Origin: an uncultured delta proteobacterium
GTDB taxonomy: Bacteria > Myxococcota > Myxococcia > SLRQ01
Direction of reading: 5' to 3'
Length of the DNA: 64,000 nucleotides
Assembly: GCA_963727485.1 (NCBI GenBank)
Contig: CAVSGM010000011.1
Location: 160,001-224,000, forward strand
Part shown: in pieces, positions 1 to 64,000 of the stretch
Layout: every line of letters begins with the position of its first letter
Position numbering within the stretch: position 1 is the stretch's first letter
Notes under the pieces: model-generated
Database searches by the model: none
Told to the model about the DNA's origin: nothing
Seen by the model: the letters and a program-made list of their open reading frames with translations, nothing else
Translations under genes and position numbers: made by a program

Positions 1-2
1 CG

Positions 3-626
3 CTCGAGGCCACGGCCCCCACGCCGCCCGCACCCGCGCCGCCCGCACCCGCGCCGCCCGTCCTCGCCCCCGTCCCCCTCCGCGTCCTCTCCACCGCCCC
101 GGTCGCCATCGTCGTCCCGGCGGCGGCGGGCGCGCTCTACCTGCCCCTGGCCCTCACCTGGCGCCTCCACCCGGGCCTCGAGCTCCTCGTCGACGGCGCC
201 TTCACCCGGGGCCCTTGGTTGGGCTGCGCCAGCCGGTCCACCGGGGGGTGGCTCTCGGTGGGGCTGGTGCGGATCTCGGCGCGGGGCACCGGGCCCCTGG
301 TGGCGCTGAAGCTCACCGGGCGGGTGTTCGACACCCGCGGCGGGACGGCCAGCGGGTGGTTCGGGTGCAGCAGCGCCGACGTGGCGCTGCTCCAGGGCAC
401 CGACGGCGAGGTCGGCGCCGGCGTGGACCTCGGATGGCGCTTCGCCTGGCGGCGGCTGGTGGTCGAGCCCCGCCTGGGGGTGGGCCTCGCCGTCTGCGCG
501 AACTGCGTCGGCGGCTCGGCGTTCTTCGCGGGACCGGTGGTCCTCGGCGGCGACCGGACGCGCCGGTCCACCCGGGTGACGCTCACCCTGGACCTCGAGC
601 TCCTACGCGTCGGGGTCCGGTTCTGA
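3..626 (+). CDS. 5'-truncated hypothetical protein, probably a small outer-membrane beta-barrel with a Pro-rich linker
   Basis: Frame is open from the window edge (PTPPAPAPPAPAPP...). Alternating hydrophobic strands and a C-terminal ...LRVGVRF with terminal Phe. Confidence 0.55.
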   Translation, partial: LEATAPTPPAPAPPAPAPPVLAPVPLRVLSTAPVAIVVPAAAGALYLPLALTWRLHPGLELLVDGAFTRGPWLGCASRSTGGWLSVGLVRISARGTGPLVALKLTGRVFDTRGGTASGWFGCSSADVALLQGTDGEVGAGVDLGWRFAWRRLVVEPRLGVGLAVCANCVGGSAFFAGPVVLGGDRTRRSTRVTLTLDLELLRVGVRF

Positions 627-1688
627 GGCGGAGCCCCGCGCCGCGCCGCCGCCGGTCCCGGCCCCCACCGCGCGCGCCGGTCCGCGCACCGGGCGCCGGC
701 CCGGGGGTGCGAGGTCGAGGTGGCGGGCGTAGGCACGGTGGACCGCCGCCGCCTCGGCGGCGAGGTCCCGGGCGAGGGGCTCGGGCGCGAGGACGATCAT
801 GGCCGGGCCGAAGGCGCGGATGAAGCCCCGGAGCTCGGGGGTGTCGGTGACCGTGAGCTCGACCAGGGCCGAGCCGTCGGCCCGCCGCTGAAGGCGCTGG
901 GTGGGGTGGAAGGGCGTCTCGGCGAGGACGTCGGCGGCGGCGCTGGAGACCTCGAGGCGCAGGGCCAGGGGCGGGCCGCCGGCGAAGACGCCCAGGGACT
1001 CGCGGAACCCGCTCTCGAGGTTGTGCTCCACCGGCGGCGGCTGGTGCGCCTGGCCCGGGGTGAGGACGCGGATGCGGTCGAGCCGGAGTGCGCGCGGGGT
1101 GCCGTCGAGGTCCTCGGCGACGAGGAGCAGGCCGTGGCGGTGGCGCCGGAGGCCCACGACGAAGACCTCGAGGTCCACGGGGCGCTGGCGGCCGAGGCCC
1201 TGGTAGCGCAGGTGGAGGCTGCGTCCGCTCCGGAGCGACGCGAGGATGTCGGCGAGGTGGGCCTCCCGGGCGGCGGGGTCGTCGGGGCCGTCGGCCGCCG
1301 GCGGGTCGGCGAGGACCGCGGCCACGGCGGCCACCTCGACCCCCGGCATCGTCGCCCGGAGCCGGGCCGCGGCCTCGGCGAGGGAGGCGGCGTAGGGTGC
1401 CGAGGTCTCGAGCTCGGTGGCCGCCATCCACACCGCCATCACCTCGGTGAGGGTCGGGGCTCGGGCGGGCTCCGCCGCCGGTGGGACCTCCAGGCGCCAG
1501 CGGGTGGTCGCCCCCTCCCGCTCGGGGACCAGGGGCAGTCCGGCGTCGCGAAGGGCCCCGAGGTCGCGATAGACGGTGCGCGCCGACACCCCGAGCGCCG
1601 CGGCCAGCTCGGCCGCCGAGGCGCCCCGCCGCCGAGCCTCCAGGTGCTCGACCAGGCGCCACCTTCGCTCACGGGGGTCGGATCGCAT
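603..1688 (-). CDS. WYL-domain transcriptional regulator (HTH_11 + WYL + WCX; YafY/DriD/PafBC-like)
   Basis: N-terminal wHTH AAELAAALGVSARTVYRDLGALRDAG; WYL core LRY...GLLLVA...RALRLDRI; WCX-like FHPTQRL...ELRGFIRAFG...VLAPEPL. ATG at 1688. Confidence 0.9.
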   Translation of the reverse strand: MRSDPRERRWRLVEHLEARRRGASAAELAAALGVSARTVYRDLGALRDAGLPLVPEREGATTRWRLEVPPAAEPARAPTLTEVMAVWMAATELETSAPYAASLAEAAARLRATMPGVEVAAVAAVLADPPAADGPDDPAAREAHLADILASLRSGRSLHLRYQGLGRQRPVDLEVFVVGLRRHRHGLLLVAEDLDGTPRALRLDRIRVLTPGQAHQPPPVEHNLESGFRESLGVFAGGPPLALRLEVSSAAADVLAETPFHPTQRLQRRADGSALVELTVTDTPELRGFIRAFGPAMIVLAPEPLARDLAAEAAAVHRAYARHLDLAPPGRRPVRGPARAVGAGTGGGAARGSASEPDPDA

Positions 1689-1709
1689 CGCACCACCATG
1701 CACCAACCT

Positions 1710-1728
1710 CGTGACGGATCCGGTCACG
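1710..1728. promoter_or_regulatory. Palindrome CGTGAC-N7-GTCACG, candidate operator of the WYL regulator
   Basis: Perfect 6-bp inverted repeat in the 94-bp divergent intergenic region; same GAC-N7-GTC geometry as the DriD box. Confidence 0.6.
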
Positions 1729-1782
1729 CGCAACCGCACGCGGGTCCCAGGGCGTGATAAACCTCGGGCATCCGGAGGATCC

Positions 1783-2775
1783 ATGCCGAACGTCGCCCTG
1801 CGTCCCAAGACCAACCTCTCGCTCTTCCGCCGAGTGGCCATCGGTACCTGGCACACCGTGGGCGACCCCACCGTCTACGGGAGCATGGACCTGCGCCTGG
1901 ACGAGGCCCTGCGCTACATCGAGGCCTACCGCGACGCCACCGGCCGCCGGCTGACCTTGAGCCACCTGATGGCGAAGGCCGTCGCCGCGGTCTTGAGCGA
2001 GCACCCCGACGCCAACGCCATCCTCCGCTTCAACCGCATCTACCTCCGCGACCAGGTGAAGCTCTTCTTCCAGGTGGCGCTGGAGGATCCCGAGACCGGT
2101 GAGGTCGACCTCTCCGGGGTCACCGTCGAGGACCCGGAGGACAAGACCCTCGGCGAGGTCCTCGACGTCTTCGAGCGCCGGGTGAAGAAGGTGAAGAAGC
2201 AGGAAGGCGACGAGCTCGCCCAGAGCCGGGGGATGTTCCGGTGGATCCCCTCGCTGCTCCTCAACTTCGTGCTCTCGCTCTCCGGCTTCCTCGCCTACAC
2301 CCTCAACCTCGACCTCTCGTCGGTCGGGGTGCCCCGGGACGCCTTCGGGTCGGCGATGATCACCAACATCGGGTCGCTGGGCCTCGAGGAGGCCTACGTG
2401 CCGCTGGTGCCCTACAGCCGGGTGCCCCTGCTCATCGCCATGGGCTCGGTGCGGACGATGCCGGTGGTCGAGGACGGCGAGGTGATCACCGGGAAGGTGA
2501 TGCGGGTCTCGGTGACCTTCGATCACCGGATCCTCGACGGCGCCCACGCCGCGGCCATGGCCAAGACCGTGCGCGCGTGGATGGAGCACCCCTTCGACCA
2601 CTTCGACGCCATCGAGGACGCGGCGGCGGCCTCCGCGGCCCGCGAGGCGCTCCCCGAGGCCGGCGGCGCCGCGCACGCCGCCGCGGACGCCGGCGCCGCC
2701 CGCGATCCCGCGGACGCCGGCGCCGACGCCGCCACCGATCCCGCGGTCCGCCTCGCCGAGGGCGGCGGCGACTGA
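1783..2775 (+). CDS. 2-oxo-acid dehydrogenase E2-like acyltransferase, catalytic domain only
   Basis: ITNIGSLG and FDHRILDG catalytic motif; no lipoyl domain; GGAGG ribosome-binding site before the ATG. Confidence 0.9.
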   Translation: MPNVALRPKTNLSLFRRVAIGTWHTVGDPTVYGSMDLRLDEALRYIEAYRDATGRRLTLSHLMAKAVAAVLSEHPDANAILRFNRIYLRDQVKLFFQVALEDPETGEVDLSGVTVEDPEDKTLGEVLDVFERRVKKVKKQEGDELAQSRGMFRWIPSLLLNFVLSLSGFLAYTLNLDLSSVGVPRDAFGSAMITNIGSLGLEEAYVPLVPYSRVPLLIAMGSVRTMPVVEDGEVITGKVMRVSVTFDHRILDGAHAAAMAKTVRAWMEHPFDHFDAIEDAAAASAAREALPEAGGAAHAAADAGAARDPADAGADAATDPAVRLAEGGGD

Positions 2776-4310
2776 TGCCGATCCCGGCGCCGCGGACCGT
2801 GGTCCTCACCGAGGACCAGCAGGCGGTCGTGGCGCGGTGGCGCGCCGCCCCGGACCGGGCCACCCGGGAACGGATCTACGCCGAGGCGCTGGCCGAGGGC
2901 TACGCCCCGCGCTTCGCCGAGCTGCCCCTCCACGGGGGCGTCGCCGGCCAGCCGAGGCCCCGGGCCCTGGTGAGCCTGGTGGGCCACGCCTGGCAGCCGG
3001 CGGCGCTCATGGCCGCCTGGGTCCGCCCCGAGCGCCTGCTCCTGCTGCGCACCCGGGAGCCCGCCGCCGGCGCCCCCTCGGCCCTGGAGCTGGTCAGCCG
3101 CCTCTCGGGCCTGTCCCTCGACCGCATCGAGCACCAGTGGGTCCTCGGGGGCGGCGAGCTGGCGGTCTACGAGGAGATCCGCGACTTCCTCGCCCGGGGG
3201 CGTCTCAAGCCCGACGAGCTGGCCATCGACGTCACCGGGGGCAAGAAGTCCATGGCGGTGGCGGCGGCGCTCGCGGGCTTCCTCGCCGGGGCGCGGCTGC
3301 TCTACGTCGACTACCTCGAGGTCGACCGGGGGACGCCGGTGCCGGGGACCGAGTACCCGCGGCTCCTGGCGAACCCGCTCGCCATCCTCGGCGAGATCGA
3401 CATCGACCGGATCCGCGAGGCCTTCGACGGGGGCCACTACCTCGACGCCGAGCGCCGCGCCGAGGACCTCGCCCGGCGCCTCTACGAGCCCTGGACCGCC
3501 GAGGCCCTGGGGCTCCTCGCCCGGGGCTACGGCGCCTGGCACCGCTTCGACTTCGAGCGGGCGCGCTCGGCCCTCGCCGAGCTGCGCACCCTCCTCGACG
3601 CCCGGGCGGGCCACGCCGGCGCCGCCTGGGTGGGCCGGGTGCGCCCGGTCCTCGACGGGCACCTCGCCCGCCTCGGCGCCCTCCTCGAGGCCACCGCCAA
3701 GCCCGAGACCGTGGCCGCCGGGATGCCCGGGGTCCTCAACCACCTGGCGGCGTCGGCGCGGGCCCTGGCGCAGGAGGACCTCGACGACGCCACCCTGCTC
3801 CTCTACGCCACGGTGGAGCGCTACGTGGATCTCTGCCTCTGGGTCGACGCCGGCCTCACCGACCGGGACCCGGACTACGGGCGCCTCGAGGGGCGCCTCG
3901 ACCTCGACCGGTACCGCGACCTCGGCAGCCGCCTCTTCGAGGGCCCGGCCCCCGAGCGCCCCCAGGGGCCGCTCCTCTACCTCGCGGCCGTGCGCCTCCT
4001 GGCCGCCCTGGCCCCCGAGCGCCTCCCCGATGGCGATCTCGGCTGGGTGCGGGGCCTGGGACGGATGCGCAACGAGCTGGTCCACGGCCTGGTGCCCACC
4101 CACCCGGGTGCCGGGGAGGTGGCCTCGAAGCTCGGCCGGGTCAAGGGGCTCCTGGCGCCCGCCGCCGGGGGCGAGGCGGCGCTGGAGGCCGAGCTCGCCG
4201 CCCTGCGCTTCCCGGAGATTCTGATCCCGGGCGCCCTCCGGGGCTGCGTCCGCCGGTCCCGGCGCCGGCGTCGACACCAGCCGGCCTTTGGGTGTACCCC
4301 GGAGCCATGA
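2775..4310 (+). CDS. CARF-HEPN protein (TIGR02710/Cas02710, Csm6-like); true stop may be ~4224
   Basis: CARF strand-1 LVSLVGHAWQP and IDVTGGKKSM motif; LLANP...G linker; GYGAWHRFDFERA helical region; HEPN-type RNELVH (RxxxxH). Coupled to the upstream gene by TGATG. Confidence 0.85.
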   Translation: MPIPAPRTVVLTEDQQAVVARWRAAPDRATRERIYAEALAEGYAPRFAELPLHGGVAGQPRPRALVSLVGHAWQPAALMAAWVRPERLLLLRTREPAAGAPSALELVSRLSGLSLDRIEHQWVLGGGELAVYEEIRDFLARGRLKPDELAIDVTGGKKSMAVAAALAGFLAGARLLYVDYLEVDRGTPVPGTEYPRLLANPLAILGEIDIDRIREAFDGGHYLDAERRAEDLARRLYEPWTAEALGLLARGYGAWHRFDFERARSALAELRTLLDARAGHAGAAWVGRVRPVLDGHLARLGALLEATAKPETVAAGMPGVLNHLAASARALAQEDLDDATLLLYATVERYVDLCLWVDAGLTDRDPDYGRLEGRLDLDRYRDLGSRLFEGPAPERPQGPLLYLAAVRLLAALAPERLPDGDLGWVRGLGRMRNELVHGLVPTHPGAGEVASKLGRVKGLLAPAAGGEAALEAELAALRFPEILIPGALRGCVRRSRRRRRHQPAFGCTPEP

Positions 4311-4735
4311 ACGGCACCGCCGAGTGGCTCGTCGATGGGGGCCCGTGGATCTACGCCCTGCTGGTCGTGGGCTTCCCGGTGACCGCCATCGGCGTCGTCG
4401 GCTTCATCGGCGGGCTGATGCTCAAGGACCGCCGGGCCGCCCGCTGGCTCGCCGGGGTGGCGCTGTTGCTGACGGTGATCGTCCTCGGCATCGGCTGGGA
4501 GGCCGGGCGGGTGCAGCTGGTGCGGGGCCACGCGGCGATGAGCCACGCCCTGCCCTCGGACCGGGAGACGGTGCAGGCCGACGCCGACGCCAACGCCCAG
4601 GTGCCCAGGAACCTGGCGGTGCTCCTGGCGCTGATGCCCTTCGGGGCCGCGGTGATGCTCGGGGTCCGGGGGTTCATCGGGTGGGGCGGCGGGGCGAGGT
4701 CGTCGAAGCCCGAGGCGGTCGAGGACGCGGAGTGA
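4307..4735 (+). CDS. Small 3-TM membrane protein (short MotA/TolQ/ExbB-like)
   Basis: GGAG RBS; WLVDGGPWIYALL N-terminus; three hydrophobic segments. Confidence 0.6.
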   Translation: MNGTAEWLVDGGPWIYALLVVGFPVTAIGVVGFIGGLMLKDRRAARWLAGVALLLTVIVLGIGWEAGRVQLVRGHAAMSHALPSDRETVQADADANAQVPRNLAVLLALMPFGAAVMLGVRGFIGWGGGARSSKPEAVEDAE

Positions 4736-4815
4736 GCGACCGGGCGGGTGAGCGGCGCGGGGAACGGGAGCCGGCGTAGGCGCTGCGCCTCGTGGTTCGG
4801 CTGACCTGCGCCGTA

Positions 4816-5282
4816 GCGATGCGCCGCTTGAATCGGCGCACATCGCGAGGCGACGCTGGGCCGACGCCGGACGCTGCCGGCGACACGGCACGGGCGCGCC
4901 CACGGCAGGATGCGGGCGCCGAGTGATCTACCGGCGTTCGCGGGGCGGCCGGCCCTGCGCCACCGGGTGCCTGCACCCCCACGCGGGCGCGCCCGCCGGC
5001 GACCGGCCGCGGGGCCGCCGGTGCGACGCGCCTCTTGAATCGGCGCACATCGCGAGGCGACGCCGGGCCGACGCCGGGCCGACGCCGCACCGACGCCCTC
5101 CGCTGCCGGCGATACGGCACGGGCGCACCCAGGGCGGGATGCAGGCGCCGAGTGATCCACCTCCGCTCGCGCGGCGGCCGGCCCTGCGCCACCGGGTGCC
5201 TGCAGCCCCACGCGGGCGCGCCCGCCGGCGACCGGCCGCGTAGCCGCCGGTGCGACGCGCCGCTTGAATCGGCGCACATCCC
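4816..5282. repeat. Imperfect tandem repeat (periods 207 and 229 bp), each unit starting with a ~31-bp hairpin
   Basis: GCGAYGCGCCKCTTGAATCGGCGCACATC starts at 4816, 5023 and 5252; the intervening ~180-200 bp are also similar to each other. Confidence 0.9.
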
Positions 5283-5323
5283 GGGCAAACCACGCTCCCG
5301 CGGCCCCCGACCCCCTGCGCCTC

Positions 5324-7294
5324 TCAGTGCAGATCGGCAGCCAGGATCGTCCGGAGCGCCGCAGCGGCCGCGGCGTCGTCGCCCTCGCCCCGGGCCGCTG
5401 CGTAGGCCCGCGCCGGCGCCCGGAACCGCGACTCGGGCCCCAGCGGCAGGCGCGACAGGAACCGCCCAAGCCGCGCCTCGAGGTCGGGGGGCAGCACGGC
5501 CGCCGCCCCACCGTCCGCCTCCAGGGCCCGCGCCACCCGCACCGCCGCCACCCGCCCCAGGGCGTGGTCCGTCACCGGCCCCGGGTGCGCCCCGGCCAGC
5601 GCCGCCAGCCGCGCCTCCCACCGGCGCGCCCGGGCCCCGTCGCCGGCCGCGAGGCAGGCCTCCACCGCCCGCGCGCAGGCGCCGGCGTGGGGCCAGGGCC
5701 CGGTGCCGTCGGCGTCGAGGCGGTCGGCCAGCGCGGTGAGCGCCCCGTCGAGGTCCCCGTCCGGCGCCGCGGCCTCCACCCGCAGGGCCTCGTAGGCGAG
5801 GTAGAGCTCGTTGGCCCGGCGCCATCCGTCGCTCATCCCCGGCTCCCGGTCGCTCTCGGCCCGGGCCTCGGCGAGCGCCGCCCGGGCGGCGTCGACGCGC
5901 CCGAGCCGCGCCAGGGCCCCGATGCGGTAGGCGCGGCCGATGTTCGCCTCCCAGGGGGCGGCGTCGGCGAAGCGGGCCAGGGCGTCGTCGAGGCGGACCA
6001 GGGCCTCGGCGTCCCGGCCGGCGTGGGCCTCGACCCGGCCGGCGGTGGAGGCGATGCGCGCGCCCTCCACCGCGTCGGCGGCGGCGTCGGCGGCCGCCTC
6101 GGCCTCGGCGAGGTAGGCCCGGGCCGCCTCGAAGTGGTGCCGGTCGATCATCCCGCTCGCCTCGACGTTCCGGGCCCAGGCGACCAGCGCCGGCGGGGGA
6201 CGGCCCTCGGTGAGGCGGGCGTCGAGGGCGGCGGCGACCTCCGCGGCGGCCTCCGGGCGTCCGGCGTGGGACCGGTAGGCGCACAGGAGGGTGAGCAGGG
6301 CCAGGTGGGCGGTCCACACGGCCACCGGCTCCCGTCCCAGGGCCGTCGCGATCTCGGGCCAGGCCTCGGCGAGGGCCTCGAGGCGGGCGGCGAGCACCGG
6401 CACCGGCACCGCCCGCACCCGGTCGAGCCACCGGGCCTCCTCCACCGCCTCCAGCCACGCCGGGAGGGTCGCCGGGCGGAAGGGCCCGGGGGCCAGGCCC
6501 ACCGCGTCGGCGAGGGCGTCGAGGTCTTCGACGGGGATCACCTCGGGTCCCCCGGGGGGCGAGGGCACGGCGAAGCCCACGGGGACGAAGAGCCGGCGCA
6601 CGCAGGCCCGCTCCCGGTGGAGGCCCACGACCTTGGCGTGGACCCCCCGGCGGGCGCCCTCGGGGAGCGTGAGGCGCCCGGCGTCGTCGAGGTCGCCGGT
6701 GACGGCGAAGCCCGGGTCCAGGGGCACGTCGCTCCAGGCCGAGAGGAGCATCAGGGCGAGCGCGGCGCCCATGGAGCCGCCCTCGACCCGGGGGGCGGCG
6801 GCCGCCGGGAGCTCGTCGAGGACCACCCGGTGCCACCCGAGGCGCGGGGTCAGGGGGCGGGTGCCCCGGCGCCGGGCGGCCCAGGCGAACGCGCGCTCGG
6901 CGGCGGCGTCGGCGGCGGCGTCGGCGGGGGCGGCGCCGGGCCAGAACCGGGGCCACGGCCGCTCGGCGGGGCCGAGGCGCTCGAGGCGCACCCGGAGCAC
7001 GGCGCCCAGGTCGTCGTGGCTGGAGAGCCACCAGGTCGTCCCCGGGGCCGGCACCGGTGGCCGGGTGGCCCGCGCGGGGATGGCGGCGGCGTCGCCGACG
7101 GCGAGCTCGAGGCGGGCGGCGAGGGCGTCCCTGCGCGCCGGGGCGAGGGCGCCGGCGGGGATCGCCCGGGCGGCGTTGACCGCACGCTGGCGCGCAGGAC
7201 CCCGGGCGGGATCCCCGGGGTCCACGAGGCTCTCGAGCCGGCCCAGGGCCTGCTCCAGGGCGAGGACCGGACGCAGGCGCGTGTCGTCGCTCAT
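5324..7294 (-). CDS. AAA-less Lon-type (S16) protease domain fused to a C-terminal TPR-like helical region
   Basis: VEGGSMGAALALMLLSA...AVTGDLDDAGRL...GVHAK matches the Lon DGPSAG...AMTGE...GG..K Ser-Lys dyad pattern; RLFVP and EVIPVEDLDAL follow. Then Ala-rich helical repeats. No Walker A. Confidence 0.8.
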   Translation of the reverse strand: MSDDTRLRPVLALEQALGRLESLVDPGDPARGPARQRAVNAARAIPAGALAPARRDALAARLELAVGDAAAIPARATRPPVPAPGTTWWLSSHDDLGAVLRVRLERLGPAERPWPRFWPGAAPADAAADAAAERAFAWAARRRGTRPLTPRLGWHRVVLDELPAAAAPRVEGGSMGAALALMLLSAWSDVPLDPGFAVTGDLDDAGRLTLPEGARRGVHAKVVGLHRERACVRRLFVPVGFAVPSPPGGPEVIPVEDLDALADAVGLAPGPFRPATLPAWLEAVEEARWLDRVRAVPVPVLAARLEALAEAWPEIATALGREPVAVWTAHLALLTLLCAYRSHAGRPEAAAEVAAALDARLTEGRPPPALVAWARNVEASGMIDRHHFEAARAYLAEAEAAADAAADAVEGARIASTAGRVEAHAGRDAEALVRLDDALARFADAAPWEANIGRAYRIGALARLGRVDAARAALAEARAESDREPGMSDGWRRANELYLAYEALRVEAAAPDGDLDGALTALADRLDADGTGPWPHAGACARAVEACLAAGDGARARRWEARLAALAGAHPGPVTDHALGRVAAVRVARALEADGGAAAVLPPDLEARLGRFLSRLPLGPESRFRAPARAYAAARGEGDDAAAAAALRTILAADLH

Positions 7295-7307
7295 CGGACG
7301 GAGGGCA

Positions 7308-8297
7308 TCATCCCTCGCTGGCGGGCGGCGGGTCGAGGGGCAGGGTCTCCGTCTGCTCGCCGTCGCGGCCCCGCCAGCGGACCGAGAGGGTGTGGGCGCC
7401 GTCGCCGGTGCCCGAAAGCGGCACCCACCACGAGAGGGCCACGTCCGAGCGCTGGGGCGCCGCGGGCCCCGGCGGGTCGAGGGTCACCGAGACCAGGCGC
7501 TCGAAGCGCCCGTCGGCGTCGCGGATCACCAGCCCCGGGGGCGCGTCGTCGTGCTCGGCGAGGCCGTGGGCGTGGACGAGCACCCGGCCGTCGAGGAGCC
7601 GGGCCACCGGGGGCCCGAGCGGCCGCTCGAGGATCCGGGCGAGCTCGGTCTCGGCGTCGGCGCCGTAGTGGAAGGCGACCTCGGCGTCGGCGGCGCGGCG
7701 GGTGAGGGCGAGCGCCATCCGGGCGCCGATCAGCGGTCGGGCGAGCCAGCCGGCCACCGCCTCCCGGTGGGCGGCGAGCAGCAGGGGATCGAGCCACCAC
7801 GCCGGCTGGGCGGCGCGGGCCAGGGCCTCCAGCCAGGGGGCCTCCGGGCCCTCGGGGTCCTCGGCGAGGCCCCGGGCCACCTCGGTGGCGTGCCGGGCGC
7901 CGAGGACGTCGACCTCGCCGGCCCGGGCGAGGAGGGCGCGCTCCCGGGCCGCGGCGCCGATGCCCAGGGCCCACAGCAGGCTCTCGGCGTCGTCCCGGGC
8001 GGCGGCGACGGCGAAGGCCCGCCCGGGGCCGAGGCTGGCGAGCCCCTCGGCGGCGGTCTCCAGGGACCGGTCCGCGGCGGCGGCCACCGCCTCGGCCACC
8101 TCGCCCACCACGGTCTCCCGGAGCCAGGCGTCGAGGCGCCGGGCCAGGCCGTCGACCTCGTCGCTGCGCATGAGCCGGGCGGCGGCGAGGACCGCGACCA
8201 CCGGGTCGGCGCCCGGGTCGGCGAGGGCGTGGGCGAGGGCTTCGGGCAGCCAGTCCGGGAGGACGGCGAGGTCGTCGGAGGTCAGGGGCGCGCGCAT
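7308..8297 (-). CDS. Hypothetical protein, putative anti-sigma factor/protease substrate (helical N-terminus, beta-rich C-terminus)
   Basis: GGAGA RBS before ATG 8297; lies between the sigma and protease genes; motifs RDDAESLLWAL and QPAWWL; no transmembrane segment. Function is inferred from context. Confidence 0.55.
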   Translation of the reverse strand: MRAPLTSDDLAVLPDWLPEALAHALADPGADPVVAVLAAARLMRSDEVDGLARRLDAWLRETVVGEVAEAVAAAADRSLETAAEGLASLGPGRAFAVAAARDDAESLLWALGIGAAARERALLARAGEVDVLGARHATEVARGLAEDPEGPEAPWLEALARAAQPAWWLDPLLLAAHREAVAGWLARPLIGARMALALTRRAADAEVAFHYGADAETELARILERPLGPPVARLLDGRVLVHAHGLAEHDDAPPGLVIRDADGRFERLVSVTLDPPGPAAPQRSDVALSWWVPLSGTGDGAHTLSVRWRGRDGEQTETLPLDPPPASEG

Positions 8298-8403
8298 CGG
8301 TCGGTCTCCAGGGCGACGGCGACCCCCGGCCGGCGAGTGGTCGGGCGCGGGTCTGGCGGGGCCGCCGTGTGGCGCCGACGCCCCCCTCGCGCGGCATCTG
8401 ACA

Positions 8404-9099
8404 TCAGGACTCGTCCTCCTCGCAGCCCACCAGGCGCACCAGGAGATCCGCCTCCGCCGGGGTGATCTCCCCGGTCTCGAGGAGGGCCTGCACCGCCTCG
8501 CACCCGGCGACCTTCCCCCGGCGTCGGTACTGGTAGATCCGGTCCCGGGCCCGGCGCAGCGCCACCTTGTCGTCCGGGTCGTCGGGGGCGGCCCACCGGG
8601 CGATCTGGGCGTCGATGTCGGTGCCGACGATCCGGGCCTCGAGGTGGACCCGGAGGTTGTGGCGGACCATCTCCAGGTCCCGCTCCCGGTGCAGGCGGGC
8701 GAGGGCCCCCTCGAGGCGGTCGAGGAGGGTCTCCATGTCCTGGCCGGCCAGGGGGTCGGGGGTGGCCGGGGCCCTTTGTTGCGGTGCATCATCCAGGTCC
8801 ACCAGGCGTCGCTCCCGGCGGATGACGTCGAGGACGTAGCGCTGGAGGATCCGGCTGCACCAGGCCCGGGCGGCGCGGTCGTCGTCGCCCCGGAACCGGG
8901 CCCGGCCCAGGCTCGCCTTGAGGACCACCTTCTGGATCGCCTCGTCGATGAGATCGTCCGAGGCCCGGTAGAACCGGCGGCGCACCACCCCCGGCGCGAA
9001 GTGCCGCAGCTCCTGGTAGAGGTGGCTGGCGGCGCGCTCACGGTCCATGCGGCTGGTCGCGTCCGAGGCGAGGATCTGGAGCCACTGGCACAGGCTCAT
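8404..9099 (-). CDS. Divergent ECF-type RNA polymerase sigma factor
   Basis: Sigma region-2 pattern DDLIDEAIQKVVLK...RFRG...AWCSRILQRYVLDVIRRERR; atypical region 4 (IDAQIA...RARDRIYQYRRRG). Confidence 0.7.
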   Translation of the reverse strand: MSLCQWLQILASDATSRMDRERAASHLYQELRHFAPGVVRRRFYRASDDLIDEAIQKVVLKASLGRARFRGDDDRAARAWCSRILQRYVLDVIRRERRLVDLDDAPQQRAPATPDPLAGQDMETLLDRLEGALARLHRERDLEMVRHNLRVHLEARIVGTDIDAQIARWAAPDDPDDKVALRRARDRIYQYRRRGKVAGCEAVQALLETGEITPAEADLLVRLVGCEEDES

Positions 9100-9213
9100 G
9101 GCGGCGGATGGTGCCAGACTCCGGCCCCGGGGGCGAGGATCCCGGCGTGCACGGCGATCCGGATGGCCTATCCTTTGGCCCAAGGCCGCCCGTTCCCCGC
9201 CCCCGGAGGCCCC

Positions 9214-10302
9214 GTGTCCCCGTCCGTCCTCCTCCTCTTCGTCGCCGGCGTCGTCCTGCTCCTCGTGGGCGCCGAGCTCCTGGTCCGCGGCGCCTCGCGC
9301 CTCGCGGTGGCCGTGGGGCTCTCGCCGCTCGTGGTGGGGCTGACGGTGGTCGCCTTCGGCACCAGCTCCCCGGAGCTGGCGGTGAGCGTCCACGGGGCGC
9401 TCGTCGGCCAGCCCGACGTGGCCCTGGGCAACGTCATCGGCAGCAACGTCATCAACGTCCTGGTGATCCTGGGCCTCACCGCGCTGGTCGCGCCCATCGC
9501 CGTGGCGCCCCGGCTCCTGCGGGTGGACGTGCCCCTGATGATCGGGGCCTCGGTGGCGGTGCTCCTCATGGGCCTCGACGGCCACCTGGGGTGGGCCGAC
9601 GGAACGATCCTCCTCGCCGGCGCGGTGGGCTACACCGCCTTCGTGGTCCAGCGGGCCCGGCGCGAGCGGGGCATCCTCGCCGCCGAGTACGAGGGCGAGT
9701 ACGGCCTCCACGGCGACCGCCCGAGCCTGGGGGTCCAGGGCCTGCTCATCGTCGCCGGCCTGGGCCTGCTGGTGCTGGGCTCCCGGTGGCTGGTGGACGG
9801 CGCCGTGGCCCTCGCCCACCACCTGGGCCTCTCGGAGCTGGTCATCTCCATCACCATCGTCGCCCTGGGCACCTCGCTCCCCGAGCTCGCCACCTCGCTG
9901 GTCGCCAGCCTCCGGGGCGAGCGCGACATCGCCGTGGGCAACGTCATCGGCTCCAACCTCTTCAACCTCCTGGTGGTCCTCGGGGCCGCGGCCCTGGTGG
10001 CGCCCGGGGGCATCCCCGTGGGCGCGCAGTCCCTCCACCTGGACCTGCCGGTGATGATCGCGGTCGCCGTCGGGTGCCTGCCGGTGTTCTTCACCCGCCA
10101 CGCCATCGACCGCTGGGAGGGCGCGCTCTTCCTCGCGTACTTCGGCGCCTACACCACCTACATCTTCCTCCGGGCCACCGGGTCGGCGGTGCTCCCGGCC
10201 TTCGACCTGGTGATGCTGGGGGCGGTGGTGCCCCTGACGGCGCTGGTCTTCGTGGTGCTGGTGATCCGGCACCTGCAGCGCGAGTCCCATAGCCACGCCT
10301 AG
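9214..10302 (+). CDS. Calcium/sodium antiporter (YrbG/CaCA family)
   Basis: Two alpha repeats, GTSSPEL...GNVIGSN and GTSLPEL...GNVIGSN. Confidence 0.95.
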   Translation: MSPSVLLLFVAGVVLLLVGAELLVRGASRLAVAVGLSPLVVGLTVVAFGTSSPELAVSVHGALVGQPDVALGNVIGSNVINVLVILGLTALVAPIAVAPRLLRVDVPLMIGASVAVLLMGLDGHLGWADGTILLAGAVGYTAFVVQRARRERGILAAEYEGEYGLHGDRPSLGVQGLLIVAGLGLLVLGSRWLVDGAVALAHHLGLSELVISITIVALGTSLPELATSLVASLRGERDIAVGNVIGSNLFNLLVVLGAAALVAPGGIPVGAQSLHLDLPVMIAVAVGCLPVFFTRHAIDRWEGALFLAYFGAYTTYIFLRATGSAVLPAFDLVMLGAVVPLTALVFVVLVIRHLQRESHSHA

Positions 10303-11094
10303 GTCCCGTCGAGAACCTCCCGGAGCACGTCGGGTCGATCGGTCATCATCCCGCCGACCCCGAGGGCCACCAGGTCCGCCATCGCCTGCCGGTCGTCGAC
10401 GGTCCACACGTTGACCCAGCGCCCGGCGTGCTCGGCGGCGGCGAGGAGCCCGGCGTCGACCACGTGGAGGCCCGCGACCGACACCGGCAGATTCGAGCAC
10501 CGCGTAGGGGACGTCGTCGGGGAGGGTCCCGGCCCGGGCGGCGACCACGAAGGCCGTGGCCGCCCGCCTCGGGTAGAAGTGGCAGCCCTCCGGGAAGGCG
10601 TCCACCAGCGCCCGGGCGCGGCGGTCGTCCTCGGAGCCGCAGCACACCCGGTCGACCGCGTCCGCGTCATGGACCGCGTCGGCGAAGGCCTCGGAGAGGT
10701 CCGGCCCGCCGGGCTTGAGCTCCACGTTGAAGCGGGTGTCCGGGTACCGGCGCAGGACCTCGTCGAGGGTCGAGAGGGTGAGCCCCTGGCCCCGGAAGGG
10801 GTGGGTGTGGCCGCCGTCGGGGCTGAAGGTGAAGCCCGCGTCCCGGCCGAGCACCTCGGCGGCGTCCAGGGACCCCACCCGCCCGGGCCGCCCGGTGAGC
10901 CGCGCCAGATCGTCGTCGTGGCAGACCACCAGCACCCCGTCCCGGGTCCCCTGCACGTCGATCTCCAGCATGTCGGTCCGGTAGAGCTCGGTGGCCAGGT
11001 CGAAGGCCGCCACCGTGTTCTCCGGCGCCAGGGCGCTGCCGCCCCGGTGGGCGATGTGCAGGGTCGGCTTCAGGCCCTCCAGGAACGGGTGCAT
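10299..11094 (-). CDS. Glycerophosphodiester phosphodiesterase (frameshift ~10495)
   Basis: IAHRGG...PENT, EIDV, VCHD, NVELK; the C-terminal VNVWTVDD...GVGGMMTDRP is in another frame. Confidence 0.9.
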
Positions 11095-11279
11095 GGGCGG
11101 TAGGGTAGGGGCCAGGGGTGGGCGGGCGCCAGGGGGGCTGCTGCATGGAGGCCAGTGAATTGTTCTAGCGGCCACCGCCTCATCGTTGTCTGCGCGCCCG
11201 CGGCCAGCGCCACACCCGAAGCGGATCGGTGGGCGCATGGCTTCGCCGCTGCGGTGGTTCGATCGCGAGGAGGGTGCGC

Positions 11280-12656
11280 ATGACAACGGGCAAGCTGGCA
11301 GGACGGATCGCGGTGACGTTCTTCCTGGCGCTGACTTGTGCCGCCTGCGGGCCGTACCTCAAGAACGTGGAGGTGAGCCGCCTCGCGTTCCGCAGCAGCG
11401 AGCGCTGCACCCAGGGGCCGCTGTTGGTGCACTTCAAGGCCTCCGGCGCCAGGTGGGGTGAGCAGTTCTCGGTGGCCATCGTCGGGCCGCGGGCGGTGCA
11501 GGGCCAGGCCACCCTGGCGGTGGACGGAAAGCGCAAGACGCAGAGCCGATTCCGCAGCTACCACACCTGGAAGCAGACCCACCCCAGCCGCGTCCGCTCC
11601 CAGCAGGACCTCGAGGCCAACAACACCCGCTGCCTGCAGCGCCCCGAGCCGGTAGTCGCCGGCCAGGACGCTCCCTCAACCGGCGGAGCTGCCGCACCAC
11701 CGACCGTGGCGCATCGGGAAACCGTCGTGGCGCCGCCGCCACCTGCGCCCGCCGCACGACCCAGGCCCGAGGCCCCTGTCGGTCCGGCCCACCTGGTGCT
11801 GCTGCCGGGTCGGTCCGACGACCGGGGTGTCGGCCACCACCGCGCGGACGTGATCTCATACACCTGGACCAGCAACGATCCCGACGCGACGCACGGCCCG
11901 TTCCGCAAGGGCGAGGACATCACGGTGCGCATCTGGTCCTCCGAGCCCAACGACCTGAAGGGGGCCTCCATCGTGGCGATCCACCAGATCTTCCAGCCCA
12001 GCGACGAGAAGAAGTGGATTGCGAAACTGCGTCAGGACGAGCGCCACCAGCAGCAGGCGTGGAAGGAGGCCGAGGCCAAGGCTCGGGAGCGCGACAACTA
12101 CTGCTTCGCCCACCACGACAGCGAGGACTGCTGGGGCAAGGGGGGCTATGCCGGGAGGGTCAAGCATCAGCGGGAAGCCCAGGAGCGGGCGTGGAAGCGG
12201 GCGCGCGAGGCCGCGAAGCACCCGAAGTCCAAGAAGGTCGTGCGGGTTGCCAGGCGCCCCGTGGCCGGACCGCCGCCCGCGGCCAAGGCCGAGACCCCGC
12301 CGCCGCGTCCCACCCCGCACGCCGAGTGGATCAACGGCTATTGGCACTGGAGCGGCACGGCGTGGGTGTGGTTCGGCGGCTGGTGGCGTGTGCCCAGGCG
12401 CGATCGCAGGCCGCCTGCGGTCGTGACGGCCACCGCTGGCTGTGGGTGTCCGGCCACTGGGGCCTGCGGGGCGGCGTGCATGTGGATGTGCACGTGGAGC
12501 TGCCGGTGCCGGTGCCTCGGAGGGCCCAGGGGCGGTAGGCGCGTGGACGATGGTGAGCCAGTAGGCGTCCGAGCCAGCGGTGCGCGGTGGGCCGGTCGTC
12601 GCGTGCAGGCTGGACCGCGGCAAGCGGTCGCAGGCCAGCATCTTACGGTAGGATGA
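11280..12656 (+). CDS. Hypothetical lipoprotein with a WxxGxW repeat (C-terminus uncertain)
   Basis: Lipobox LTCAAC; Pro-rich linkers; EWINGYWHWSGTAWVWFGGWW. Confidence 0.65.
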   Translation: MTTGKLAGRIAVTFFLALTCAACGPYLKNVEVSRLAFRSSERCTQGPLLVHFKASGARWGEQFSVAIVGPRAVQGQATLAVDGKRKTQSRFRSYHTWKQTHPSRVRSQQDLEANNTRCLQRPEPVVAGQDAPSTGGAAAPPTVAHRETVVAPPPPAPAARPRPEAPVGPAHLVLLPGRSDDRGVGHHRADVISYTWTSNDPDATHGPFRKGEDITVRIWSSEPNDLKGASIVAIHQIFQPSDEKKWIAKLRQDERHQQQAWKEAEAKARERDNYCFAHHDSEDCWGKGGYAGRVKHQREAQERAWKRAREAAKHPKSKKVVRVARRPVAGPPPAAKAETPPPRPTPHAEWINGYWHWSGTAWVWFGGWWRVPRRDRRPPAVVTATAGCGCPATGACGAACMWMCTWSCRCRCLGGPRGGRRVDDGEPVGVRASGARWAGRRVQAGPRQAVAGQHLTVG

Positions 12657-12737
12657 GTCCCCGCGGACCCGCGGGGCCGGTCCCGCAAGGGCCGACCGGT
12701 CAACCGGCCGCACCGAAGACCTGTACGTTCCGGAACC

Positions 12738-15221
12738 ATGGAGATCTGTATGCGCTGGCTCGCGACGGGGTTGCTCTTCGCTTCGATCCTCTTCGTCGCG
12801 CCGGGCTGCGGACAGCAGGCGGGGGGCGGCGCGGACGGCGGGCCCCTCGCCGATGGCGGGTGGCTCCCGGACGGCGGGCGGCTCCCGGACGGCGGGCGGC
12901 TCCCGGACGGCGGCGGCTCCCGGACGGAGGCGTCCCGGGGGCCTGCACCAGCCAGTCGGACTGCGACGGCGGCGTGTGCGTCGGCGGGACCTGCTGCGCC
13001 GCGGCCGACGTCTGCGGGAACGCCTGCTGCGGCGGCGGCGAGGTCTGCCTGTTCAACGCCTGCGTGACCCCCGGCCAGTCCTGCCACACGGGCGAATGAC
13101 TGCGATCCCGGCCAGTACTGCGAGACCGGGCTCGGCGGCGCGGCCGACGGCGGCATGGGCCCCGACGGCGGCACCGGCTCCGACGGCGGCGCCACCTGCA
13201 CCCAGTCGCTGCCGCTCCAGGGCCGCTGCCTCGACCTCCCGACCGTCTGCGGCGCCGACGGCGGCGCGGGGGCGTCCGACGGGGGCTGCGTCGCGAGCTG
13301 CGAGTACCACCCGAAGGCGGGACAGCTGACCGCCGTGGCGAGGTGGAGCTGGGGCCCCACCGCCCAGAAGTATCCGAACGACACCGACGTCTGGTCCACC
13401 CCCGTGGTCGGCCGCGTCTACGACGCCAACTGCGACGGCAAGGTCGACGAGCTCGACGCCCCCGACGTCATCTTCGTCTCGGGCGACTCGATCAACCCCT
13501 CCACCGGGCTCGGCACCTACTGCTCCAACTCCGCGGTCGCCGGTGCGTGCAAGAAGGGGGTGCTCCGCATGCTCGACGGCCGGACCGGACAGGAGATCTG
13601 GTCGCTCGCCAAGGCGAGCCCGACCTCCGAGGGCTTCGCCGGCGTCTCGGTGGCCATCGGCGACATCGACGGCGACGGACGGATGGACATCGTCGCGGTG
13701 ACCGGGGAAGGGTACGTGGTGCTGATCGACGCCAACGGCAAGGTGCTCCGCACCAGCGACAAGCCCATCCCGGCGGCCTCGTCGGGCAACTTCGGCTGGG
13801 GAGGCGGCCTGGCGGTCGCGGACATGGACGGCGACGGCCACCCCGAGATTGCCTACGGGGCGACCGTCTTCACCACCACCGGCGGCAAGATCACCCTGAA
13901 GTTCTCCGGCACCGCGGGACAGGGCGGGGGAAACGAGGGCGAGGACCTGTCGACCTTCGTCGACCTCGACGGCGCGCCCGACGGGCACCTCGAGCTCCTC
14001 GCGGGGAACACGGCCTACAGGGCGGACGGCTCGATCCTCTGGAATCGCACCGACCTCACCGACGGGTTCCCCGGCGTCGGCGACTTCGACCAGAACGGCA
14101 CCCCCGAGGCGGTGCTGGTGACCAAGGGCACCCTCACCCTCCTCGACGGCAAGACGGGGGCGACGGTGCTCGGCCCGGTCAAGCTCCCCGGCAACGGCTT
14201 CGGCGGTCCGCCGACGGTGGCCGACTTCGACGGCGACGGCAAGCCGGAGATTGGCGTGGCCCAGCAGAACTACTACTCGGTGCTCAAGCCGAAGTTCGGG
14301 AGCAACACCATCGACGTCCTCTGGAAGACCCAGAACCACGACCTGAGCTCCGCGGTGACCGGCTCGAGCGTCTTCGACTTCGAGGGCGACGGGAAGGCCG
14401 AGGTGATCTACGCCGACGAGTGCTTCCTCTGGGTCCTCGACGGGCAGACGGGGGCGGTGCGCTTCGCCGCGTCCCACACCTCGTTCACCGCGACCGAGAC
14501 GTCACTCCTCGCGGACATCGACGGCGACGGCCGCGCCGAGATGCTCATGGTCTCGAACAGCGCCGACCCGAGCTCGCACGGCTGGCACTGCCTGGACTCG
14601 AGCGGCAACCCGATCACCATGAACGGTGTCACCTGGAAGCCCGGCCCGGCGGCGGGCGAGTCCTACCGCGGGATCACGGTCTTCGGAGACCGGGCGAACT
14701 CCTGGGTGGGCACGCGCACCCTCTGGAACGAGCACACCTACCACGTCTCCAACATCTGCGACGACCGGGACTCCGCCTGCGACGCGCCGAACGTCTACGG
14801 CAGCATCCCCAAGGTGGAGAAGAAGAACTGGCTCGTGCCCTGGCTGAACGACTTCCGTCAGAACGTGCAGGACAAGGGGCTCTTCGACGCACCCGACGCC
14901 ACGGTGTCGCTCTCGGTGTCGTGCGGCAACCCGATCGGCGCGTCGGTCTCGGTGCGCAACGCCGGCCTCGCCTCGCTGCCGGCCGGTGTCCAGGTGCAGG
15001 TGCTGGTGCAGGCGACGGGGACGGTGGTGGGGCAGGGGACGACGGCGCACGCGCTCTCGCCCGGCCAGACCGAGAAGCTCTTCGTGTCGCTCGATCCGTC
15101 GGCCACCCTGAGCGACACGTTCATCGCCAAGATTGTCGTCGATCCGACGAACCCGACCTTCCACGAGTGCCGCACCGACAACGACGAGAGCGCCCCCACG
15201 GGGGCGTTCTGCCCGCATTGA
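12738..15221 (+). CDS. Secreted Cys-rich FG-GAP/VCBS-repeat lipoprotein with a C-terminal CARDB-like domain (frameshifts ~12940, ~13095)
   Basis: Lipobox VAPGC; repeated GDIDGDGRMDIV, ADMDGDGHPEI, ADFDGDGKPEI; C-terminal VRNAG...VDP...HECRTDND. Confidence 0.85.
12835..12925 (+). repeat. 18-bp coding tandem repeat (DGGxLP units)
   Basis: About 4-5 imperfect gacggcgggcggctcccg units. Confidence 0.8.
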
Positions 15222-15238
15222 CCGCCCGTCAGCGGGGG

Positions 15239-16323
15239 TCAGTAGATCCAGGGGACGATGCGGCGCGGGACCCGCTGGCGGTAGGTGTCCCACAGGGCGC
15301 CGTACTTGGCGGCGCAGCGGCGGTCGTCGTCCCGCTCGCGGGAGACGAGGAGGGCGACGTAGTAGAGCGGGTAGAGCCACGGCCACAGGCGGTCGGGCCA
15401 GCCGAGGGCGAGGGCGAGGCCGAGCCCCATCAGGATCTCGCCGAGGTAGTTCACGTGCCTGGAGACGGCCCAGAAGCCGCTGCACAACAGCGCCCGCTCG
15501 CCGTCGCTGACCGTCCGCGGGGGGATGAGGCCGAGGAAGGCGCGCTCGGGGGCGATCTTGAAGGTGAACTTCTGCAGGTTGGCGCCCCGCGACAGGCTCC
15601 AGCCGGCGAAGAAGACGACGGCGTAGACTGCCAGCAGCACGGTCGGGGTGTGCGGGTTCGGGAGCTCGGCCGTGCCCCAGAGGCCGACCGCGTAGAAGTA
15701 CGGGTAGAAGACGAGGCAGCCCCAGCCGAGCTTGAAGCCGACCCGCTCGGCGAAGAGATCGTAGGTGTAGAGGTGGACCCGCTCGAAGGTGAGGTAGTCG
15801 ACGACGAACCAGGAGAAGAGGCCGAGGTAGAGGGTGACGCCGGGCGAGGGATTGGCCGGGTAGAGGAGCCGGTGGTGGGCGGCGAAGGCGAGCAGGTTGA
15901 GCTCGAGCATCACCGCGCCGAAGAGGTAGAGGAACATCTTGGCGTCGACGCGGCCGCCGAAGCCCTGGGGGTTCTCGAGCCGGCCGAGGAAGAGGTCGGC
16001 GAGGAGCCCGCGGCCGGTCGGCGGGGCGCGGAGCACGATGACGGCGGTGAACAGCCGAGCCCGAGGGTGCAGGCGCCGGCGAGCCCCTCCCAGCGGACGG
16101 TCCACAGGGCGTCCCAGGGGAGCGCCCCCGAGGCGCCGAGGCCCACCCAGGCGGCGACGGTGACGATGAGGACCAGGAGGCCGTTGAGCCGGTAGCGCAG
16201 CGGCTCGCCGGTGCCGGGATCGCGGACGTAGCCGGCCACGCGCCGGGCCGGCAGCGCGAGGTGGAGGGCCAGGACCAGCCCGCAGACGAGCCAGGGTGCG
16301 AAGAATCCCGCCAAGTGTGCCAT
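15239..16323 (-). CDS. ERG4/ERG24-family sterol reductase-like membrane protein (frameshift ~16060)
   Basis: YRLNG, DLFLGRLENP, ERVGFKLGWGCL, GANLQKFTFK, LLCSGFWAVSRHVNYLGEIL, RERDDDRRCAAKYGALW. Confidence 0.9.
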
Positions 16324-16443
16324 GCGTCGCGCAGGGTAGCAGAGCGTGCCGGCCCTGCCACCGGCAACCGCACGGGCGACGCCGGGGCCGTTGCGCCTCG
16401 CGGCGGGAGGCGTAGCCTGGGCGCCGCGCAGGAGGAGGAGGCC

Positions 16444-17274
16444 GTGAGCGAGGACTTCAGAGCCAGATACGGGCCGTGGGCCCTGGTCGCCGGAGCGTCG
16501 GAGGGCCTCGGCGAGGCGTTCGCCGCCGGGATCGCCGCCCGGGGGGTGAACGTCGCCATGGTGGCGCGCCGGGCCGACACGCTGGAGCGCACCGCGGCGC
16601 GCGTGGCCGAGGCCCACGGGGTCGAGACCCGGGCGCTTTGCGCCGACCTCTCCGACCCACGGGCCCCGGCGCGGCTCCTCGACGCGGTGGCGGAGCTCGA
16701 CCTCGGGCTCTTCGTCTACAACGCGGCGCTGTCGGTGCCGGGGCCGTACCTCGACGTCGACGCCGGCGTCCACCTCGCCGCCATCCAGACCAACTGCGCC
16801 AGCCCGGCGGCGCTCGCCCACGGCCTCGGGCGCCGCCTGCGAGACCGGGGGCGCGGCGGGATCCTGCTGGTGTCGTCGCTCTCGGCCTTCTACGGGGCCG
16901 GCTACCTGGCGACCTACGCGGCGACCAAGGCCTTCGGGCTGACCCTCGCCGAGGGGCTCTGGGCCGAGCTCTCGGACGCGGGGGTGGACGTGCTCGCGAC
17001 CTGCGCCGGCTCGACCCTCACCCCGGGCTACGCGGCGCGGGCCCCGGCGCGGCTGCCGAGGCTGGCGCCGGCCCCGATGGACCCGGCCGCGGTGGCCGAG
17101 GACGCCCTGCACCAGCTCGGCCGCCGCGGGCCGCGCGTCATCCCCGGGCGAGCCAACCGCGTGGCCAGCTTCCTCCTGCGCGCCTTCGTGCCGCGGCGCC
17201 GCGCCATCCGCATCATGACCGAGGCCGGCCGGGCCGTAGCCGAGGCGGAAGGCCGCCGGGAGGGCGACGGCTGA
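16444..17274 (+). CDS. Short-chain dehydrogenase/reductase
   Basis: YGPWALVAGASEGLG, YNAA, YAATK. Confidence 0.95.
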   Translation: MSEDFRARYGPWALVAGASEGLGEAFAAGIAARGVNVAMVARRADTLERTAARVAEAHGVETRALCADLSDPRAPARLLDAVAELDLGLFVYNAALSVPGPYLDVDAGVHLAAIQTNCASPAALAHGLGRRLRDRGRGGILLVSSLSAFYGAGYLATYAATKAFGLTLAEGLWAELSDAGVDVLATCAGSTLTPGYAARAPARLPRLAPAPMDPAAVAEDALHQLGRRGPRVIPGRANRVASFLLRAFVPRRRAIRIMTEAGRAVAEAEGRREGDG

Positions 17275-17336
17275 TCGGGGCCAGGTCCGCCGCTCGACAG
17301 CGAGCCCGGCTTCCCCTTGGGTGGAGGCCTTCCAAG

Positions 17337-17397
17337 GGTGTAGGAAGCATGAACGCCCTTGTCGGACCTACCCCGGGGCGCCCCAAGGCCTATATCC
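17337..17397 (+). repeat. ~61-bp direct repeat, copy 1
   Basis: GGTGTAGGAAGCATGA...TCGGAC.TA...CCCCAAGGCCTATATCC, also present at 21387-21448. Confidence 0.85.
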
Positions 17398-17698
17398 TAT
17401 CGTAGAATCGGGGTCTGCGACGGAGCGCCGGGTTCCAAATTCTGATTCAGGTCATTCAAGGTCGGCGTCTGTAACAATCTCAAAATGCTTCGACGACGTA
17501 CGCATTTGCATTACCGATCCGTCGTTTGAAGGTTTGCTGGTTGAGGTGTTTGACCGGGTTGGGGGTAGCGCCATAGGCAATGCAGGCATTACGTCGCACA
17601 TGCCTGGCTCTCTCGATGACCTCGCAACGCTAACGAGCAGTGCGCGAAACGCTCAAAGATGAGCCTGTTGTGAGCGTTGAGAAAAAAGGAATAGTGTT

Positions 17699-19279
17699 GT
17701 GAAACCGAATATTGAAATAGCAAGCAAAGCCCGTTTTGAGAAGCGCAATAGTAGAAACTGCGACCCCGTGATTCCAGGTGAGCGTGTTCCTGCACAACGA
17801 TTGCCTCGAAGCTGTTGTCACCTGTTTCTGATAGCAGTGTTGCTCGGATCTGTGTGCTGCGTGCTGCCGTCGACAGCCATGGCGAAGGAACCTATCGGCA
17901 GAACCGGCGAAGTGCAGAAGCTGACCGCCCCTACCAAAGGAGAACTCTCCTCTGCGCCCACAAAGGTAGACGTAAAACCCGTCGCGCACGATGAAGAGAT
18001 CCGAAAGCGACTCCAGCGCGTTCTGGAAGCTACCGACTGGTTTACTGACCCACAAGTCAAGGTCGAAGAAGGCGTTGTCTTTCTTAATGGCAAGGTGAAG
18101 TCCGATGAGTTGAAGAAATGGGCCGGCGATCTGGCACACAACACTCAGGACGTTGTCGCCGTGGTTAACCGACTGGAGGTGACCCAGCAGTCGGTATGGG
18201 ATTTCCACCATGCATGGAGCGGCATGCTGGCATTTTGGCGCGACTTCATCCGTGCGATTCCTTTCGTTATTTTAGGGCTGCTCATCCTGGCGCTGTCGGT
18301 GGGCAGTGCCCTGCTGACAGCTCGCGGCATCCAGGCGGTGCTGCGCTCGCGGGTTCGAAACAAACTCCTGAAAAATGTAATCGCGCGTACCGTGGGCGGG
18401 CTCGTTGTACTCTGTGGTGTCTACCTTATTCTGAGGGTCTCTGGCCTGACGCAACTGGCGTTGACGCTGGTCGGCGGCACCGGTCTGATCGGCCTGATCG
18501 TGGGTATCGCATTCCGGGATATCACCGAAAACTTCCTGTCCAGCATCTTCCTCGGTATACAGCCGCCGTTTGAGACCGGTGACCTGGTCGAGATAACCGG
18601 CGTGACCGGGTATGTGCAGCAATTGAACATGCGCACCACGATCTTGATGACCCTTGATGGAAATCTCGTGCAGATCCCCAACGCCAGTGTTTACAAGAGC
18701 AACCTCAGCAACTTCACCACCAACGCCAACCGGTGCGAGAATTTTGTCGTCGGCATTGGCTATGACGATACGATCAGTGAGGCCCAGGAGATTGCCCGGC
18801 AGGTTCTGGCAGATCACCCGGCCGTTCTGAACGACCCAGAGCCCGCGGTATTAGCTGACAGTCTGGGGAAATCTACAGTGAACCTGCGCGTCTATTTTTG
18901 GCTCAATGGCCGCGAGTACAGTTGGTTGAAGGTGCGCTCTTCGGTGATCCGGCAGGTAAAACGCGCTTTTCAGGAACATGACATTTGGATGCCCGACGAG
19001 GCCCGAGAGGTTGTCTTTCCACAAGGCATTCCTGTCACCATGCTAGAGCGAATCCCGACAGATGAGCATGCTGCAACGCCGGGGAAACAACCCCCCACCG
19101 AACCGCGGCACAAAGAAGTCGATCTGGCGTCGACGAAAGCGGAAGCCGGCTTATACAGCGAGGCCACCGTCATCAAGGAACAGGCGCGGCAGGCACAACC
19201 GCTGAAGGAAGGGGAAAATCTCTTGCCGGATGCTTCCGCAACCGTCGCACAGAGACAGACGAAGGACGCAAGTAGATAA
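17699..19279 (+). CDS. Mechanosensitive channel MscS with an N-terminal BON domain, in a lower-GC insert (start uncertain)
   Basis: VKVEEGVVFLNG...VVAVVNRLEV (BON); GIAFRDITENF...PFETGDLVEI...MRTTILMTLDGNLVQIPN (MscS). Confidence 0.9.
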   Translation: MKPNIEIASKARFEKRNSRNCDPVIPGERVPAQRLPRSCCHLFLIAVLLGSVCCVLPSTAMAKEPIGRTGEVQKLTAPTKGELSSAPTKVDVKPVAHDEEIRKRLQRVLEATDWFTDPQVKVEEGVVFLNGKVKSDELKKWAGDLAHNTQDVVAVVNRLEVTQQSVWDFHHAWSGMLAFWRDFIRAIPFVILGLLILALSVGSALLTARGIQAVLRSRVRNKLLKNVIARTVGGLVVLCGVYLILRVSGLTQLALTLVGGTGLIGLIVGIAFRDITENFLSSIFLGIQPPFETGDLVEITGVTGYVQQLNMRTTILMTLDGNLVQIPNASVYKSNLSNFTTNANRCENFVVGIGYDDTISEAQEIARQVLADHPAVLNDPEPAVLADSLGKSTVNLRVYFWLNGREYSWLKVRSSVIRQVKRAFQEHDIWMPDEAREVVFPQGIPVTMLERIPTDEHAATPGKQPPTEPRHKEVDLASTKAEAGLYSEATVIKEQARQAQPLKEGENLLPDASATVAQRQTKDASR

Positions 19280-19359
19280 TGGAACAGACATGAGTCTATT
19301 TCGTCAGCTATGATCTCCACGCAGCCGTCTGGATCTACGTCAATCACCACTACTTTATG

Positions 19360-20676
19360 GGCTCTCCTGACGCGTATGTGGGCGTAGGAGAGGCAGCAGC
19401 GTGTAGGCGCGGGTGGGCGAGAACGCCGAGAAGAGCTCCTCCGCCCGCCAGAATAGCATAGAAGCACGCACGGGACAGTGCTTTGCTGTGGGTTGAGAGA
19501 AGTAAGAGCAGGCAGGAGGATAAGTGCGCATCACGACTGTACTGGATGGGGGCTCATAGGAAGCATCTAGCTTCGCGTCACTAAGGTGGTGTTCGAGGAG
19601 GACGCGGTGGTGGTAGCAGTCGCCCCGCTTGGCGCCGCCGCGCTGTGGCGTCTGCGGCAAGCGGGCCCCCGGCTACGACGAGGACGGACGCCGAAGATGG
19701 ACGCACCTGCGCTGGGACAGAAACAGCGTGGTCCTCGAGGCGGCGGTCCGACGGGTAAGCTGCGCGACCTGCGGCGTGAGTACCGAGCTGGTGCGCTGGG
19801 ACGAGCACGGCAGCACCTTCACAGGGGACTCCGAGGAGATGGTCGCCTACCTGGCGGTGACTATGACAGGACGGCGGTGACGAGGCGACGGGCATCGCCT
19901 GGCGCACGTGGGCGCTATCGTGGAGCGGGTCGTGGCGAGGCACAGGGATCGGCGATGAAGGAGGAGCTGCAAGAGGGATGCGGCATAGACGAGATCGGCT
20001 ACGGAAGCGGCACAACTACGTCACGATAGTCGTGGACCACGACAGCAGCCGCATCGAAGAGGACACCATTGACAAGTCGGAGCCTTCACCAAGGCGACCA
20101 AGGCGCGGCTTCCGAACGCCACGACAGTCTTGGACTGCTTCCACGTGCAGCGCCTGATGACGAAAACATCGTCGATGCGGTGAGGTGCGACGAGGTGGGG
20201 GAGCTCAAAGGCACCGAGCAAGCCAAGGCAATCAAGGGCAGCAGTTACGCGCTCTTGAAGAGCGCTTGGAACCTGAACAAGGTGGGAGCATCAACAACTG
20301 GCGGAGGTGCAACGGAACAACAAGCAGATCTACCGCGCACACCTGCTCAAGAAGACTCTGGCCCAGGGGCCGACTAAGGAGCAGTGGCGGGTAGAACGCG
20401 CACTTGCGGACTGGTTGCAGTGGGCGTGTCGGTAGAGGCTCGAGCAGGTGACAAAGGCAGCGCGAACGATAAGCAAGCACCTGCAAGGCATCCTCGCGTA
20501 CGTGAAGCTGCGGCTCAACAACGGGGTCGTGGAAGGTATCAACAACCGGATCCGCATGATCACACGCAGGGCCTTTGGCTTTCGAAGCCACGGCGGCTCA
20601 TCGCTATGATCTTCCTGTGCTGCGGCAGCATCACTCTCGACCACCGCTCACGGCACACATAGATGTAAGGAATCTA
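19360..20676 (+). mobile_element. Degenerate ISL3-family insertion sequence (transposase pseudogene)
   Basis: Fragments CGVCG...RRVSCATCG (zinc finger), GIDE, FHV, YALLK, NGVVEGINNRIRMITRRAFGFR. Left end GGCTCTCCTGACGCGTATGTGGG; degenerate inverted partner at 20654-20676. Confidence 0.85.
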
Positions 20677-20920
20677 ACTTCTGCAGGGCAGCGAGAGCAT
20701 CCGCTACGAGGGGAAACTGGTGGTACAGTTAGGTTAGTAAAGCATCTCGAACGGTTCACGGCTGATGGGTTCGATAAGCGCGGTAATCGGGAGCGTTCTG
20801 GGAAGGTTGAGGGCGTGAGCGCAGCAGAACGACGGCCTCGATGGAATCGAAGGTGGGCCATTCGCACTCCCCATGGGGGTGTCACTCGCCACACGAATCA
20901 CTCGATCCGCCTGGTTTGGT

Positions 20921-21376
20921 CTAGGCTCCGCGCAGCAGCCGGCTCAGCTCGCGGTCGAGGGCCGCCGCGAAGGTCTGCCGGTCCTTGGGACCGAAGGCCT
21001 TTGGCCCGCCGGTCACCACCCCGCCCTCGCGGAGCTCGTGCATGAAGTCGCGGATGGAGCGGCGCTCGTCCACGTTGTCCTCGGTGAAGGTCTCGCCGCG
21101 CGGCCCGAGGGTGACGACCCCCCTGTTCACGAGCGCCGAGGCGAGGGGGATGTCCTGGGTCACCGCCAGGTCGCCGGGCTCGGCGGCCTCGGCGATGTGG
21201 GCGTCGGCGACGTCGAGGCCGGCGCCGACGAGGACCGTCGAGAGGAGCTCGGAGCGGGGCAGGCTCAAGGGCCGGTTGGCCACGAACACCGCCGGGACGC
21301 GGAGCCGCGCGACGGCCCGGATGACGATGTCCCTCACGGGGCCGGGGCAGGCGTCGGCGTCGATCCAGATGCGCAT
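20921..21376 (-). CDS. yaiI: YaiI/YqxD (UPF0178) family protein
   Basis: MRIWIDADACP...VTQDIPLA...PRGE. Confidence 0.95.
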   Translation of the reverse strand: MRIWIDADACPGPVRDIVIRAVARLRVPAVFVANRPLSLPRSELLSTVLVGAGLDVADAHIAEAAEPGDLAVTQDIPLASALVNRGVVTLGPRGETFTEDNVDERRSIRDFMHELREGGVVTGGPKAFGPKDRQTFAAALDRELSRLLRGA

Positions 21377-21386
21377 GGGTCCTCAA

Positions 21387-21448
21387 GGTGTAGGAAGCAT
21401 GAGTGCGCTCATCGGACGTACTCGGGGGGCTCCCCAAGGCCTATATCC
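21387..21448 (+). repeat. ~61-bp direct repeat, copy 2
   Basis: Matches 17337-17397 with one indel and central substitutions. Confidence 0.85.
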
Positions 21449-21484
21449 CATGGGCGGAGGCGCCGGCGACCCTAGAATGCCCCC

Positions 21485-22375
21485 GTGGAAGGCGCCGAAC
21501 CGCTGGGTCAGATCACCCCCGCCGCCGGAGACGGCCGCCTCGCCTACGCGCTACTGGGCCTCGGCCCCGAGGTCGTCCTGGTTCATGGTCTCGGGGGAAG
21601 CCACCTCAACTGGATGTGCGTCGCTCCCTTGCTGGCCGAGCGCCGACGCGTCATCGTCCCCGACCTGCCAGGCTTCGGCCTGTCGCCCCGCCAGGGACGA
21701 GTGACGCTGGCACGGGCTCGCGAGGCGCTGCTTCGACTGATCGACGACGTCGCCACCGGACCGGTCACGCTGGTGGGGCACTCGTGGGGCGGCGCGGTGG
21801 CGCTCATGACGGCCGCGGCTCGTCCGGATGCGGTGAGCCGCCTCATGCTCGTCGACCCGACGCTCCCCTTCGCGTTTCACGGCAAGGTCTCCGGCGCAGC
21901 CCTGCGGGCGGCGGCGGTGATGCTCGTGCCCGTCCTGGGGCCGTGGCTGGTTCGGCGCCAGCTCGGCCGGGGAGACGGGAGGGGCCTGGTCGACACCCTG
22001 GTCCAGCTCACCGTGCACGATCCCACGCGCATCCCTGCGGACGTCATCGACGCCCACGTGACCTTCGAGCAGCGCCACTCGGATCGGACGTGGATGGCGC
22101 GCAGCCTGTGTGAAGCCACGCGTTCGCTCTTCGGGGTGATGAGCCTGCGCCGGCGCTGGTTTGCCCTCGAAGGGCGTGTCACCGCGCCGACACGGCTGCT
22201 CCACGGGGCCCACGACTCGGTGATCCCCCTCGCCACCGCGCAGGCGGCCGTCGCGCGGAACCCGTCATGGCAGCTCGACGTGCTCACGAACGTCGGGCAC
22301 GCAGGACCCCTCGAAGCCCCCGCCGCCGTGGCCGGGGCGATCCTGGACGAGGGAGAACCCCCAGCGCGTCTCTGA
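21485..22375 (+). CDS. Alpha/beta hydrolase
   Basis: VHGLGG, PDLPGFG, GHSWGG nucleophile elbow, HGAHD, GH. Confidence 0.92.
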   Translation: MEGAEPLGQITPAAGDGRLAYALLGLGPEVVLVHGLGGSHLNWMCVAPLLAERRRVIVPDLPGFGLSPRQGRVTLARAREALLRLIDDVATGPVTLVGHSWGGAVALMTAAARPDAVSRLMLVDPTLPFAFHGKVSGAALRAAAVMLVPVLGPWLVRRQLGRGDGRGLVDTLVQLTVHDPTRIPADVIDAHVTFEQRHSDRTWMARSLCEATRSLFGVMSLRRRWFALEGRVTAPTRLLHGAHDSVIPLATAQAAVARNPSWQLDVLTNVGHAGPLEAPAAVAGAILDEGEPPARL

Positions 22376-22442
22376 CGCGCGCTCTAGCGGCGGCAGGGCC
22401 TGCAGGGCGATGGCCATCGCCCACGCTCCGGGTCGCTGCGTG

Positions 22443-23300
22443 TCAGGAGCGCAGCTTGTACCCGCGCGAGATCGCCAGCAGCGCCAGCGCCGAGAGGAAG
22501 ACGAGCATCCCCACCACCGCACCGAGCGACACCCAGGGCCCGACGTCGGAGATCCCCAGCAGCCCCCACCGCAGCCCGTTGACCATGTAGAGGATCGGGT
22601 TCACCCGGCTGATGGTGTCCCAGGGCGCGGGGAGCATGGAGATGGAGTAGAAGACGCCGCCGAGGAAGGTCAGCGGCGTGAGGACGAAGTTCGGCACCAC
22701 CGAGAGGTGGTCGAACTTCTCCGCCCACATGGCCACGAGCAGGCCCAGGACCGCGAACGCCGCAGCCACCGCCACCGCGAACCCCACAGTGTAGGCGAGG
22801 TGGTCGACGCGCAGGCCGGTGAAGAACACCGCGACCACGTAGACCAGCACCCCCACCACCAGCGCCCGGAGCACCGCGGCCGCCACGTAGGCGAAGAGGA
22901 TCTCCACCGAGCCCAGCGGCGCCACCAGGATGTCGATGATGGTGCCGTTGATCTTCGACTGGAACAGGGACGACGAGGTGTTGAGGAACGCGGCGTTGAT
23001 CATCGCCAGCATCACCAGGCCGGGGATGACGAACTCGATGTAGGGCACGCCCGCGACGGTCTTGAGCCGGCTGCCGAGGGCGACGCCGAAGACCAGGAAG
23101 TAGAGGCTGGTGGTCACCAGCGGCGAGAGCACCGTCTGGAGCCACACCTTCATGAACCGGCGCACCTCCTTGACGAAGAGGGTGCGCAGGCCCACGGGGT
23201 TCAAGGCCGGGGCGCCGGCGTCGGCGTTGACCACCTCGGCGGTGGGAGGCGGCCGGGGGTCGTCGGGGCCGCCGCCCGCCTGGTGCTCGGGCCCGGTCAC
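22443..23300 (-). CDS. ABC-2 transporter permease (YadH-like)
   Basis: KEVRRF...QTVLSP, FVIPGL, PLTFLGGVFYSI, NPILYMVNG. Confidence 0.92.
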   Translation of the reverse strand: MTGPEHQAGGGPDDPRPPPTAEVVNADAGAPALNPVGLRTLFVKEVRRFMKVWLQTVLSPLVTTSLYFLVFGVALGSRLKTVAGVPYIEFVIPGLVMLAMINAAFLNTSSSLFQSKINGTIIDILVAPLGSVEILFAYVAAAVLRALVVGVLVYVVAVFFTGLRVDHLAYTVGFAVAVAAAFAVLGLLVAMWAEKFDHLSVVPNFVLTPLTFLGGVFYSISMLPAPWDTISRVNPILYMVNGLRWGLLGISDVGPWVSLGAVVGMLVFLSALALLAISRGYKLRS

Positions 23301-24227
23301 TCGCCGGCCTCGGCGTGGGCGATGAGGTCCACGAAGATGTCCTCGAGGGTGGTCTGGGTCACCTGCACGTCGGCGACCTCGCCGGCGGCAAGCATGGTGT
23401 GGAGCGCCTGGTCGAGCTGCGCCGGCGTCGACCACGGCGAGAGGACCTCCCGCGGCGTCACCAGCTCGGCGCCGTCCGGGAGGCCGTCGGGGAGCCGGTC
23501 GAGGGGCTGGCCGAGGGTGAAGACCACGTGGCCCTGGCGGTAGCGCGCCATGAGCCGGTCGCGCTCGTCGACCAGGAGCAGCCGCCCCCGGTGGATGACG
23601 CCGATGCGGTCGGCGAGCTCCTCGGCCTCCTCGAGGTAGTGGGTGGTGAGGATGATGGTGGTGCCCTGGTCGCGGAGGCGCCGGACCTCGGTCCACAGGT
23701 CCTTGCGCAGCTCCACGTCGACGCCGGCGGTGGGCTCGTCGAGGAAGAGGAGCTTCGGCCGGTGGACCAGGGCCTTGGCCACCAGGAGGCGCCGCTTCAT
23801 CCCCCCGGAGAGGTGGCGGGTGTAGGCGTCGCGGTGGTCGAGGAGGGCGAAGGTCTCGAGGAGCCGGTCGGCCCAGGCGGGGTCCGGGGGCACGCCCATG
23901 AGCCCCATCTGGATGAGGAGGCTCTCGGCGGGGGTGAAGAAGGGATCGAAGTTGATCTCCTGGGGCACCAGGCCCAGCAGCCGGCGGGTGACCCGGAAGT
24001 CCGTATGGTTGTCCCAGCCGAAGACCCGGATGTGGCCGCAGGTGCGCCGGGCCAGGCCGGCGATGCAGTGGATGAGGGTGGTCTTGCCGGCGCCGTTGGG
24101 GCCCGAGCAGCGCGAAGATCTCCCCGGGGCGGACGGTGAGGTCCACGTGGTCGACGGCGGTGAACCCGCCGAAGCGCTTGGTGACCCCCTCGAGGACCAG
24201 GGGGGTGGGATCGCGGAGCTCGGCCAT
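23297..24227 (-). CDS. ABC transporter ATP-binding protein (YadG-like; frameshift ~24100)
   Basis: GPNGAGKT across the frameshift, LSGGMKRR, LDEPT, TTHY. Confidence 0.92.
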
Positions 24228-24263
24228 GGGGCGCCCAGGGATAGGCGGCGCCCGGGGGCCGCG

Positions 24264-25665
24264 TCAACCGCGGGAAGCCTCGGGGGCCGGTGCCCGGCGG
24301 GCGTCGAGGGCGGCGCCGACGGTGAAGCCCGCCAGGGCCGCGGCGCTCCCCCAGAGGTTCACCCCGAGGAGGGCGGCGTTGGGCCCCCCGCCCACCGAGA
24401 GGGCCGCGGGGACGGCGCCGAGGGCGAAGGCGAGGCCGAAGGCGACCCCGGGCCAGAAGGCCAGGTGGAAGGCCAGGGGCCCGGGCCGGCCGGCGCGCCA
24501 GAGCAGGAAGATCGGCGCCAGGCCGAGCACCATGGTGCCGCTGACGGTGGTGGCCTTGAGGATCGCCGCCCCGGCGAAGAGCGGCAGCGAGCCCACGACC
24601 ACCGCCACCGCCATGGCCCACCGCCCGAGGCGTACCCGGTCCATGCGCGCCAGGCGCCCGAGCCACCCGGCGTCGGCGAGGTCCACCGCGGCGGCCCGGC
24701 TCACCGAGGAGAGGGTGGAGTCGAGGGTGGAGCCCGCGGAGACCATCATCATCACCGTGGTGACCACCACCGCGGCGAGGCCCAGGCCCCGGGCGACGGC
24801 GAGCGGCGCGTCCTGGTGCACCGTCAGCCCCGAGAGCCGCGCCGAGACGCCGACCAGCCCGAAGAGCGCGATGAAGGCCCCGGCGACCCCCCCGGCGACG
24901 ACGTAGCCCAGGAGCATCTTCTTCGCCCCGGTGATGAAGGCGCGGTCGGTGAGCACCGGGTCGTGGAAGGGGTAGCTGAAGCTCTGGATCAGGCCCACCA
25001 GGACCAGGTCCACGCCGCCGTGGAGGGTCCAGTGGCCGCTCTCGACCAGGGCGGTGGCCCCGTGGCGCGGCACGATCCACGCCAGGACCAGGACCAGGAG
25101 GCCCAGCGCCACCGCGAGCTGCACCGCGTCGGTGAGGATCGACGGAGCGCAGGCCCCCGCGCAGGGAGTAGGCGAGGGTGACCGCGGTGAAGGCGAGCGC
25201 CGCGGCGTCGTAGGTGCCCGTGCCCGGGGCGCCGAAGTAGGCGCCGACCACCGCGGTGTTGGACCACACCTCGTTGAGCAGGCGCAGGGTCACCACCAGC
25301 AGGAACACCGCGGCGGCGCTGCGGCCGTAGCGGGAGGTGAGGAAGGCGGCGACGCTCGAGGCGCCGGTGCGCCTCCGGATGCCGTAGAGCACCACCCCGG
25401 CGACGGGGATCGAGAGGTACCAGGCGGCGTAGGCGGCGGCGCCGACGAAGCCGTAGGCGTCGCCGAGGTTGGCGGCGTTGGTGATGGACTTGGAGAAGAT
25501 CGAGGAGATGACCACCGAGCCGGCGAGCAGCCCCAGGCCCACCTCCCGGCCGCTCTTCGCCCGGCCCTGGAAGAACTCGGCGAGGGAGCGCGCCGTGGGC
25601 GACATGGCGAACATCGCCACGCCGTAGGCCGCCAGCACGCCCCAGAGGACGGTGGGGAGGCTCAC
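24264..25665 (-). CDS. Sodium:solute symporter family protein (frameshift ~25140)
   Basis: SITNAANLG, YSLRGGLRS...TD, SYPFHDPVLTDRAF, AGSTLDST. Confidence 0.88.
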
Positions 25666-26537
25666 GCCGCGTCGGCTCCGTCGGCGCCGGCTCCGTCGCC
25701 GGCGGTCGCGTCGGCGGCGGCGGCCGCGTGCCTCGCCTCGGCGGCGCGGCGCTCGGCCTCGGGGAGGCTCTTGACCCCGGTGGTCCACCACCCGGTGCGG
25801 ATCGGCGCCACGAACACCGCCTCGAAGCCCTCGGCCTCGAGGCGCGCCGCCCAGGCGAGGTGGTCGTACTCGACCCGGCGGATCTCGACCGAGGGGGCGG
25901 CGCCGGCGGCCAGGCGCAGGAGGGCGTAGTGCACCGCCGGGTCCCCGTCGTGATCGGGCTTGCCCACCACCCCGCAGTTCGCCGCGAACCGGCCCCCGGA
26001 GAGGTGCCGCACCCAGGGGAGCCCCGAGTGGGTGCACACGAAGCCCACCACCCCGAACTGGTCGAGCCAGGCCTCGAGGCGCCCCGCGTCGAGCTCGGAG
26101 GCGTAGAGGAACTCGTTGGTGCGCCCGGGGCTCCCGTGGCACAGGAGCACCGGGCCGGCGGCGGTCTCCACCACCGCGCGCTCGGGCCAGGCGCCGATCC
26201 AGGCGCGGCGGGCGGCGCTGAGGCCTTCGAGGGCGTGGCCGAAGCCCTGGCAGCTCACCCGCTCGTCCTCCGGGTCGTCGTAGCCGCAGCCACAGACGGT
26301 GGAGCCGGCGGCGGCCTCCTGCTCGGAGTTGCCGGCGACCAGGACGTCGAAGGCGGCCTCGACCTTGGCGAGCACCGCCTCGGAGTGGCCGTAGCAGCCC
26401 ACGGCGTCGCCGAGGCAGGCGAGCACCTCGGCGCCGGCGGCCCGGGCGTCGGCGAGGCAGGCGTCGAGGGCCGGCAGGTTGCCGTAGGGGCCGCCGAGGG
26501 CGGCGAGGGTGTGGCAGGGGGCGGGGTCTCGGCGCAT
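25662..26537 (-). CDS. Metallophosphoesterase-family protein
   Basis: GGPYGN, CLGD, GNSE, CGCGY, HGSP, CTHSGLP. Confidence 0.85.
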   Translation of the reverse strand: MRRDPAPCHTLAALGGPYGNLPALDACLADARAAGAEVLACLGDAVGCYGHSEAVLAKVEAAFDVLVAGNSEQEAAAGSTVCGCGYDDPEDERVSCQGFGHALEGLSAARRAWIGAWPERAVVETAAGPVLLCHGSPGRTNEFLYASELDAGRLEAWLDQFGVVGFVCTHSGLPWVRHLSGGRFAANCGVVGKPDHDGDPAVHYALLRLAAGAAPSVEIRRVEYDHLAWAARLEAEGFEAVFVAPIRTGWWTTGVKSLPEAERRAAEARHAAAAADATAGDGAGADGADAA

Positions 26538-26757
26538 GGTCTCCTCTTGGGGGTCCCGTGGGGGGGCCCCGGGAGGCTTCGCCGCCTCCGGGGATCCGGT
26601 CACGCCCTTGAATACCCCGGAAGAGGCCGGCGTCGTTCGCGGTACTTCCCCCGGCCCGTGTAAGCCGGTCCGGCGTTGCGACGCGGCGCGTCCTGCGGTG
26701 TAACCGAAGGCGGCGCGACGGCGCAGGGCTCGGGTGAACCCCCGGCCCGGAGCATCC

Positions 26758-27780
<1,023 letters not shown>

Positions 27781-27809
27781 CCCCCCGAACCTGACCCCAG
27801 GAGCCCCCC

Positions 27810-28406
27810 ATGCGCCGCCTGACCGCCCTCGTCGCCGTCCTCGCCGCCGCCGGCCTCGCCGCCCCGGCCTTCGCCGGGACCACCCACTGGACCTTCGACC
27901 CGGTGCACACCGAGGTGAACTTCGAGGTCCCCTACATGATGTTCTCCAGCGTCGACGGGAAGTTCCTCAAGTTCAAGGGGACGGTCACCCTCGACGACGG
28001 CGACGTCACCAAGTCGAAGGTGGACGTGACCATCGACCCCGCGTCGATCACCACCGGCAACAAGATGCGCGACCGGCACCTGCGCGGGGACGAGTTCTTC
28101 GACGCCAAGAAGTTCCCCAAGATCACCTTCGTGTCCTCGAAGGTCACCAAGGGCGCCGACGGGAAGCTCGAGGTCCAGGGGACCCTGACCATGCACGGGG
28201 TCTCCAAGGTCCTCACCCTCGAGGTCAAGGGCCCGAGCCCGGCGCTCACCGATCCCTCGGGCCGGACCATCCGCGCCGCCAAGGGGACGGTCACCCTGAA
28301 CCGCCACGACTTCAAGATCGACTGGAACAAGACCCTCGACAAGGGTGGGACCGTGGTGGGCAACAAGGTCGCGGTCACCATCAAGGCGGTGCTGGTCAAG
28401 CAGTAG
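27810..28406 (+). CDS. YceI family protein
   Basis: Signal peptide; WTFDPVHT, SITTGNKMRDRHLR, GTLTMHGV. Confidence 0.95.
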   Translation: MRRLTALVAVLAAAGLAAPAFAGTTHWTFDPVHTEVNFEVPYMMFSSVDGKFLKFKGTVTLDDGDVTKSKVDVTIDPASITTGNKMRDRHLRGDEFFDAKKFPKITFVSSKVTKGADGKLEVQGTLTMHGVSKVLTLEVKGPSPALTDPSGRTIRAAKGTVTLNRHDFKIDWNKTLDKGGTVVGNKVAVTIKAVLVKQ

Positions 28407-28476
28407 CGGCGGCGCGGTGTGCGCGTCCGCCGCCCGCGGGCTATGCTGGAGATCCACGCGGGAGAGGGGACGCGGC

Positions 28477-28914
28477 GTGATCGATCTGGCGACCGGCGAG
28501 CTCAAGCTCATCACCGGCGGGCGCATCGGCCCGCTGACCCGTCGCGAGGCCTTCCGCGAGAGCATCGCCGGGGCCGGCGCCGAGGAGATCCTCCGCGAGG
28601 GCGAGTGGCACGCCTACCGGCTGCTGGCCGCCGAGCGCCCGGGGCGCCTGTTCGCGGTGCTCCTCCACTTCAAGGGCAGCCGGCTCCTCGACGTGAAGCT
28701 GGCGCTGGCCTCCGACCGCTTCGGGGGCAAGCGCGACGACTGGTCGCTCGCCGGGGAGCACGCCCGCAAGCGCGCCCACGACCAGGTGCTGGCGTCGATC
28801 TTCGGCGCCCTGCCCCCCTACGACCTGGGGTGGGGGACCATCGAGTCGGTCATCGGCGCCGACGGGGGGACCAGCGTCATCTGGATCCACTACCGCGAGC
28901 CGGCGCTGGCCTAG
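28477..28914 (+). CDS. Hypothetical protein (start uncertain)
   Basis: Normal codon pattern; WS..GE..RKRAHD...PPYDLGWGTIES. Confidence 0.6.
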   Translation: MIDLATGELKLITGGRIGPLTRREAFRESIAGAGAEEILREGEWHAYRLLAAERPGRLFAVLLHFKGSRLLDVKLALASDRFGGKRDDWSLAGEHARKRAHDQVLASIFGALPPYDLGWGTIESVIGADGGTSVIWIHYREPALA

Positions 28915-28936
28915 GGCGCGGGGCGTTCGCCGGGGC

Positions 28937-29842
28937 TCAGGGCGCCGGCCAGTCCACCGTCGCCGCCACCGGGAAGTGGTCCGAGGGGTAGCGTGGGGGG
29001 CTGCCGTAGCTGTGGATCCCCACCACCCAGTCGCGGACCTTCCAGGCGCCGCCGGCGACCCAGATGTGGTCGATGCGCTGGGTGGGATCCCAGGTGGGGC
29101 TCTGCTCGTTGGTGTCGATGCGGGGCTTCGCCGCCAGGTCGTAGGTGTTCTGGAACGCCGCGGCGAGGGTCTTGTAGGCGTCGGTGTCGGGCGTGGAGTT
29201 GAAGTCGCCGACGACGATGACGGGCATCTTCTTGGCCCAGGGCGCGGTGCGCGAGACCACGAGGGGCGCGCTCTTCGACTGGCTGGGCGCGGTGTTGTCG
29301 AAGTGGGTGGCGACGAAGTAGAGGTCCTTCCCGCTGGCCTCGTCCTTCAGGTGCGCCCAGGTCACCAGGCGCCAGAGGCTGTTGCCGAAGCCGGTGGACC
29401 AGGGGGTGTCGGGGGTCGGCGAGAGCCAGTAGTTGCCGTGCTCGACCTCGGTGAACCGGCTGGTCCGGTAGAAGATCGTCGCGTCCGGGTACTCGGGGAA
29501 GGTGGCGTTCGGGGTGCCCGGGTCGATGAAGTAGATGGGCGTGAACTGGGGCTCGGCGTGGAGGAACTCGGTGACCTCGCTCTTGTAGGTGAGCTCCTCG
29601 ATGCCCATGAGGTCCGGGTCGTGGCGGTCGATGGCGTCGAAGATGTAGGGGAGGCGGGTCTCCCAGGGGTCCGCGCCCGGGGCGGTGCAGAACGAGCACA
29701 TGACGTTGTAGGTCATCACCGTCAGGGGCTTGGGCGGGGGCGCCTGGGTCGTGGGCGCGGGCCCGCAGGCGCCGACGACGAGGGCGGCGAGGGCGAGGGC
29801 GGCCGGGGCGGCGGACGGCGAGAGGCGGGGGAGGCGCAGCAT
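28937..29842 (-). CDS. Endonuclease/exonuclease/phosphatase family lipoprotein
   Basis: MTYNV, THFD, GDFNS, IDHI, PSDH; lipobox VGAC. Confidence 0.92.
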   Translation of the reverse strand: MLRLPRLSPSAAPAALALAALVVGACGPAPTTQAPPPKPLTVMTYNVMCSFCTAPGADPWETRLPYIFDAIDRHDPDLMGIEELTYKSEVTEFLHAEPQFTPIYFIDPGTPNATFPEYPDATIFYRTSRFTEVEHGNYWLSPTPDTPWSTGFGNSLWRLVTWAHLKDEASGKDLYFVATHFDNTAPSQSKSAPLVVSRTAPWAKKMPVIVVGDFNSTPDTDAYKTLAAAFQNTYDLAAKPRIDTNEQSPTWDPTQRIDHIWVAGGAWKVRDWVVGIHSYGSPPRYPSDHFPVAATVDWPAP

Positions 29843-29909
29843 CGGACACCGGTACCGGGTGGGGCCGGCGAGGTCAACGGGGTCCCGGCACCCCGGAGCT
29901 GATCCGGGG

Positions 29910-30965
29910 CTACTGCGCCGTCGTCGCCACCTCGCCGCTCACCGCCAGGCGCTGCCGCCGCTTCTCCAGCATCGGGGGGATGGTGAGGAAGGTGATGGCG
30001 GCGAGGATCAGCCCGGCGCCCACCAGCTGGTGGACGCTGGGGAAGCGCTGGCCGAAGACCACCGCCAACAGCGACGAGGAGATGACCCCGGCGAGGATGC
30101 TCGAGGACCGGTTCACCGGCACGCAGAAGGTGTTCTCCCGGGGGTCGAGGTACACCAGGCTGCCGAAGATCCCCGTGCCCTGGGAGAAGACGCCGACGAG
30201 GATGGCCATGCCCAGCGCCGGCCCGCCCCAGAGGTCCACGAAGCCGCTGCGGATCTCCCCGAGGATCCCCGGACCGGCGCCCGCCGAGAGGGCGAGGATC
30301 CCGAGGAAGGCGAAGAGGACCGGCGAGGCCACCATCTGCTCCTCGACGAAGTAGCGCCGGTTCACCGCCGGGTCGTCGGTCTTGGCGATCCGGCTCATGA
30401 ACTGGAAGCGGATGAAGTAGGCGAGCAGGTAGAGGACGATGTCGACGGTGGCGATGAGGGTCAGGGTGTAGCCGCCGTGCTCGGTGAAGGCGGCGATGAG
30501 GGCCCCCAGGGAGAACACCAGGCCCATGGCCGAGAACCACCGCACCTTCCGGCCGCTCACCGCGTCTACCACCGGCGCGATGATCAGCACCCCGCCCTTC
30601 ATCAGGAGCATGGCGAAGACGATGCTGATGCCCGAGAAGGTGTAGGCCAGGGTGGTGGTGGCGATGATCCCCGCGGTGCACAGGCCGCTGAGGAAGGTCC
30701 AGAGGGTCGGCGTCGGGAGCCGCAGCCGGCCGACGGTGCGGTGGGTGGCGTAGCGCCACCAGCGCATGCCGGTGAGGAAGAGCAGCGTCGACACCGCCGA
30801 GGCGCCGACCGAGAGCGGCAGCAGGGAGAAGCCGGCGAGCGCCTGGCCGTGCATCCCCGGGAGCAGGCCCTTGGACAGCGCCTTGGTGAGGAAGCTGTAG
30901 GGGACGTAGGCGGCGAAGTAGCCGAAGGCGAACCACCAGATGCTGACGACGCGGGGCTTGCGCAT
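29910..30965 (-). CDS. Polytopic membrane protein (DMT-like)
   Basis: About 10 hydrophobic segments. Confidence 0.7.
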   Translation of the reverse strand: MRKPRVVSIWWFAFGYFAAYVPYSFLTKALSKGLLPGMHGQALAGFSLLPLSVGASAVSTLLFLTGMRWWRYATHRTVGRLRLPTPTLWTFLSGLCTAGIIATTTLAYTFSGISIVFAMLLMKGGVLIIAPVVDAVSGRKVRWFSAMGLVFSLGALIAAFTEHGGYTLTLIATVDIVLYLLAYFIRFQFMSRIAKTDDPAVNRRYFVEEQMVASPVLFAFLGILALSAGAGPGILGEIRSGFVDLWGGPALGMAILVGVFSQGTGIFGSLVYLDPRENTFCVPVNRSSSILAGVISSSLLAVVFGQRFPSVHQLVGAGLILAAITFLTIPPMLEKRRQRLAVSGEVATTAQ

Positions 30966-31091
30966 GGGGGATACCGGGGTGGGGCCCAAAGCCTAGCCAC
31001 CGGCGCCCCGGGCGCCCGTCCGTCCGACGCCTTCGGTGCCAGGACGCCCGCCGCCGGGCCCCAGAGGGCGCCGGCGGCGGACGGATCCCGG

Positions 31092-31520
31092 CTACGCCGG
31101 CATCGCCACCTCGTCGAGGACGTGGATCACGCCGTTGCCCGCCTCGATGTCGGCGCGGGTGACGTGGGCCTTGTCGATGCCCACCTTCCCGTCCTTCACG
31201 TGGAGGGTGAACTCCTTGCCCGAAGCGGTCTTCACGTGGCTGCCGTCCTTCATCTTGGAGGCCTCCTTGCCCGTCACCTTGCCGTTGACCACGTGGTAGA
31301 GCAGCAGGGACTTCAGCTTCGCCTTGTCCTTGAGGAGGGCGTCGAGCTGGTTCTTGGGGATCTTGGCGAAGGCCGCGTCGTTGGGGGCGAAGACGGTGAA
31401 CGGCCCCTTGCCCTTCAGGGTGTCGGTGAGCCCGGCCTCCTGGATCGCGGTGAGCAGGGTCTTGAAGCTCCCGGCGTCCTTCGCGGTTCCGATGATGTCC
31501 TTCATGGATCTCTTCCTCAT
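31092..31520 (-). CDS. Fasciclin (FAS1) domain protein
   Basis: GPFTVFAPNDAAF, LLYHVV, NGVIHVLD. Confidence 0.95.
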   Translation of the reverse strand: MRKRSMKDIIGTAKDAGSFKTLLTAIQEAGLTDTLKGKGPFTVFAPNDAAFAKIPKNQLDALLKDKAKLKSLLLYHVVNGKVTGKEASKMKDGSHVKTASGKEFTLHVKDGKVGIDKAHVTRADIEAGNGVIHVLDEVAMPA

Positions 31521-31607
31521 GCACCCCGGGAAAGGAGGCGCGGGACGGACGGGGTGCGATGCGGCCGCCTTCGGCCACGCTCCCGTCCCGCGCGCGAACG
31601 CTTGCGA

Positions 31608-32144
31608 TCAGGACTGGCTGGGGCCGAGGGCGCGCTCCACCGCGCGGACGAGCCCGTCGGGGGGCGCGTCGCCGGTCAGCGGCCCGGAGGCGGCCCAGAG
31701 GACGTTCCCCTCCCGGTCGACGAGGAGGACATAGATGGCGTCCTCGTCGCCCAGGCCGAGGGCGGCCCGGAACTTCGCCTTGTCGAGGTAGAGGGTGATG
31801 GTCCGGGCCCGGGCGTCGGGCCCGGTGATGCCGCCGCGCATGCCGCTGTCGATGAAGAACTGGAGGAACGCGGGCAAGGCGCTGAGGGTGGGCAGCTCGT
31901 ACCACTCGAGGCCGGGGTGGGCCTCGGTGAGGGCCATGGCCGCCGGCGCCCAGGTGTCGACCTCGGCCTGCTGCTCCCGCTGGAAGGCGACGAAGAGGAG
32001 GTTCACCTGGCCGTCGAGGCCCCCGGGGAGGGTGATCGCCCGGCCGTCGAGGCGCTTGGCCTGGACCTCCGGAAACCGGCCGTTTCCGCCGGCGAGATCG
32101 AGCACGGTCAGCGCCCCGAGCAGCAGGGCGAGCAGTGTGGACAT
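31608..32144 (-). CDS. Thioredoxin-fold ATP10-like protein
   Basis: FP...LDGRAITLP, VAFQREQQAEVDTW, FIDSGMRGGI, LLVDREG. Confidence 0.7.
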   Translation of the reverse strand: MSTLLALLLGALTVLDLAGGNGRFPEVQAKRLDGRAITLPGGLDGQVNLLFVAFQREQQAEVDTWAPAAMALTEAHPGLEWYELPTLSALPAFLQFFIDSGMRGGITGPDARARTITLYLDKAKFRAALGLGDEDAIYVLLVDREGNVLWAASGPLTGDAPPDGLVRAVERALGPSQS

Positions 32145-32270
32145 CGGACTTCCCCCCGTGAGCGGAGGCCTTGAAGGCCCGTCCGGCTCGGGGAGGAGTC
32201 TAGGCCCGGCGCCTGCCCCCACCAGAGGAGGACACGCCCCGGACCAGTGTGCCCCACCCGGCGGGCGGGG

Positions 32271-33882
<1,612 letters not shown>

Positions 33883-33917
33883 GGCGCTCGGTGGGTCGCA
33901 CGAGGCGGCAGGCGGTG

Positions 33918-35468
33918 TCAACGCCCGGGCGGGGTCGCCGGGAGGACCAGGGCCAGGGTGACCCCGTCGTCGGAGGGCTCGAGGACCGCCTCGCCGCCGA
34001 GGGTCTCCATCAGCCGGCGCACCACCGGGAGGCCCAGGCCCGTGCCCCCGGGGCGGGTGGTGAAGAAGGGCTCGAAGACCCGGTCCCGGTCGGCCTCGGG
34101 GATCGCCGGGCCGTCGTTGTGGATCCGGATCCGGTAGCCCGGGGGCGCGCCCCGGAGCGAGACGGTGACCTGGCCGTCGTCGGGGACGTGGACCAGGGCG
34201 TTGACCACCGTGTTGACCACCGCCCGTCGGAGGAGGTCGGGGTCGGTGGGGAGCCGGGGGAGCTCGGGCTCGAGAAAGAGGTCCACCCGGGCGCGCCGGG
34301 TCCCGACCTGGGGATCGAGGCGCGCCGCCGCCACCGCCTGGCGCACCACCCGGGCGAGATCGGTGGGGCGCAGGTCGACCTGGCCGGTGCGGGCGAAGTC
34401 GAGGAGGTCGGCGACCAGGCGCTCGAGGCGCTCGGTCTCGGCCTGGAGCGTCTCCACCAACGGCGCCACCGGGGCCTCGGTCACCAGCTTCCGGCGCAGG
34501 GCCTCGAGGGTGTTGGCGATGACCGCCAGCGGGTTTCGCACCTCGTGGGCCAGCACCGCCGCCATCTGCCCCAGCCCCGCCAGCCGCGCCTGCTGGGCCA
34601 CCTGGGCCTGGAGCTGCCCCAGGCGCAGGGCGGCGCCGATCTGGGCGGCGATGAGCTGCACCGCCACGAAGTCGTGCTCGGTGAGGTCCCGGCCGGTGAC
34701 CGCCAGGTGGTGGGTGACGCGGCCCGCGGTCTTGATGGGCACCCAGGCGCTGCGGATGAGCCGGGCCTCGGTCAGGCTGCGCGATACCCGGACCGCGTCC
34801 TTCACCGGGGTCCCCAGGACCTCGGGGACGTTGGAGAGGAAGATCCCCTGGCGGGTGCGCACCACCTCGGCGAGGACCGGCGTCTCCTCGAGGGGCAGGA
34901 ACCGGTCGACGAGGCTGCGGCCGTACTCACCGACCGGGTCGCCCTCGGGGGCGGCGAGCATCCTGCGGGTCACCGACCCCCCCTCGACCACCTCGGTGAA
35001 GGCGGCGCGCCAGCCGAGGGCCGCGAAGAGGGGCTCGCAGCGATCGAGGACGGCGTCGGCGGAGGCCATCGGCGCCCCGGCGGAGAGGTCGGCGAAGCGG
35101 GCCATCAGCCCCTCGGCGCGCTCGATCTCGGTGACGTCCCGGGCGGAGAGGACCAGCACCTGGTGGCCGTCCTCGTCCTCGGCGTAGCCGAAGCGCACGT
35201 CGGTGGCGATCGTCTCCCCGGGACCCCGGAGGAAGCGCAGGCGGCAGGTCTGGGGGATGTCCCAGCCGGCGGCGCGCTGGGTCTCCAGGGTGGCCAGGCG
35301 CGCGCGCTCCCCGGGGGCCAGGAGCCCGTCGAGGCGCAGGTGGGCGCCGGAGACCTCCCGGCCCAGGAGGCGCGCCGCGGCGGCGTTGCCCCACGCCACC
35401 TCCTCGTCCCGGACCAGGAGTACGGCGTCCGAGAGCGCGTCCAGGTACCTCGACTCGAGCTGCATCAT
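33918..35468 (-). CDS. PAS/GAF sensor histidine kinase
   Basis: [30 protein letters not shown]. Confidence 0.92.
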
Positions 35469-35645
35469 CCCCCCGGCCGGGCCGGCGGCCCATCAAGGAC
35501 AGTCTAGCCAACCCCCAGGGCCGCCACCACCCGCCCCGGCGTCGACGCCGAGGGGGGCACATTTCCCCGCCCGGACGCCCCCCGGGGAATGACTCACCGC
35601 GTCGAAGCGGTTGAAACCCGGACCCTATCTGGACTAGGAAGCCGC

Positions 35646-37253
35646 ATGCCCAACCTCACCGTCAGCAACGTCTCCAAGGCCTACGGCGCCAAGAAGCTCT
35701 TCGAAGAGGTGAACGTCGTGTTCACCGAGGGCCGCCGCTACGGCCTCACCGGCCCCAACGGCGCGGGCAAGTCGACGTTCATGAAGATCCTCTCGGGGGA
35801 CCTGGAGCCGGACACCGGCCACATCTCCCGCCCCAAGCGCACCAGCGTCCTGGAGCAGGACCAGTTCGCCTACGAGGCCCACCGGGTCATCGACGTGGTG
35901 ATGATGGGCAACCGCGTCCTCTGGGAGGCGATGCAGGAGAAGGAGCATCTCCTGGAGAAGGACCCCCTCACCGACGAGGACGGGATGCGCCTCGGGGAGC
36001 TCGAGGGGACCATCGCCGAGGAGGACGGCTACACCGCCGAGGCCGAGGCCGGTGAGCTCCTCGAGGGCCTGGGGCTGCCCACCAGCGAGCACGAGAAGAC
36101 GATGAAGGAGATCACCGGCGGCTACAAGCTGCGGGTGCTCTTGGCCAAGGCCCTCTTCGGCCGGCCCCAGGCGCTCCTCCTCGACGAGCCCACCAACAAC
36201 CTCGACCTCGACTCCATCGCCTGGCTCGAGCACTTCCTGCGCAGCTACGACGGCGTGCTCATCACCATCTCCCACGATCGCCACTTCCTCAACCAGGTCT
36301 CCACGCACACCGCCGACATCGATTACGAGTCGATCATCGTCTACACCGGCGGCTACGACGAGATGATCATGGCCAAGGCGCAGATCCGCTCCAAGGTCGA
36401 GTCGGACAACTCCGAGAAGCAGAAGAAGGTCGCCCAGCTCAACGAGTTCATCGCCAAGTTCTCCGCGGGCACCCGCGCCAGCCAGGTCCAGAGCCGGCGC
36501 AAGCAGCTCGAAAAGCTCAAGATGTCGGACCTCAAGCGGTCCAACATCGCCCGGCCCTTCATCCGCTTCGACGTCAAGCGCCCCTCGGGCAAGCAGGTGG
36601 TCACCTTCGACGGGGTGAGCAAGCGCTGGCCCGACTGCCGGGTCTGCGACGACCTCCACGCGGTGATCACCCGGGGTGAGAAGGTGGCGGTCATCGGCCA
36701 CAACGGCGTGGGCAAGAGCACCCTGTGCAAGCTCCTGGTCGACGACCTCACCCCCGACGAGGGCGAGGTGAAGTGGGGCCACGCGGTGAGCGTCGGCTAC
36801 CTCGCCCAGGATCACCGGGACTCCATCCCCGACGGCACCACCGCCGCCGAGTACCTCCACTCCTTCGACGAGAAGGCCGACAACCAGGCCATCCGCGGGC
36901 TCCTGGGGCGGATGCTGTTCAAGGGCGAGGAGGGGCTCAAGCCCACCGAGGCCCTCTCCGGGGGCGAGGCGGTGCGCCTGATCTTCTCCCGGCTGATGCT
37001 CACCGGCGACAACGTCCTGGTCCTCGACGAGCCCACCAACCACCTCGACCTGGAGTCGATCATCGCCCTCGGCGACGCCCTCGAGCGCTACGAGGGGACC
37101 GCCTTCGTGGTGAGCCACGACCGGGACCTCATCTCCAGCTTCGCGACGAGGCTCTTCGTGTTCACCAACCAGGGGCTCGTCGACTTCCGCGGCAGCTACG
37201 AGGAGTACGTGGAGAAGATGGGCGGCGACGAGCTGGTGCGCGCCGCCCACTAG
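35646..37253 (+). CDS. ABC-F family ATPase (YbiT/YkpA-like)
   Basis: Two nucleotide-binding domains: GPNGAGKST/LDEPTN and GHNGVGKST/LSGGE/LDEPTNH; no TM segments. Confidence 0.95.
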   Translation: MPNLTVSNVSKAYGAKKLFEEVNVVFTEGRRYGLTGPNGAGKSTFMKILSGDLEPDTGHISRPKRTSVLEQDQFAYEAHRVIDVVMMGNRVLWEAMQEKEHLLEKDPLTDEDGMRLGELEGTIAEEDGYTAEAEAGELLEGLGLPTSEHEKTMKEITGGYKLRVLLAKALFGRPQALLLDEPTNNLDLDSIAWLEHFLRSYDGVLITISHDRHFLNQVSTHTADIDYESIIVYTGGYDEMIMAKAQIRSKVESDNSEKQKKVAQLNEFIAKFSAGTRASQVQSRRKQLEKLKMSDLKRSNIARPFIRFDVKRPSGKQVVTFDGVSKRWPDCRVCDDLHAVITRGEKVAVIGHNGVGKSTLCKLLVDDLTPDEGEVKWGHAVSVGYLAQDHRDSIPDGTTAAEYLHSFDEKADNQAIRGLLGRMLFKGEEGLKPTEALSGGEAVRLIFSRLMLTGDNVLVLDEPTNHLDLESIIALGDALERYEGTAFVVSHDRDLISSFATRLFVFTNQGLVDFRGSYEEYVEKMGGDELVRAAH

Positions 37254-37262
37254 TCGCCGCGG

Positions 37263-37514
37263 TCAGCGCAGCCGGGCCAGGGGCGTCGGGGGCTCGAGGC
37301 AGGGCGTGATGGTGGCCAGGGGCGAGGTCAGGGGCCGGGGCTTCTCGAGCTCCAGGCGTGGCGTCGCCGGGCCCAGGGCCACCGGCACCTCGGTGCGGAC
37401 CACGTCGGTCGTCGCGTCGCTCCGCTGGCCCAGGAAGCGGCCGGCGGAGACCACGAGGGTGGCGGCGAGGAGCAGGGTGGTCAGGGTGGCGAAGAGTGCG
37501 TTGAACACGCGCAT
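37263..37514 (-). CDS. Small hypothetical membrane or secreted protein
   Basis: GGAGG RBS; hydrophobic N-terminus. Confidence 0.55.
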   Translation of the reverse strand: MRVFNALFATLTTLLLAATLVVSAGRFLGQRSDATTDVVRTEVPVALGPATPRLELEKPRPLTSPLATITPCLEPPTPLARLR

Positions 37515-37727
37515 GACATCCTCCGGTTTCGACGCTCGAACCGTCCTACGCGGGGCGGGCCCGCACATTTCGATTCGCTCGATGCCGCCCGCCCGTCACG
37601 CCCCGGAAGCCACCCTGGGGGCCCCGGGTCGGGGCAGGATCGCCCCGGGGAGACAGGCCCCTCCGGGGTGGCGCCGGCGCGCATTTGATTGGCGCTTTCC
37701 CGCCGTTGTGGCTACACGTGTTGCCTG

Positions 37728-38337
37728 ATGCAGCCCCAAGTGCGCCCCCCCAAGGCTCCCAGGGAGAAGGAGTCCCTCGTCACCCGCGCCCTGCGGTTCG
37801 GGCGGAGCCTCGTGGTCGGCGCCGGCGCCACGCTGGCCAATCTCACCACCCTGACCACCCTGGTCGCCGTCTTCCACGTGAGCCCGGAGACGGCGAACGT
37901 GCCGTCGCTCCTGGTGGGCCTGGCGGTGCAGTTCATCGGGGCGCGGCAGTGGGTGTTCAAGGCCGGCGACGGGAGCTTCAGGCGCCACCTTAGCCTCTTC
38001 GTCGTGGTGGAGACCGGCGCCCTGGTCCTCAACGCGGTGATCTTCTGGGCGGCGGTGCGCTACACCCCCGTCCCCTATTGGGCCGCGCGGCCGGTGGGGA
38101 CCTTCCTGGTGTACGTGGGCTTCAGCTACCCCCTGTGGAAGCGGATTCTCCCGGGTGGAGGCGGCCCGGGACCACGACCCCGAGGCGACGGTGGTGACCG
38201 TCCCCGAGGAGGCGGTGCCCCCGGGGGCCGCCTCCGGGGACGGGCCCGCGGCGGGAGCACGCGACCCGTCGGCGGCCTCGGACACCGCCCCGTCCACCGG
38301 GGCGGCCGAGCAGCCCCGGGCCGCCCGGCACGCCTAG
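37728..38337 (+). CDS. GtrA family membrane protein (frameshift ~38150)
   Basis: RFGRSLVVG, QFIGARQWVF, FSYPLWKR. Confidence 0.75.
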
Positions 38338-38343
38338 ACCCGC

Positions 38344-39015
38344 CTATCCAGCCAGGATCACCCGGGCCACCACCCCGAAGTGGCAGAGGCACGCGGCGAT
38401 CACCAGGGCGTGGAAGACCTCGTGGTACCCGAAGGTCCGGGGCAGGGGGTCGGGCCACTGGAGGGCGTAGGTCACCGCCCCCAGGGTGTAGAGGAGCCCC
38501 CCGCCGACGATCAGCGCCACGGCCCCGGCCCCGAGGCTCGCGTAGAGCGCCGGGAGGGCGGCGACGGCGAACCAGCCGAGGGTCACGTAGAGGGACGCGC
38601 GGATCCACCGGGGCGCCCGGTGCCAGAGGAGGCCCACGGTGATCCCGGTGACGGCGCCGGCCCAGATGGCCCAGAGGAACACCCCGCCGCCCCGGCCGCG
38701 CAGGGCCAGGACCGAGAGCGGGGTGAAGGTCCCGGCGATGAAGAGGAAGATGGTGGCGTGGTCGAGGCGGCGCATCCGCCGGAGCGCCCGGGCCGACCAT
38801 TGGGGCCGGTGGTAGAGGGCGCTGATCCCGAACATCGCCGCCAGGGTCACCGCGTAGATGGCGCCGGCGATCCCCGCGCGGGCGTCGGGCGCGCGGGCCA
38901 CCAGCACTCCCCCGCCGACCAGGGCGAAGAAGAAGGCGATCTCGTGGGAGACGCCGCGGAGGCGGGGCTTGCCCCGGGGCAGGGTGGTGGTGGCCATGGC
39001 TTCAAGGTAGGCCAC
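38344..39015 (-). CDS. Hemolysin III/PAQR family membrane protein
   Basis: SALYH, RRLDHATIFLFIAGTFTP, GYHEVFH. Confidence 0.95.
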   Translation of the reverse strand: MAYLEAMATTTLPRGKPRLRGVSHEIAFFFALVGGGVLVARAPDARAGIAGAIYAVTLAAMFGISALYHRPQWSARALRRMRRLDHATIFLFIAGTFTPLSVLALRGRGGGVFLWAIWAGAVTGITVGLLWHRAPRWIRASLYVTLGWFAVAALPALYASLGAGAVALIVGGGLLYTLGAVTYALQWPDPLPRTFGYHEVFHALVIAACLCHFGVVARVILAG

Positions 39016-39056
39016 CGTGCGTCAGGGCGGGGTCACGAGGTGGTCACGCCTGCGGG

Positions 39057-39296
39057 TCAGAAGTGGAGCACCCCGAAGCGCCGGAGCAGGATCACCGCGG
39101 TGGCCGCCAGCAGCCCGATGACGATGCCGATCTCCAGGGCCCGGAGGCCCCCGCCGGCCTTCTTCTTCTTGGGCCCGGCGCCCACGACGCGCTTGAGGCC
39201 GCCGCGCATGCCCAGCATCATCCCCCGGGCCTGGCCGCCGCCCTCGCCGCTGCCGTGGCGCTTCTTGCGCTTCTTGGTGCCCCGCTTCTTGGACAT
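39057..39296 (-). CDS. Small basic protein with a C-terminal TM segment
   Basis: GGAGG RBS; Lys/Arg-rich region followed by a hydrophobic tail. Confidence 0.65.
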   Translation of the reverse strand: MSKKRGTKKRKKRHGSGEGGGQARGMMLGMRGGLKRVVGAGPKKKKAGGGLRALEIGIVIGLLAATAVILLRRFGVLHF

Positions 39297-39354
39297 GGTG
39301 CCTCCGGGCGGGACCTTGCCCCGCCGGCCCCCGGGGATCAAGGCTGGTGTCAGA

Positions 39355-39624
39355 ATGGCGATGGGCTCTGGCGGGTTCCTGCAGGCCAAGGACATCATGA
39401 AGGACATGGCCCGGCAGACGTCCGAGTCCCGCGGCTACGACCTGTCCACCGAGGCGGTGATGATGCTCGGCATCTACGCCCTCCTCACCGTCGGCGGCCT
39501 CTTCACCCAGGTGCTGGGGGCGGCCCTCGTGGACCTCTGGCTGGTCTCCCGGGTGCGCCAGGACCTGATCTTCGCCCGGCGCTTCGGCCCCAACCCCTTC
39601 GACGCGCCCGCCGCGCCGCTGTAG
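39355..39624 (+). CDS. Small membrane protein, possibly a fragment
   Basis: GC3-rich codons and one hydrophobic segment. Confidence 0.5.
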   Translation: MAMGSGGFLQAKDIMKDMARQTSESRGYDLSTEAVMMLGIYALLTVGGLFTQVLGAALVDLWLVSRVRQDLIFARRFGPNPFDAPAAPL

Positions 39625-39634
39625 CCTGGAGGAC

Positions 39635-40495
39635 ATGGCGTCCCCCCCGCGGATCGCGGTCATCGGCCACGTGGAGCACATCACCCTGGGCCGGGTCGAT
39701 CGGCTCCCCGACACCGGCGAGATCGTCCACCTCGAGGACGCGGTGGTCTTCCCCGGCGGCGGCGGGGGCGTGGCCTTCTGGCAGCTGGTCCACGGGCCCG
39801 GCGCCGTGGAGCTGTTCACCGCCCTTGGCGACGACGACGCGGGCCGGGTGGTCGCCGCCCGCCTCGGCCCCACCGGCGCCACCGTCCACGCCGCCCGCCG
39901 CGCCGGGGCCCACACCCGGGACCTGGTGATGGTCACCCCCGACGGCGAGCGGACCATCGTCGTGGTCGGCTGGCCGCTGCACCCGGAGCGCGCCGACGAC
40001 CTCCCCTGGGACCGCCTCGCCGCCTGCGACGCCGCCTACTTCACCGCCCAGGATCCGGGGGCCCTCGTCGCCGCCCGGGCGGCGCGGCGCCTGGTGGTCA
40101 GCAGCCGCCGCCAGGTGGCCCTGCGCCGGGCCGGGGTCGAGGCCGACGTGGTGGTGGGCAGCGCCGTCGACCGGGTCGAGGCCTGCGCCCTGGTCGACTT
40201 CCCGGTGCCGCCCCGGGCCCTGGTGATGACCGAGGGCCCCGAGGGCGGCTACGTGGAGACCGACGCCGGCACCGAGCGCTTCGAGGCCCCGCGCCTCCGG
40301 GGCCCGGTGCAGGCGGCCTACGGCGCCGGGGACAGCTTCGCCGGGGCCCTGACCTTCTACCTCGCCTGCGGGCTCCCGGTGATCGAGGCCTGCCGCCGCG
40401 CGACGGAGCACGGGGCCGCGGTCCTCGCCGGCGCCGGCGACGATCCCCTCGCCCGCCAGAAGCCCCTGCCCTGGCCGGTCACCGCCTCGCGGTGA
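39635..40495 (+). CDS. PfkB family carbohydrate kinase
   Basis: PGGGG, GDDDAG, YGAGDSFAGA. Confidence 0.9.
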   Translation: MASPPRIAVIGHVEHITLGRVDRLPDTGEIVHLEDAVVFPGGGGGVAFWQLVHGPGAVELFTALGDDDAGRVVAARLGPTGATVHAARRAGAHTRDLVMVTPDGERTIVVVGWPLHPERADDLPWDRLAACDAAYFTAQDPGALVAARAARRLVVSSRRQVALRRAGVEADVVVGSAVDRVEACALVDFPVPPRALVMTEGPEGGYVETDAGTERFEAPRLRGPVQAAYGAGDSFAGALTFYLACGLPVIEACRRATEHGAAVLAGAGDDPLARQKPLPWPVTASR

Positions 40496-41816
40496 GGATC
40501 GCCGGGACTCCGTCCCGGGGGCGCAGGGTGACGCTCGCCAGGGTGCGGATGGTGTGGTCCGGGGCGAGGCCCACCCGGAAGCGCTGGAGCACCGACGCCA
40601 GGATCAGGGTGGCCTCCACCAAGGCGAAGCGCTCGCCGATGCACAGGCGCTGGCCGCCGCCGAAAGGGAAATAGGCGAAGCGCGCCATCGCCGCCTCGCC
40701 CTCGGGGAGGAAGCGGTCGGGATCGAAGCGCAGGGGGTGGGGGTGGAAGCGCCGATCCCGGTGGACGATCCACTGGGACATCACCACCTGGGCCCCGCGG
40801 GGGAGCCGGTGCCCGCCGATCTCCACGTCCTCGGTGGCCTCCCGGCCGATGGCCCACACCGGCGGGTAGAGGCGCATGCCCTCCTTCACCGCGCGGGTCA
40901 CCGGGGCCAGGCGCTCGAGGTCGTCCACCGTCGGGGGCCGGTCGCCGAGGACCGCGCGGACCTCCTCGGCGAGGCCCGCTTCGAGCTCCGGGTGGCGGGC
41001 GAGGAGGACCAGGGTCCAGGTCAGGGCCACCGCGGTGGTCTCGTGGCCGGCGCTGAAGAGGGTGAGGACCTCGTCCCGGAGCTGCCGGTCGCTCATGCCC
41101 TGGCCGTCGCCCTCGTCCCGGGCGTCGAGGAGGACCTGGAGCAGATCGTCCTGGGAGGTGGGGGCGCGGCGCCGGGCCTCGATGAGGCGGTAGACGATCC
41201 GGTCGAGCTCGGCGACGGCCTCCCGGCGCTTGAGGTGGCTCGGGGTGGGCACCCACACCGGGAGGTGCACCGGGCTGGCGAGGTAGGCGGCGAAGCCCTC
41301 CATGAGCCGGGCGATGGCGGCGCCCACCCGCGGCGTGTCCTCGCCCACCTCGGCGCCGAAGAGGGTCCGGGCGACGATGTCCAGGGTGAGCTCGGCCAGG
41401 GCCGCGTGGAGGTCGAGGCGCTGCCCGTCGCGCCAGGTGGCGAGCATCGCCTCGGTGCGCGCGCCCATCACCCGGGTGTAGGCGGCGATCCGCGCCTTGT
41501 GGAAGGCGGGCTGCATCAGCCGTCGCTGGCGCAGCCACAGGTCGCCCTCGCTGGTGACCAGGCCGTCGCCGAGGGCGTGGCGGAGGTAGCGGGTGTCCAG
41601 GCTCTTCACGAAGTGGCGGTTCCGGGTGACCAGGACCTCCTGGATGAGCGCCGGGTGGCTCACCAGGAACACCGGGACCCCCGGGACCTGGAGGCGCACC
41701 AGGTCGCCGTGGCGGCTGGCGATGCCCTGGAGGAAGCCCGGCGGGTCGTCCCGGAAGAGGACCAGGCGCTTGAGTCGGGTGACGAGGCCGAGCCGAGGGA
41801 CCGCCGCGGGGTTCAT
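40479..41816 (-). CDS. Cytochrome P450
   Basis: AGHETT, EGMRLYPP, FDPDRF, FGGGQRLCIG. Confidence 0.97.
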   Translation of the reverse strand: MNPAAVPRLGLVTRLKRLVLFRDDPPGFLQGIASRHGDLVRLQVPGVPVFLVSHPALIQEVLVTRNRHFVKSLDTRYLRHALGDGLVTSEGDLWLRQRRLMQPAFHKARIAAYTRVMGARTEAMLATWRDGQRLDLHAALAELTLDIVARTLFGAEVGEDTPRVGAAIARLMEGFAAYLASPVHLPVWVPTPSHLKRREAVAELDRIVYRLIEARRRAPTSQDDLLQVLLDARDEGDGQGMSDRQLRDEVLTLFSAGHETTAVALTWTLVLLARHPELEAGLAEEVRAVLGDRPPTVDDLERLAPVTRAVKEGMRLYPPVWAIGREATEDVEIGGHRLPRGAQVVMSQWIVHRDRRFHPHPLRFDPDRFLPEGEAAMARFAYFPFGGGQRLCIGERFALVEATLILASVLQRFRVGLAPDHTIRTLASVTLRPRDGVPAILTARR

Positions 41817-41908
41817 GGGGCCAGCATGGACCAGCCGGTGAGGCGCCGCCAGAATCCGGCACGCCGGTCCCTTGGGGGCTTCTTCGGGGCGGCCGGGAGG
41901 CGAGGGGC

Positions 41909-42685
41909 TCACCGCGTGGCGTTCCGGACGGCGGCGAGGTCCGCCTGGCAGGCGGCGTCGAAGCCCAGGGTCGGCGAGGTGTGGGCCGCCAGCCGGCGGG
42001 CGACGCGCAGGGGCACGGCCTCGCCGCGGGTGGCCCAGTACATCACGCAGTACGGGGAGGCGTCGTGGTGCGGGTGGTCCGGGTCCTCGTGGTCGGTGAC
42101 CATGGGGACGCCGAGGTTCACCAGCCCCAGGAGGTGGCCGGTCTCGTGGGTCCACACCCACAGCTCGGTGCCCGCGCACACGGCCTCCCGCTGGTCCGGG
42201 TCGGTCACCCGGGCGCAGGTGTCGGCGACGGTCTCGGCGAAGACGGCGATGGTGGAGTGGCCCCAGGCGAGGCCCAGGGTCTCGTTGCCGGGGACGTCGC
42301 CCTCGTCGTGGCCGTCGACGAAGAGCACGTGCATCTTCACGGTGTCGGCGGCGACGCGGCAATCGTCGGTGGCGTCGGCGAGGGCCGCGAGCTCGTCGAA
42401 GGTCCAGGCGTGGTCCGAGCCGGCCGCGGCCAGGGTGCCGTCGAGGACGGCCTCGATGCCCCCGGGCTTGTCCAGGAGCGGGTCGAGGCCGAGGACCAGG
42501 TCCCGGGCGGTGGTCGCCCGGGGCTCGAAGCCGGGGACCGCGTCGACCTCGATGACCAGCCGGCTGTAGCGGTCGGCGCGCACGTAGTCCCCGACGCGCG
42601 CCGCGCCGCTCGCCCCCGACCCGGCCCCGGGACCGCAGGCCGAAAGGCCAACCAGGAGAAGTACCGCCATCCGGGTCCGAGCCAT
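41909..42685 (-). CDS. Zinc metalloprotease-like lipoprotein
   Basis: Lipobox LSAC; HETGHLLGLVN; CVMY Met-turn. Confidence 0.85.
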   Translation of the reverse strand: MARTRMAVLLLVGLSACGPGAGSGASGAARVGDYVRADRYSRLVIEVDAVPGFEPRATTARDLVLGLDPLLDKPGGIEAVLDGTLAAAGSDHAWTFDELAALADATDDCRVAADTVKMHVLFVDGHDEGDVPGNETLGLAWGHSTIAVFAETVADTCARVTDPDQREAVCAGTELWVWTHETGHLLGLVNLGVPMVTDHEDPDHPHHDASPYCVMYWATRGEAVPLRVARRLAAHTSPTLGFDAACQADLAAVRNATR

Positions 42686-43017
42686 CGTTCCCCCGCTACC
42701 ACCGCCAGCCTAGGCTCCCGGTGGCCCCGCTGCACCGGTGGGTGTCTTCCCCTGGGGTCGCGCCGGGCAAAGCCTGCGTGGGTCCCGCCGCGCCGGCGTG
42801 AAGGCTGCGGTGCCGCGGCGCCCGGATCTCACGCATTCTCCACGGGTCCAGGCGTCTGGCGCGCTGGCACGGGGCTGGCACTCGACCAGAGGAGGTGTCC
42901 CCGCCTGGCCGCATGGCCGGGTGGCTGGGCGCCCACGGGCCTCGCACTTCGGGGGGAGTCGCGGGGCCCGTGCTCGTCCGCCTCACGGGGCCGTCGGCGG
43001 GCCCGGCCCGCCCGGGC

Positions 43018-43500
43018 TCACGGCGCCACGCAGGTGGCGGTGCCCGAGCTGTCGTCGCAGGTGCCGTTCTCCTTGCAGGGCCCGAGCTGGGGGCACCACT
43101 GGCCGTCGACGCAGCCCTGGCTCACCGACACGGTCCGCCCGTCGCAGGCGAGCATCTCCGGGTGGCCGTCGGGGTTGCACCAGCCGAGGGTGGTGGCGCC
43201 CGACGGGGGGCAGGCGTCGCGGTCGGCGTCGCCCTGCACCTCGCAGCTCAGGGTGTCGCCGGAGACCGAGCACCCGCCGGCGCAGTGGACCTTCCGGTAG
43301 ACCCGGTCCTGGCAGTTGCCGGCGCCATAGCAGGCGTCGGTGAGCTCGCAGTCGAGGGCGTAGCCGCCCGAGAGGCACTTGGCGCCGGAGGTGCACTTGG
43401 CGCCCTCGGCGGGCGGGGGCTGGGGGGCGCCACACCCGGCGAGGGCGAGGGCGGCGGCCCCGAGGAGGGCGGCGAGGGCGGCGGGACGCATGGGCCGCAT
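43018..43500 (-). CDS. Cys-rich lipoprotein
   Basis: Lipobox LAGC; many cysteines. Confidence 0.75.
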   Translation of the reverse strand: MRPMRPAALAALLGAAALALAGCGAPQPPPAEGAKCTSGAKCLSGGYALDCELTDACYGAGNCQDRVYRKVHCAGGCSVSGDTLSCEVQGDADRDACPPSGATTLGWCNPDGHPEMLACDGRTVSVSQGCVDGQWCPQLGPCKENGTCDDSSGTATCVAP

Positions 43501-43540
43501 GGTACCCGAAACCGGCCGGGGCCCGCCTTACGCCGGTCGC

Positions 43541-44358
43541 CTATCGCACCCCGGCGACCAGCAGCCCCAGCACCAGGCCCCCGAAGAGGATCCGGTAGAT
43601 GGCAAAGGGCACGAAGCCCCGGGTCCGCACCCAGTTCATGAACCAGGCGACCACCCCGTAGGCGACCACGAAGCTCACCCCGAAGCCGATGGCCAGCACG
43701 ATCCACTCCTCGGGGGTCTTGGGCCCGGCCCCGAGGGCGCCGCCGTGGCGCAGGGACTTGAGGAGGATCGTAGCCGGTGGCGGCGACCATGGTGGGGATG
43801 GAGAGCAGGAACGAGAACTCGAGGGCCGCGGGGCGGCTCATCTTCGCCAGCTGCCCGCCGGCGATGGTGGCCATGGACCGGCTGGTCCCGGGGAAGACCG
43901 CGGAGAAGATCTGGCAGAAGCCCACCCAGGCCGACTGCTTGTAGCTCATGGCCTCCACCGACTCGGTCTGCACCTTGGCGGTGACGTCGACCACCCACAT
44001 GATCGACGCCGCCGACGACCAGCGAGGTGCCCATCACCCACTCGCTCTCCAGGTTCTTGCCGATGACCTTGGTGAGCATCAGCGCCGGGATCGCGGTGAC
44101 CACGAAGGCGAGGCTGGTGAGGAAGATCGGCTTGTAGTCGCCGGTGACGAAGGTCCAGAGCCGCTTGCGGAAGTAGATCGGCAGGGTGAGGATCGCCCCG
44201 AGCTGGATGACGATGGTGAACATCTTCCAGTAGGGGTCGGTCAGGGGCACTCCCAGCCACCCCTCGGCGAGGCGGAGGTGGGCCGTGGAGGACACCGGGA
44301 GGAACTCGGTGAGGCCTTCGATGATCCCGAGGACGAGCGAGAGGAGGTAGTGGTTCAC
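43541..44358 (-). CDS. uppP: Undecaprenyl-diphosphate phosphatase (frameshifts ~44000, ~43770)
   Basis: [42 protein letters not shown]. Confidence 0.95.
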
Positions 44359-44419
44359 GATCTGCGCACGCTACACCGGGGGCCGGGACGGGAGAAGGGG
44401 GCGGTCGCGGGCGATCCGC

Positions 44420-44900
44420 CTACGCGGCGCCGGGCAGGGGGATGAGCCCGTGACGCCGCCACCCGACGCGGAGCAGCCAGGTGTGCGGCGCCGTGACCAC
44501 CGGGGCCCGGTCGTTCCCATCGCTCCGGCCGCCGTCACCACCGCCACCGCCGTCGCCACCACCTCGTGTCGGCGGCACCCGACCCCCGCGCCACCCGTCG
44601 AACCACCGTCCCGACGAGCAGGGATCCACCGGCGACCCGCCCCGCCCGAGGCGCCCGGCGAGCCCGTGGCGCGCGGCGGCGAAGGACGCCTCGATGACCC
44701 GAAGGCAGCGACGGGCCCGGAGGTTGAACACGTGCGGGCGCACCCGGAGGGTGACGTGCACCGGGTGGTGGGCGGCAACGGCCGGCCGCGGGTCGTGGGC
44801 GACGCCGGAGCGGTTGCCGCTGGGCTTGCGGCCGGCGCCCTTCCGGCGGCCGCCCCAGGTGCGCAGGTCGAAGGCGAGCTGGCGGGTGCGGGTGCTCGGT
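44420..44900 (-). pseudogene. Internally deleted Y1 (RAYT/IS200-like) transposase of the myxobacterial type
   Basis: TWGGRRKGAGRKP...HPVHVTLRV...NLR joined to DPCSSGRWFDGW...TWLLRVGWRRHGLI; no HUH core between them. Confidence 0.75.
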
Positions 44901-44976
44901 CGGCGCGCGGCCCGCGCGCCCGCCCGCGGTGTCGCCCCGCGCCCCTGCGTGCGTCCCGCCTCACCGCCTGCCCGCC

Positions 44977-45495
44977 TCACCGCCTGCCCGCGCTCCCGGC
45001 GCGGAGGAACCAGCGCCCGCCGTCCCCGTGATCGACGACGTACCCCGCCTTCTCGAGGACCCGGCGGGACGCGCGGTTCTCCCGGTCGGTGATGCCCGAG
45101 ATCTCCGGCAGGCCCCGGACCCGGTGCCCCCAGGCCGTGAGGGCCGCGACCGCCTCGGTGGCCAGGCCCTGCCCCTGGTGGGCCTCGCCGATGGCGTACC
45201 CGATCTCGACCAGGTCCCGATAGGGGCCAAGGCCCACGTGGCCCACCAGGACACCGGACCCGCGCGCCTCGACGCCCAGGACCAGCGGCCCGGACACCGG
45301 GGCGTACCGGTCCCCGTAGCCGGCGATGAGCCGGTCGAGCACGGCCCGGGCCGCGAACAGGTCGGCGTAGACCTGGTCGGGGAGCCAGCGCCGCATCCCC
45401 GCCTCGCGGCTCATGGCGAAGACCGGTCCGAGGTCGTCGAGGGTGAACGGTCGGAGGACCAGGCGGTCGGTCTCGAGCTCGGGGGCGAGGGCCAT
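44977..45495 (-). CDS. GNAT N-acetyltransferase (RimJ/RimL type)
   Basis: LETDRLVLRP, EIGY...GQGLATEA, NRASRRVLEKAG. Confidence 0.93.
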   Translation of the reverse strand: MALAPELETDRLVLRPFTLDDLGPVFAMSREAGMRRWLPDQVYADLFAARAVLDRLIAGYGDRYAPVSGPLVLGVEARGSGVLVGHVGLGPYRDLVEIGYAIGEAHQGQGLATEAVAALTAWGHRVRGLPEISGITDRENRASRRVLEKAGYVVDHGDGGRWFLRAGSAGRR

Positions 45496-45510
45496 GGGTC
45501 GCCTCGCGCG

Positions 45511-45855
45511 TTACCGGTCCGCCAGCTGGTGCCGGCGCAGGGCCACCAGCCAGGCGTCGATCTCCGCCCGGTTCGGGGCCTCCGCCGGCAGGGGGGACCG
45601 CGCCTCGGCGTCGGCCACCCGCGCGGCCAGGGCGTCCCACACGGCCTCCAAGCCCGTCTTCTCCGCAGCGGAGAGGACCGCGTGCTCGCCGCCGCCGCGC
45701 CCTCGTTCGATGAGGGCATCCACCTCGCCGAGCCCGTGGGCCGCGGTGGTCACCCGGACGTCGGTCTCCACCTGGCCCTCCAGGAGGAGGTGGATGCCGG
45801 TGCCCGCGACCCGGTAGCCGTAGAGGTGGGCCCCGGAGAGGGCGCAGAAGACCAT
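45511..45855 (-). pseudogene. Internally deleted YcgL-like predicted nucleotidyltransferase
   Basis: SGAHLYG runs directly into YRV..TGIHLL...GQVE and S.LP; the DxD segment is missing. Confidence 0.65.
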
Positions 45856-45874
45856 CGGCCCCGCCGGCGGCCAA

Positions 45875-46834
45875 TCAGGCCGCCACCGGCCGCCGGCGCA
45901 GCGCCGTTCGCCGCAGGCTCCAGTGCCAGAAGGCGGTGGCGATGGTGGCCAGGGCGACGGTGGCGTAGACCACGTGGCTCAACGCCGGCATCTGCACCAG
46001 GGCCAGCTCGCCCGCCAGCCAGCCCGCCAGGAGCATCCCGCCCACGATGGCGAACGCGTCTCCGAAGCGGTGACGTCGGAGCAGCAGCACCGCCGCCACC
46101 AGGTTCCCCAGCCCCGGGAGCAGGAAGAGCAGGAGCCCGGGGATGAGGAAGTCGGTGAACGGCGTGTGCGCCAGGAGCGACGGGTTCAGCCACTCGGCCC
46201 AGCTCGGGCCCTGGGGCCAGATCATCAGCTCGAGGCCGCCGAGGGTCGCCGAGAGGCCGGCGAAGAGGGCCAGGGCGCCGGCGAAGCGGCGCACGGTCGC
46301 GGACCGCGGATCCACCCGCCGGGTCATCGGCACCCTGGCCTCGGGGACGGTCTCGAGGGTCCGGGCGACGTCGCGGGCGAAGGCTCGGGCCTGGTCGAAG
46401 TCCCGGAAGTCGCCGCCGTGCCCGCCCTCGACCATCTTCCGGGCGATGAACCCGCCGGCGTCGGGGGCCAGGCGCCCGCCGAAGGTCGAGTGGCCCCGGG
46501 CGTGCACCCCTTGCATCAAGCGGCGCACCTGCGGCGTCGGGGCGATATCCCCCTGGGTGGCGGAGTCGTCCAGGGGTCCGCTGGAGAAGAACCACACCGG
46601 CACCCGGCGCAGCTCCTCCACGTGACGCTGCACGAAGCGCCGGGCGTGGCGGTGCCAGCGGAAGGCATAGAGGGCGCCCCCCACGATGACGGCGTCGAAG
46701 GGGTCGATGTCCTCCACCTTCCGGGCGTCCCGAACGATGACGTCGTGGTCGGCGTAACTCAGGGTCTCGGCGATCACCTCGGCGAGGCCCTCGGTGCCGC
46801 CGCGCTTGGATCCGTAGGCGATGAGGATGCGCAT
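45875..46834 (-). CDS. HemG-like flavodoxin domain fused to a 4-TM domain
   Basis: ILIAYGSKRGGT, DAVIVGGALY, VWFFSSGPL, GDFRD; then hydrophobic helices with TPFTDFLIPG. Confidence 0.8.
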   Translation of the reverse strand: MRILIAYGSKRGGTEGLAEVIAETLSYADHDVIVRDARKVEDIDPFDAVIVGGALYAFRWHRHARRFVQRHVEELRRVPVWFFSSGPLDDSATQGDIAPTPQVRRLMQGVHARGHSTFGGRLAPDAGGFIARKMVEGGHGGDFRDFDQARAFARDVARTLETVPEARVPMTRRVDPRSATVRRFAGALALFAGLSATLGGLELMIWPQGPSWAEWLNPSLLAHTPFTDFLIPGLLLFLLPGLGNLVAAVLLLRRHRFGDAFAIVGGMLLAGWLAGELALVQMPALSHVVYATVALATIATAFWHWSLRRTALRRRPVAA

Positions 46835-46958
46835 GGTCTTCTCCCCCCGGGCCGCGCGCACGAGCTGCGGTTGCCGCGGCCGCGACGCAGAGCGGTGCAA
46901 GGCAGGTGCCGCCGGCACCCCGCCGAGGACCGGCCTCCGGCTATACTGGCCCCCGGCC

Positions 46959-48116
46959 ATGCCCGCTCGCACGATCCCCAGGGGCCAGGAGGCGCTGGTC
47001 CGCCGGATGGTGGCGCCGTCCCGGCTGCCGCCGGGGTGGCGCTTCCTCGGGGCCCGGGTCGAGCCCGAGTGCATCGTGGCCCGCTACCGGGACGCCCGGG
47101 GCCCCCTGTCGATCCGCCTCGGCCACCCGGGCGCGGAGGGGGTGCCGGCGACGGCGGCCTTCGCGGTGCGGACCTCCCGCCAGGACCCGGCGGCGCGGGC
47201 CCTCCTGGGGGCGGTGCTCGAGAGCGTCCGGGACCAGGAGGCGGCCTTCGTCTGGGGCGCCGGTGGTCCGGGCGAGGAGCCCGGCGCCGATCCCTGGCGC
47301 CCCGACGTGGAGTGGTGGGCCTTCGAGGCCGGGGTGAAGCCCGCGATCCGCTCGAGCGTGGCGCCGGAGGCGGCCGACGCCCTGGCCCGGCGCTTCCGGC
47401 GCCACGGCGCCTGCGTGGCCCGGTCGGGGCCGGTGCCCCTGCGCGGGGAGGCGGTGGTGCTGGTCTACGCCGCCCACACCCAGGCCGAGGCCGACGCCCT
47501 GCGCACCCTCGAGGAGGAGATCTTCGGGGCGCCCCGCACCGGGGACGCCGTGCCCCTCCTGGCGCAGACCCGGGAGCTGGGCGCGCGCCTGGGCTACCCC
47601 GCCTGCTGCGTGGCCGCCTTCAACGCGCGCTACGCCCGGCTCACCGGCGGGGGGCCGGGCCCAGCGGCCCACGACACCTGGCTGGGGGCGGTGGACGCCT
47701 GGGTGCCCGCGCCCCGGGCGCGGCTCAACGCCCTGGTGTCCCCGCACCCGACGCTCATCAGCTTCGAGCCGTGCCGCTACGACTGCGCCCCCGCCCTGGC
47801 GGTGGCCGACGCCACGGCGGCGGCGCTCGGTGAGGTCGAGCCCGCGATCCTCGCCGACCTCGACGCGACCCTGGCCCGCCCGGTGGTCATCGCCGCCGAC
47901 GGCGCCCGGGCGTGGGTCGAGCTCGCCCGGGAGGGCGGGGTCCCCACCATCGTCGCCGCCGAGGCCCTGGTGGCGCCCGGCGCCGAGGCGCGCCCCGAGG
48001 ACGCGCGCCTCGCCGCCGAGGTGGTGGGGCGGACCGCCGGGGCGACGGGACGGATCGAGGGGCTCGGGGACGGGGCGTGGCCCCCGCTGCTGGTCGACTT
48101 CCCGGCGGGCCGGTAG
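46959..48116 (+). CDS. DUF483-like protein
   Basis: GVKP, LGARLGYPACCVAAF, LISFEPCRYDC. Confidence 0.65.
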   Translation: MPARTIPRGQEALVRRMVAPSRLPPGWRFLGARVEPECIVARYRDARGPLSIRLGHPGAEGVPATAAFAVRTSRQDPAARALLGAVLESVRDQEAAFVWGAGGPGEEPGADPWRPDVEWWAFEAGVKPAIRSSVAPEAADALARRFRRHGACVARSGPVPLRGEAVVLVYAAHTQAEADALRTLEEEIFGAPRTGDAVPLLAQTRELGARLGYPACCVAAFNARYARLTGGGPGPAAHDTWLGAVDAWVPAPRARLNALVSPHPTLISFEPCRYDCAPALAVADATAAALGEVEPAILADLDATLARPVVIAADGARAWVELAREGGVPTIVAAEALVAPGAEARPEDARLAAEVVGRTAGATGRIEGLGDGAWPPLLVDFPAGR

Positions 48117-48183
48117 GCGCGGCCGGGGCGGTCGGCCCGCGGGTCGTTGACGCGGGCGCAGGGCGTCACTACAGACCCCCGCC

Positions 48184-49074
48184 ATGGCCGACTACCACTC
48201 CATCCGCTATCGCACCGACGGCCGCCTGGCGCGGATCACCCTCGACCGTCCCGAGCGTCGCAACGCCATCGACGACCACATGCCCGGGGAGCTCCGCCGG
48301 GCGGTGGAGGCGGCGAACGCCGACGACGCCATCCACGTGATCGTCCTCGACGGCGCCGGGGAGGCCTTCTGCGCCGGCTACGACCTGAAGCACTACGCCG
48401 AGGGCGAGAGCCAGGGGGTGCAGGCCGACATGCCCTGGGACCCCATGGCCGACTTCCGGATGATGAAGCGCAACACCGACGACTTCATGAGCCTGTGGCG
48501 CTCGGACAAGCCCACGGTGGTCAAGCTCCACGGGTACGCGGTGGCCGGGGGCTCGGACATCGCCCTGTGCGCCGACCTCATCGTCATGGCCGAGGACGCG
48601 CGCATCGGCTACATGCCGACGCGGGTGTGGGGGACGCCGACCACGGCGATGTGGGTCCACCGCCTGGGGCCCGAGCGGGCCAAGCGGCTGCTCCTCACCG
48701 GCGACACCATCGACGGGGTGCAGGCCGAGCGCTGGGGGCTGGTCCACCAGGCGGTGCCGGCGGAGGCGCTCGACGCCGAGGTGGAGCGGCTTGCCCGGCG
48801 CATCGCCGCGGTGCCGCGCAACCAGCTGATGATGCAGAAGCTGCTGGTGAACACCGCCTACGAGAACATGGGCATGGCCACCTCGCAGATCCTGGCGACC
48901 CTCTTCGACGGGGTGAGCCGCCACTCCCCCGAGGGGATGTGGTTCAAGCAGCTCGCCGAGCGCGAGGGGTTCCACGAGGCGGTCGAGTGGCGCGACTCGG
49001 GGCGCGAGCTGCCCGACGGCGAGGCGGCGCGGGCGGCCATCGAGGATCGGTACCCGCGGCGGGGCGGGAAGTAG
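48184..49074 (+). CDS. Crotonase/enoyl-CoA hydratase family protein
   Basis: ITLDRPERRNA, FCAGYDL, HGYAVAGG. Confidence 0.95.
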   Translation: MADYHSIRYRTDGRLARITLDRPERRNAIDDHMPGELRRAVEAANADDAIHVIVLDGAGEAFCAGYDLKHYAEGESQGVQADMPWDPMADFRMMKRNTDDFMSLWRSDKPTVVKLHGYAVAGGSDIALCADLIVMAEDARIGYMPTRVWGTPTTAMWVHRLGPERAKRLLLTGDTIDGVQAERWGLVHQAVPAEALDAEVERLARRIAAVPRNQLMMQKLLVNTAYENMGMATSQILATLFDGVSRHSPEGMWFKQLAEREGFHEAVEWRDSGRELPDGEAARAAIEDRYPRRGGK

Positions 49075-49210
49075 GCGGGCGGCAAGCAGGCGGGCGGGCC
49101 GGGGTGACACCGGAAGCGCCGCGCCGGCCCGTGACCGCGGGGCGCGGGCTGCCTAACCTGCCCCGAGGCGTCCCCGGGCGCCCGAACCCTTCCTCGTGGA
49201 GCGCCACACC

Positions 49211-50836
49211 ATGAACGCCAGGTCGACGACCCCCTCGCAGCTTCCGGCCGACACCCGCAGCCGGTCCTGCCCCTCACCGCGGGGGCCCTGCTCCGGGAGG
49301 CGGCGGCCGAGGCGCCCGACGCCCTGGCGCTCGTGGCCGGGATGCCCGACCCGGCGGCGCGCCGCACCTGGACCTACGCCGAGCTCCTCGAGGACGCCGA
49401 GCGGACGGCCCGGGCGCTGCTCGCGCGCTTCGAGCCCGGGGACCACGTGGCGGTGTGGTCGCCGAACTTCCCCGAGTGGATCCTCCTGGAGTACGGCTGC
49501 GCCCTGGCGGGCCTGGTGCTGGTCACGGTGAACCCGTCGCTGAAGCAGGGCGAGGTGCGCTACGTCCTCGAGCAGTCCCGGGCCGCCGGGGTGTTCGCGC
49601 CGGCGTCGTTCCGGGACGCGCCCATGGGCGAGGTCGCCCGGGCGCTGGCCGGCGGAGCTCCCCGAGCCTGCGCGAGGTGGTGACCTTCGACGACTTCGAC
49701 GCCTTCCTCGACCGGCGGCGATCGCGCAGCGGCGCTCCCGGAGGTGGCGCCCACGGACCCGGTGCAGATCCAGTACACCTCGGGGACCACGGGCTTTCCC
49801 AAGGGCGCGCGGCTGCACCACCAGGGCATCGTGAACAACGCCCGGTTCATCCTCGAGCGCGTCGAGCTCGGCGACGACCGGAGCGCCTGGGTGAACCCGA
49901 TGCCGCTCTTCCACACCGGCGGCTGCGTCATCGCGACCCTGGGGGCGGCGTGGCAGCGGGCGCCGATGGTGCTGGTGCCCTGGTTCGACCCGGCGCTGAT
50001 CTGGGAGCTGGTGGCGGAGCTACGGGGCGAGCCTGGTCGCCGGGGTGCCCGACGATGCTGGTGGGCCTGGAGTCGGTGCCCGAGGCGCAGCAGGCGCCGG
50101 CGTCGCTGCAAGCGGCGTGGTCACCGGCGGCTCGGTGGTGCCGGCGCCCTTGGTGCGGCGCGTGGAGCGCGAGTGGGGGGTGAGCATCGCCAACGTCTAC
50201 GGCCAGACCGAGCTGGCGCCGGTGGTCGCCATGACCGGCCCCGCGGACTCGGCCGAGGACAAGGCCCACACCATCGGCCGGCCCCTGCCCCAGGTGGAGG
50301 TGAAGATCGTGGATCCCCTCAGCGGCGAGGTGGTGCCCCGGGGTGTGTCCGGGGAGATCTGCGCCCGGGGCTACCAGAAGATGCTCGACTACTTCGAGAT
50401 GCCCGGTGCGACCGCCGAGACCATCGACGCCGAGGGGTGGCTGCACACCGGCGATCTCGCGTCCATGGACGCGCGCGGGTACCTGACCATCACCGGGCGG
50501 CTCAAGGACATGATCATCCGCGGGGGCGAGAACCTCTACCCCCGGGAGATCGAGGAGCGGCTCTTCGCGCATCCGGCGGTGGCGAGCGTGGCGGTGGTGG
50601 CCCGGCCGTCGGAGACCTGGGGTGAGGAGGTGGCGGCGGTGCTGGTCCCGAAGCCGGGGGAGACGCTGCCGAGCGCCGCCGAGCTGAAGGCCTGGTGCCG
50701 CGAGGCGCTCTCGCCCCAGAAGACGCCGGCGCACTGGTATGGCGCCGAGGCGTTGCCGCTGACGGCGTCGGGGAAGATCCGCAAGTTCGTGCTCGCCGAG
50801 CAGGTGGCGGCGGGGAAGCTCACGCCGCTGGCGTAG
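49211..50836 (+). CDS. AMP-binding acyl-CoA synthetase (several frameshifts)
   Basis: YTSGTTGFPKG, YGQTE, GWLHTGD, GRLKDMIIRGGEN, TASGKIRK. Confidence 0.92.
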
Positions 50837-50851
50837 GGGGCCCGGCGACGC

Positions 50852-52071
50852 CTACCGCGGGTCCATGACCCGGCCCACGAAGAGGACGGTGCCCTGGCCG
50901 GGTGCCGGATGACGAAGAGGAACGGCCGGTCGAAGGCCAGGGGGACGGCCGGCTCGTAGACGGCGCCGGCGCCCACCACGGCGGTGGCGGCGGCGGCCTC
51001 GGTGCCCGACTCGTCGACGCGCACGTAGGCCTTATGGACCACCTTGGTGAGGTGGAGGTCGCGCCCCCCGTCGATCCCCGAGAAGTCGGCGGTGGCGGGG
51101 TCGAAGGCGTCGGTCATGCCGAAGCCCTCGAGGGTCCGGCCCAGCGGCAGCGCCGACTCGACGGTGAACCGGGGCAGCGAGAGGTCGACCTTCCCGGGAT
51201 CGAGGCTGTGGACCATGGCGTCGAAGGTGGCGGCGTCGAGGTGGGCGGTGAGGGCGTCGAGGGTGCCGGCGTCGGGGAGGATGAGGTCCATCTCCAGGTC
51301 GACGCCCGCGTAGGGCAGGGCGACCATCTGCCACCCGTTCCCCCGGGCGTACGCGAGGTCGGCGGCCTGGTGCATGGTGGGCACGCTGGCGCTGGCCCCG
51401 CCGTCGAGGTGGAAGGTGGCGCTCTTGGTCCTTGCCGGGTCGAAGCGGCGCTTCCAGGTGCAGTTGAGGTAGACGGCGTTGACCAACACGAAGCGGGTGG
51501 CGGCGTCGACGTCGCCCGGGGCGAGGATGTTCGGGATCTTTCCGTTGGTCACCGCCGAGACCCAGCCGTCGATCTGCGTCCGCGCGTCCTCGGCCTTCTT
51601 GGCGAAGTCGAGGAGGTACACCCCGGTGCCGTAGTCGCGCTTGAGGGTGTCGAGGAACGGCGACTCGAGGTGGAGGCCGGTCTGGGCGAAGAGGGCGTTG
51701 GCGATGCGCACCTTGTCCCCGAGCTGCAGGCCGAGGTCGAGCCAGTCGAAGCCCGCGTGGAGGGTGGCGCCCGGGAGGGTGAAGTGGAGGGCGCCGGCCA
51801 TCTGGGTGGCGGTGTCGCCCCGGGCGCCGGCGTAGGTCATGGCCAGGGCCGAGGAGACGCTGAAGGGCGAGACGGCCAGGTTCCCCGGGTCGGCGGCGCG
51901 CAGGAGGTCGAAGGCGAAGTCGGTGTTCCCGTCGACCAGGGTCTTCTGGTCGGCGCTTGTGAGCGACGGCTTCAGGTCGCGGGCGAGGGCCGACTGCTTC
52001 AGCTGCCCCGGCGGCTGGGGCGCGCAGGCGGCGAGGGCGAGGACGGCGACGAGGGCTGCGAGGCGGCGCAT
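50852..52071 (-). CDS. Serpin family lipoprotein (frameshift ~50900)
   Basis: Lipobox LAAC; SPFS, LVNAVY, VDESGTEAAAAT hinge, FDRPFLFVI, LFVGRVMDP. Confidence 0.93.
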
Positions 52072-52180
52072 GGCGCTCCTCCCGGGGGCACGTGGGCGCC
52101 GCGCGGATGGCGCGGGCGGGCCCCTGAAGGAGTATCCCACGGTTGGGGGGCGGTGGGCGCGCGGAGGTGCGCGGCGCGGG

Positions 52181-52568
52181 CTACCGGCTGGGCAGGGGGC
52201 GAGGTGGGCCTCGATCCACCGGCGCAGCTCGTCGAGCTCGGCGTGGCCGGCGATGACCCGGTCACGATGAAGGCCTCGGCGTCGTCGGCCGTGGTCTCGA
52301 GGTGCCAGCCGTCCAGGCGCAGGAACACGGCGGTGAGCGCGAAGGCCATGCGCTTGTTGCCGTCGACGAAGGCGTGGTTCCGGGCGAGGCTCTGGCACAG
52401 GGCCGCGGCCTGCTCGGAGAGGGAGTCGTAGTAGCCCGAGCGGGGGCGGTGGAGGGCGCTCTCCAGGAGCCCCGGGTCGCGGACGCCGGCGTCGCCGCCG
52501 AAGCGGTCGATGAGCAGGCGGTGGAGGTGCAGCGCCTCCTCGAGGGTCGGGTAGACGGGGGTGGTCAC
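52181..52568 (-). CDS. doc: Doc/Fic family toxin (frameshift ~52260)
   Basis: HAFVDGNKR motif; GVRDPGLLESALHRP. Confidence 0.9.
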
Positions 52569-52780
52569 TTGGCGAGGCGCCGGAGGAGGGCGTCGTGCTC
52601 GTCCATGACCTCGAGGGCCGCCTCGTGGAACGCCGGCCGCACGCGGTTGTGCTCGAGGTAGAGCTTCGCGGCCTCGGTGAGGACCGAGGCGAGGGTCCGG
52701 CCCTCGGCCTTGGCGTGGGCGCGCAGCGCCTCGAGGGTCTCGGGGTCCATCTGGGCGCTGAACTTGGTCATGCCGGGCAT
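52565..52780 (-). CDS. Ribbon-helix-helix antitoxin
   Basis: KFSAQMDPETLEALRAHAKAEGR...; tail EHDALLRRLAK typical of Doc-linked antitoxins; GTGA overlap with the toxin. Confidence 0.85.
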   Translation of the reverse strand: MPGMTKFSAQMDPETLEALRAHAKAEGRTLASVLTEAAKLYLEHNRVRPAFHEAALEVMDEHDALLRRLAK

Positions 52781-52787
52781 GGGGGGG

Positions 52788-52816
52788 AGCGTAGGGAGGC
52801 GCCTGGCGAGCGTCAA
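52788..52816 (-). promoter_or_regulatory. Sigma70-type promoter of the toxin-antitoxin operon, probably leaderless
   Basis: TTGACG-N17-TACGCT, ending 7 nt before ATG 52780. Confidence 0.6.
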
Positions 52817-52855
52817 GACAGAGCAAGAAACATCATGAATGCTTCCCGGGCGCCT

Positions 52856-53480
52856 CATGCATGCCGTAGGGCCGAGCACCCGGTATGATGGGCAGGTCGT
52901 GCCGTCCCGTGCCACACGCGCCGCGCTGTGCGCGGTCCTGGTCCTTGGGTCCGGGGGATGCCTCTCGGTGACCACCGGGCAGATGGCGGACACCCTCGCC
53001 CCCGGGCACCTCCAGGTGGCGCTCGAGCCGGGCGTGGTCCGGCAGCGGCGACGGGTTCTCGGTGGTGCCGCAGCTCAACCTCGCGATGCGCTACGGGCTC
53101 GGGCCGCGGGTGGACCTCGGCGCCCGGCTGGGGACCACGGCCTTCGACGTGTCCCCCAAGGTGCTGCTGACGGCGCCCGGGGCCGCGGGGCCGGTGGTCT
53201 CCATCGCGCCCGAGCTCGGCATCGGCTCGGGCGGCCCGGTGCCGCTGCTTGTACCTGGAGGTGCCGGTGATCCTGGGCTTCCACCTGGGCGATGGGAACG
53301 AGCTGGTGCTCGCGCCCAAGGTGCTGGCGTGGCACTACGTCGGGGATAGCTCGGGCGACACCCTGGCGGCGGGCGGGCTCGCTGGGGATCGCCTTGGACC
53401 TCGGCCGGGGTGTGCACCTGGTGCCAGAGGTCGCGGTCGCCAGGCCGCTCGATCGCCGGGCCGCCGCCGTCGCAGGGATC
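52856..53480 (+). CDS. Frameshifted or truncated outer-membrane lipoprotein-like gene
   Basis: Lipobox SGGC, QMADTLAPG, RYGLGPRVDLGARL, spread over several frames. Confidence 0.5.
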
Positions 53481-53689
53481 GGTCGGGGGACTGACCGGCG
53501 GCCAGCCGAACGAGGGGACCCTGGTGCAGGGTCAGATCGGCCATCCTCTTCGGGGGGTGAGGGCGAGGCGGGGGACAGGCCCGTAGCCTCGGCGGCCTGG
53601 CGCAAGCTCTGGTCGTGCTCGGGGACGATTTGGGCGCTGAACCTGGTGACTCCGGATGTGGGATGCCGCGGGAGCTGCGTGTCACGGGA

Positions 53690-54951
53690 TCAGGCGTGGG
53701 GCAGGATCACGTCCACGCCGTCGTCGTCGAGGCCGGCGGCGTCGAGGGCCTGCTCGAGCTCCCCGGCACCGACGTTCACCAGCGCGGCCACCTCGACGAG
53801 CTTGGCCCGGGAGATGACCTCGCGCCGATAGGCCTCGAGGGCGAGGCCCAGGAACCGGTGGCGGAACTCGTCGCGCAGGCCCGCATGGTCGGGCCGGGGA
53901 GGCCCAGCACGCGGGCAAGCGCCCGGCCCTGGCCGGCCCCGTCCTGATCGCGGAGCGCCTGGAGCTCGGGCTCGGTGACGAGCTTGAGGCTCTTGAGGCG
54001 GTAGAGCGCGGCGGGGCGACTGACGCCGAAGTGGTGGGCGACGTGGACCACGTCGTAGAGCTGGATGGCCTGGCTGCCCGGGGCGGTGCGGGCGCGGGCC
54101 TTCACCGGCGCCTGCTCGTCGAAGACCTCGGCCTCGGCCCGCGAAGGGTGGCCCTTGCCCAGGGTCCGGACGAGGTGGCGCACGGCGGCCTCGGGCATGA
54201 GGAACGCGGCGGCGAAGGCGTTGGCGCGTACCTCCACGAGCTGGTCGCGGTCGCGCCCGAGGCTCACCAGGCTACGGGCCTCGCGGTCGACGAGGACGTG
54301 GCCGTACTCGTGGGCACAGGAGAAGCGCCGGCGCAGGGTGGGGTGGGCCCGGTTGGCCACCACGAAGAAGCCGAGGTCCGGAGCCATGAGGGTCAGGCCG
54401 GAGACGTCGTCGGGGAGGTCGATGCGGGCGGTGCGCACGCCCTGGACCTCGAGGAGCTCGGAGACGTCGGGGAGCGGAGCGATGCCGAGCTCGAGACGCC
54501 GGCGCTCCTCGGCGGCCACCCGCTCGCCCTGCTGGATGGCGTCCCAGCGGTTGTGCGGACGCGGGAGCGGGTAGGCGGCGAGGGTGGCCTGGTCGCGGTC
54601 GATGCCGAGGAGGTGCTCGAGGCGGGTGAGCTCGCGCGCCAGGGCGAGGCACTCGCGGAGGGCGGCCTGCATGTCCGCGTCCCGGGCCAGCTCGGGGTGG
54701 CTGCGGAACAGGCCCACGACCACGTCGTCGTCGGGGCCCGGCGCGTCGGCGAGGAGCTGGCCGGGGTCCACGCCGAAGAGGTAGCCGAGGTGGGACAGCT
54801 CCAGCCCGGTGACGGCCCGGTTCCCCAGCTCCATCTGGGCGACGGTGGGGCGCGATACCTCCAGGTGCCTGGCCACGTCGTCCTGGGTCAGGTGCCGCGC
54901 CTCACGGGCCTGCCGCAGGCGGCGGCCCAGATCCTGCTGGTCGATGGCCAT
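53690..54951 (-). CDS. XRE HTH + ImmA/IrrE (M78) metallopeptidase regulator (frameshift ~53885)
   Basis: LRQAREARHLTQ...MELGNR; RRRFSCAHEYGH; EVRANAFAAAFLMP; FGVS. Confidence 0.92.
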
Positions 54952-54980
54952 GTTCTCCCCCCGTCTCCGTGCGAAGGGGG

Positions 54981-55009
54981 ATGTTAGGAATTCTGTTGCA
55001 GCGTGTCAA
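54981..55009 (-). promoter_or_regulatory. Near-consensus sigma70 promoter for the XRE-ImmA gene
   Basis: TTGACA-N17-TAACAT. Confidence 0.7.
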
Positions 55010-55024
55010 TGAATGGCGTGCGTG

Positions 55025-56096
55025 TTAGCTTTCGGTGAGCGAGACAGCCGTGGGCGCTGTGGCGGCGAGACGCTCCGCCACCTCGCCCACCTGCCCGGCC
55101 ACGTCGTCGATGACGCGGTCCCGCCCGAGGCCCAGCGGTAGCTCCAGGGGCACGACGGGCCGCTCGTCCACCAGGACGCGGGGCAGCGTGCCGGCCCGCC
55201 AGTCCTGGAGCGCGGGTGGGATGGGGACCGGAGATCGTCCCCAGGTCTCGCCATAGAGCTCGAGCCACAGGGGGGTCTCGCGGAGGCGCGCCCAGCGGTG
55301 GAAGTCGAGGCGCAGGGCGGCGTTGTGGCCGGCGACGGTGAGGTAGCGCCCGTAGCCGGTCTGGTCCCGGGCGGAGCGCAGGCCGTCGGTGCTCCCCCAG
55401 CCACGGGCGACGACGCGCCCGACCACGTCGTCGACGAGGGAGGTGTACTGGACGATCCGGCGGGCCAGCTCGGGGCCGAGCTCGGGGGCCTGCAGCGGTA
55501 GGAAGGCCTCGCGGTCCTGGGCGTCGCAGAGGGACAGGAGCTGGCGCACGTTCTCGGCGTCGGCCACCCGTCCCGCGCGGTCGAGCCCCGCGAGGATTCT
55601 CGTGGAGCACCTCCTGCCAACTCACCAGGGCCAGGAGCCTCTCGCCGGCGAGGCGCAGGCGGCGGTCGGGGATGCCGGGCACGGGGGGCAGGGGCGCGGG
55701 CGCGAGGTCGTGGACCCGGCCGACGAGCTCGGGCCACAGGGACTCGAGCCGCAGGCGTGGGGCCAGGACCAGGAGCGTTCCCCCGGGCGGGAGCCGCTCC
55801 AGGTAGGCGACGGGGTGGTTGTCGGTGAGGCCGGCCCAGAACTTGGCCTCCACCAGCACCGCCTCCTGGCCCGCGTCGTCGCGCAGCGCCAGGTCGGGCC
55901 GCTCGCCTCGCTCGCCGGCGCGCTCGTTGTCCACGAAGCAGTCACCGGGGACCTGGCCGCCGAGGTGGTGCACCAGGCCCAGGAGGGCGGCGCGGGCGTC
56001 GGGCGCGGCGCGGAGGATCTCGCCCAAGGCGGTGGTGGCGACGACCTCCGGGTGGGCGGAGAAGCGGCCGACGAGGGACGAGAGGAGGGTGGTCAT
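55025..56096 (-). CDS. PD-(D/E)XK nuclease-like protein (frameshifts ~55570-55600)
   Basis: EVVATTAL...RPDL...LVEAKFWAGLTDN.P..Y. Confidence 0.75.
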
Positions 56097-56100
56097 CGGC

Positions 56101-56711
56101 TCACGGGAGGACGTACTGGCCGTGGTTCCAGGTGATGACCGTCTTCCGCTTGCCGTCGGCCACGGTGTCCCAGACGAGCCGGTAGTCGGTCTTGCCGATG
56201 TGGATGCCGAGGCCTTGGTCGACCATTTTGAACAGGCGGGGAAGGAGTCTCTTGCGGATGGACTGGAGGCTCGCCTTGGCCTCGTCGAGGGTCTTCGTGT
56301 GGCCAACGAAGTGGAGCACCAGCTGGTGGTCCGTGTCGTTGTAGAAGCACATCAGCGCCGCAAACTTGGGCGTGTAGTCGCTAGGTCGGGGACCTTCTCC
56401 GGGTTGAAACGACGGAACACCGGCGGGTACGGGTCGGCCCGGCCGTCGGCCAGGGCGTGGCTCGCCGAGATGAGCTGAGGCACCAGGGTCTCGATCACGA
56501 GGGCGGCGTAGGCACCCCGGGACACGGCGACGGGCTTATCGAGCTCGGACCCGCGGCTGGCACCCTTCGGCGTCGCGGTGGCTGACGTCGAGGCGGCGTG
56601 GGTCGCGGCCGGCCCCCCGGCGCTGGTGGAGCTTGCCGCCTTGGCCTTCGGGCCGCTGGCAACGCACGGGGTGGCAAAGACGACGGCGAGGGCGGCGACG
56701 AGGACCCGCAT
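56101..56711 (-). CDS. Hypothetical exported protein (probable frameshift ~56352)
   Basis: GGAG RBS, signal peptide, low-complexity linker; two abutting ORFs. Confidence 0.5.
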
Positions 56712-56820
56712 TGGAGGCTCCTTGATCCGGTGAGAAGGCGGGGTAGCCCTGCGTCGGTTACTGGCGGGCGCGGGGAATCCCCAACAGTTCCTCCCCTGCG
56801 GGAAGCGTGTCAAGGACGAG

Positions 56821-57460
56821 CTAGGAGGCCGCCATGGACCCCAGCAGCTCGCTGGGCTTCTTGGCCCACATGACCACCAGCTCGTCGCGGGCGCGGGTCA
56901 TGGCGACGTAGAGGAGCTGGCGCTCGCGGGCGGTGGCGGCGGCGCGCAGGGCCGGGTCGCGCTCGCGCTTCACCGCGGCGGGGAGCGGCAGGAAGCCGCG
57001 GCTCACGCTGGCGAGGAGCACGGCCTTGAACTCGAGGCCCTTGGCGCCGTGCATGGTGCCGAAGCCGATGCCCTCGGCGTCGTCGTCGCCCTTGGCGAGG
57101 CGGCGGCAGGGCAGGCCCGCGGCCTCGGCGGCGGCGCGCAGGGCGTCGAGGCGATTGGTGGTCCGGGCGAAGACGGCGATGGCCCCGGGCTCGAGGCCGT
57201 CTGCGAGCCAGGCCTGGAGCTGCGCGATCATGCCGGCGGCCTCGGCCTCCTGGGTGTCGAAGCCGCGGATCACGGGCTCGGGCCCCTTGAGCAGGCTGCG
57301 GGCGTGGACGCGGCGCTCGGTGCCGCCGTCGAGGTCGTCGACCTCGTCGCCGAGGACCCGGTCGGCGGCGCGGCGGATCTCCTCGGTGGTGCGGTAGTTG
57401 AGGCGCAGCACGCGGGAGCAGCCGCGGAAGTCGAGGCCGAGGGCGGTGACACGGCCTTGG
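56821..57460 (-). pseudogene. 3' fragment of a UvrD-like SF1 helicase
   Basis: LRLNYRTTEEI, TMHGAKGLEF, LLYVAMTRARD; Walker motifs absent; the sequence changes to lower-GC DNA at ~57460. Confidence 0.85.
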
Positions 57461-57645
57461 TCTGCTCCACACCGGACTGCGCAGCTCCTACAGGTTTCTT
57501 GCGCTCCGAAAGCGGTTGCTCACGGAGAATGCGCCCACCGCGAGTACATACCTGAAACTCTCGCCTCAAGGACCTTTACGTCGGTGGTAAGCTTCAGGAG
57601 CCATGGTGTAGCACGATACGGGTGGTCGGAGAGGAGCGGGGATAG

Positions 57646-58797
57646 GTGCATCGACGGCTTCAGGTGGAGATCGATGGGGCGTCGTGGACGGACAACCATC
57701 AGACAGTGCCACCTAGGCTTGCTGGCGCAGCCGGGTATCGATGGGTAAGCGTCGGGGAGATGCTTCTCCACACGGCTCTCCGGACCCGTCCCCCAATGCG
57801 TTCCGGGTACCACCTTTCCGACTTTTGGGCTTGGCTTCGGTATCTACCGGCAGTCTCGGATCAGGATGGCTTGGCCCTTCGCTTGGGTTGGCAAGAACTT
57901 GACCCGCATCAGAAGACAATTCTGTCAGATGACTGGGGCGTCGGCTTCACTAGCGGACTGATTGGTGAGCTGCTCGATGTAAGAGCTTGGGCCGACACGC
58001 GGCACTTAGCGAACGTTGCCGCTCCAAGCATCGTCAACATCATAGGGACTGGCAAGCGAGGGCCAAACAAGTCTCCGGACTTCATTGGCGTGACTGCCCA
58101 GCTTGAGGTCATAGTGCTTGAGAGCAAGGGGACACAGTCAAACCGTGACTACCTCCGACGGCAGATGGACGGGGGTGTTTCCCAGAAAGCGTCCGTCCAG
58201 TTCACGGGATTCGCCGCCGACCAAAGTCTCGTAGCGGGGCTATATGTGCCACTTGAAGGAGGAGACGAAGAAGCGTTGATCTCCGTGCGTGACCCTCCGG
58301 TGTTGCGACGCGGTCCCGGACCTGATGGACTACGCGAGGCGCTGGCTGCCGCGATATTGCGATTTGAGGTTGGCAGCTTCCTGCAGATGATGGGCTTTAC
58401 GGAATTGGGCTGGATGCTTGCGACTGGGTTGGGTCCGGAGCCAAGCGGGGGAACAGATTGGTACACGGAGCTTGAACGGCAGCTGGTCGACCATTCGCGG
58501 GCGAACGAGTCATACCTGGGAGCGGAGCGCGCCTTTGCTCTGCCGGTGAGCCAACAAGACGGTGTCCGGGCTCGCCGAGCTGTTGTTGGTCGATTGATGC
58601 TTGCGCGCTCCCTGCTTCAGGAGATGGCAAAGCTGGGGGCGGATGCCGTATTCCGGGAACGTGCCCGTAGTCTCGGGCAGCGGTACCCATCTGTGAGTTC
58701 GGGCAATCTCCTACACGAAGAGCCGCAGAAGCCTGGCCCTGAACGGTACGCTTACGAAGCCCCAAGTGGAGTCAGAGTGGAGGCGGAGTGGCTATAG
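57646..58797 (+). CDS. PD-(D/E)XK nuclease-like protein (lower GC)
   Basis: SDDWGVG...KSPDFIG...VLESKGTQS...QK. Confidence 0.7.
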   Translation: MHRRLQVEIDGASWTDNHQTVPPRLAGAAGYRWVSVGEMLLHTALRTRPPMRSGYHLSDFWAWLRYLPAVSDQDGLALRLGWQELDPHQKTILSDDWGVGFTSGLIGELLDVRAWADTRHLANVAAPSIVNIIGTGKRGPNKSPDFIGVTAQLEVIVLESKGTQSNRDYLRRQMDGGVSQKASVQFTGFAADQSLVAGLYVPLEGGDEEALISVRDPPVLRRGPGPDGLREALAAAILRFEVGSFLQMMGFTELGWMLATGLGPEPSGGTDWYTELERQLVDHSRANESYLGAERAFALPVSQQDGVRARRAVVGRLMLARSLLQEMAKLGADAVFRERARSLGQRYPSVSSGNLLHEEPQKPGPERYAYEAPSGVRVEAEWL

Positions 58798-58848
58798 GCG
58801 GGGAGCCACCTATCTTGGCATCATCTCCTGCGCCGCCGAGCGTGAGTC

Positions 58849-59708
58849 ATGACGAACTATGAACTTCAGGTCCAACTGGTCGAGAAGGCTCTCGAGGACA
58901 TCGGCAAGCCCGAGGTTACTAGTGCGGAGATCCGTACTTGGCTTGAAGGGCACGAGGCACCTTCGTGGTCCCAGCTTGAGCGAAGCTTCTCAACGTACCT
59001 GACGATTGCGGTTCAGGATCCTCACAATCGGATTGAACGAACCCCGAATCGGTATACGTAACTCTCTGAGGAGCGCTCCACTACAGGAGAGTGCCGCGCC
59101 GGCCTCAACAGAGGTGCCCAGTGAGACTGAAGCCGCCCAACGCCAGGCTCGAGAGGTTCACCTCTACCCGGCCCTCGCGAACTGGATGAGAGCCAGGGGG
59201 TTCAGGGCTCGCGTCACAGGCGAAGTTCGGGCCGGTGGAACGTGGGGCAATCCGGACGTTACGGGGCTTAAGATCGTGGAGGGTTTCCTCTCGCAGAGGT
59301 CGATCGAGATTGTAACAATTGAAGCTAAACTCGGCCTCGCCTATTGGCGGCACTACTTCTTCGAGGCCGTTGCTCACAAGCGCTTTTCCAATCGTGCGTA
59401 TTTCTCCTTTGCGCTTGGCTCGGATGAGCCCTCGGTCGCGGACGTACCGGATGCAGAAGCACTCCGAGAGTACGCAGAGAAGTACGGTGTCGGAGTTCTG
59501 TTGTGTTCCTTCCCGCGAAGACATACGAGACACTGGCAACCTCCGCCTATTTCTAGGGTTTTCGCTAGCACTGGACGAGATACGAGTAGAGGAGCTCTGG
59601 CCAGCCCTCTACGAGAGGGTAACCCCCGCGACACGGGTGTGGTACTTGGGCGATGTGCTTTGTCTCGCGGACGACGCGCAAGTGTACGACTTCGATGATG
59701 GGGACTAG
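58849..59708 (+). CDS. HTH + restriction-endonuclease-like protein (HrgA/COG2958-like; frameshifts ~59055, ~59500)
   Basis: N-terminal wHTH-like helices; E..LYP.L; WGNPDVTG...TIEAK...FFEAVAH.RFSNRAY...YGVGV. Confidence 0.7.
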
Positions 59709-61262
59709 CCGATAGCCTTGGCCCACTGGACTATGCCAGCCTCGCGGCCCGGTGCCAGGGCCACCGCTCCAACTCCGTCGACAACATCTCCGGGCAGGGC
59801 GGGGAAGAACACGCTCGGGGCGCCAGGGTAAAGCACCCAAGCGGAGCGGGCGCCCTCAAGCGCGTCCCGGTATGTATGCATCTTGTAGAGGTCCCCGCGC
59901 CTGTATGTGGAGTCGTTGCCCAACTCATCGGCATCGCCGGACGACCAGCTGGCGAGTGACCGAAGTCGAAATTTGGCGTCAAAGACATGGAGGCCGGCCT
60001 CGGGGCCATCCGGCACGCGCAGGATGATGTCGGGGCGGAGGACCACGGAGGTCGAACGGTTCTCGCCGGTACGCGAGAAGGTGGCGTTGTAGGCAAGCTG
60101 CGTCCCATCGGGCCAAGTCACCTCGACACCCCGGGCCAGGGTCACGTTGAACCCGGCGAGTCCACCGTCGACCATCAGCGCCCGACTGGGCTTGCCGCGG
60201 ACCTGCTCCACGGCGCGCTCGACGACGAAGAAGCACCACAGCTCGTACAGCGTGGCGATGTCCTTGAGCTCCAAGAGGTCGTTCAGCGGGTCCCGGGAGA
60301 GCGGGAGGCGGCTGGCGAGGCGGAGCCGGACGTAGTGCTGGAAGACCTGGCGGTAGCCGAAGCGGCGCTGGAGGACGGTGGAGGCCGCGGGGAGCTGGTG
60401 CATGTCGCCAACGTCCTCCCACATGGGGTGCCGGCGGAGCGGGTCGAGGATGTTGCCCAGGCGGTCGCAGTCCTGGCGGAGGCGGTCGCGGAAAGCGGGG
60501 CTCACGCCCTTCCCGCCCGCAGCCATGCGGACCCGCTCAACGATGTCCGCCGCCTGGTCGAGAAAGGCCCGGACGAAGCGGTTCTCGGGGGTGTCGACGG
60601 TGGTCCGCCGGTGGTCCTCCTCGACCCGCTCCGGCAGGTATCCACCCAAGGCGGCGGCGACGGGGCCGGCGCCCGCAGCCTCCATCAGCCGGCCGGGCCG
60701 GGTGACGAGCTGCATCAGGGACCAGGTGCCCACCGAGCGTGCCCGCTCCAGGGGTACGGTCCGGCCCACGGGGGCGAACCGGACGTGGGGATTTCGCAGC
60801 ACGGCGCGGACGGCGTCGACCAGCCCCGAGCCATCGCCCGGCCGAGTCGTGAGGACGTGCCGTAGGTACACGAAGGCGTGGTACAGCAGCGGGCTTCCGT
60901 CGCTGACCTGGCTGTACTCGAGGCCCGGGCCGGTGCCCGAAGCGAAGGGCAGGGCGCTGGCGATCTCGGTCAGCTCGCCCAGGAGCCGGTCGAAGTCGGC
61001 CTCGCCCCACTTTCCGCTGACGAGCTCCACGTCACCGAGGTGGGGCAGCCGGAGGCGGCCGACGGCGTTGACGAAGTGGAGGAAGGCGACGCCCGGGGTC
61101 ACGAGCTCGCTGTGCTCGGGGACGGCGGCGACGAGGTCATCGACGGCTGCGACCGGGCCGGTGACTTGCCAGTCTCGCTCGGAGGTGAGGACCCAACGGC
61201 CCCCGTCGCGCGGGGGGCGCTCCTTGGTCCGGCGGTCGCAGAGTCTCGAGGACGCCGGCCAC
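59705..61262 (-). CDS. McrC-like DUF2357 + PD-(D/E)XK nuclease (frameshift near the 5' end)
   Basis: FVNAVG, VDTPENRFV, KDIATLYELWCF, LRPDI, FDAKFR, DLYKMHTYRDAL, VLYPG. Confidence 0.9.
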
Positions 61263-61264
61263 GG

Positions 61265-64000
61265 CTACTCGATGAAGGAGGTGAAGCCCTGCTGGCGGAG
61301 GCGCTGCTCCATGCGCCAGAGCTTGGCGGCGGTGCGCGGCAGCTCCGGAGGCTCGATGGCCTCGCTGGTGGGGTGGAGGCGGTCGCCATCACCATCGAAC
61401 TGGTCGAAGGGCACGGCCCCCGGCGCCAGCGCGGTCTCGGGCTTGGTGGTCACGGCGAAGGCGAAGAGCATGGACAGCAGCTCCTCGAGCTCCTGCTGGG
61501 TGCCGTGGAGCTTGGGCAGCACCTTCATGAGCAGGGCCAGGTCCAGGGCGGCCCAGAGAGTGGCGTCGTCGGTGCCGGCCTGCTCCGAGGCCAGCATCAC
61601 GAAGCGGCCAATCTCGTCGGCCACCCGGTAGGCGAAGTGGCGGTTGGACCGGCGCAGGAGGCCGTGGAGGTCGAGCACCACCTTGCGGAGGCGGCCGCCG
61701 GCCAGGGTGCCCAGGGCGTCCCAGTCCTGGTGCGCCGGGTTGCCGCGCAGTTCCAGGCGGTCGGGCATCTGGGTGAGGCGCAGCTCCGCGGTGGCGACGT
61801 CCTCGTCGTCGGGGCCGGGATTGCCGAAGGCGGCGAGATCGACCTGGTTCAGCTCGATGGTGAAGGCGCGGTCGAGAACCTTGGGGCTGAACAGGTACGT
61901 GGTCTCGTCGACGTTCACGGTGCCGACGAAGAAGAGGTTCCGGGGGATGGCCAGAGTCTTCGGGATGGCCCGGCCGTCTCCCGGTCTCGCCGCTGGCGAC
62001 GCCGTCGTCGGTGTGGAGCTGGAGCGGCTTGCCCGACTCGAGGCAGGACAGGAAGTCGGCGAAGTAGTGCTCCACGCGGGCCAGGTTCATCTCGTCGAGG
62101 ATGGCAAAGTAGGGCGCTGGCTCCCGCTCCTCCCGGTCTGCCGCCCGGACCTCGGCGCTGGCTGCCAGCAGGAGGTCGAGGAACGGCGTGGAGACGTACT
62201 GCTGCAGGATGGGGTTGAAGTAGCCAAGCAGCCCCCGGCCGTCGGTCCAGTCCGGGCGGACGGGGATGACGGCCGAGGTCTCGCTGGGCGCGGTCTTGCG
62301 CTGGACGACCCTGGGCACGCCGATGATGAGGCGATCGGCGTCCTCCCCGCTCTCCACGTCGATGTAGAACTCGTCCCCCTCGTTCAGCGCCGAGTGGAAC
62401 CACTGGTTCGCCTCGCCGCGGAGGAGGACGGCCGTGGCGCTGGCGCCATCCCGGCTCAGGCGCAGCCGCTGCCGGCCCTTGGGGTAGGTCACCTCGACCT
62501 CCGGACGCTCCCCCCGGTCGTTCGCCGGTGGCAGGGTCACGGTCTCCAGCAGGCGCTTGGGCAGGATGAAGCGGTTGTACCGCAGCATGTAGGGGAAGAC
62601 GGTGAGCTGGAAGGCGCCGTCGGGCACCTCCGCGGCCTGGGTGATGGCTGGCCGCTCCTCGGCGAGGGCCTCGGCGACGGCCATGGCGAGCCGGGTCTTC
62701 CCGGTGCCGGAGATGCCGCTCAAGGATGACGAACCGTTTGGTCTGGAGGGCCAGGAGGTAGGTGGACAGGAGCTCGTCGCTGAAGATGAGCTCGGCGTCC
62801 CGGACCTTCTCGACCACCCGCTCGAAGACCGATGGTGGCTTGGGCGCCACGGCTCCGGTTGTCTTCGGCGGCGGCTGGTAGGAGACGATGCCCTTGTAGA
62901 GGTCGAGGGGCACGTCGGCGACCTGGGTCACCTCCCACGGTTGCTGCTTGGGGATGGTCCGAGGCTCGGTGTCCGTCCACTCCACGGCGACGGTTTGGCG
63001 CCACTCGGGGCGGTTCTCCCGGAAGGCGTAACCGGGCTCCACGACCGTGCCGATGCCGAGGATCTCGTTGATGCCGCGGTTGGCGACCACGATGTCGCCC
63101 GGACGCAGCTCGCGGAGGGTCCAGAGCTCCTTGGCCTTCTTGGTGACGGTGCCTTCCGACCCCTGGTACTGGTCCAGGTACTTCTTGGCGAAGGCCTCCC
63201 GGAAGTGACTCGAAGTCGTCGTATTGGCCGAGGTCGCCCACGGCGTCCCAGGTGGTACAGGCGTAGCCGCCGTCGCGGCACTCCAGCCAGTACCGGGCAT
63301 CCTCTCCGGGCTCAATCTTGACCACGCGAGGAGGCGCTTGGCCAGCCAGGAGTTCGAGGAGTGCCTTGGCCTCGCCAGGGGCCACGGGGAAGACGGTGCC
63401 CTGTGGTGCCCGCAGGAGGAGTAGGCCGACGAGGCGCGGATCGCTGCGCAGGGTCTCGCGGTCGACGGGCTCGTCACGAACCTGGCGAATCCCGAGCCGG
63501 ACACGTACCGCCTTCTCGTCGACGCCGCCCCCGAGCACGAACTCCTGCTCATCATCGGGCAGTTCCATGACTTCCGGGCCTGCGAGGACCTCGGCACGGG
63601 CGAGGAGCCCACCATCCTTGCCACTCTCCCAGAGGAAGACCTGGTCGCCCGGGGTGATGCGCTTTGCGTACCTGCGCACGCTCCAGGTGACCTCGGTGAG
63701 CTCCGCCAGGGCGTCGCGTAGGTTGAAGTGGTCGGGGTTGGCCTGGAAGATCCAGGTGCTCCGCTCTGGCGACAGGCGTCGTCGCCGCCCCGGAGGTCAC
63801 CGCCGCACGAATTGGCGCCGGGTCGCGTTCCGGGTCGTAGGCCCGGTACCGGCCGCGGTCCAGCCGGAAGAAGAGGTCGGGGACGTTGCCGGTCGAGTAG
63901 TTCAGGCGGGCCGGGACGTTGGTCGTGAGACTGGTGAGTTGGGCGCGAGCCGTCCCCTCGCGAACCTTGGGGTAGTGCTCTTCGAACCACGCAATGGCAT
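61265..64000 (-). CDS. mcrB: McrB-family AAA+ NTPase with N-terminal HTH-like, EVE and second PUA-like domains (5' end beyond the window; frameshifts ~63760, 63205, 62722, ~61950)
   Basis: FVILSGISGTGKT, VRPDWTD..GLLGYFNP, LDEMNLARVEHYFADFLS, GTVNVDETTYLFSPKVLDRA; EVE-like WIFQANP...PGDQVFLW. Confidence 0.88.

Follow-up and report, generated by a model that had tools for sequence, protein, structure and literature searches.

Erosion of the cyclic oligoadenylate pocket and conservation of catalytic residues in a clade of Csm6-type CARF-HEPN proteins from myxobacteria

A gene at positions 2775 to 4224 (forward strand) of a 64,000-nucleotide stretch of DNA from an uncultured myxobacterium, here termed the window, was found to encode a full-length homolog of Thermus thermophilus Csm6 (TtCsm6) with CARF-6H-HEPN architecture. 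The protein belongs to a single clade of seven sequences whose main feature, as read from aligned residues, is erosion of the sensor alongside retention of the catalytic site. The clade proteins likely work without the usual CRISPR alarm molecule. Our best explanation is that they are domesticated Csm6 RNases, likely dimeric, that have been uncoupled from cyclic oligoadenylate and CRISPR signaling, and we consider this probable, if only by a little.

The assembled open reading frame runs from 2775 to 4310 and encodes 511 amino acids, with DVTGGKKSM at residues 152-160 and RNELVH at residues 432-437 of the translation. A preliminary description of this DNA had recognized these as CARF and HEPN motifs, and both are indeed present in a product with clear Csm6-type family matches. 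The start that it gave at 2775 also held, but the end at 4310 did not. An independent run produced one 176-base contig, at a depth of 2.4, in which base 4219 is missing; this yields a stop codon at 4222-4224, and a cluster mate of the gene product with 93% identity ends at 482 amino acids. The last 29 residues of the 511-residue frame are thus probably an artifact of an assembly indel, with one nucleotide probably inserted at 4219, and the true end of a gene for approximately 482 amino acids is probably 4224. The type I-G cas3 and cas5/6 genes are likewise broken across frames in the same assembly. Family assignment relied on several models. The product matched the PADLOC model CARF1--CARF_HEPN (E 7e-40), exceeded the cut-off of the Pfam family Csm6_6H and reached 77.6 bits (E 8.8e-22) against TIGR02710, for which the curated cut-off is 83.9; by their scores, all three matches are far beyond chance. 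A protein search retrieved 109 homologs, mostly full length and 39-50% identical, and a profile built from 106 of them aligned to TtCsm6 over positions 12-464 (E 8e-26). An AlphaFold model (pLDDT 94.5) was matched by Foldseek to the TtCsm6 structure 8jbb (E 9e-18), and the top eight matches were all TtCsm6. Promoter, terminator and Rfam scans gave no match.

TtCsm6 residues were transferred via a HMMER alignment, at approximately 24% identity between TtCsm6 and the mapped protein, and ten cA4-pocket positions taken from the TtCsm6 literature were scored. CARF motif I (2982-2990) reads G70-H71-A72 in place of the G58-T59-S60 of TtCsm6, so that both hydroxyls are absent; the S60 position is a serine in 98 of the 99 homologs outside the clade, and the T59 position is a leucine, phenylalanine or methionine in this wider family. 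Motif II, D152-V-T154-G-G156-K-K158 (3228-3248, corresponding to D131-K137), is intact and satisfies the general CARF pattern (D/N)-X-(S/T)-X3-(R/K), which is broken in three of the seven clade members. The mobile loop, Y177-E193 (3303-3353), is two residues shorter than in TtCsm6 and carries V183 for Y167 and G186 for R172, positions that are a tyrosine and an arginine in all 99 other homologs. Overall, the equivalents of T81, T133, G135, K137, Y161 and E179 are all present in this copy, while those of S60, Y167 and R172 have given way to alanine, valine and glycine. In the structural and mutational study of TtCsm6 (PMC10897365), the T59/S60 hydroxyls position cA4, Y167 and R172 of the mobile loop are required for allosteric activation, and each of the substitutions T59A/S60A, K137A, Y167A and R172A abolishes the cA4-activated RNase. 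R185 adjoins G186 in this copy and might substitute for the lost arginine; given this residue and the retained pocket positions, the protein could still bind a cyclic nucleotide. The K137 equivalent is lost or replaced in four of the seven clade members, once conservatively (K to R), and is absent in the proteins from the two other clade genomes for which genomic context is available, G002 and G003.

The catalytic side of the protein is preserved. E348 (3816-3818) is the equivalent of TtCsm6 E332, and together with R432, N433 and H437 of the HEPN motif R432-N433-E-L-V-H437 (4068-4085) it satisfies the R-X4-6-H pattern with its asparagine and upstream glutamate. According to an earlier TtCsm6 study (PMC4748810), basal RNase activity requires E332, R415, N416 and H422 and survives deletion of the CARF domain. 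The spacing within the motif is R-X4-H in all seven clade members, the result of a two-residue deletion, and R-X6-H in all 99 other homologs; loss of these two residues from the HEPN switch loop could also have left the enzyme inactive.

The clade comprises this copy, the proteins P0002-P0005 and the proteins of G002 and G003. It falls on one side of a branch and is nested among CRISPR-linked proteins, with an SH-aLRT value of 99 in a tree of 82 rows, and six members received a value of 100 in a 38-row tree under a mixture model, both trees being quick searches without bootstrap. The equivalents of E348, R432, N433 and H437 fill 28 of 28 clade cells in the alignment. Pocket residues are retained at 7, 7, 7, 7, 4, 6 and 2 of the ten positions in the individual members (40 of 70), compared with ten of ten in 92 and nine of ten in seven of the 99 homologs outside the clade; nine or ten are also found in all 55 non-clade proteins from the examined loci. 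Because the clade amounts to six independent clusters, these residue counts are not independent events, and genomic context was available for three of the seven sequences, all from incomplete assemblies. Among columns that are at least 95% conserved outside the clade, 9 of 44 are still invariant inside it in the CARF domain versus 12 of 19 in the HEPN domain. The S72A change is common to five members, so erosion began earlier. The G003 protein has a long branch and two of ten pocket residues, and it has lost about 40 N-terminal residues and the mobile loop. A set of 23 clade-specific invariant residues that are rare elsewhere suggests ongoing selection rather than decay; among them are R92, which lies next to the pocket, and, in the HEPN domain, D335-L-D-D338 and H443. 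A search with a clade profile revealed no further members, none were found in 20 genomes of another class (a search run without a positive control), and no phage-borne copies of the gene were detected in viral contigs.

The wider family was examined at 92 loci. Type III genes were found in the flanks of 57 and cas10 in 37 of the 75 loci that scored at least 250 bits, counts that include duplicates and rest on flank profiles built from the same loci and named by Pfam. When matches of at least 400 amino acids were counted as distinct proteins with duplicates removed, 41 of 57 (41 of 55 outside the clade) were flanked by a type III gene. As a control, five genomes whose pocket-intact non-clade homolog had a type III-free flank were searched, and cas10 was present elsewhere in four of them. 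The flank counts and this control therefore mark the wider family as ordinary effectors of type III systems that sometimes work in trans. In the class of the host, the family is rare and occurs in 5 of 368 genomes, namely two that also carry cas10 (G020 and G356) and the three clade genomes. It is absent from two of the five genomes of the host's own myxobacterial family (G001 and G004).

Contig C11, which contains the window, belongs to a 5.55 Mb assembly that is 93% complete. No cas gene, CRISPR array or CD-NTase was found in the window, as the preliminary description had said, or in the 20 kb to its left, where a cas operon had been considered; this flank contains a leucyl aminopeptidase gene and is syntenic with G002. 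The sole CRISPR array of the genome (34 repeats), cas1/cas2 and the cas genes belong to a type I-G locus on contig C2. Response in trans to a type III system elsewhere, one of two earlier proposals for this protein, found no support. The whole-genome search for cas10 that had been suggested with it detected none in the host assembly with TIGR02577, PF22335, profiles of homolog neighbors or an alignment of 15 Cas10 sequences, and none in G002 and G003 (95% and 98% complete), where weak palm-domain matches turned out to be short GGDEF-type proteins of 266-382 amino acids. Searches for RAMP genes and for mCpol likewise gave no match in these three assemblies. The statement that no cyclase lies nearby is correct for the neighborhood but does not extend to the whole genome, since a CBASS island on contig C3 (719.7-725.1 kb) encodes two CD-NTases together with E1-E2, JAB and HNH-SAVED proteins. 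The island looks recent because of its lower GC content (62-68% versus 73%), frameshifts and an adjoining transposase-like open reading frame. DncV-like and SMODS cyclases were sought in the family's other four genomes as well, G002 and G003 included, and none was found. The Csm6 gene is not in an operon with a CD-NTase, and the C3 cyclases have their own HNH-SAVED effector.

Immediately upstream of the Csm6 gene, a stand-alone acyltransferase of the 2-oxoacid dehydrogenase type (1783-2775, forward strand) ends in a stop codon that overlaps the Csm6 start (TGATG). The acyltransferase is found upstream in all three genomes with context, at a gap of 10-14 bp in G002 and G003. A role as dedicated partner or antitoxin is disfavored, as it occurs in 90 of 151 genomes of the class versus 5 of 368 for the Csm6 family, and the best reading of the gene is as the place where Csm6 landed. 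A divergent HTH-WYL-WCX regulator (603-1700, reverse strand) does not occupy the corresponding position in G002 or G003, and a predicted membrane protein of 142 amino acids without family (4307-4735, forward strand) was not found in those loci. It is followed by intergenic direct repeats (4809-5306), two copies of 209 nucleotides that are 89% alike; other parts of the genome contain weaker copies. Facing the Csm6 gene are three reverse-strand genes, encoding a protein of 656 amino acids with a Lon protease domain and TPRs (5324-7294), a protein of 329 amino acids termed protein X (7308-8297) and a sigma factor that is ECF-like and 231 amino acids long (8404-9099). This triad faces Csm6 in all three genomes, which represent three genera, across spacers of 63 bp (G002), 1.1 kb and 6.1 kb, and the linkage is retained although the flanking genes have been reshuffled. 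Csm6 orthologs across the genera are 42-50% identical, triad orthologs 45-59% and those of the acyltransferase 59-65%, values that agree with a single block having descended vertically. The linkage constitutes a single ancestral event, which makes a statistical test of it impossible.

The profile of the Lon-TPR protein matches solved Lon domains (E 1e-21), S174 and K221 are invariant in 23 of 23 aligned homologs, TPR_12 matches occur in homologs, and SAVED or CARF models gave no match to the protein. The sigma factor matches Sigma70_r2 just below the cut-off (E 7e-5), with the G180 homolog above it. Protein X has a predicted helical N-terminal domain and an Ig-like C-terminal domain; its model reached a pLDDT of 75, the best structural matches (Z up to 7.2) are to unrelated folds, and no Pfam, PADLOC or Atlas match was obtained. 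Its position between the two other genes makes it a candidate anti-sigma factor and protease substrate. A search of the phylum returned mostly ordinary Lon proteases, with G180 and G245 as the only new full-length matches. Further occurrences of the triad are in G147 and, with an extra gene, weaker similarity and an X protein of 18-22% identity, in G180 and G245, beside AAA-ATPase and other defense-like genes. The Csm6 family is absent from these three genomes, so the triad can do without Csm6. Co-occurrence of the two, the check proposed for the second earlier idea, was found in the three genomes of the family that carry the gene but not in G147, G180 or G245. That idea, in which Csm6 supplies a nucleotide-sensing arm to the protease, is unlikely because the triad occurs without Csm6 and because the cA4-binding lysine is gone from the Csm6 proteins of G003 and of G002, where the two sets of genes are only 63 bp apart.

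The RNase activity, regulation and biological role that we infer for the clade can be placed in the following history. A type III locus was the likely source from which the ancestor of the three genera acquired the gene, which would have landed behind the acyltransferase gene and is probably co-expressed with it. Once Cas10 was absent, selection on the cA4 pocket would have relaxed, and the CARF domain may persist mainly as a scaffold for a dimer, by analogy with TtCsm6. Single-stranded RNA would be the substrate of the HEPN dimer, which would cleave it either at a low rate that needs no ligand or subject to a control other than cyclic oligoadenylate, most plausibly during stress or anti-phage growth arrest. 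The identity of 42-50% among Csm6 proteins of different genera, next to 45-65% for their neighbors, fits long vertical retention.

Other explanations were weighed against domestication. This copy may still sense a cyclic oligonucleotide in trans, so that only its relatives lost sensing, and the source would be the C3 CBASS cyclases or a type III system left unassembled in a genome that is 93% complete; the intact motif II, seven of ten pocket residues and the CD-NTase genes on C3 speak for it. So does L013, a pocket-intact relative with a CBASS operon at a distance of about 2.7 kb; the cyclase of this operon shares its best PADLOC model with the C3 island, but the genome of L013 also carries cas10. 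Sensing in trans is nevertheless unlikely, as the apparently recent island has a SAVED effector of its own, the cyclase searches were empty in G002 and G003, and S72A, shared by five members, places the start of the erosion earlier. The gene might instead be what remains of a lost type III system in slow decay, or encode a scaffold that binds RNA but has fallen silent as a catalyst, which would account for the shortened, long-branched G003 copy and for the absence of the family from two of five genomes of the host family. We give this reading little probability in view of open full-length frames with 42-50% identity in three genera, four catalytic residues in seven of seven members and clade-specific invariants such as D335-L-D-D338 and H443, which indicate selection.

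It is also conceivable that Csm6 was rewired as the output of the facing module, with the protease or the sigma factor replacing cyclic oligoadenylate as the switch. Linkage in three of three genomes despite reshuffled flanks, the joint absence of Csm6 and triad from G001 and G004, the intact Lon dyad and a gene content resembling CalpL-CalpT-CalpS argue for it. Yet the linkage is one ancestral event, the genes are convergent and do not form one operon, five unrelated genes intervene in G003, and the triad exists without the Csm6 family elsewhere. Moreover, G001 and G004 lack the acyltransferase as well, so the entire region may simply be absent there. Rewiring is thus improbable, and we are equally doubtful of its more specific form, in which Csm6 would be the RNA-cutting output of an undescribed sigma/anti-sigma/Lon-TPR cascade, a CalpL-like circuit that proteins and not a nucleotide messenger would trigger, the sensor having been given up and the HEPN loop shortened.

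The domesticated RNase reading has consequences for the evolution of type III signaling. In one study (PMC12669027), loss of Cas10 cyclase activity is described as accompanied by loss of the genes for effectors that sense cyclic oligoadenylate. Here, by contrast, the effector appears to have outlived the type III system across three genera, and the sensor decayed instead. The seven sequences provide a natural series, from seven down to two of ten pocket residues at constant catalytic residues, which makes it testable how a Csm6 becomes ligand-independent and how the change from R-X6-H to R-X4-H affects the allosteric switch. In a literature search, neither a Csm6 clade with an eroded sensor nor the triad was found described, although the supplements of the 2020 CARF classification may already include CARF1 proteins that lie outside type III loci. 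The small size of the clade, its uncultured hosts and an RNase activity predicted from residues limit the importance.

Among known systems, TtCsm6 (PDB 5FSH, 8JBB and 8JH1; TIGR02710/CARF1 CARF-HEPN) shares with this copy the full-length CARF-6H-HEPN architecture, motif II, the T81, Y161 and E179 equivalents and the E-R-N-H catalytic set. The two differ in motif I (G-H-A versus G-T-S), in the mobile loop, which here is two residues shorter and lacks Y167 and R172, in the HEPN spacing (X4, not X6) and in the host genome, where no type III system was found. Despite its TtCsm6 build and sequence family, the gene is therefore not classed as a functioning cA4-activated Csm6, because motif I, the mobile loop and linkage to Cas10 all depart from such an enzyme. 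The CRISPR-linked members of this family of about 490 amino acids (99 homologs, 39-47% identical) have the same length and fold as the clade, but with nine or ten of ten pocket residues and a type III gene near 41 of 55 distinct non-clade locus proteins. The facing triad has the look of a CalpL-CalpT-CalpS equivalent that is free of CRISPR. Both combine, in adjacent genes, an ECF-like sigma factor, a middle gene product and a stand-alone Lon domain with a Ser-Lys dyad; the triad differs in a protease that carries TPRs after the Lon domain and shows no SAVED or CARF match and in having no type III locus, and protein X shows no clear structural match. The type III-E Csx29-Csx30-CASP-sigma system uses a CHAT protease where the triad has a Lon, and neither Cas7-11 nor another RAMP was found in the three clade genomes, but in both cases a TPR-bearing protease, a candidate anti-sigma substrate and a sigma factor are clustered together.

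The genome assembly that contains the window carries a CBASS island on contig C3 (C3:719700-725100, equal to L194:8768-14093), which encodes two CD-NTases, E1-E2, JAB and HNH-SAVED. The GC content of this island is lower, several frameshifts are present and a transposase-like ORF is located close by. At locus L013 (1706-18061), a homologue of the window's Csm6 gene with an intact cA4-binding pocket is flanked by a CBASS operon on one side and by a cas6-like gene and an array on the other. The cyclase of this operon shares its best model with the C3 island, and cas10 was also found in the genome of L013.

A type I-G CRISPR-Cas locus was detected on contig C2 (C2:1679000-1692300, L004). Its array has 34 repeats, its genes include a Cas4-Cas1 fusion and a WYL gene, and cas3 and cas5/6 are each divided between reading frames. 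In seven loci (L018, L020, L025, L029, L054, L055 and L056), a TPR and AEP-TOTE primase gene adjoins or is close to a CRISPR-linked Csm6 homologue, beside cas1.

Within the window, an intergenic repeat (4809-5306) consists of two to three copies of a unit of about 210-230 nt. An Rfam scan of this repeat returned no match, weaker copies are found on contigs C1 and C3, and it is possibly a dispersed non-coding element. A lower-GC island (56800-62700) contains a UvrD-like helicase and an AAA-ATPase pair that is putatively McrB/McrC-like by its motifs. A PADLOC search gave no match for the long ORF (17681-19276) in the low-GC stretch (56-62%) at 17000-21000.

The sigma factor, protein X and Lon-TPR triad of the window (5324-9099, reverse strand) was also located at L097, L098, L133:7462-11174, L134:7792-12498 and L192:8551-13227. 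It is present in six genomes of the class, three of which lack a Csm6 of the family to which the window's gene belongs and show AAA-ATPase, WYL-like or DUF6119 genes as neighbours of the triad. The triad appears to be a CRISPR-free analogue of CalpL-CalpT-CalpS that carries TPRs rather than SAVED.

Follow-up and report, generated by a model that had tools for sequence, protein, structure and literature searches.

The window, the whole 64,000-nt stretch analysed here, holds three minus-strand ORFs at 8404-9099 (231 aa), 7308-8297 (329 aa) and 5324-7294 (656 aa), with intergenic gaps of 106 and 13 bp. These coordinates agree with the three co-oriented genes and the gaps given in a preliminary description made from the sequence alone. 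The features of the locus are as follows:

2775..4310, plus strand: orphan CARF-HEPN (Csx1/Csm6-like) gene (TIGR02710, 77.6 bits against a cut-off of 83.9; Csm6_6H; PADLOC CARF_HEPN)
5324..7294, minus strand: 656-aa Lon (S16) protease without ATPase, with fused TPRs
5495..6307, minus strand: TPR-like helical region, predicted sensor, residues ~330-600 (profile matches; approximate boundaries)
6509..7069, minus strand: Lon protease domain, residues ~76-262, as aligned to 1xhk
6773-6775 and 6632-6634, minus strand: dyad residues Ser174 and Lys221, invariant across homologues
7308..8297, minus strand: soluble partner, predicted anti-sigma and substrate, 329 aa; residues 1-175 helical, then a linker, with an Ig-like beta-sandwich at ~228-325
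7650..7769, minus strand: low-confidence linker (pLDDT <50), predicted cleavage region (residues 177-216), near F209-D214
8377..8402, minus strand: predicted ECF promoter GTCAGA-N17-GTC, just past the sigma stop codon and 79 nt before the partner ATG
8404..9099, minus strand: 231-aa ECF-like sigma factor with sigma2 at residues ~1-97 and a divergent, sigma4-like part at ~111-218

The CARF-HEPN gene, 1 kb from the triad, had been missed by the preliminary description.

Conservation and predicted products of the triad

Sigma, partner and protease of the window are all represented in a public protein collection, in clusters with near-identical members. Conservation of the triad had been proposed as a check, and the order sigma-partner-protease was kept in 5/5 loci obtained, spanning two classes and identities down to 26-31%; the genes flanking the triads of two of these loci (L048 and L050) are unrelated. 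The triad genomes comprise three of the same family, G000 (the genome of the window), G128 and G283, and the Polyangiales genome G401, while two same-family genomes lack the triad. Sigma orthologues were found in 3/401 genomes of the phylum and in 3/5 genomes of the family.

The first gene had been read as a divergent ECF sigma, in line with its matches to Pfam Sigma70_r2 (E 7e-5, under the curated cut-off) and NCBIfam TIGR02937 (E 1e-6). Structure comparison of its AF2 model (pLDDT 85.7) with sigma2 of SigC gave Z 9.7 (rmsd 2.3, 82 aligned), confirming the sigma2 fold. The sigma4-like region matched only weakly (SigL, residues 111-218: Z 5.7, rmsd 3.4, 77 aligned; SigD: Z 5.1), and the window sigma had no Pfam region-4 match. 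A Foldseek search with the model returned nothing at E<=0.001; its top rows were nevertheless ECF sigmas. For the two most distant orthologues, the best NCBIfam match was the type III-E CASP-sigma model NF041236 (E 3e-9 and 3e-7), at 37 and 30.6 bits and thus far below its cut-off of 100; the window sigma reached E 0.008 and 16.1 bits with this model.

The middle gene product, described earlier as soluble and of no known family, matched no family in Pfam, NCBIfam or PADLOC. No membrane helix is predicted, because its peak 19-residue hydropathy is 1.28; all three partners stay at or below this value. A search of the Atlas gave no usable match, and the partner profile found nothing meaningful among sequences of solved structures. 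In the AF2 model (pLDDT 77.5), a linker of low confidence connects a helical domain with a beta-sandwich. Fold comparison yielded generic matches only (best Z 6.4 among the 50 best matches listed); CalpT and Csx30 were absent among these 50, which does not exclude either. RDD-ES and WW motifs are conserved in the partner alignment, a LAAA motif is not. The linker shows a pattern of hydrophobic followed by small residues (alignment A9), and cleavage is predicted near F209-D214. A 1065-aa protein (P0025) considered as a partner/Lon-TPR fusion was dropped, its partner part being unsupported (E 0.91).

The protease shows each element assigned to it earlier, namely a Lon domain, a Ser-Lys dyad, a TPR-like tail and no ATPase. 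It matched the LonB protease domain 1xhk with E 7e-6 as a single sequence and E 1e-17 as a profile; the Lon_C score of the window protein was weak (E 0.0076), and in the alignment to 1xhk 4 residues are inserted between the Ser and the Lys of the dyad. S174 and K221 are identical in 17/17 aligned homologues at 18-47% identity. A Walker A motif (G-x4-GK[ST]) was absent from 19/19 proteins, and the protease has neither the AAA+ module of ATP-dependent Lon (LonA/LonB) nor a predicted membrane helix. Its profile matched consensus TPRs and kinesin light chain TPRs (E 1e-10 to 1e-9); Pfam TPR_12 was found in 9/17 members, the window protein itself being without a match. No SAVED domain was detected in Pfam, NCBIfam or PADLOC searches, the post-Lon region resembling TPRs, and a Lon domain stands in place of a CHAT protease domain. 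A search of 1.84 billion proteins returned 21 representatives at E<=0.001. When 151 genomes of the phylum were searched with a profile, the 150 matches listed covered the Lon domain only, except those of G000 and G128. Two TPR-Lon proteins (L032 and L033) were set aside for their reversed domain order and DnaK/DnaJ-like context. A separate LonA is encoded in G000, on C2.

Promoter motif and predicted envelope regulon

A bipartite ECF-type motif, GTCAGA-N16/17-GTC, lies at the 3' end of the sigma gene in 5/5 loci and is absent upstream of the triad sigma gene itself. This motif and its position, which is like that of E. coli rseAP3, are new here. Neither trio nor motif was described in the literature searched; supplementary tables (e.g. 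of the ECF reclassification or of CARF surveys) could list them. We infer from the sequence that 8377-8402 works as a promoter.

In G000, exact sites numbered 15 at spacer 17 vs 4-10 at each other spacer between 10 and 25 (Poisson p 0.002), and promoter-like sites made up 13/20 at N16/17 vs 5/88 at other spacings (Fisher p 2e-8). By the strict pattern, two triad genomes together had 17 sites at the test spacer and 5 at the control spacer; the corresponding counts for 34 genomes of the same class with no full-length Lon-TPR match were 117 and 143. The sum covers the same class only, leaving out 115 other-class genomes, because counts across the phylum scatter and are raised by repeats in some genomes (G021, G073). 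Promoter-likeness in G128 and G283 compared with three high-GC triad-less genomes was 12/32 vs 3/18, which is not significant (p 0.2). Promoter-like sites were 0/15 each in G332 and G336 (59% GC; 15/26 and 15/23 sites covered), a weak result, as the criterion for promoter-likeness presupposes high GC; Pfam searches of 27 candidate ORFs behind the sites of these two genomes found no Psp, SPFH or NfeD family. All cross-genome statistics overstate the effect, since the three regulon-bearing genomes are kin.

The motif sites of G000 head pspA, pspC, flotillin, nfeD-floA, SPFH and Yip1-MFP-ABC genes, whose families were confirmed by Pfam. Judged by the motif, these genes are predicted to form a Bacillus sigma-W-like envelope set. 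The nfeD site was found in 3/3 same-family triad genomes vs 0/30 loci from 30 other genomes. One pspA orthologue carries a site in 3/3 triad genomes, in two of them with a single mismatch in the -10 part, and in 0/2 same-family genomes without the triad. A site by the other pspA of G000 (C5:80821) lies inside a coding region and was taken as chance. The SPFH genes of G283 had a site in 0/3 cases within the DNA available. In G401, two pspA genes had no site, 1/5 SPFH genes had one (~550 nt upstream, inside a hairpin), and the only promoter-like site among 38 exact ones was the triad's own; as far as motif searches can tell, an envelope regulon was not seen in this Polyangiales genome. Within the family of the window, these data suggest that the triad is a rare switch turning on membrane-repair genes, not CRISPR defence.

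Proposed mechanism and known relatives

Our preferred reading, which takes about half of our confidence, is a sigma switch in the cytoplasm that is operated by a protease without ATP, works like CalpL/T/S and has an envelope-protection regulon under its control. At rest, the N-terminal helical domain of the partner would hold the sigma, and its C-terminal beta-sandwich may dock on the protease, both by analogy with CalpT. A peptide-type membrane-damage signal would bind the TPR region and turn on the Ser-Lys dyad, for which conservation speaks. The protease would then cut the partner linker at about residues 177-216 and free the sigma, perhaps after further degradation of the fragment. The freed sigma, as the presumed reader of the computed GTCAGA-N16/17-GTC promoters, would transcribe pspA, pspC, flotillin/SPFH, nfeD-floA and Yip1-MFP-ABC, targets predicted from the motif. 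It would also transcribe partner and protease from the promoter inside the locus and thereby reset the switch.

The preliminary description had proposed CalpL-like and Csx29-like logic in a hybrid. A protease/anti-sigma/sigma logic without cas genes gains indirect support from the triad kept in 5/5 loci, the invariant dyad, the layout of the partner, which in size equals that of CalpT, the rseAP3-like internal motif and the CASP-sigma matches of the two most distant sigma orthologues. The hybrid describes the architecture only. The proposal is partly supported overall; we do not favour its phage-defence side, since the motif lies at genes of envelope stress.

Excerpts of its description present CalpL-CalpT-CalpS, like the triad, as one three-gene unit with an ATPase-less Lon with a Ser-Lys dyad and an ECF-like sigma. 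CalpT and the triad partner are both soluble two-domain proteins of ~33-35 kDa, and CalpT is cleaved into 24.3 and 10.9 kDa pieces (excerpts of 10.1101/2024.05.08.593097). The triad differs in that its protease has TPRs where CalpL has SAVED, in that, of type III CRISPR, no cas10 was found in G000 and no RAMP in the five family genomes, and in its predicted output, an envelope regulon. Whereas CalpT consists of MazF-like and DUF2080 parts, the N-domain of the triad partner is all-helical in the model and not MazF-like; CalpT gave no sequence match and, as noted, was not among the 50 listed folds. Csx29 (TPR-CHAT), Csx30 and CASP-sigma, in the excerpts of their description, likewise combine a TPR-fused protease, a sigma and a cleavable partner, cleavability being a prediction for the triad. 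However, Csx29 is a CHAT (His-Cys) cysteine protease and the triad enzyme a Lon serine protease, and in contrast to type III-E no Cas7-11/RAMP was found in the family genomes, with NF041236 scores at or below 37 bits.

The triad motif presumably differs from the sigma-W promoter consensus. The sigma-W regulon of Bacillus subtilis includes floA, floT, pspA and yknWXYZ (PMC8144471, in part), and the predicted regulon of the triad resembles it in pspA, flotillins, nfeD-floA and yknWXYZ-like Yip1-MFP-ABC genes; sigma-W is activated by anti-sigma proteolysis, as proposed for the triad (same source). RsiW is a membrane protein and the substrate of membrane proteases, whereas the triad partner and protease are without a predicted membrane helix. 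RseA of E. coli spans the membrane as well and is cut by DegS and RseP. As in sigma-E/RseA, where the anti-sigma operon is driven by rseAP3, a promoter inside rpoE (PMC8595263, in part), the triad has a predicted sigma-type promoter at or inside the 3' part of the sigma gene for downstream regulators, the likeness being one of arrangement. CRISPR-independent protease-partner-sigma sets are also known from multicellular-type bacteria as neighbourhoods of caspase/CHAT, ECF sigma and DUF1822 genes (PMC8195603, in part). Those proteases have a caspase fold and that of the triad is a Lon, and the triad partner has no DUF1822 match. Cyanobacterial HetF-PatU3-HetZ is a CRISPR-independent protease-partner-sigma gene set of the caspase-fold kind.

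A broader and more doubtful possibility is that trios of Lon-TPR, soluble partner and CASP-sigma-like factor represent a general, CRISPR-independent form of one-protease cytoplasmic signalling. One of them would here have taken over a sigma-W-like regulon without a membrane-spanning sensor, and the CRISPR modules of CalpL and Csx29 would have been recruited, with an exchanged sensor, from stress switches of this kind. Under this generalization, a full membrane-repair regulon without a membrane-spanning sensor would imply that the TPR peptide receptor reads membrane damage inside the cell.

The output genes of CRISPR protease-sigma cascades are largely an open question, as stated for PCc-sigma (excerpts of 10.1101/2023.06.23.546230). 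With a predicted promoter and regulon outside CRISPR, each step becomes testable with three soluble proteins and a reporter. If true, the proposed switch would link CRISPR-type cascades to envelope stress biology, suggest that membrane damage can be sensed from the cytoplasm and provide a small transcription switch, gated by a protease, with a sensor that might be replaceable. Outputs of other Lon-TPR trios could furthermore be sought by means of the motif.

Alternative readings and CRISPR context

The sigma could drive the envelope regulon while partner and protease form its shut-off or effector arm, with the partner as adaptor or inhibitor of a protease that removes the sigma or damaged proteins. 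We regard this as unlikely, yet as the most serious competitor. The motif upstream of both genes is expected of negative feedback or of regulon members, and the protease of the PCaspase system cleaves its sigma and is inhibited by a small partner (excerpts of 10.1101/2023.06.23.546230). However, with two domains joined by a low-confidence stretch, the partner is laid out like a cleavable substrate of the CalpT type, and expression of anti-sigma operons under their own sigma is common, as in the case of rseAP3 (PMC8595263, in part).

We consider it rather improbable that the triad is an anti-phage or conflict system in which the TPR region senses a phage protein and works with the CARF-HEPN RNase, the membrane genes being induced against phage damage. 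Its patchy and rare distribution would fit, as would CASP-sigma as best NCBIfam match of two sigma orthologues and the CARF-HEPN gene itself, which is syntenic in the three same-family triad genomes, 0.1-6 kb from the triad, with an intact R-x4-H motif. Its CARF ligand motif, however, is degenerate in 2/3 orthologues, and no motif site lies upstream of the gene. Sigma, partner and protease had no match in PADLOC, and the predicted targets are envelope genes. Furthermore, cas10 was not found in G000 (93% complete), and 5/5 family genomes contained no RAMP, mCpol or SMODS, with incompleteness as a caveat; a search of the family genomes for a cyclase serving the CARF protein found none. The CARF-HEPN gene, not found in the short loci L048 and L050, probably lies outside the triad core.

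The preliminary description had also stated that cas10, RAMP genes and an array are missing from the window. The absence of cas10 and RAMP was borne out, and repeats were examined within 4200-5400. A 209-nt duplication there (4846-5283) was rejected as a CRISPR array, as it consists of two long copies, with partial copies dispersed elsewhere.

Less probable again is that another ECF sigma reads the motif, with partner and protease as mere regulon members and the triad sigma doing something else. Candidates exist among the sigma70-family matches, of which G000 has 27 and the triad genomes of the family 26-27 each; being kin, these three genomes could have another ECF in common, and the motif resembles generic ECF promoters such as those of ECF41. 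Against this, among 20 sigma-like ORFs checked in G000 the motif adjoins the triad sigma only, the other 19 having none nearby. It also follows the sigma gene in the distant L048 and L050, where G401 shows no wider regulon, and the orthologous pspA promoters of the two triad-less family genomes lack it.

Finally, a non-catalytic scaffold role of the Lon domain, or three unrelated neighbouring genes, is hardly credible: the weak Lon_C score and the insertion between the dyad residues would suit it, but the dyad is invariant across homologues as distant as 18% identity and the gene order is the same at every locus obtained.

A conserved three-gene module with an ATPase-less Lon protease

The sigma, partner and protease genes form a real, conserved and undescribed module, putatively of the protease/anti-sigma/sigma kind; a literature search confined to main texts turned up no description of either the trio or its motif. 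The preliminary description of this DNA, which comes from an uncultured member of the Myxococcota, had presented three co-oriented genes, and both their coordinates and the gaps of 106 and 13 bp were confirmed.

Main features of the window
8404–9099, minus strand: ECF-like sigma gene (231 aa)
8402–8377, minus strand: predicted ECF promoter motif at the sigma-partner junction
7308–8297, minus strand: partner gene (329 aa)
5324–7294, minus strand: Lon-TPR protease gene (656 aa)
2775–4310, plus strand: CARF-HEPN (Csx1/Csm6-like) orphan gene

The assignment of 8404–9099 as a divergent ECF-like sigma was borne out by a sigma2 fold. The predicted model (pLDDT 85.7) matched sigma2 of SigC (Z 9.7, rmsd 2.3, 82 aligned) and sigma-E (Z 9.4), with a weak match to sigma4 of SigL (Z 5.7, rmsd 3.4, 77 aligned), and the sequence matched Sigma70_r2 at E 7e-5, under the curated cut-off. 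Foldseek gave no match at E<=0.001; its best-ranked rows were nevertheless ECF sigmas. The partner was likewise soluble and of unknown family as described, with no predicted membrane helix and no family match in sequence searches. Its model comprises a helical domain (1–175), a low-confidence linker (177–216) and a beta-sandwich (about 228–325), with generic fold matches only (best Z 6.4).

For the protease, the best-supported alignment is with 1xhk, a LonB protease domain (E 7e-6 alone, E 1e-17 as a profile). After exclusion of three fragments and one 1065-aa protein from 21 hits, the proposed Ser-Lys dyad (Ser174, Lys221) was invariant in 17/17 full-length homologues (18–47% identity). In a set of 19 aligned proteins, a Walker A motif was absent from 19/19, in agreement with a dyad lacking an ATPase. 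The TPR-like tail held for the homologues, which match TPR families (TPR_12 in 9/17), but the window protein itself has no such match. The final residue is Tyr in 15 of the 19 aligned proteins and His in the window protein; this Tyr may point to a C-terminus with an autoinhibitory or docking role. In the 1065-aa protein (P0025), Lon-TPR is preceded by an N-terminal extension of about 600 residues, and by eye the protein resembles a partner/Lon-TPR fusion, but the partner profile does not match it.

Conservation in other genomes, on which the original proposal had hinged, was found in all five loci for which genomic context was obtained, drawn from the 21 protease hits and their close relatives. 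The order sigma-partner-protease is retained in the window, in G283 and G128 of the same family, in a Polyangiales genome (L050/G401) and on a metagenome contig (L048; 26–31% identity). Flanking genes differ in the latter two, and the trio itself is the conserved unit. The module is rare, with true sigma orthologues in 3/401 genomes of the phylum and 3/5 of the family. The protease family is wider, since unnamed Atlas clusters of look-alikes include members from Lentisphaerota, Planctomycetota and Myxococcota. A distinct ATPase-less Lon family with TPRs ahead of the Lon domain occurs in two family f2 genomes (L032 640–2160, L033 634–2148), between DnaK-like and DnaJ-TPR-like genes as read by eye. 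The window's genome also has an intact LonA on contig C2 and a second LonA gene in several reading frames (C1:1053125–1055132), which suggests assembly indel errors or a pseudogene.

A predicted promoter and envelope-stress regulon

What the module most usefully adds is a promoter and an envelope-stress regulon, both predicted, in this family. Comparison of sigma-partner junctions revealed GTCAGA-N17-GTC at the sigma gene 3' end in all five trio loci (N16 in L050), within the sigma coding tail in G128. E. coli rseAP3 is placed in the same way: it lies within rpoE, is read by sigma-E and drives expression of the anti-sigma operon (PMC8595263). No motif lies upstream of the sigma gene itself, where the sequence at the start resembles a housekeeping -10 element of a leaderless gene. 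In the window's genome, the exact motif has 15 sites at spacer 17 vs 4–10 at each other spacer from 10 to 25 (Poisson p 0.002). Under a fixed rule, which required an intergenic site and, behind it, a coding-like ORF bearing a ribosome site, 13/20 N16/17 sites were promoter-like vs 5/88 at other spacers (p 2e-8).

Genes behind these promoter-like sites encode PspA, PspC, flotillin, an SPFH protein, NfeD then FloA, and an SPFH-zinc-ribbon protein, as well as Yip1-HlyD-ABC ATPase in order, an efflux protein of the outer membrane and a number of small membrane proteins. G128 and G283 add DUF4126, YbjQ, DUF975 and subtilase genes, and G128 a CarD gene and, alone, an ABC transporter operon divergent from sigma. 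The set resembles the sigma-W regulon of B. subtilis, which contains floA, floT, pspA and yknWXYZ (PMC8144471), and the motif indicates a predicted envelope-stress output in this family. In the window's genome, two overlapping opposite-strand sites (C2:639867–639891) stand before two divergent genes that match no Pfam family.

Such a regulon is not general, because in G401 only 1/38 sites, the trio's own, was promoter-like. Sites at L261 515–1110 and L151 (G401) precede tRNA-like sequences plus an SPFH gene, and an HNH gene then two tRNA-Leu genes; in Polyangiales the output could thus be of an RNA-repair type, though tRNA-like hairpins could also produce such sites by chance.

Proposed mechanism and alternatives

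The observed basis for a mechanism is a TPR protein whose ATPase-less Lon dyad is intact, a protein with a sigma fold and a soluble two-domain partner, together with a conserved gene order and a spacer-specific conserved motif ahead of envelope genes. The partner would act as anti-sigma, the TPR region would bind a peptide-type signal, the protease would cut the partner's linker, and the freed sigma would transcribe envelope genes and its own regulators; we give this whole chain an even chance. If the cut fell near F209–D214, the two products would be roughly 210 and 120 residues long. In CalpT, cleavage at an LAAA motif yields fragments of 24.3 and 10.9 kDa, and further processing is required to free CalpS (10.1101/2024.05.08.593097, 10.1101/2024.05.08.593092); the LAAA motif is not conserved in partner proteins. 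That protease and partner instead form a shut-off or effector arm is unlikely, though the foremost alternative.

The trio would work like CalpL/T/S and Csx29/Csx30/CASP-sigma but belongs to neither, lacking SAVED and CHAT respectively, and type III genes were not found. Two distant sigma orthologues have the CASP-sigma model as best match (E 3e-9 and 3e-7, far under cut-off), which hints at a shared origin. A parallel that does not involve CRISPR has been published for caspase-ECF-DUF1822 neighbourhoods (PMC8195603). The ECF reclassification holds that soluble anti-sigmas as yet unknown probably exist; in the part of that source consulted, none of five 'Lon' word-start matches concerned Lon protease (10.1101/2019.12.11.873521).

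Anti-phage signalling, which we consider improbable, can be set beside the CARF-HEPN gene, overlooked in the preliminary description and close to the trio in all three same-family trio genomes. The reported lack of cas10 held in a search of the window's genome (93% complete), and RAMP, mCpol and SMODS were not found in 5/5 family genomes. We regard the CARF-HEPN gene as syntenic within the family and not as a core component of the trio.

Reading of the motif by another ECF is still less probable. Among 20 sigma-like ORFs of the window's genome (27 sigma70-family matches counted), the motif adjoins only the trio sigma. At nfeD (one match per genome), the exact site occurs in 3/3 same-family trio genomes vs 0/30 loci from 30 others (30 of 62 matches, about 1.5 kb upstream each, so that promoters of long genes may be missed); 0/6 further regions had it. 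For one pspA orthologue, the site is present in 3/3 trio genomes (two with one mismatch) vs 0/2 family genomes without the trio; of 27 other pspA loci, all in genomes that lack the trio, one had a relaxed site, about 1 kb off. Strict-pattern counts for test vs control spacer were 17 vs 5 in the window's genome plus G128, and 117 vs 143 in 34 genomes of the same class in which no full-length Lon-TPR hit was obtained. SPFH genes had a site within 1.5 kb in 3/3 cases in the window's genome, 4/8 in G128, 0/3 in G283, 1/5 in G401, and 1/4 and 0/6 in G332 and G336. Against the tie count G401, with promoter-like character at the trio's own site alone, the lack of a site upstream of the sigma gene, the kinship of the three same-family trio genomes and the promoter-like rule in G128 plus G283 (12/32 vs 3/18 in three high-GC controls, p 0.2). 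Finally, an inactive Lon scaffold is highly implausible beside the invariant dyad.

Neighbouring features of the window

CARF-HEPN orphans occur in three genera (window 2775–4310, plus strand; L015 5276–6958; L016 4128–5459), each after a 2-oxoacid dehydrogenase acyltransferase-like gene, and no type III, mCpol or SMODS genes were found to accompany them. The HEPN R-x4-H motif is retained in 3/3 orthologues yet the CARF motif is degenerate in 2/3. Divergent from the acyltransferase-CARF genes lies an HTH-WYL-WCX regulator (603–1745, minus strand). A small membrane protein without a Pfam match (4352–4735, plus strand) separates the CARF gene from a duplicated 209-nt element (4809–5306; 89% identical, period 229, internal inverted repeats), which is REP- or MITE-like and has partial copies on contigs C1 and C3.
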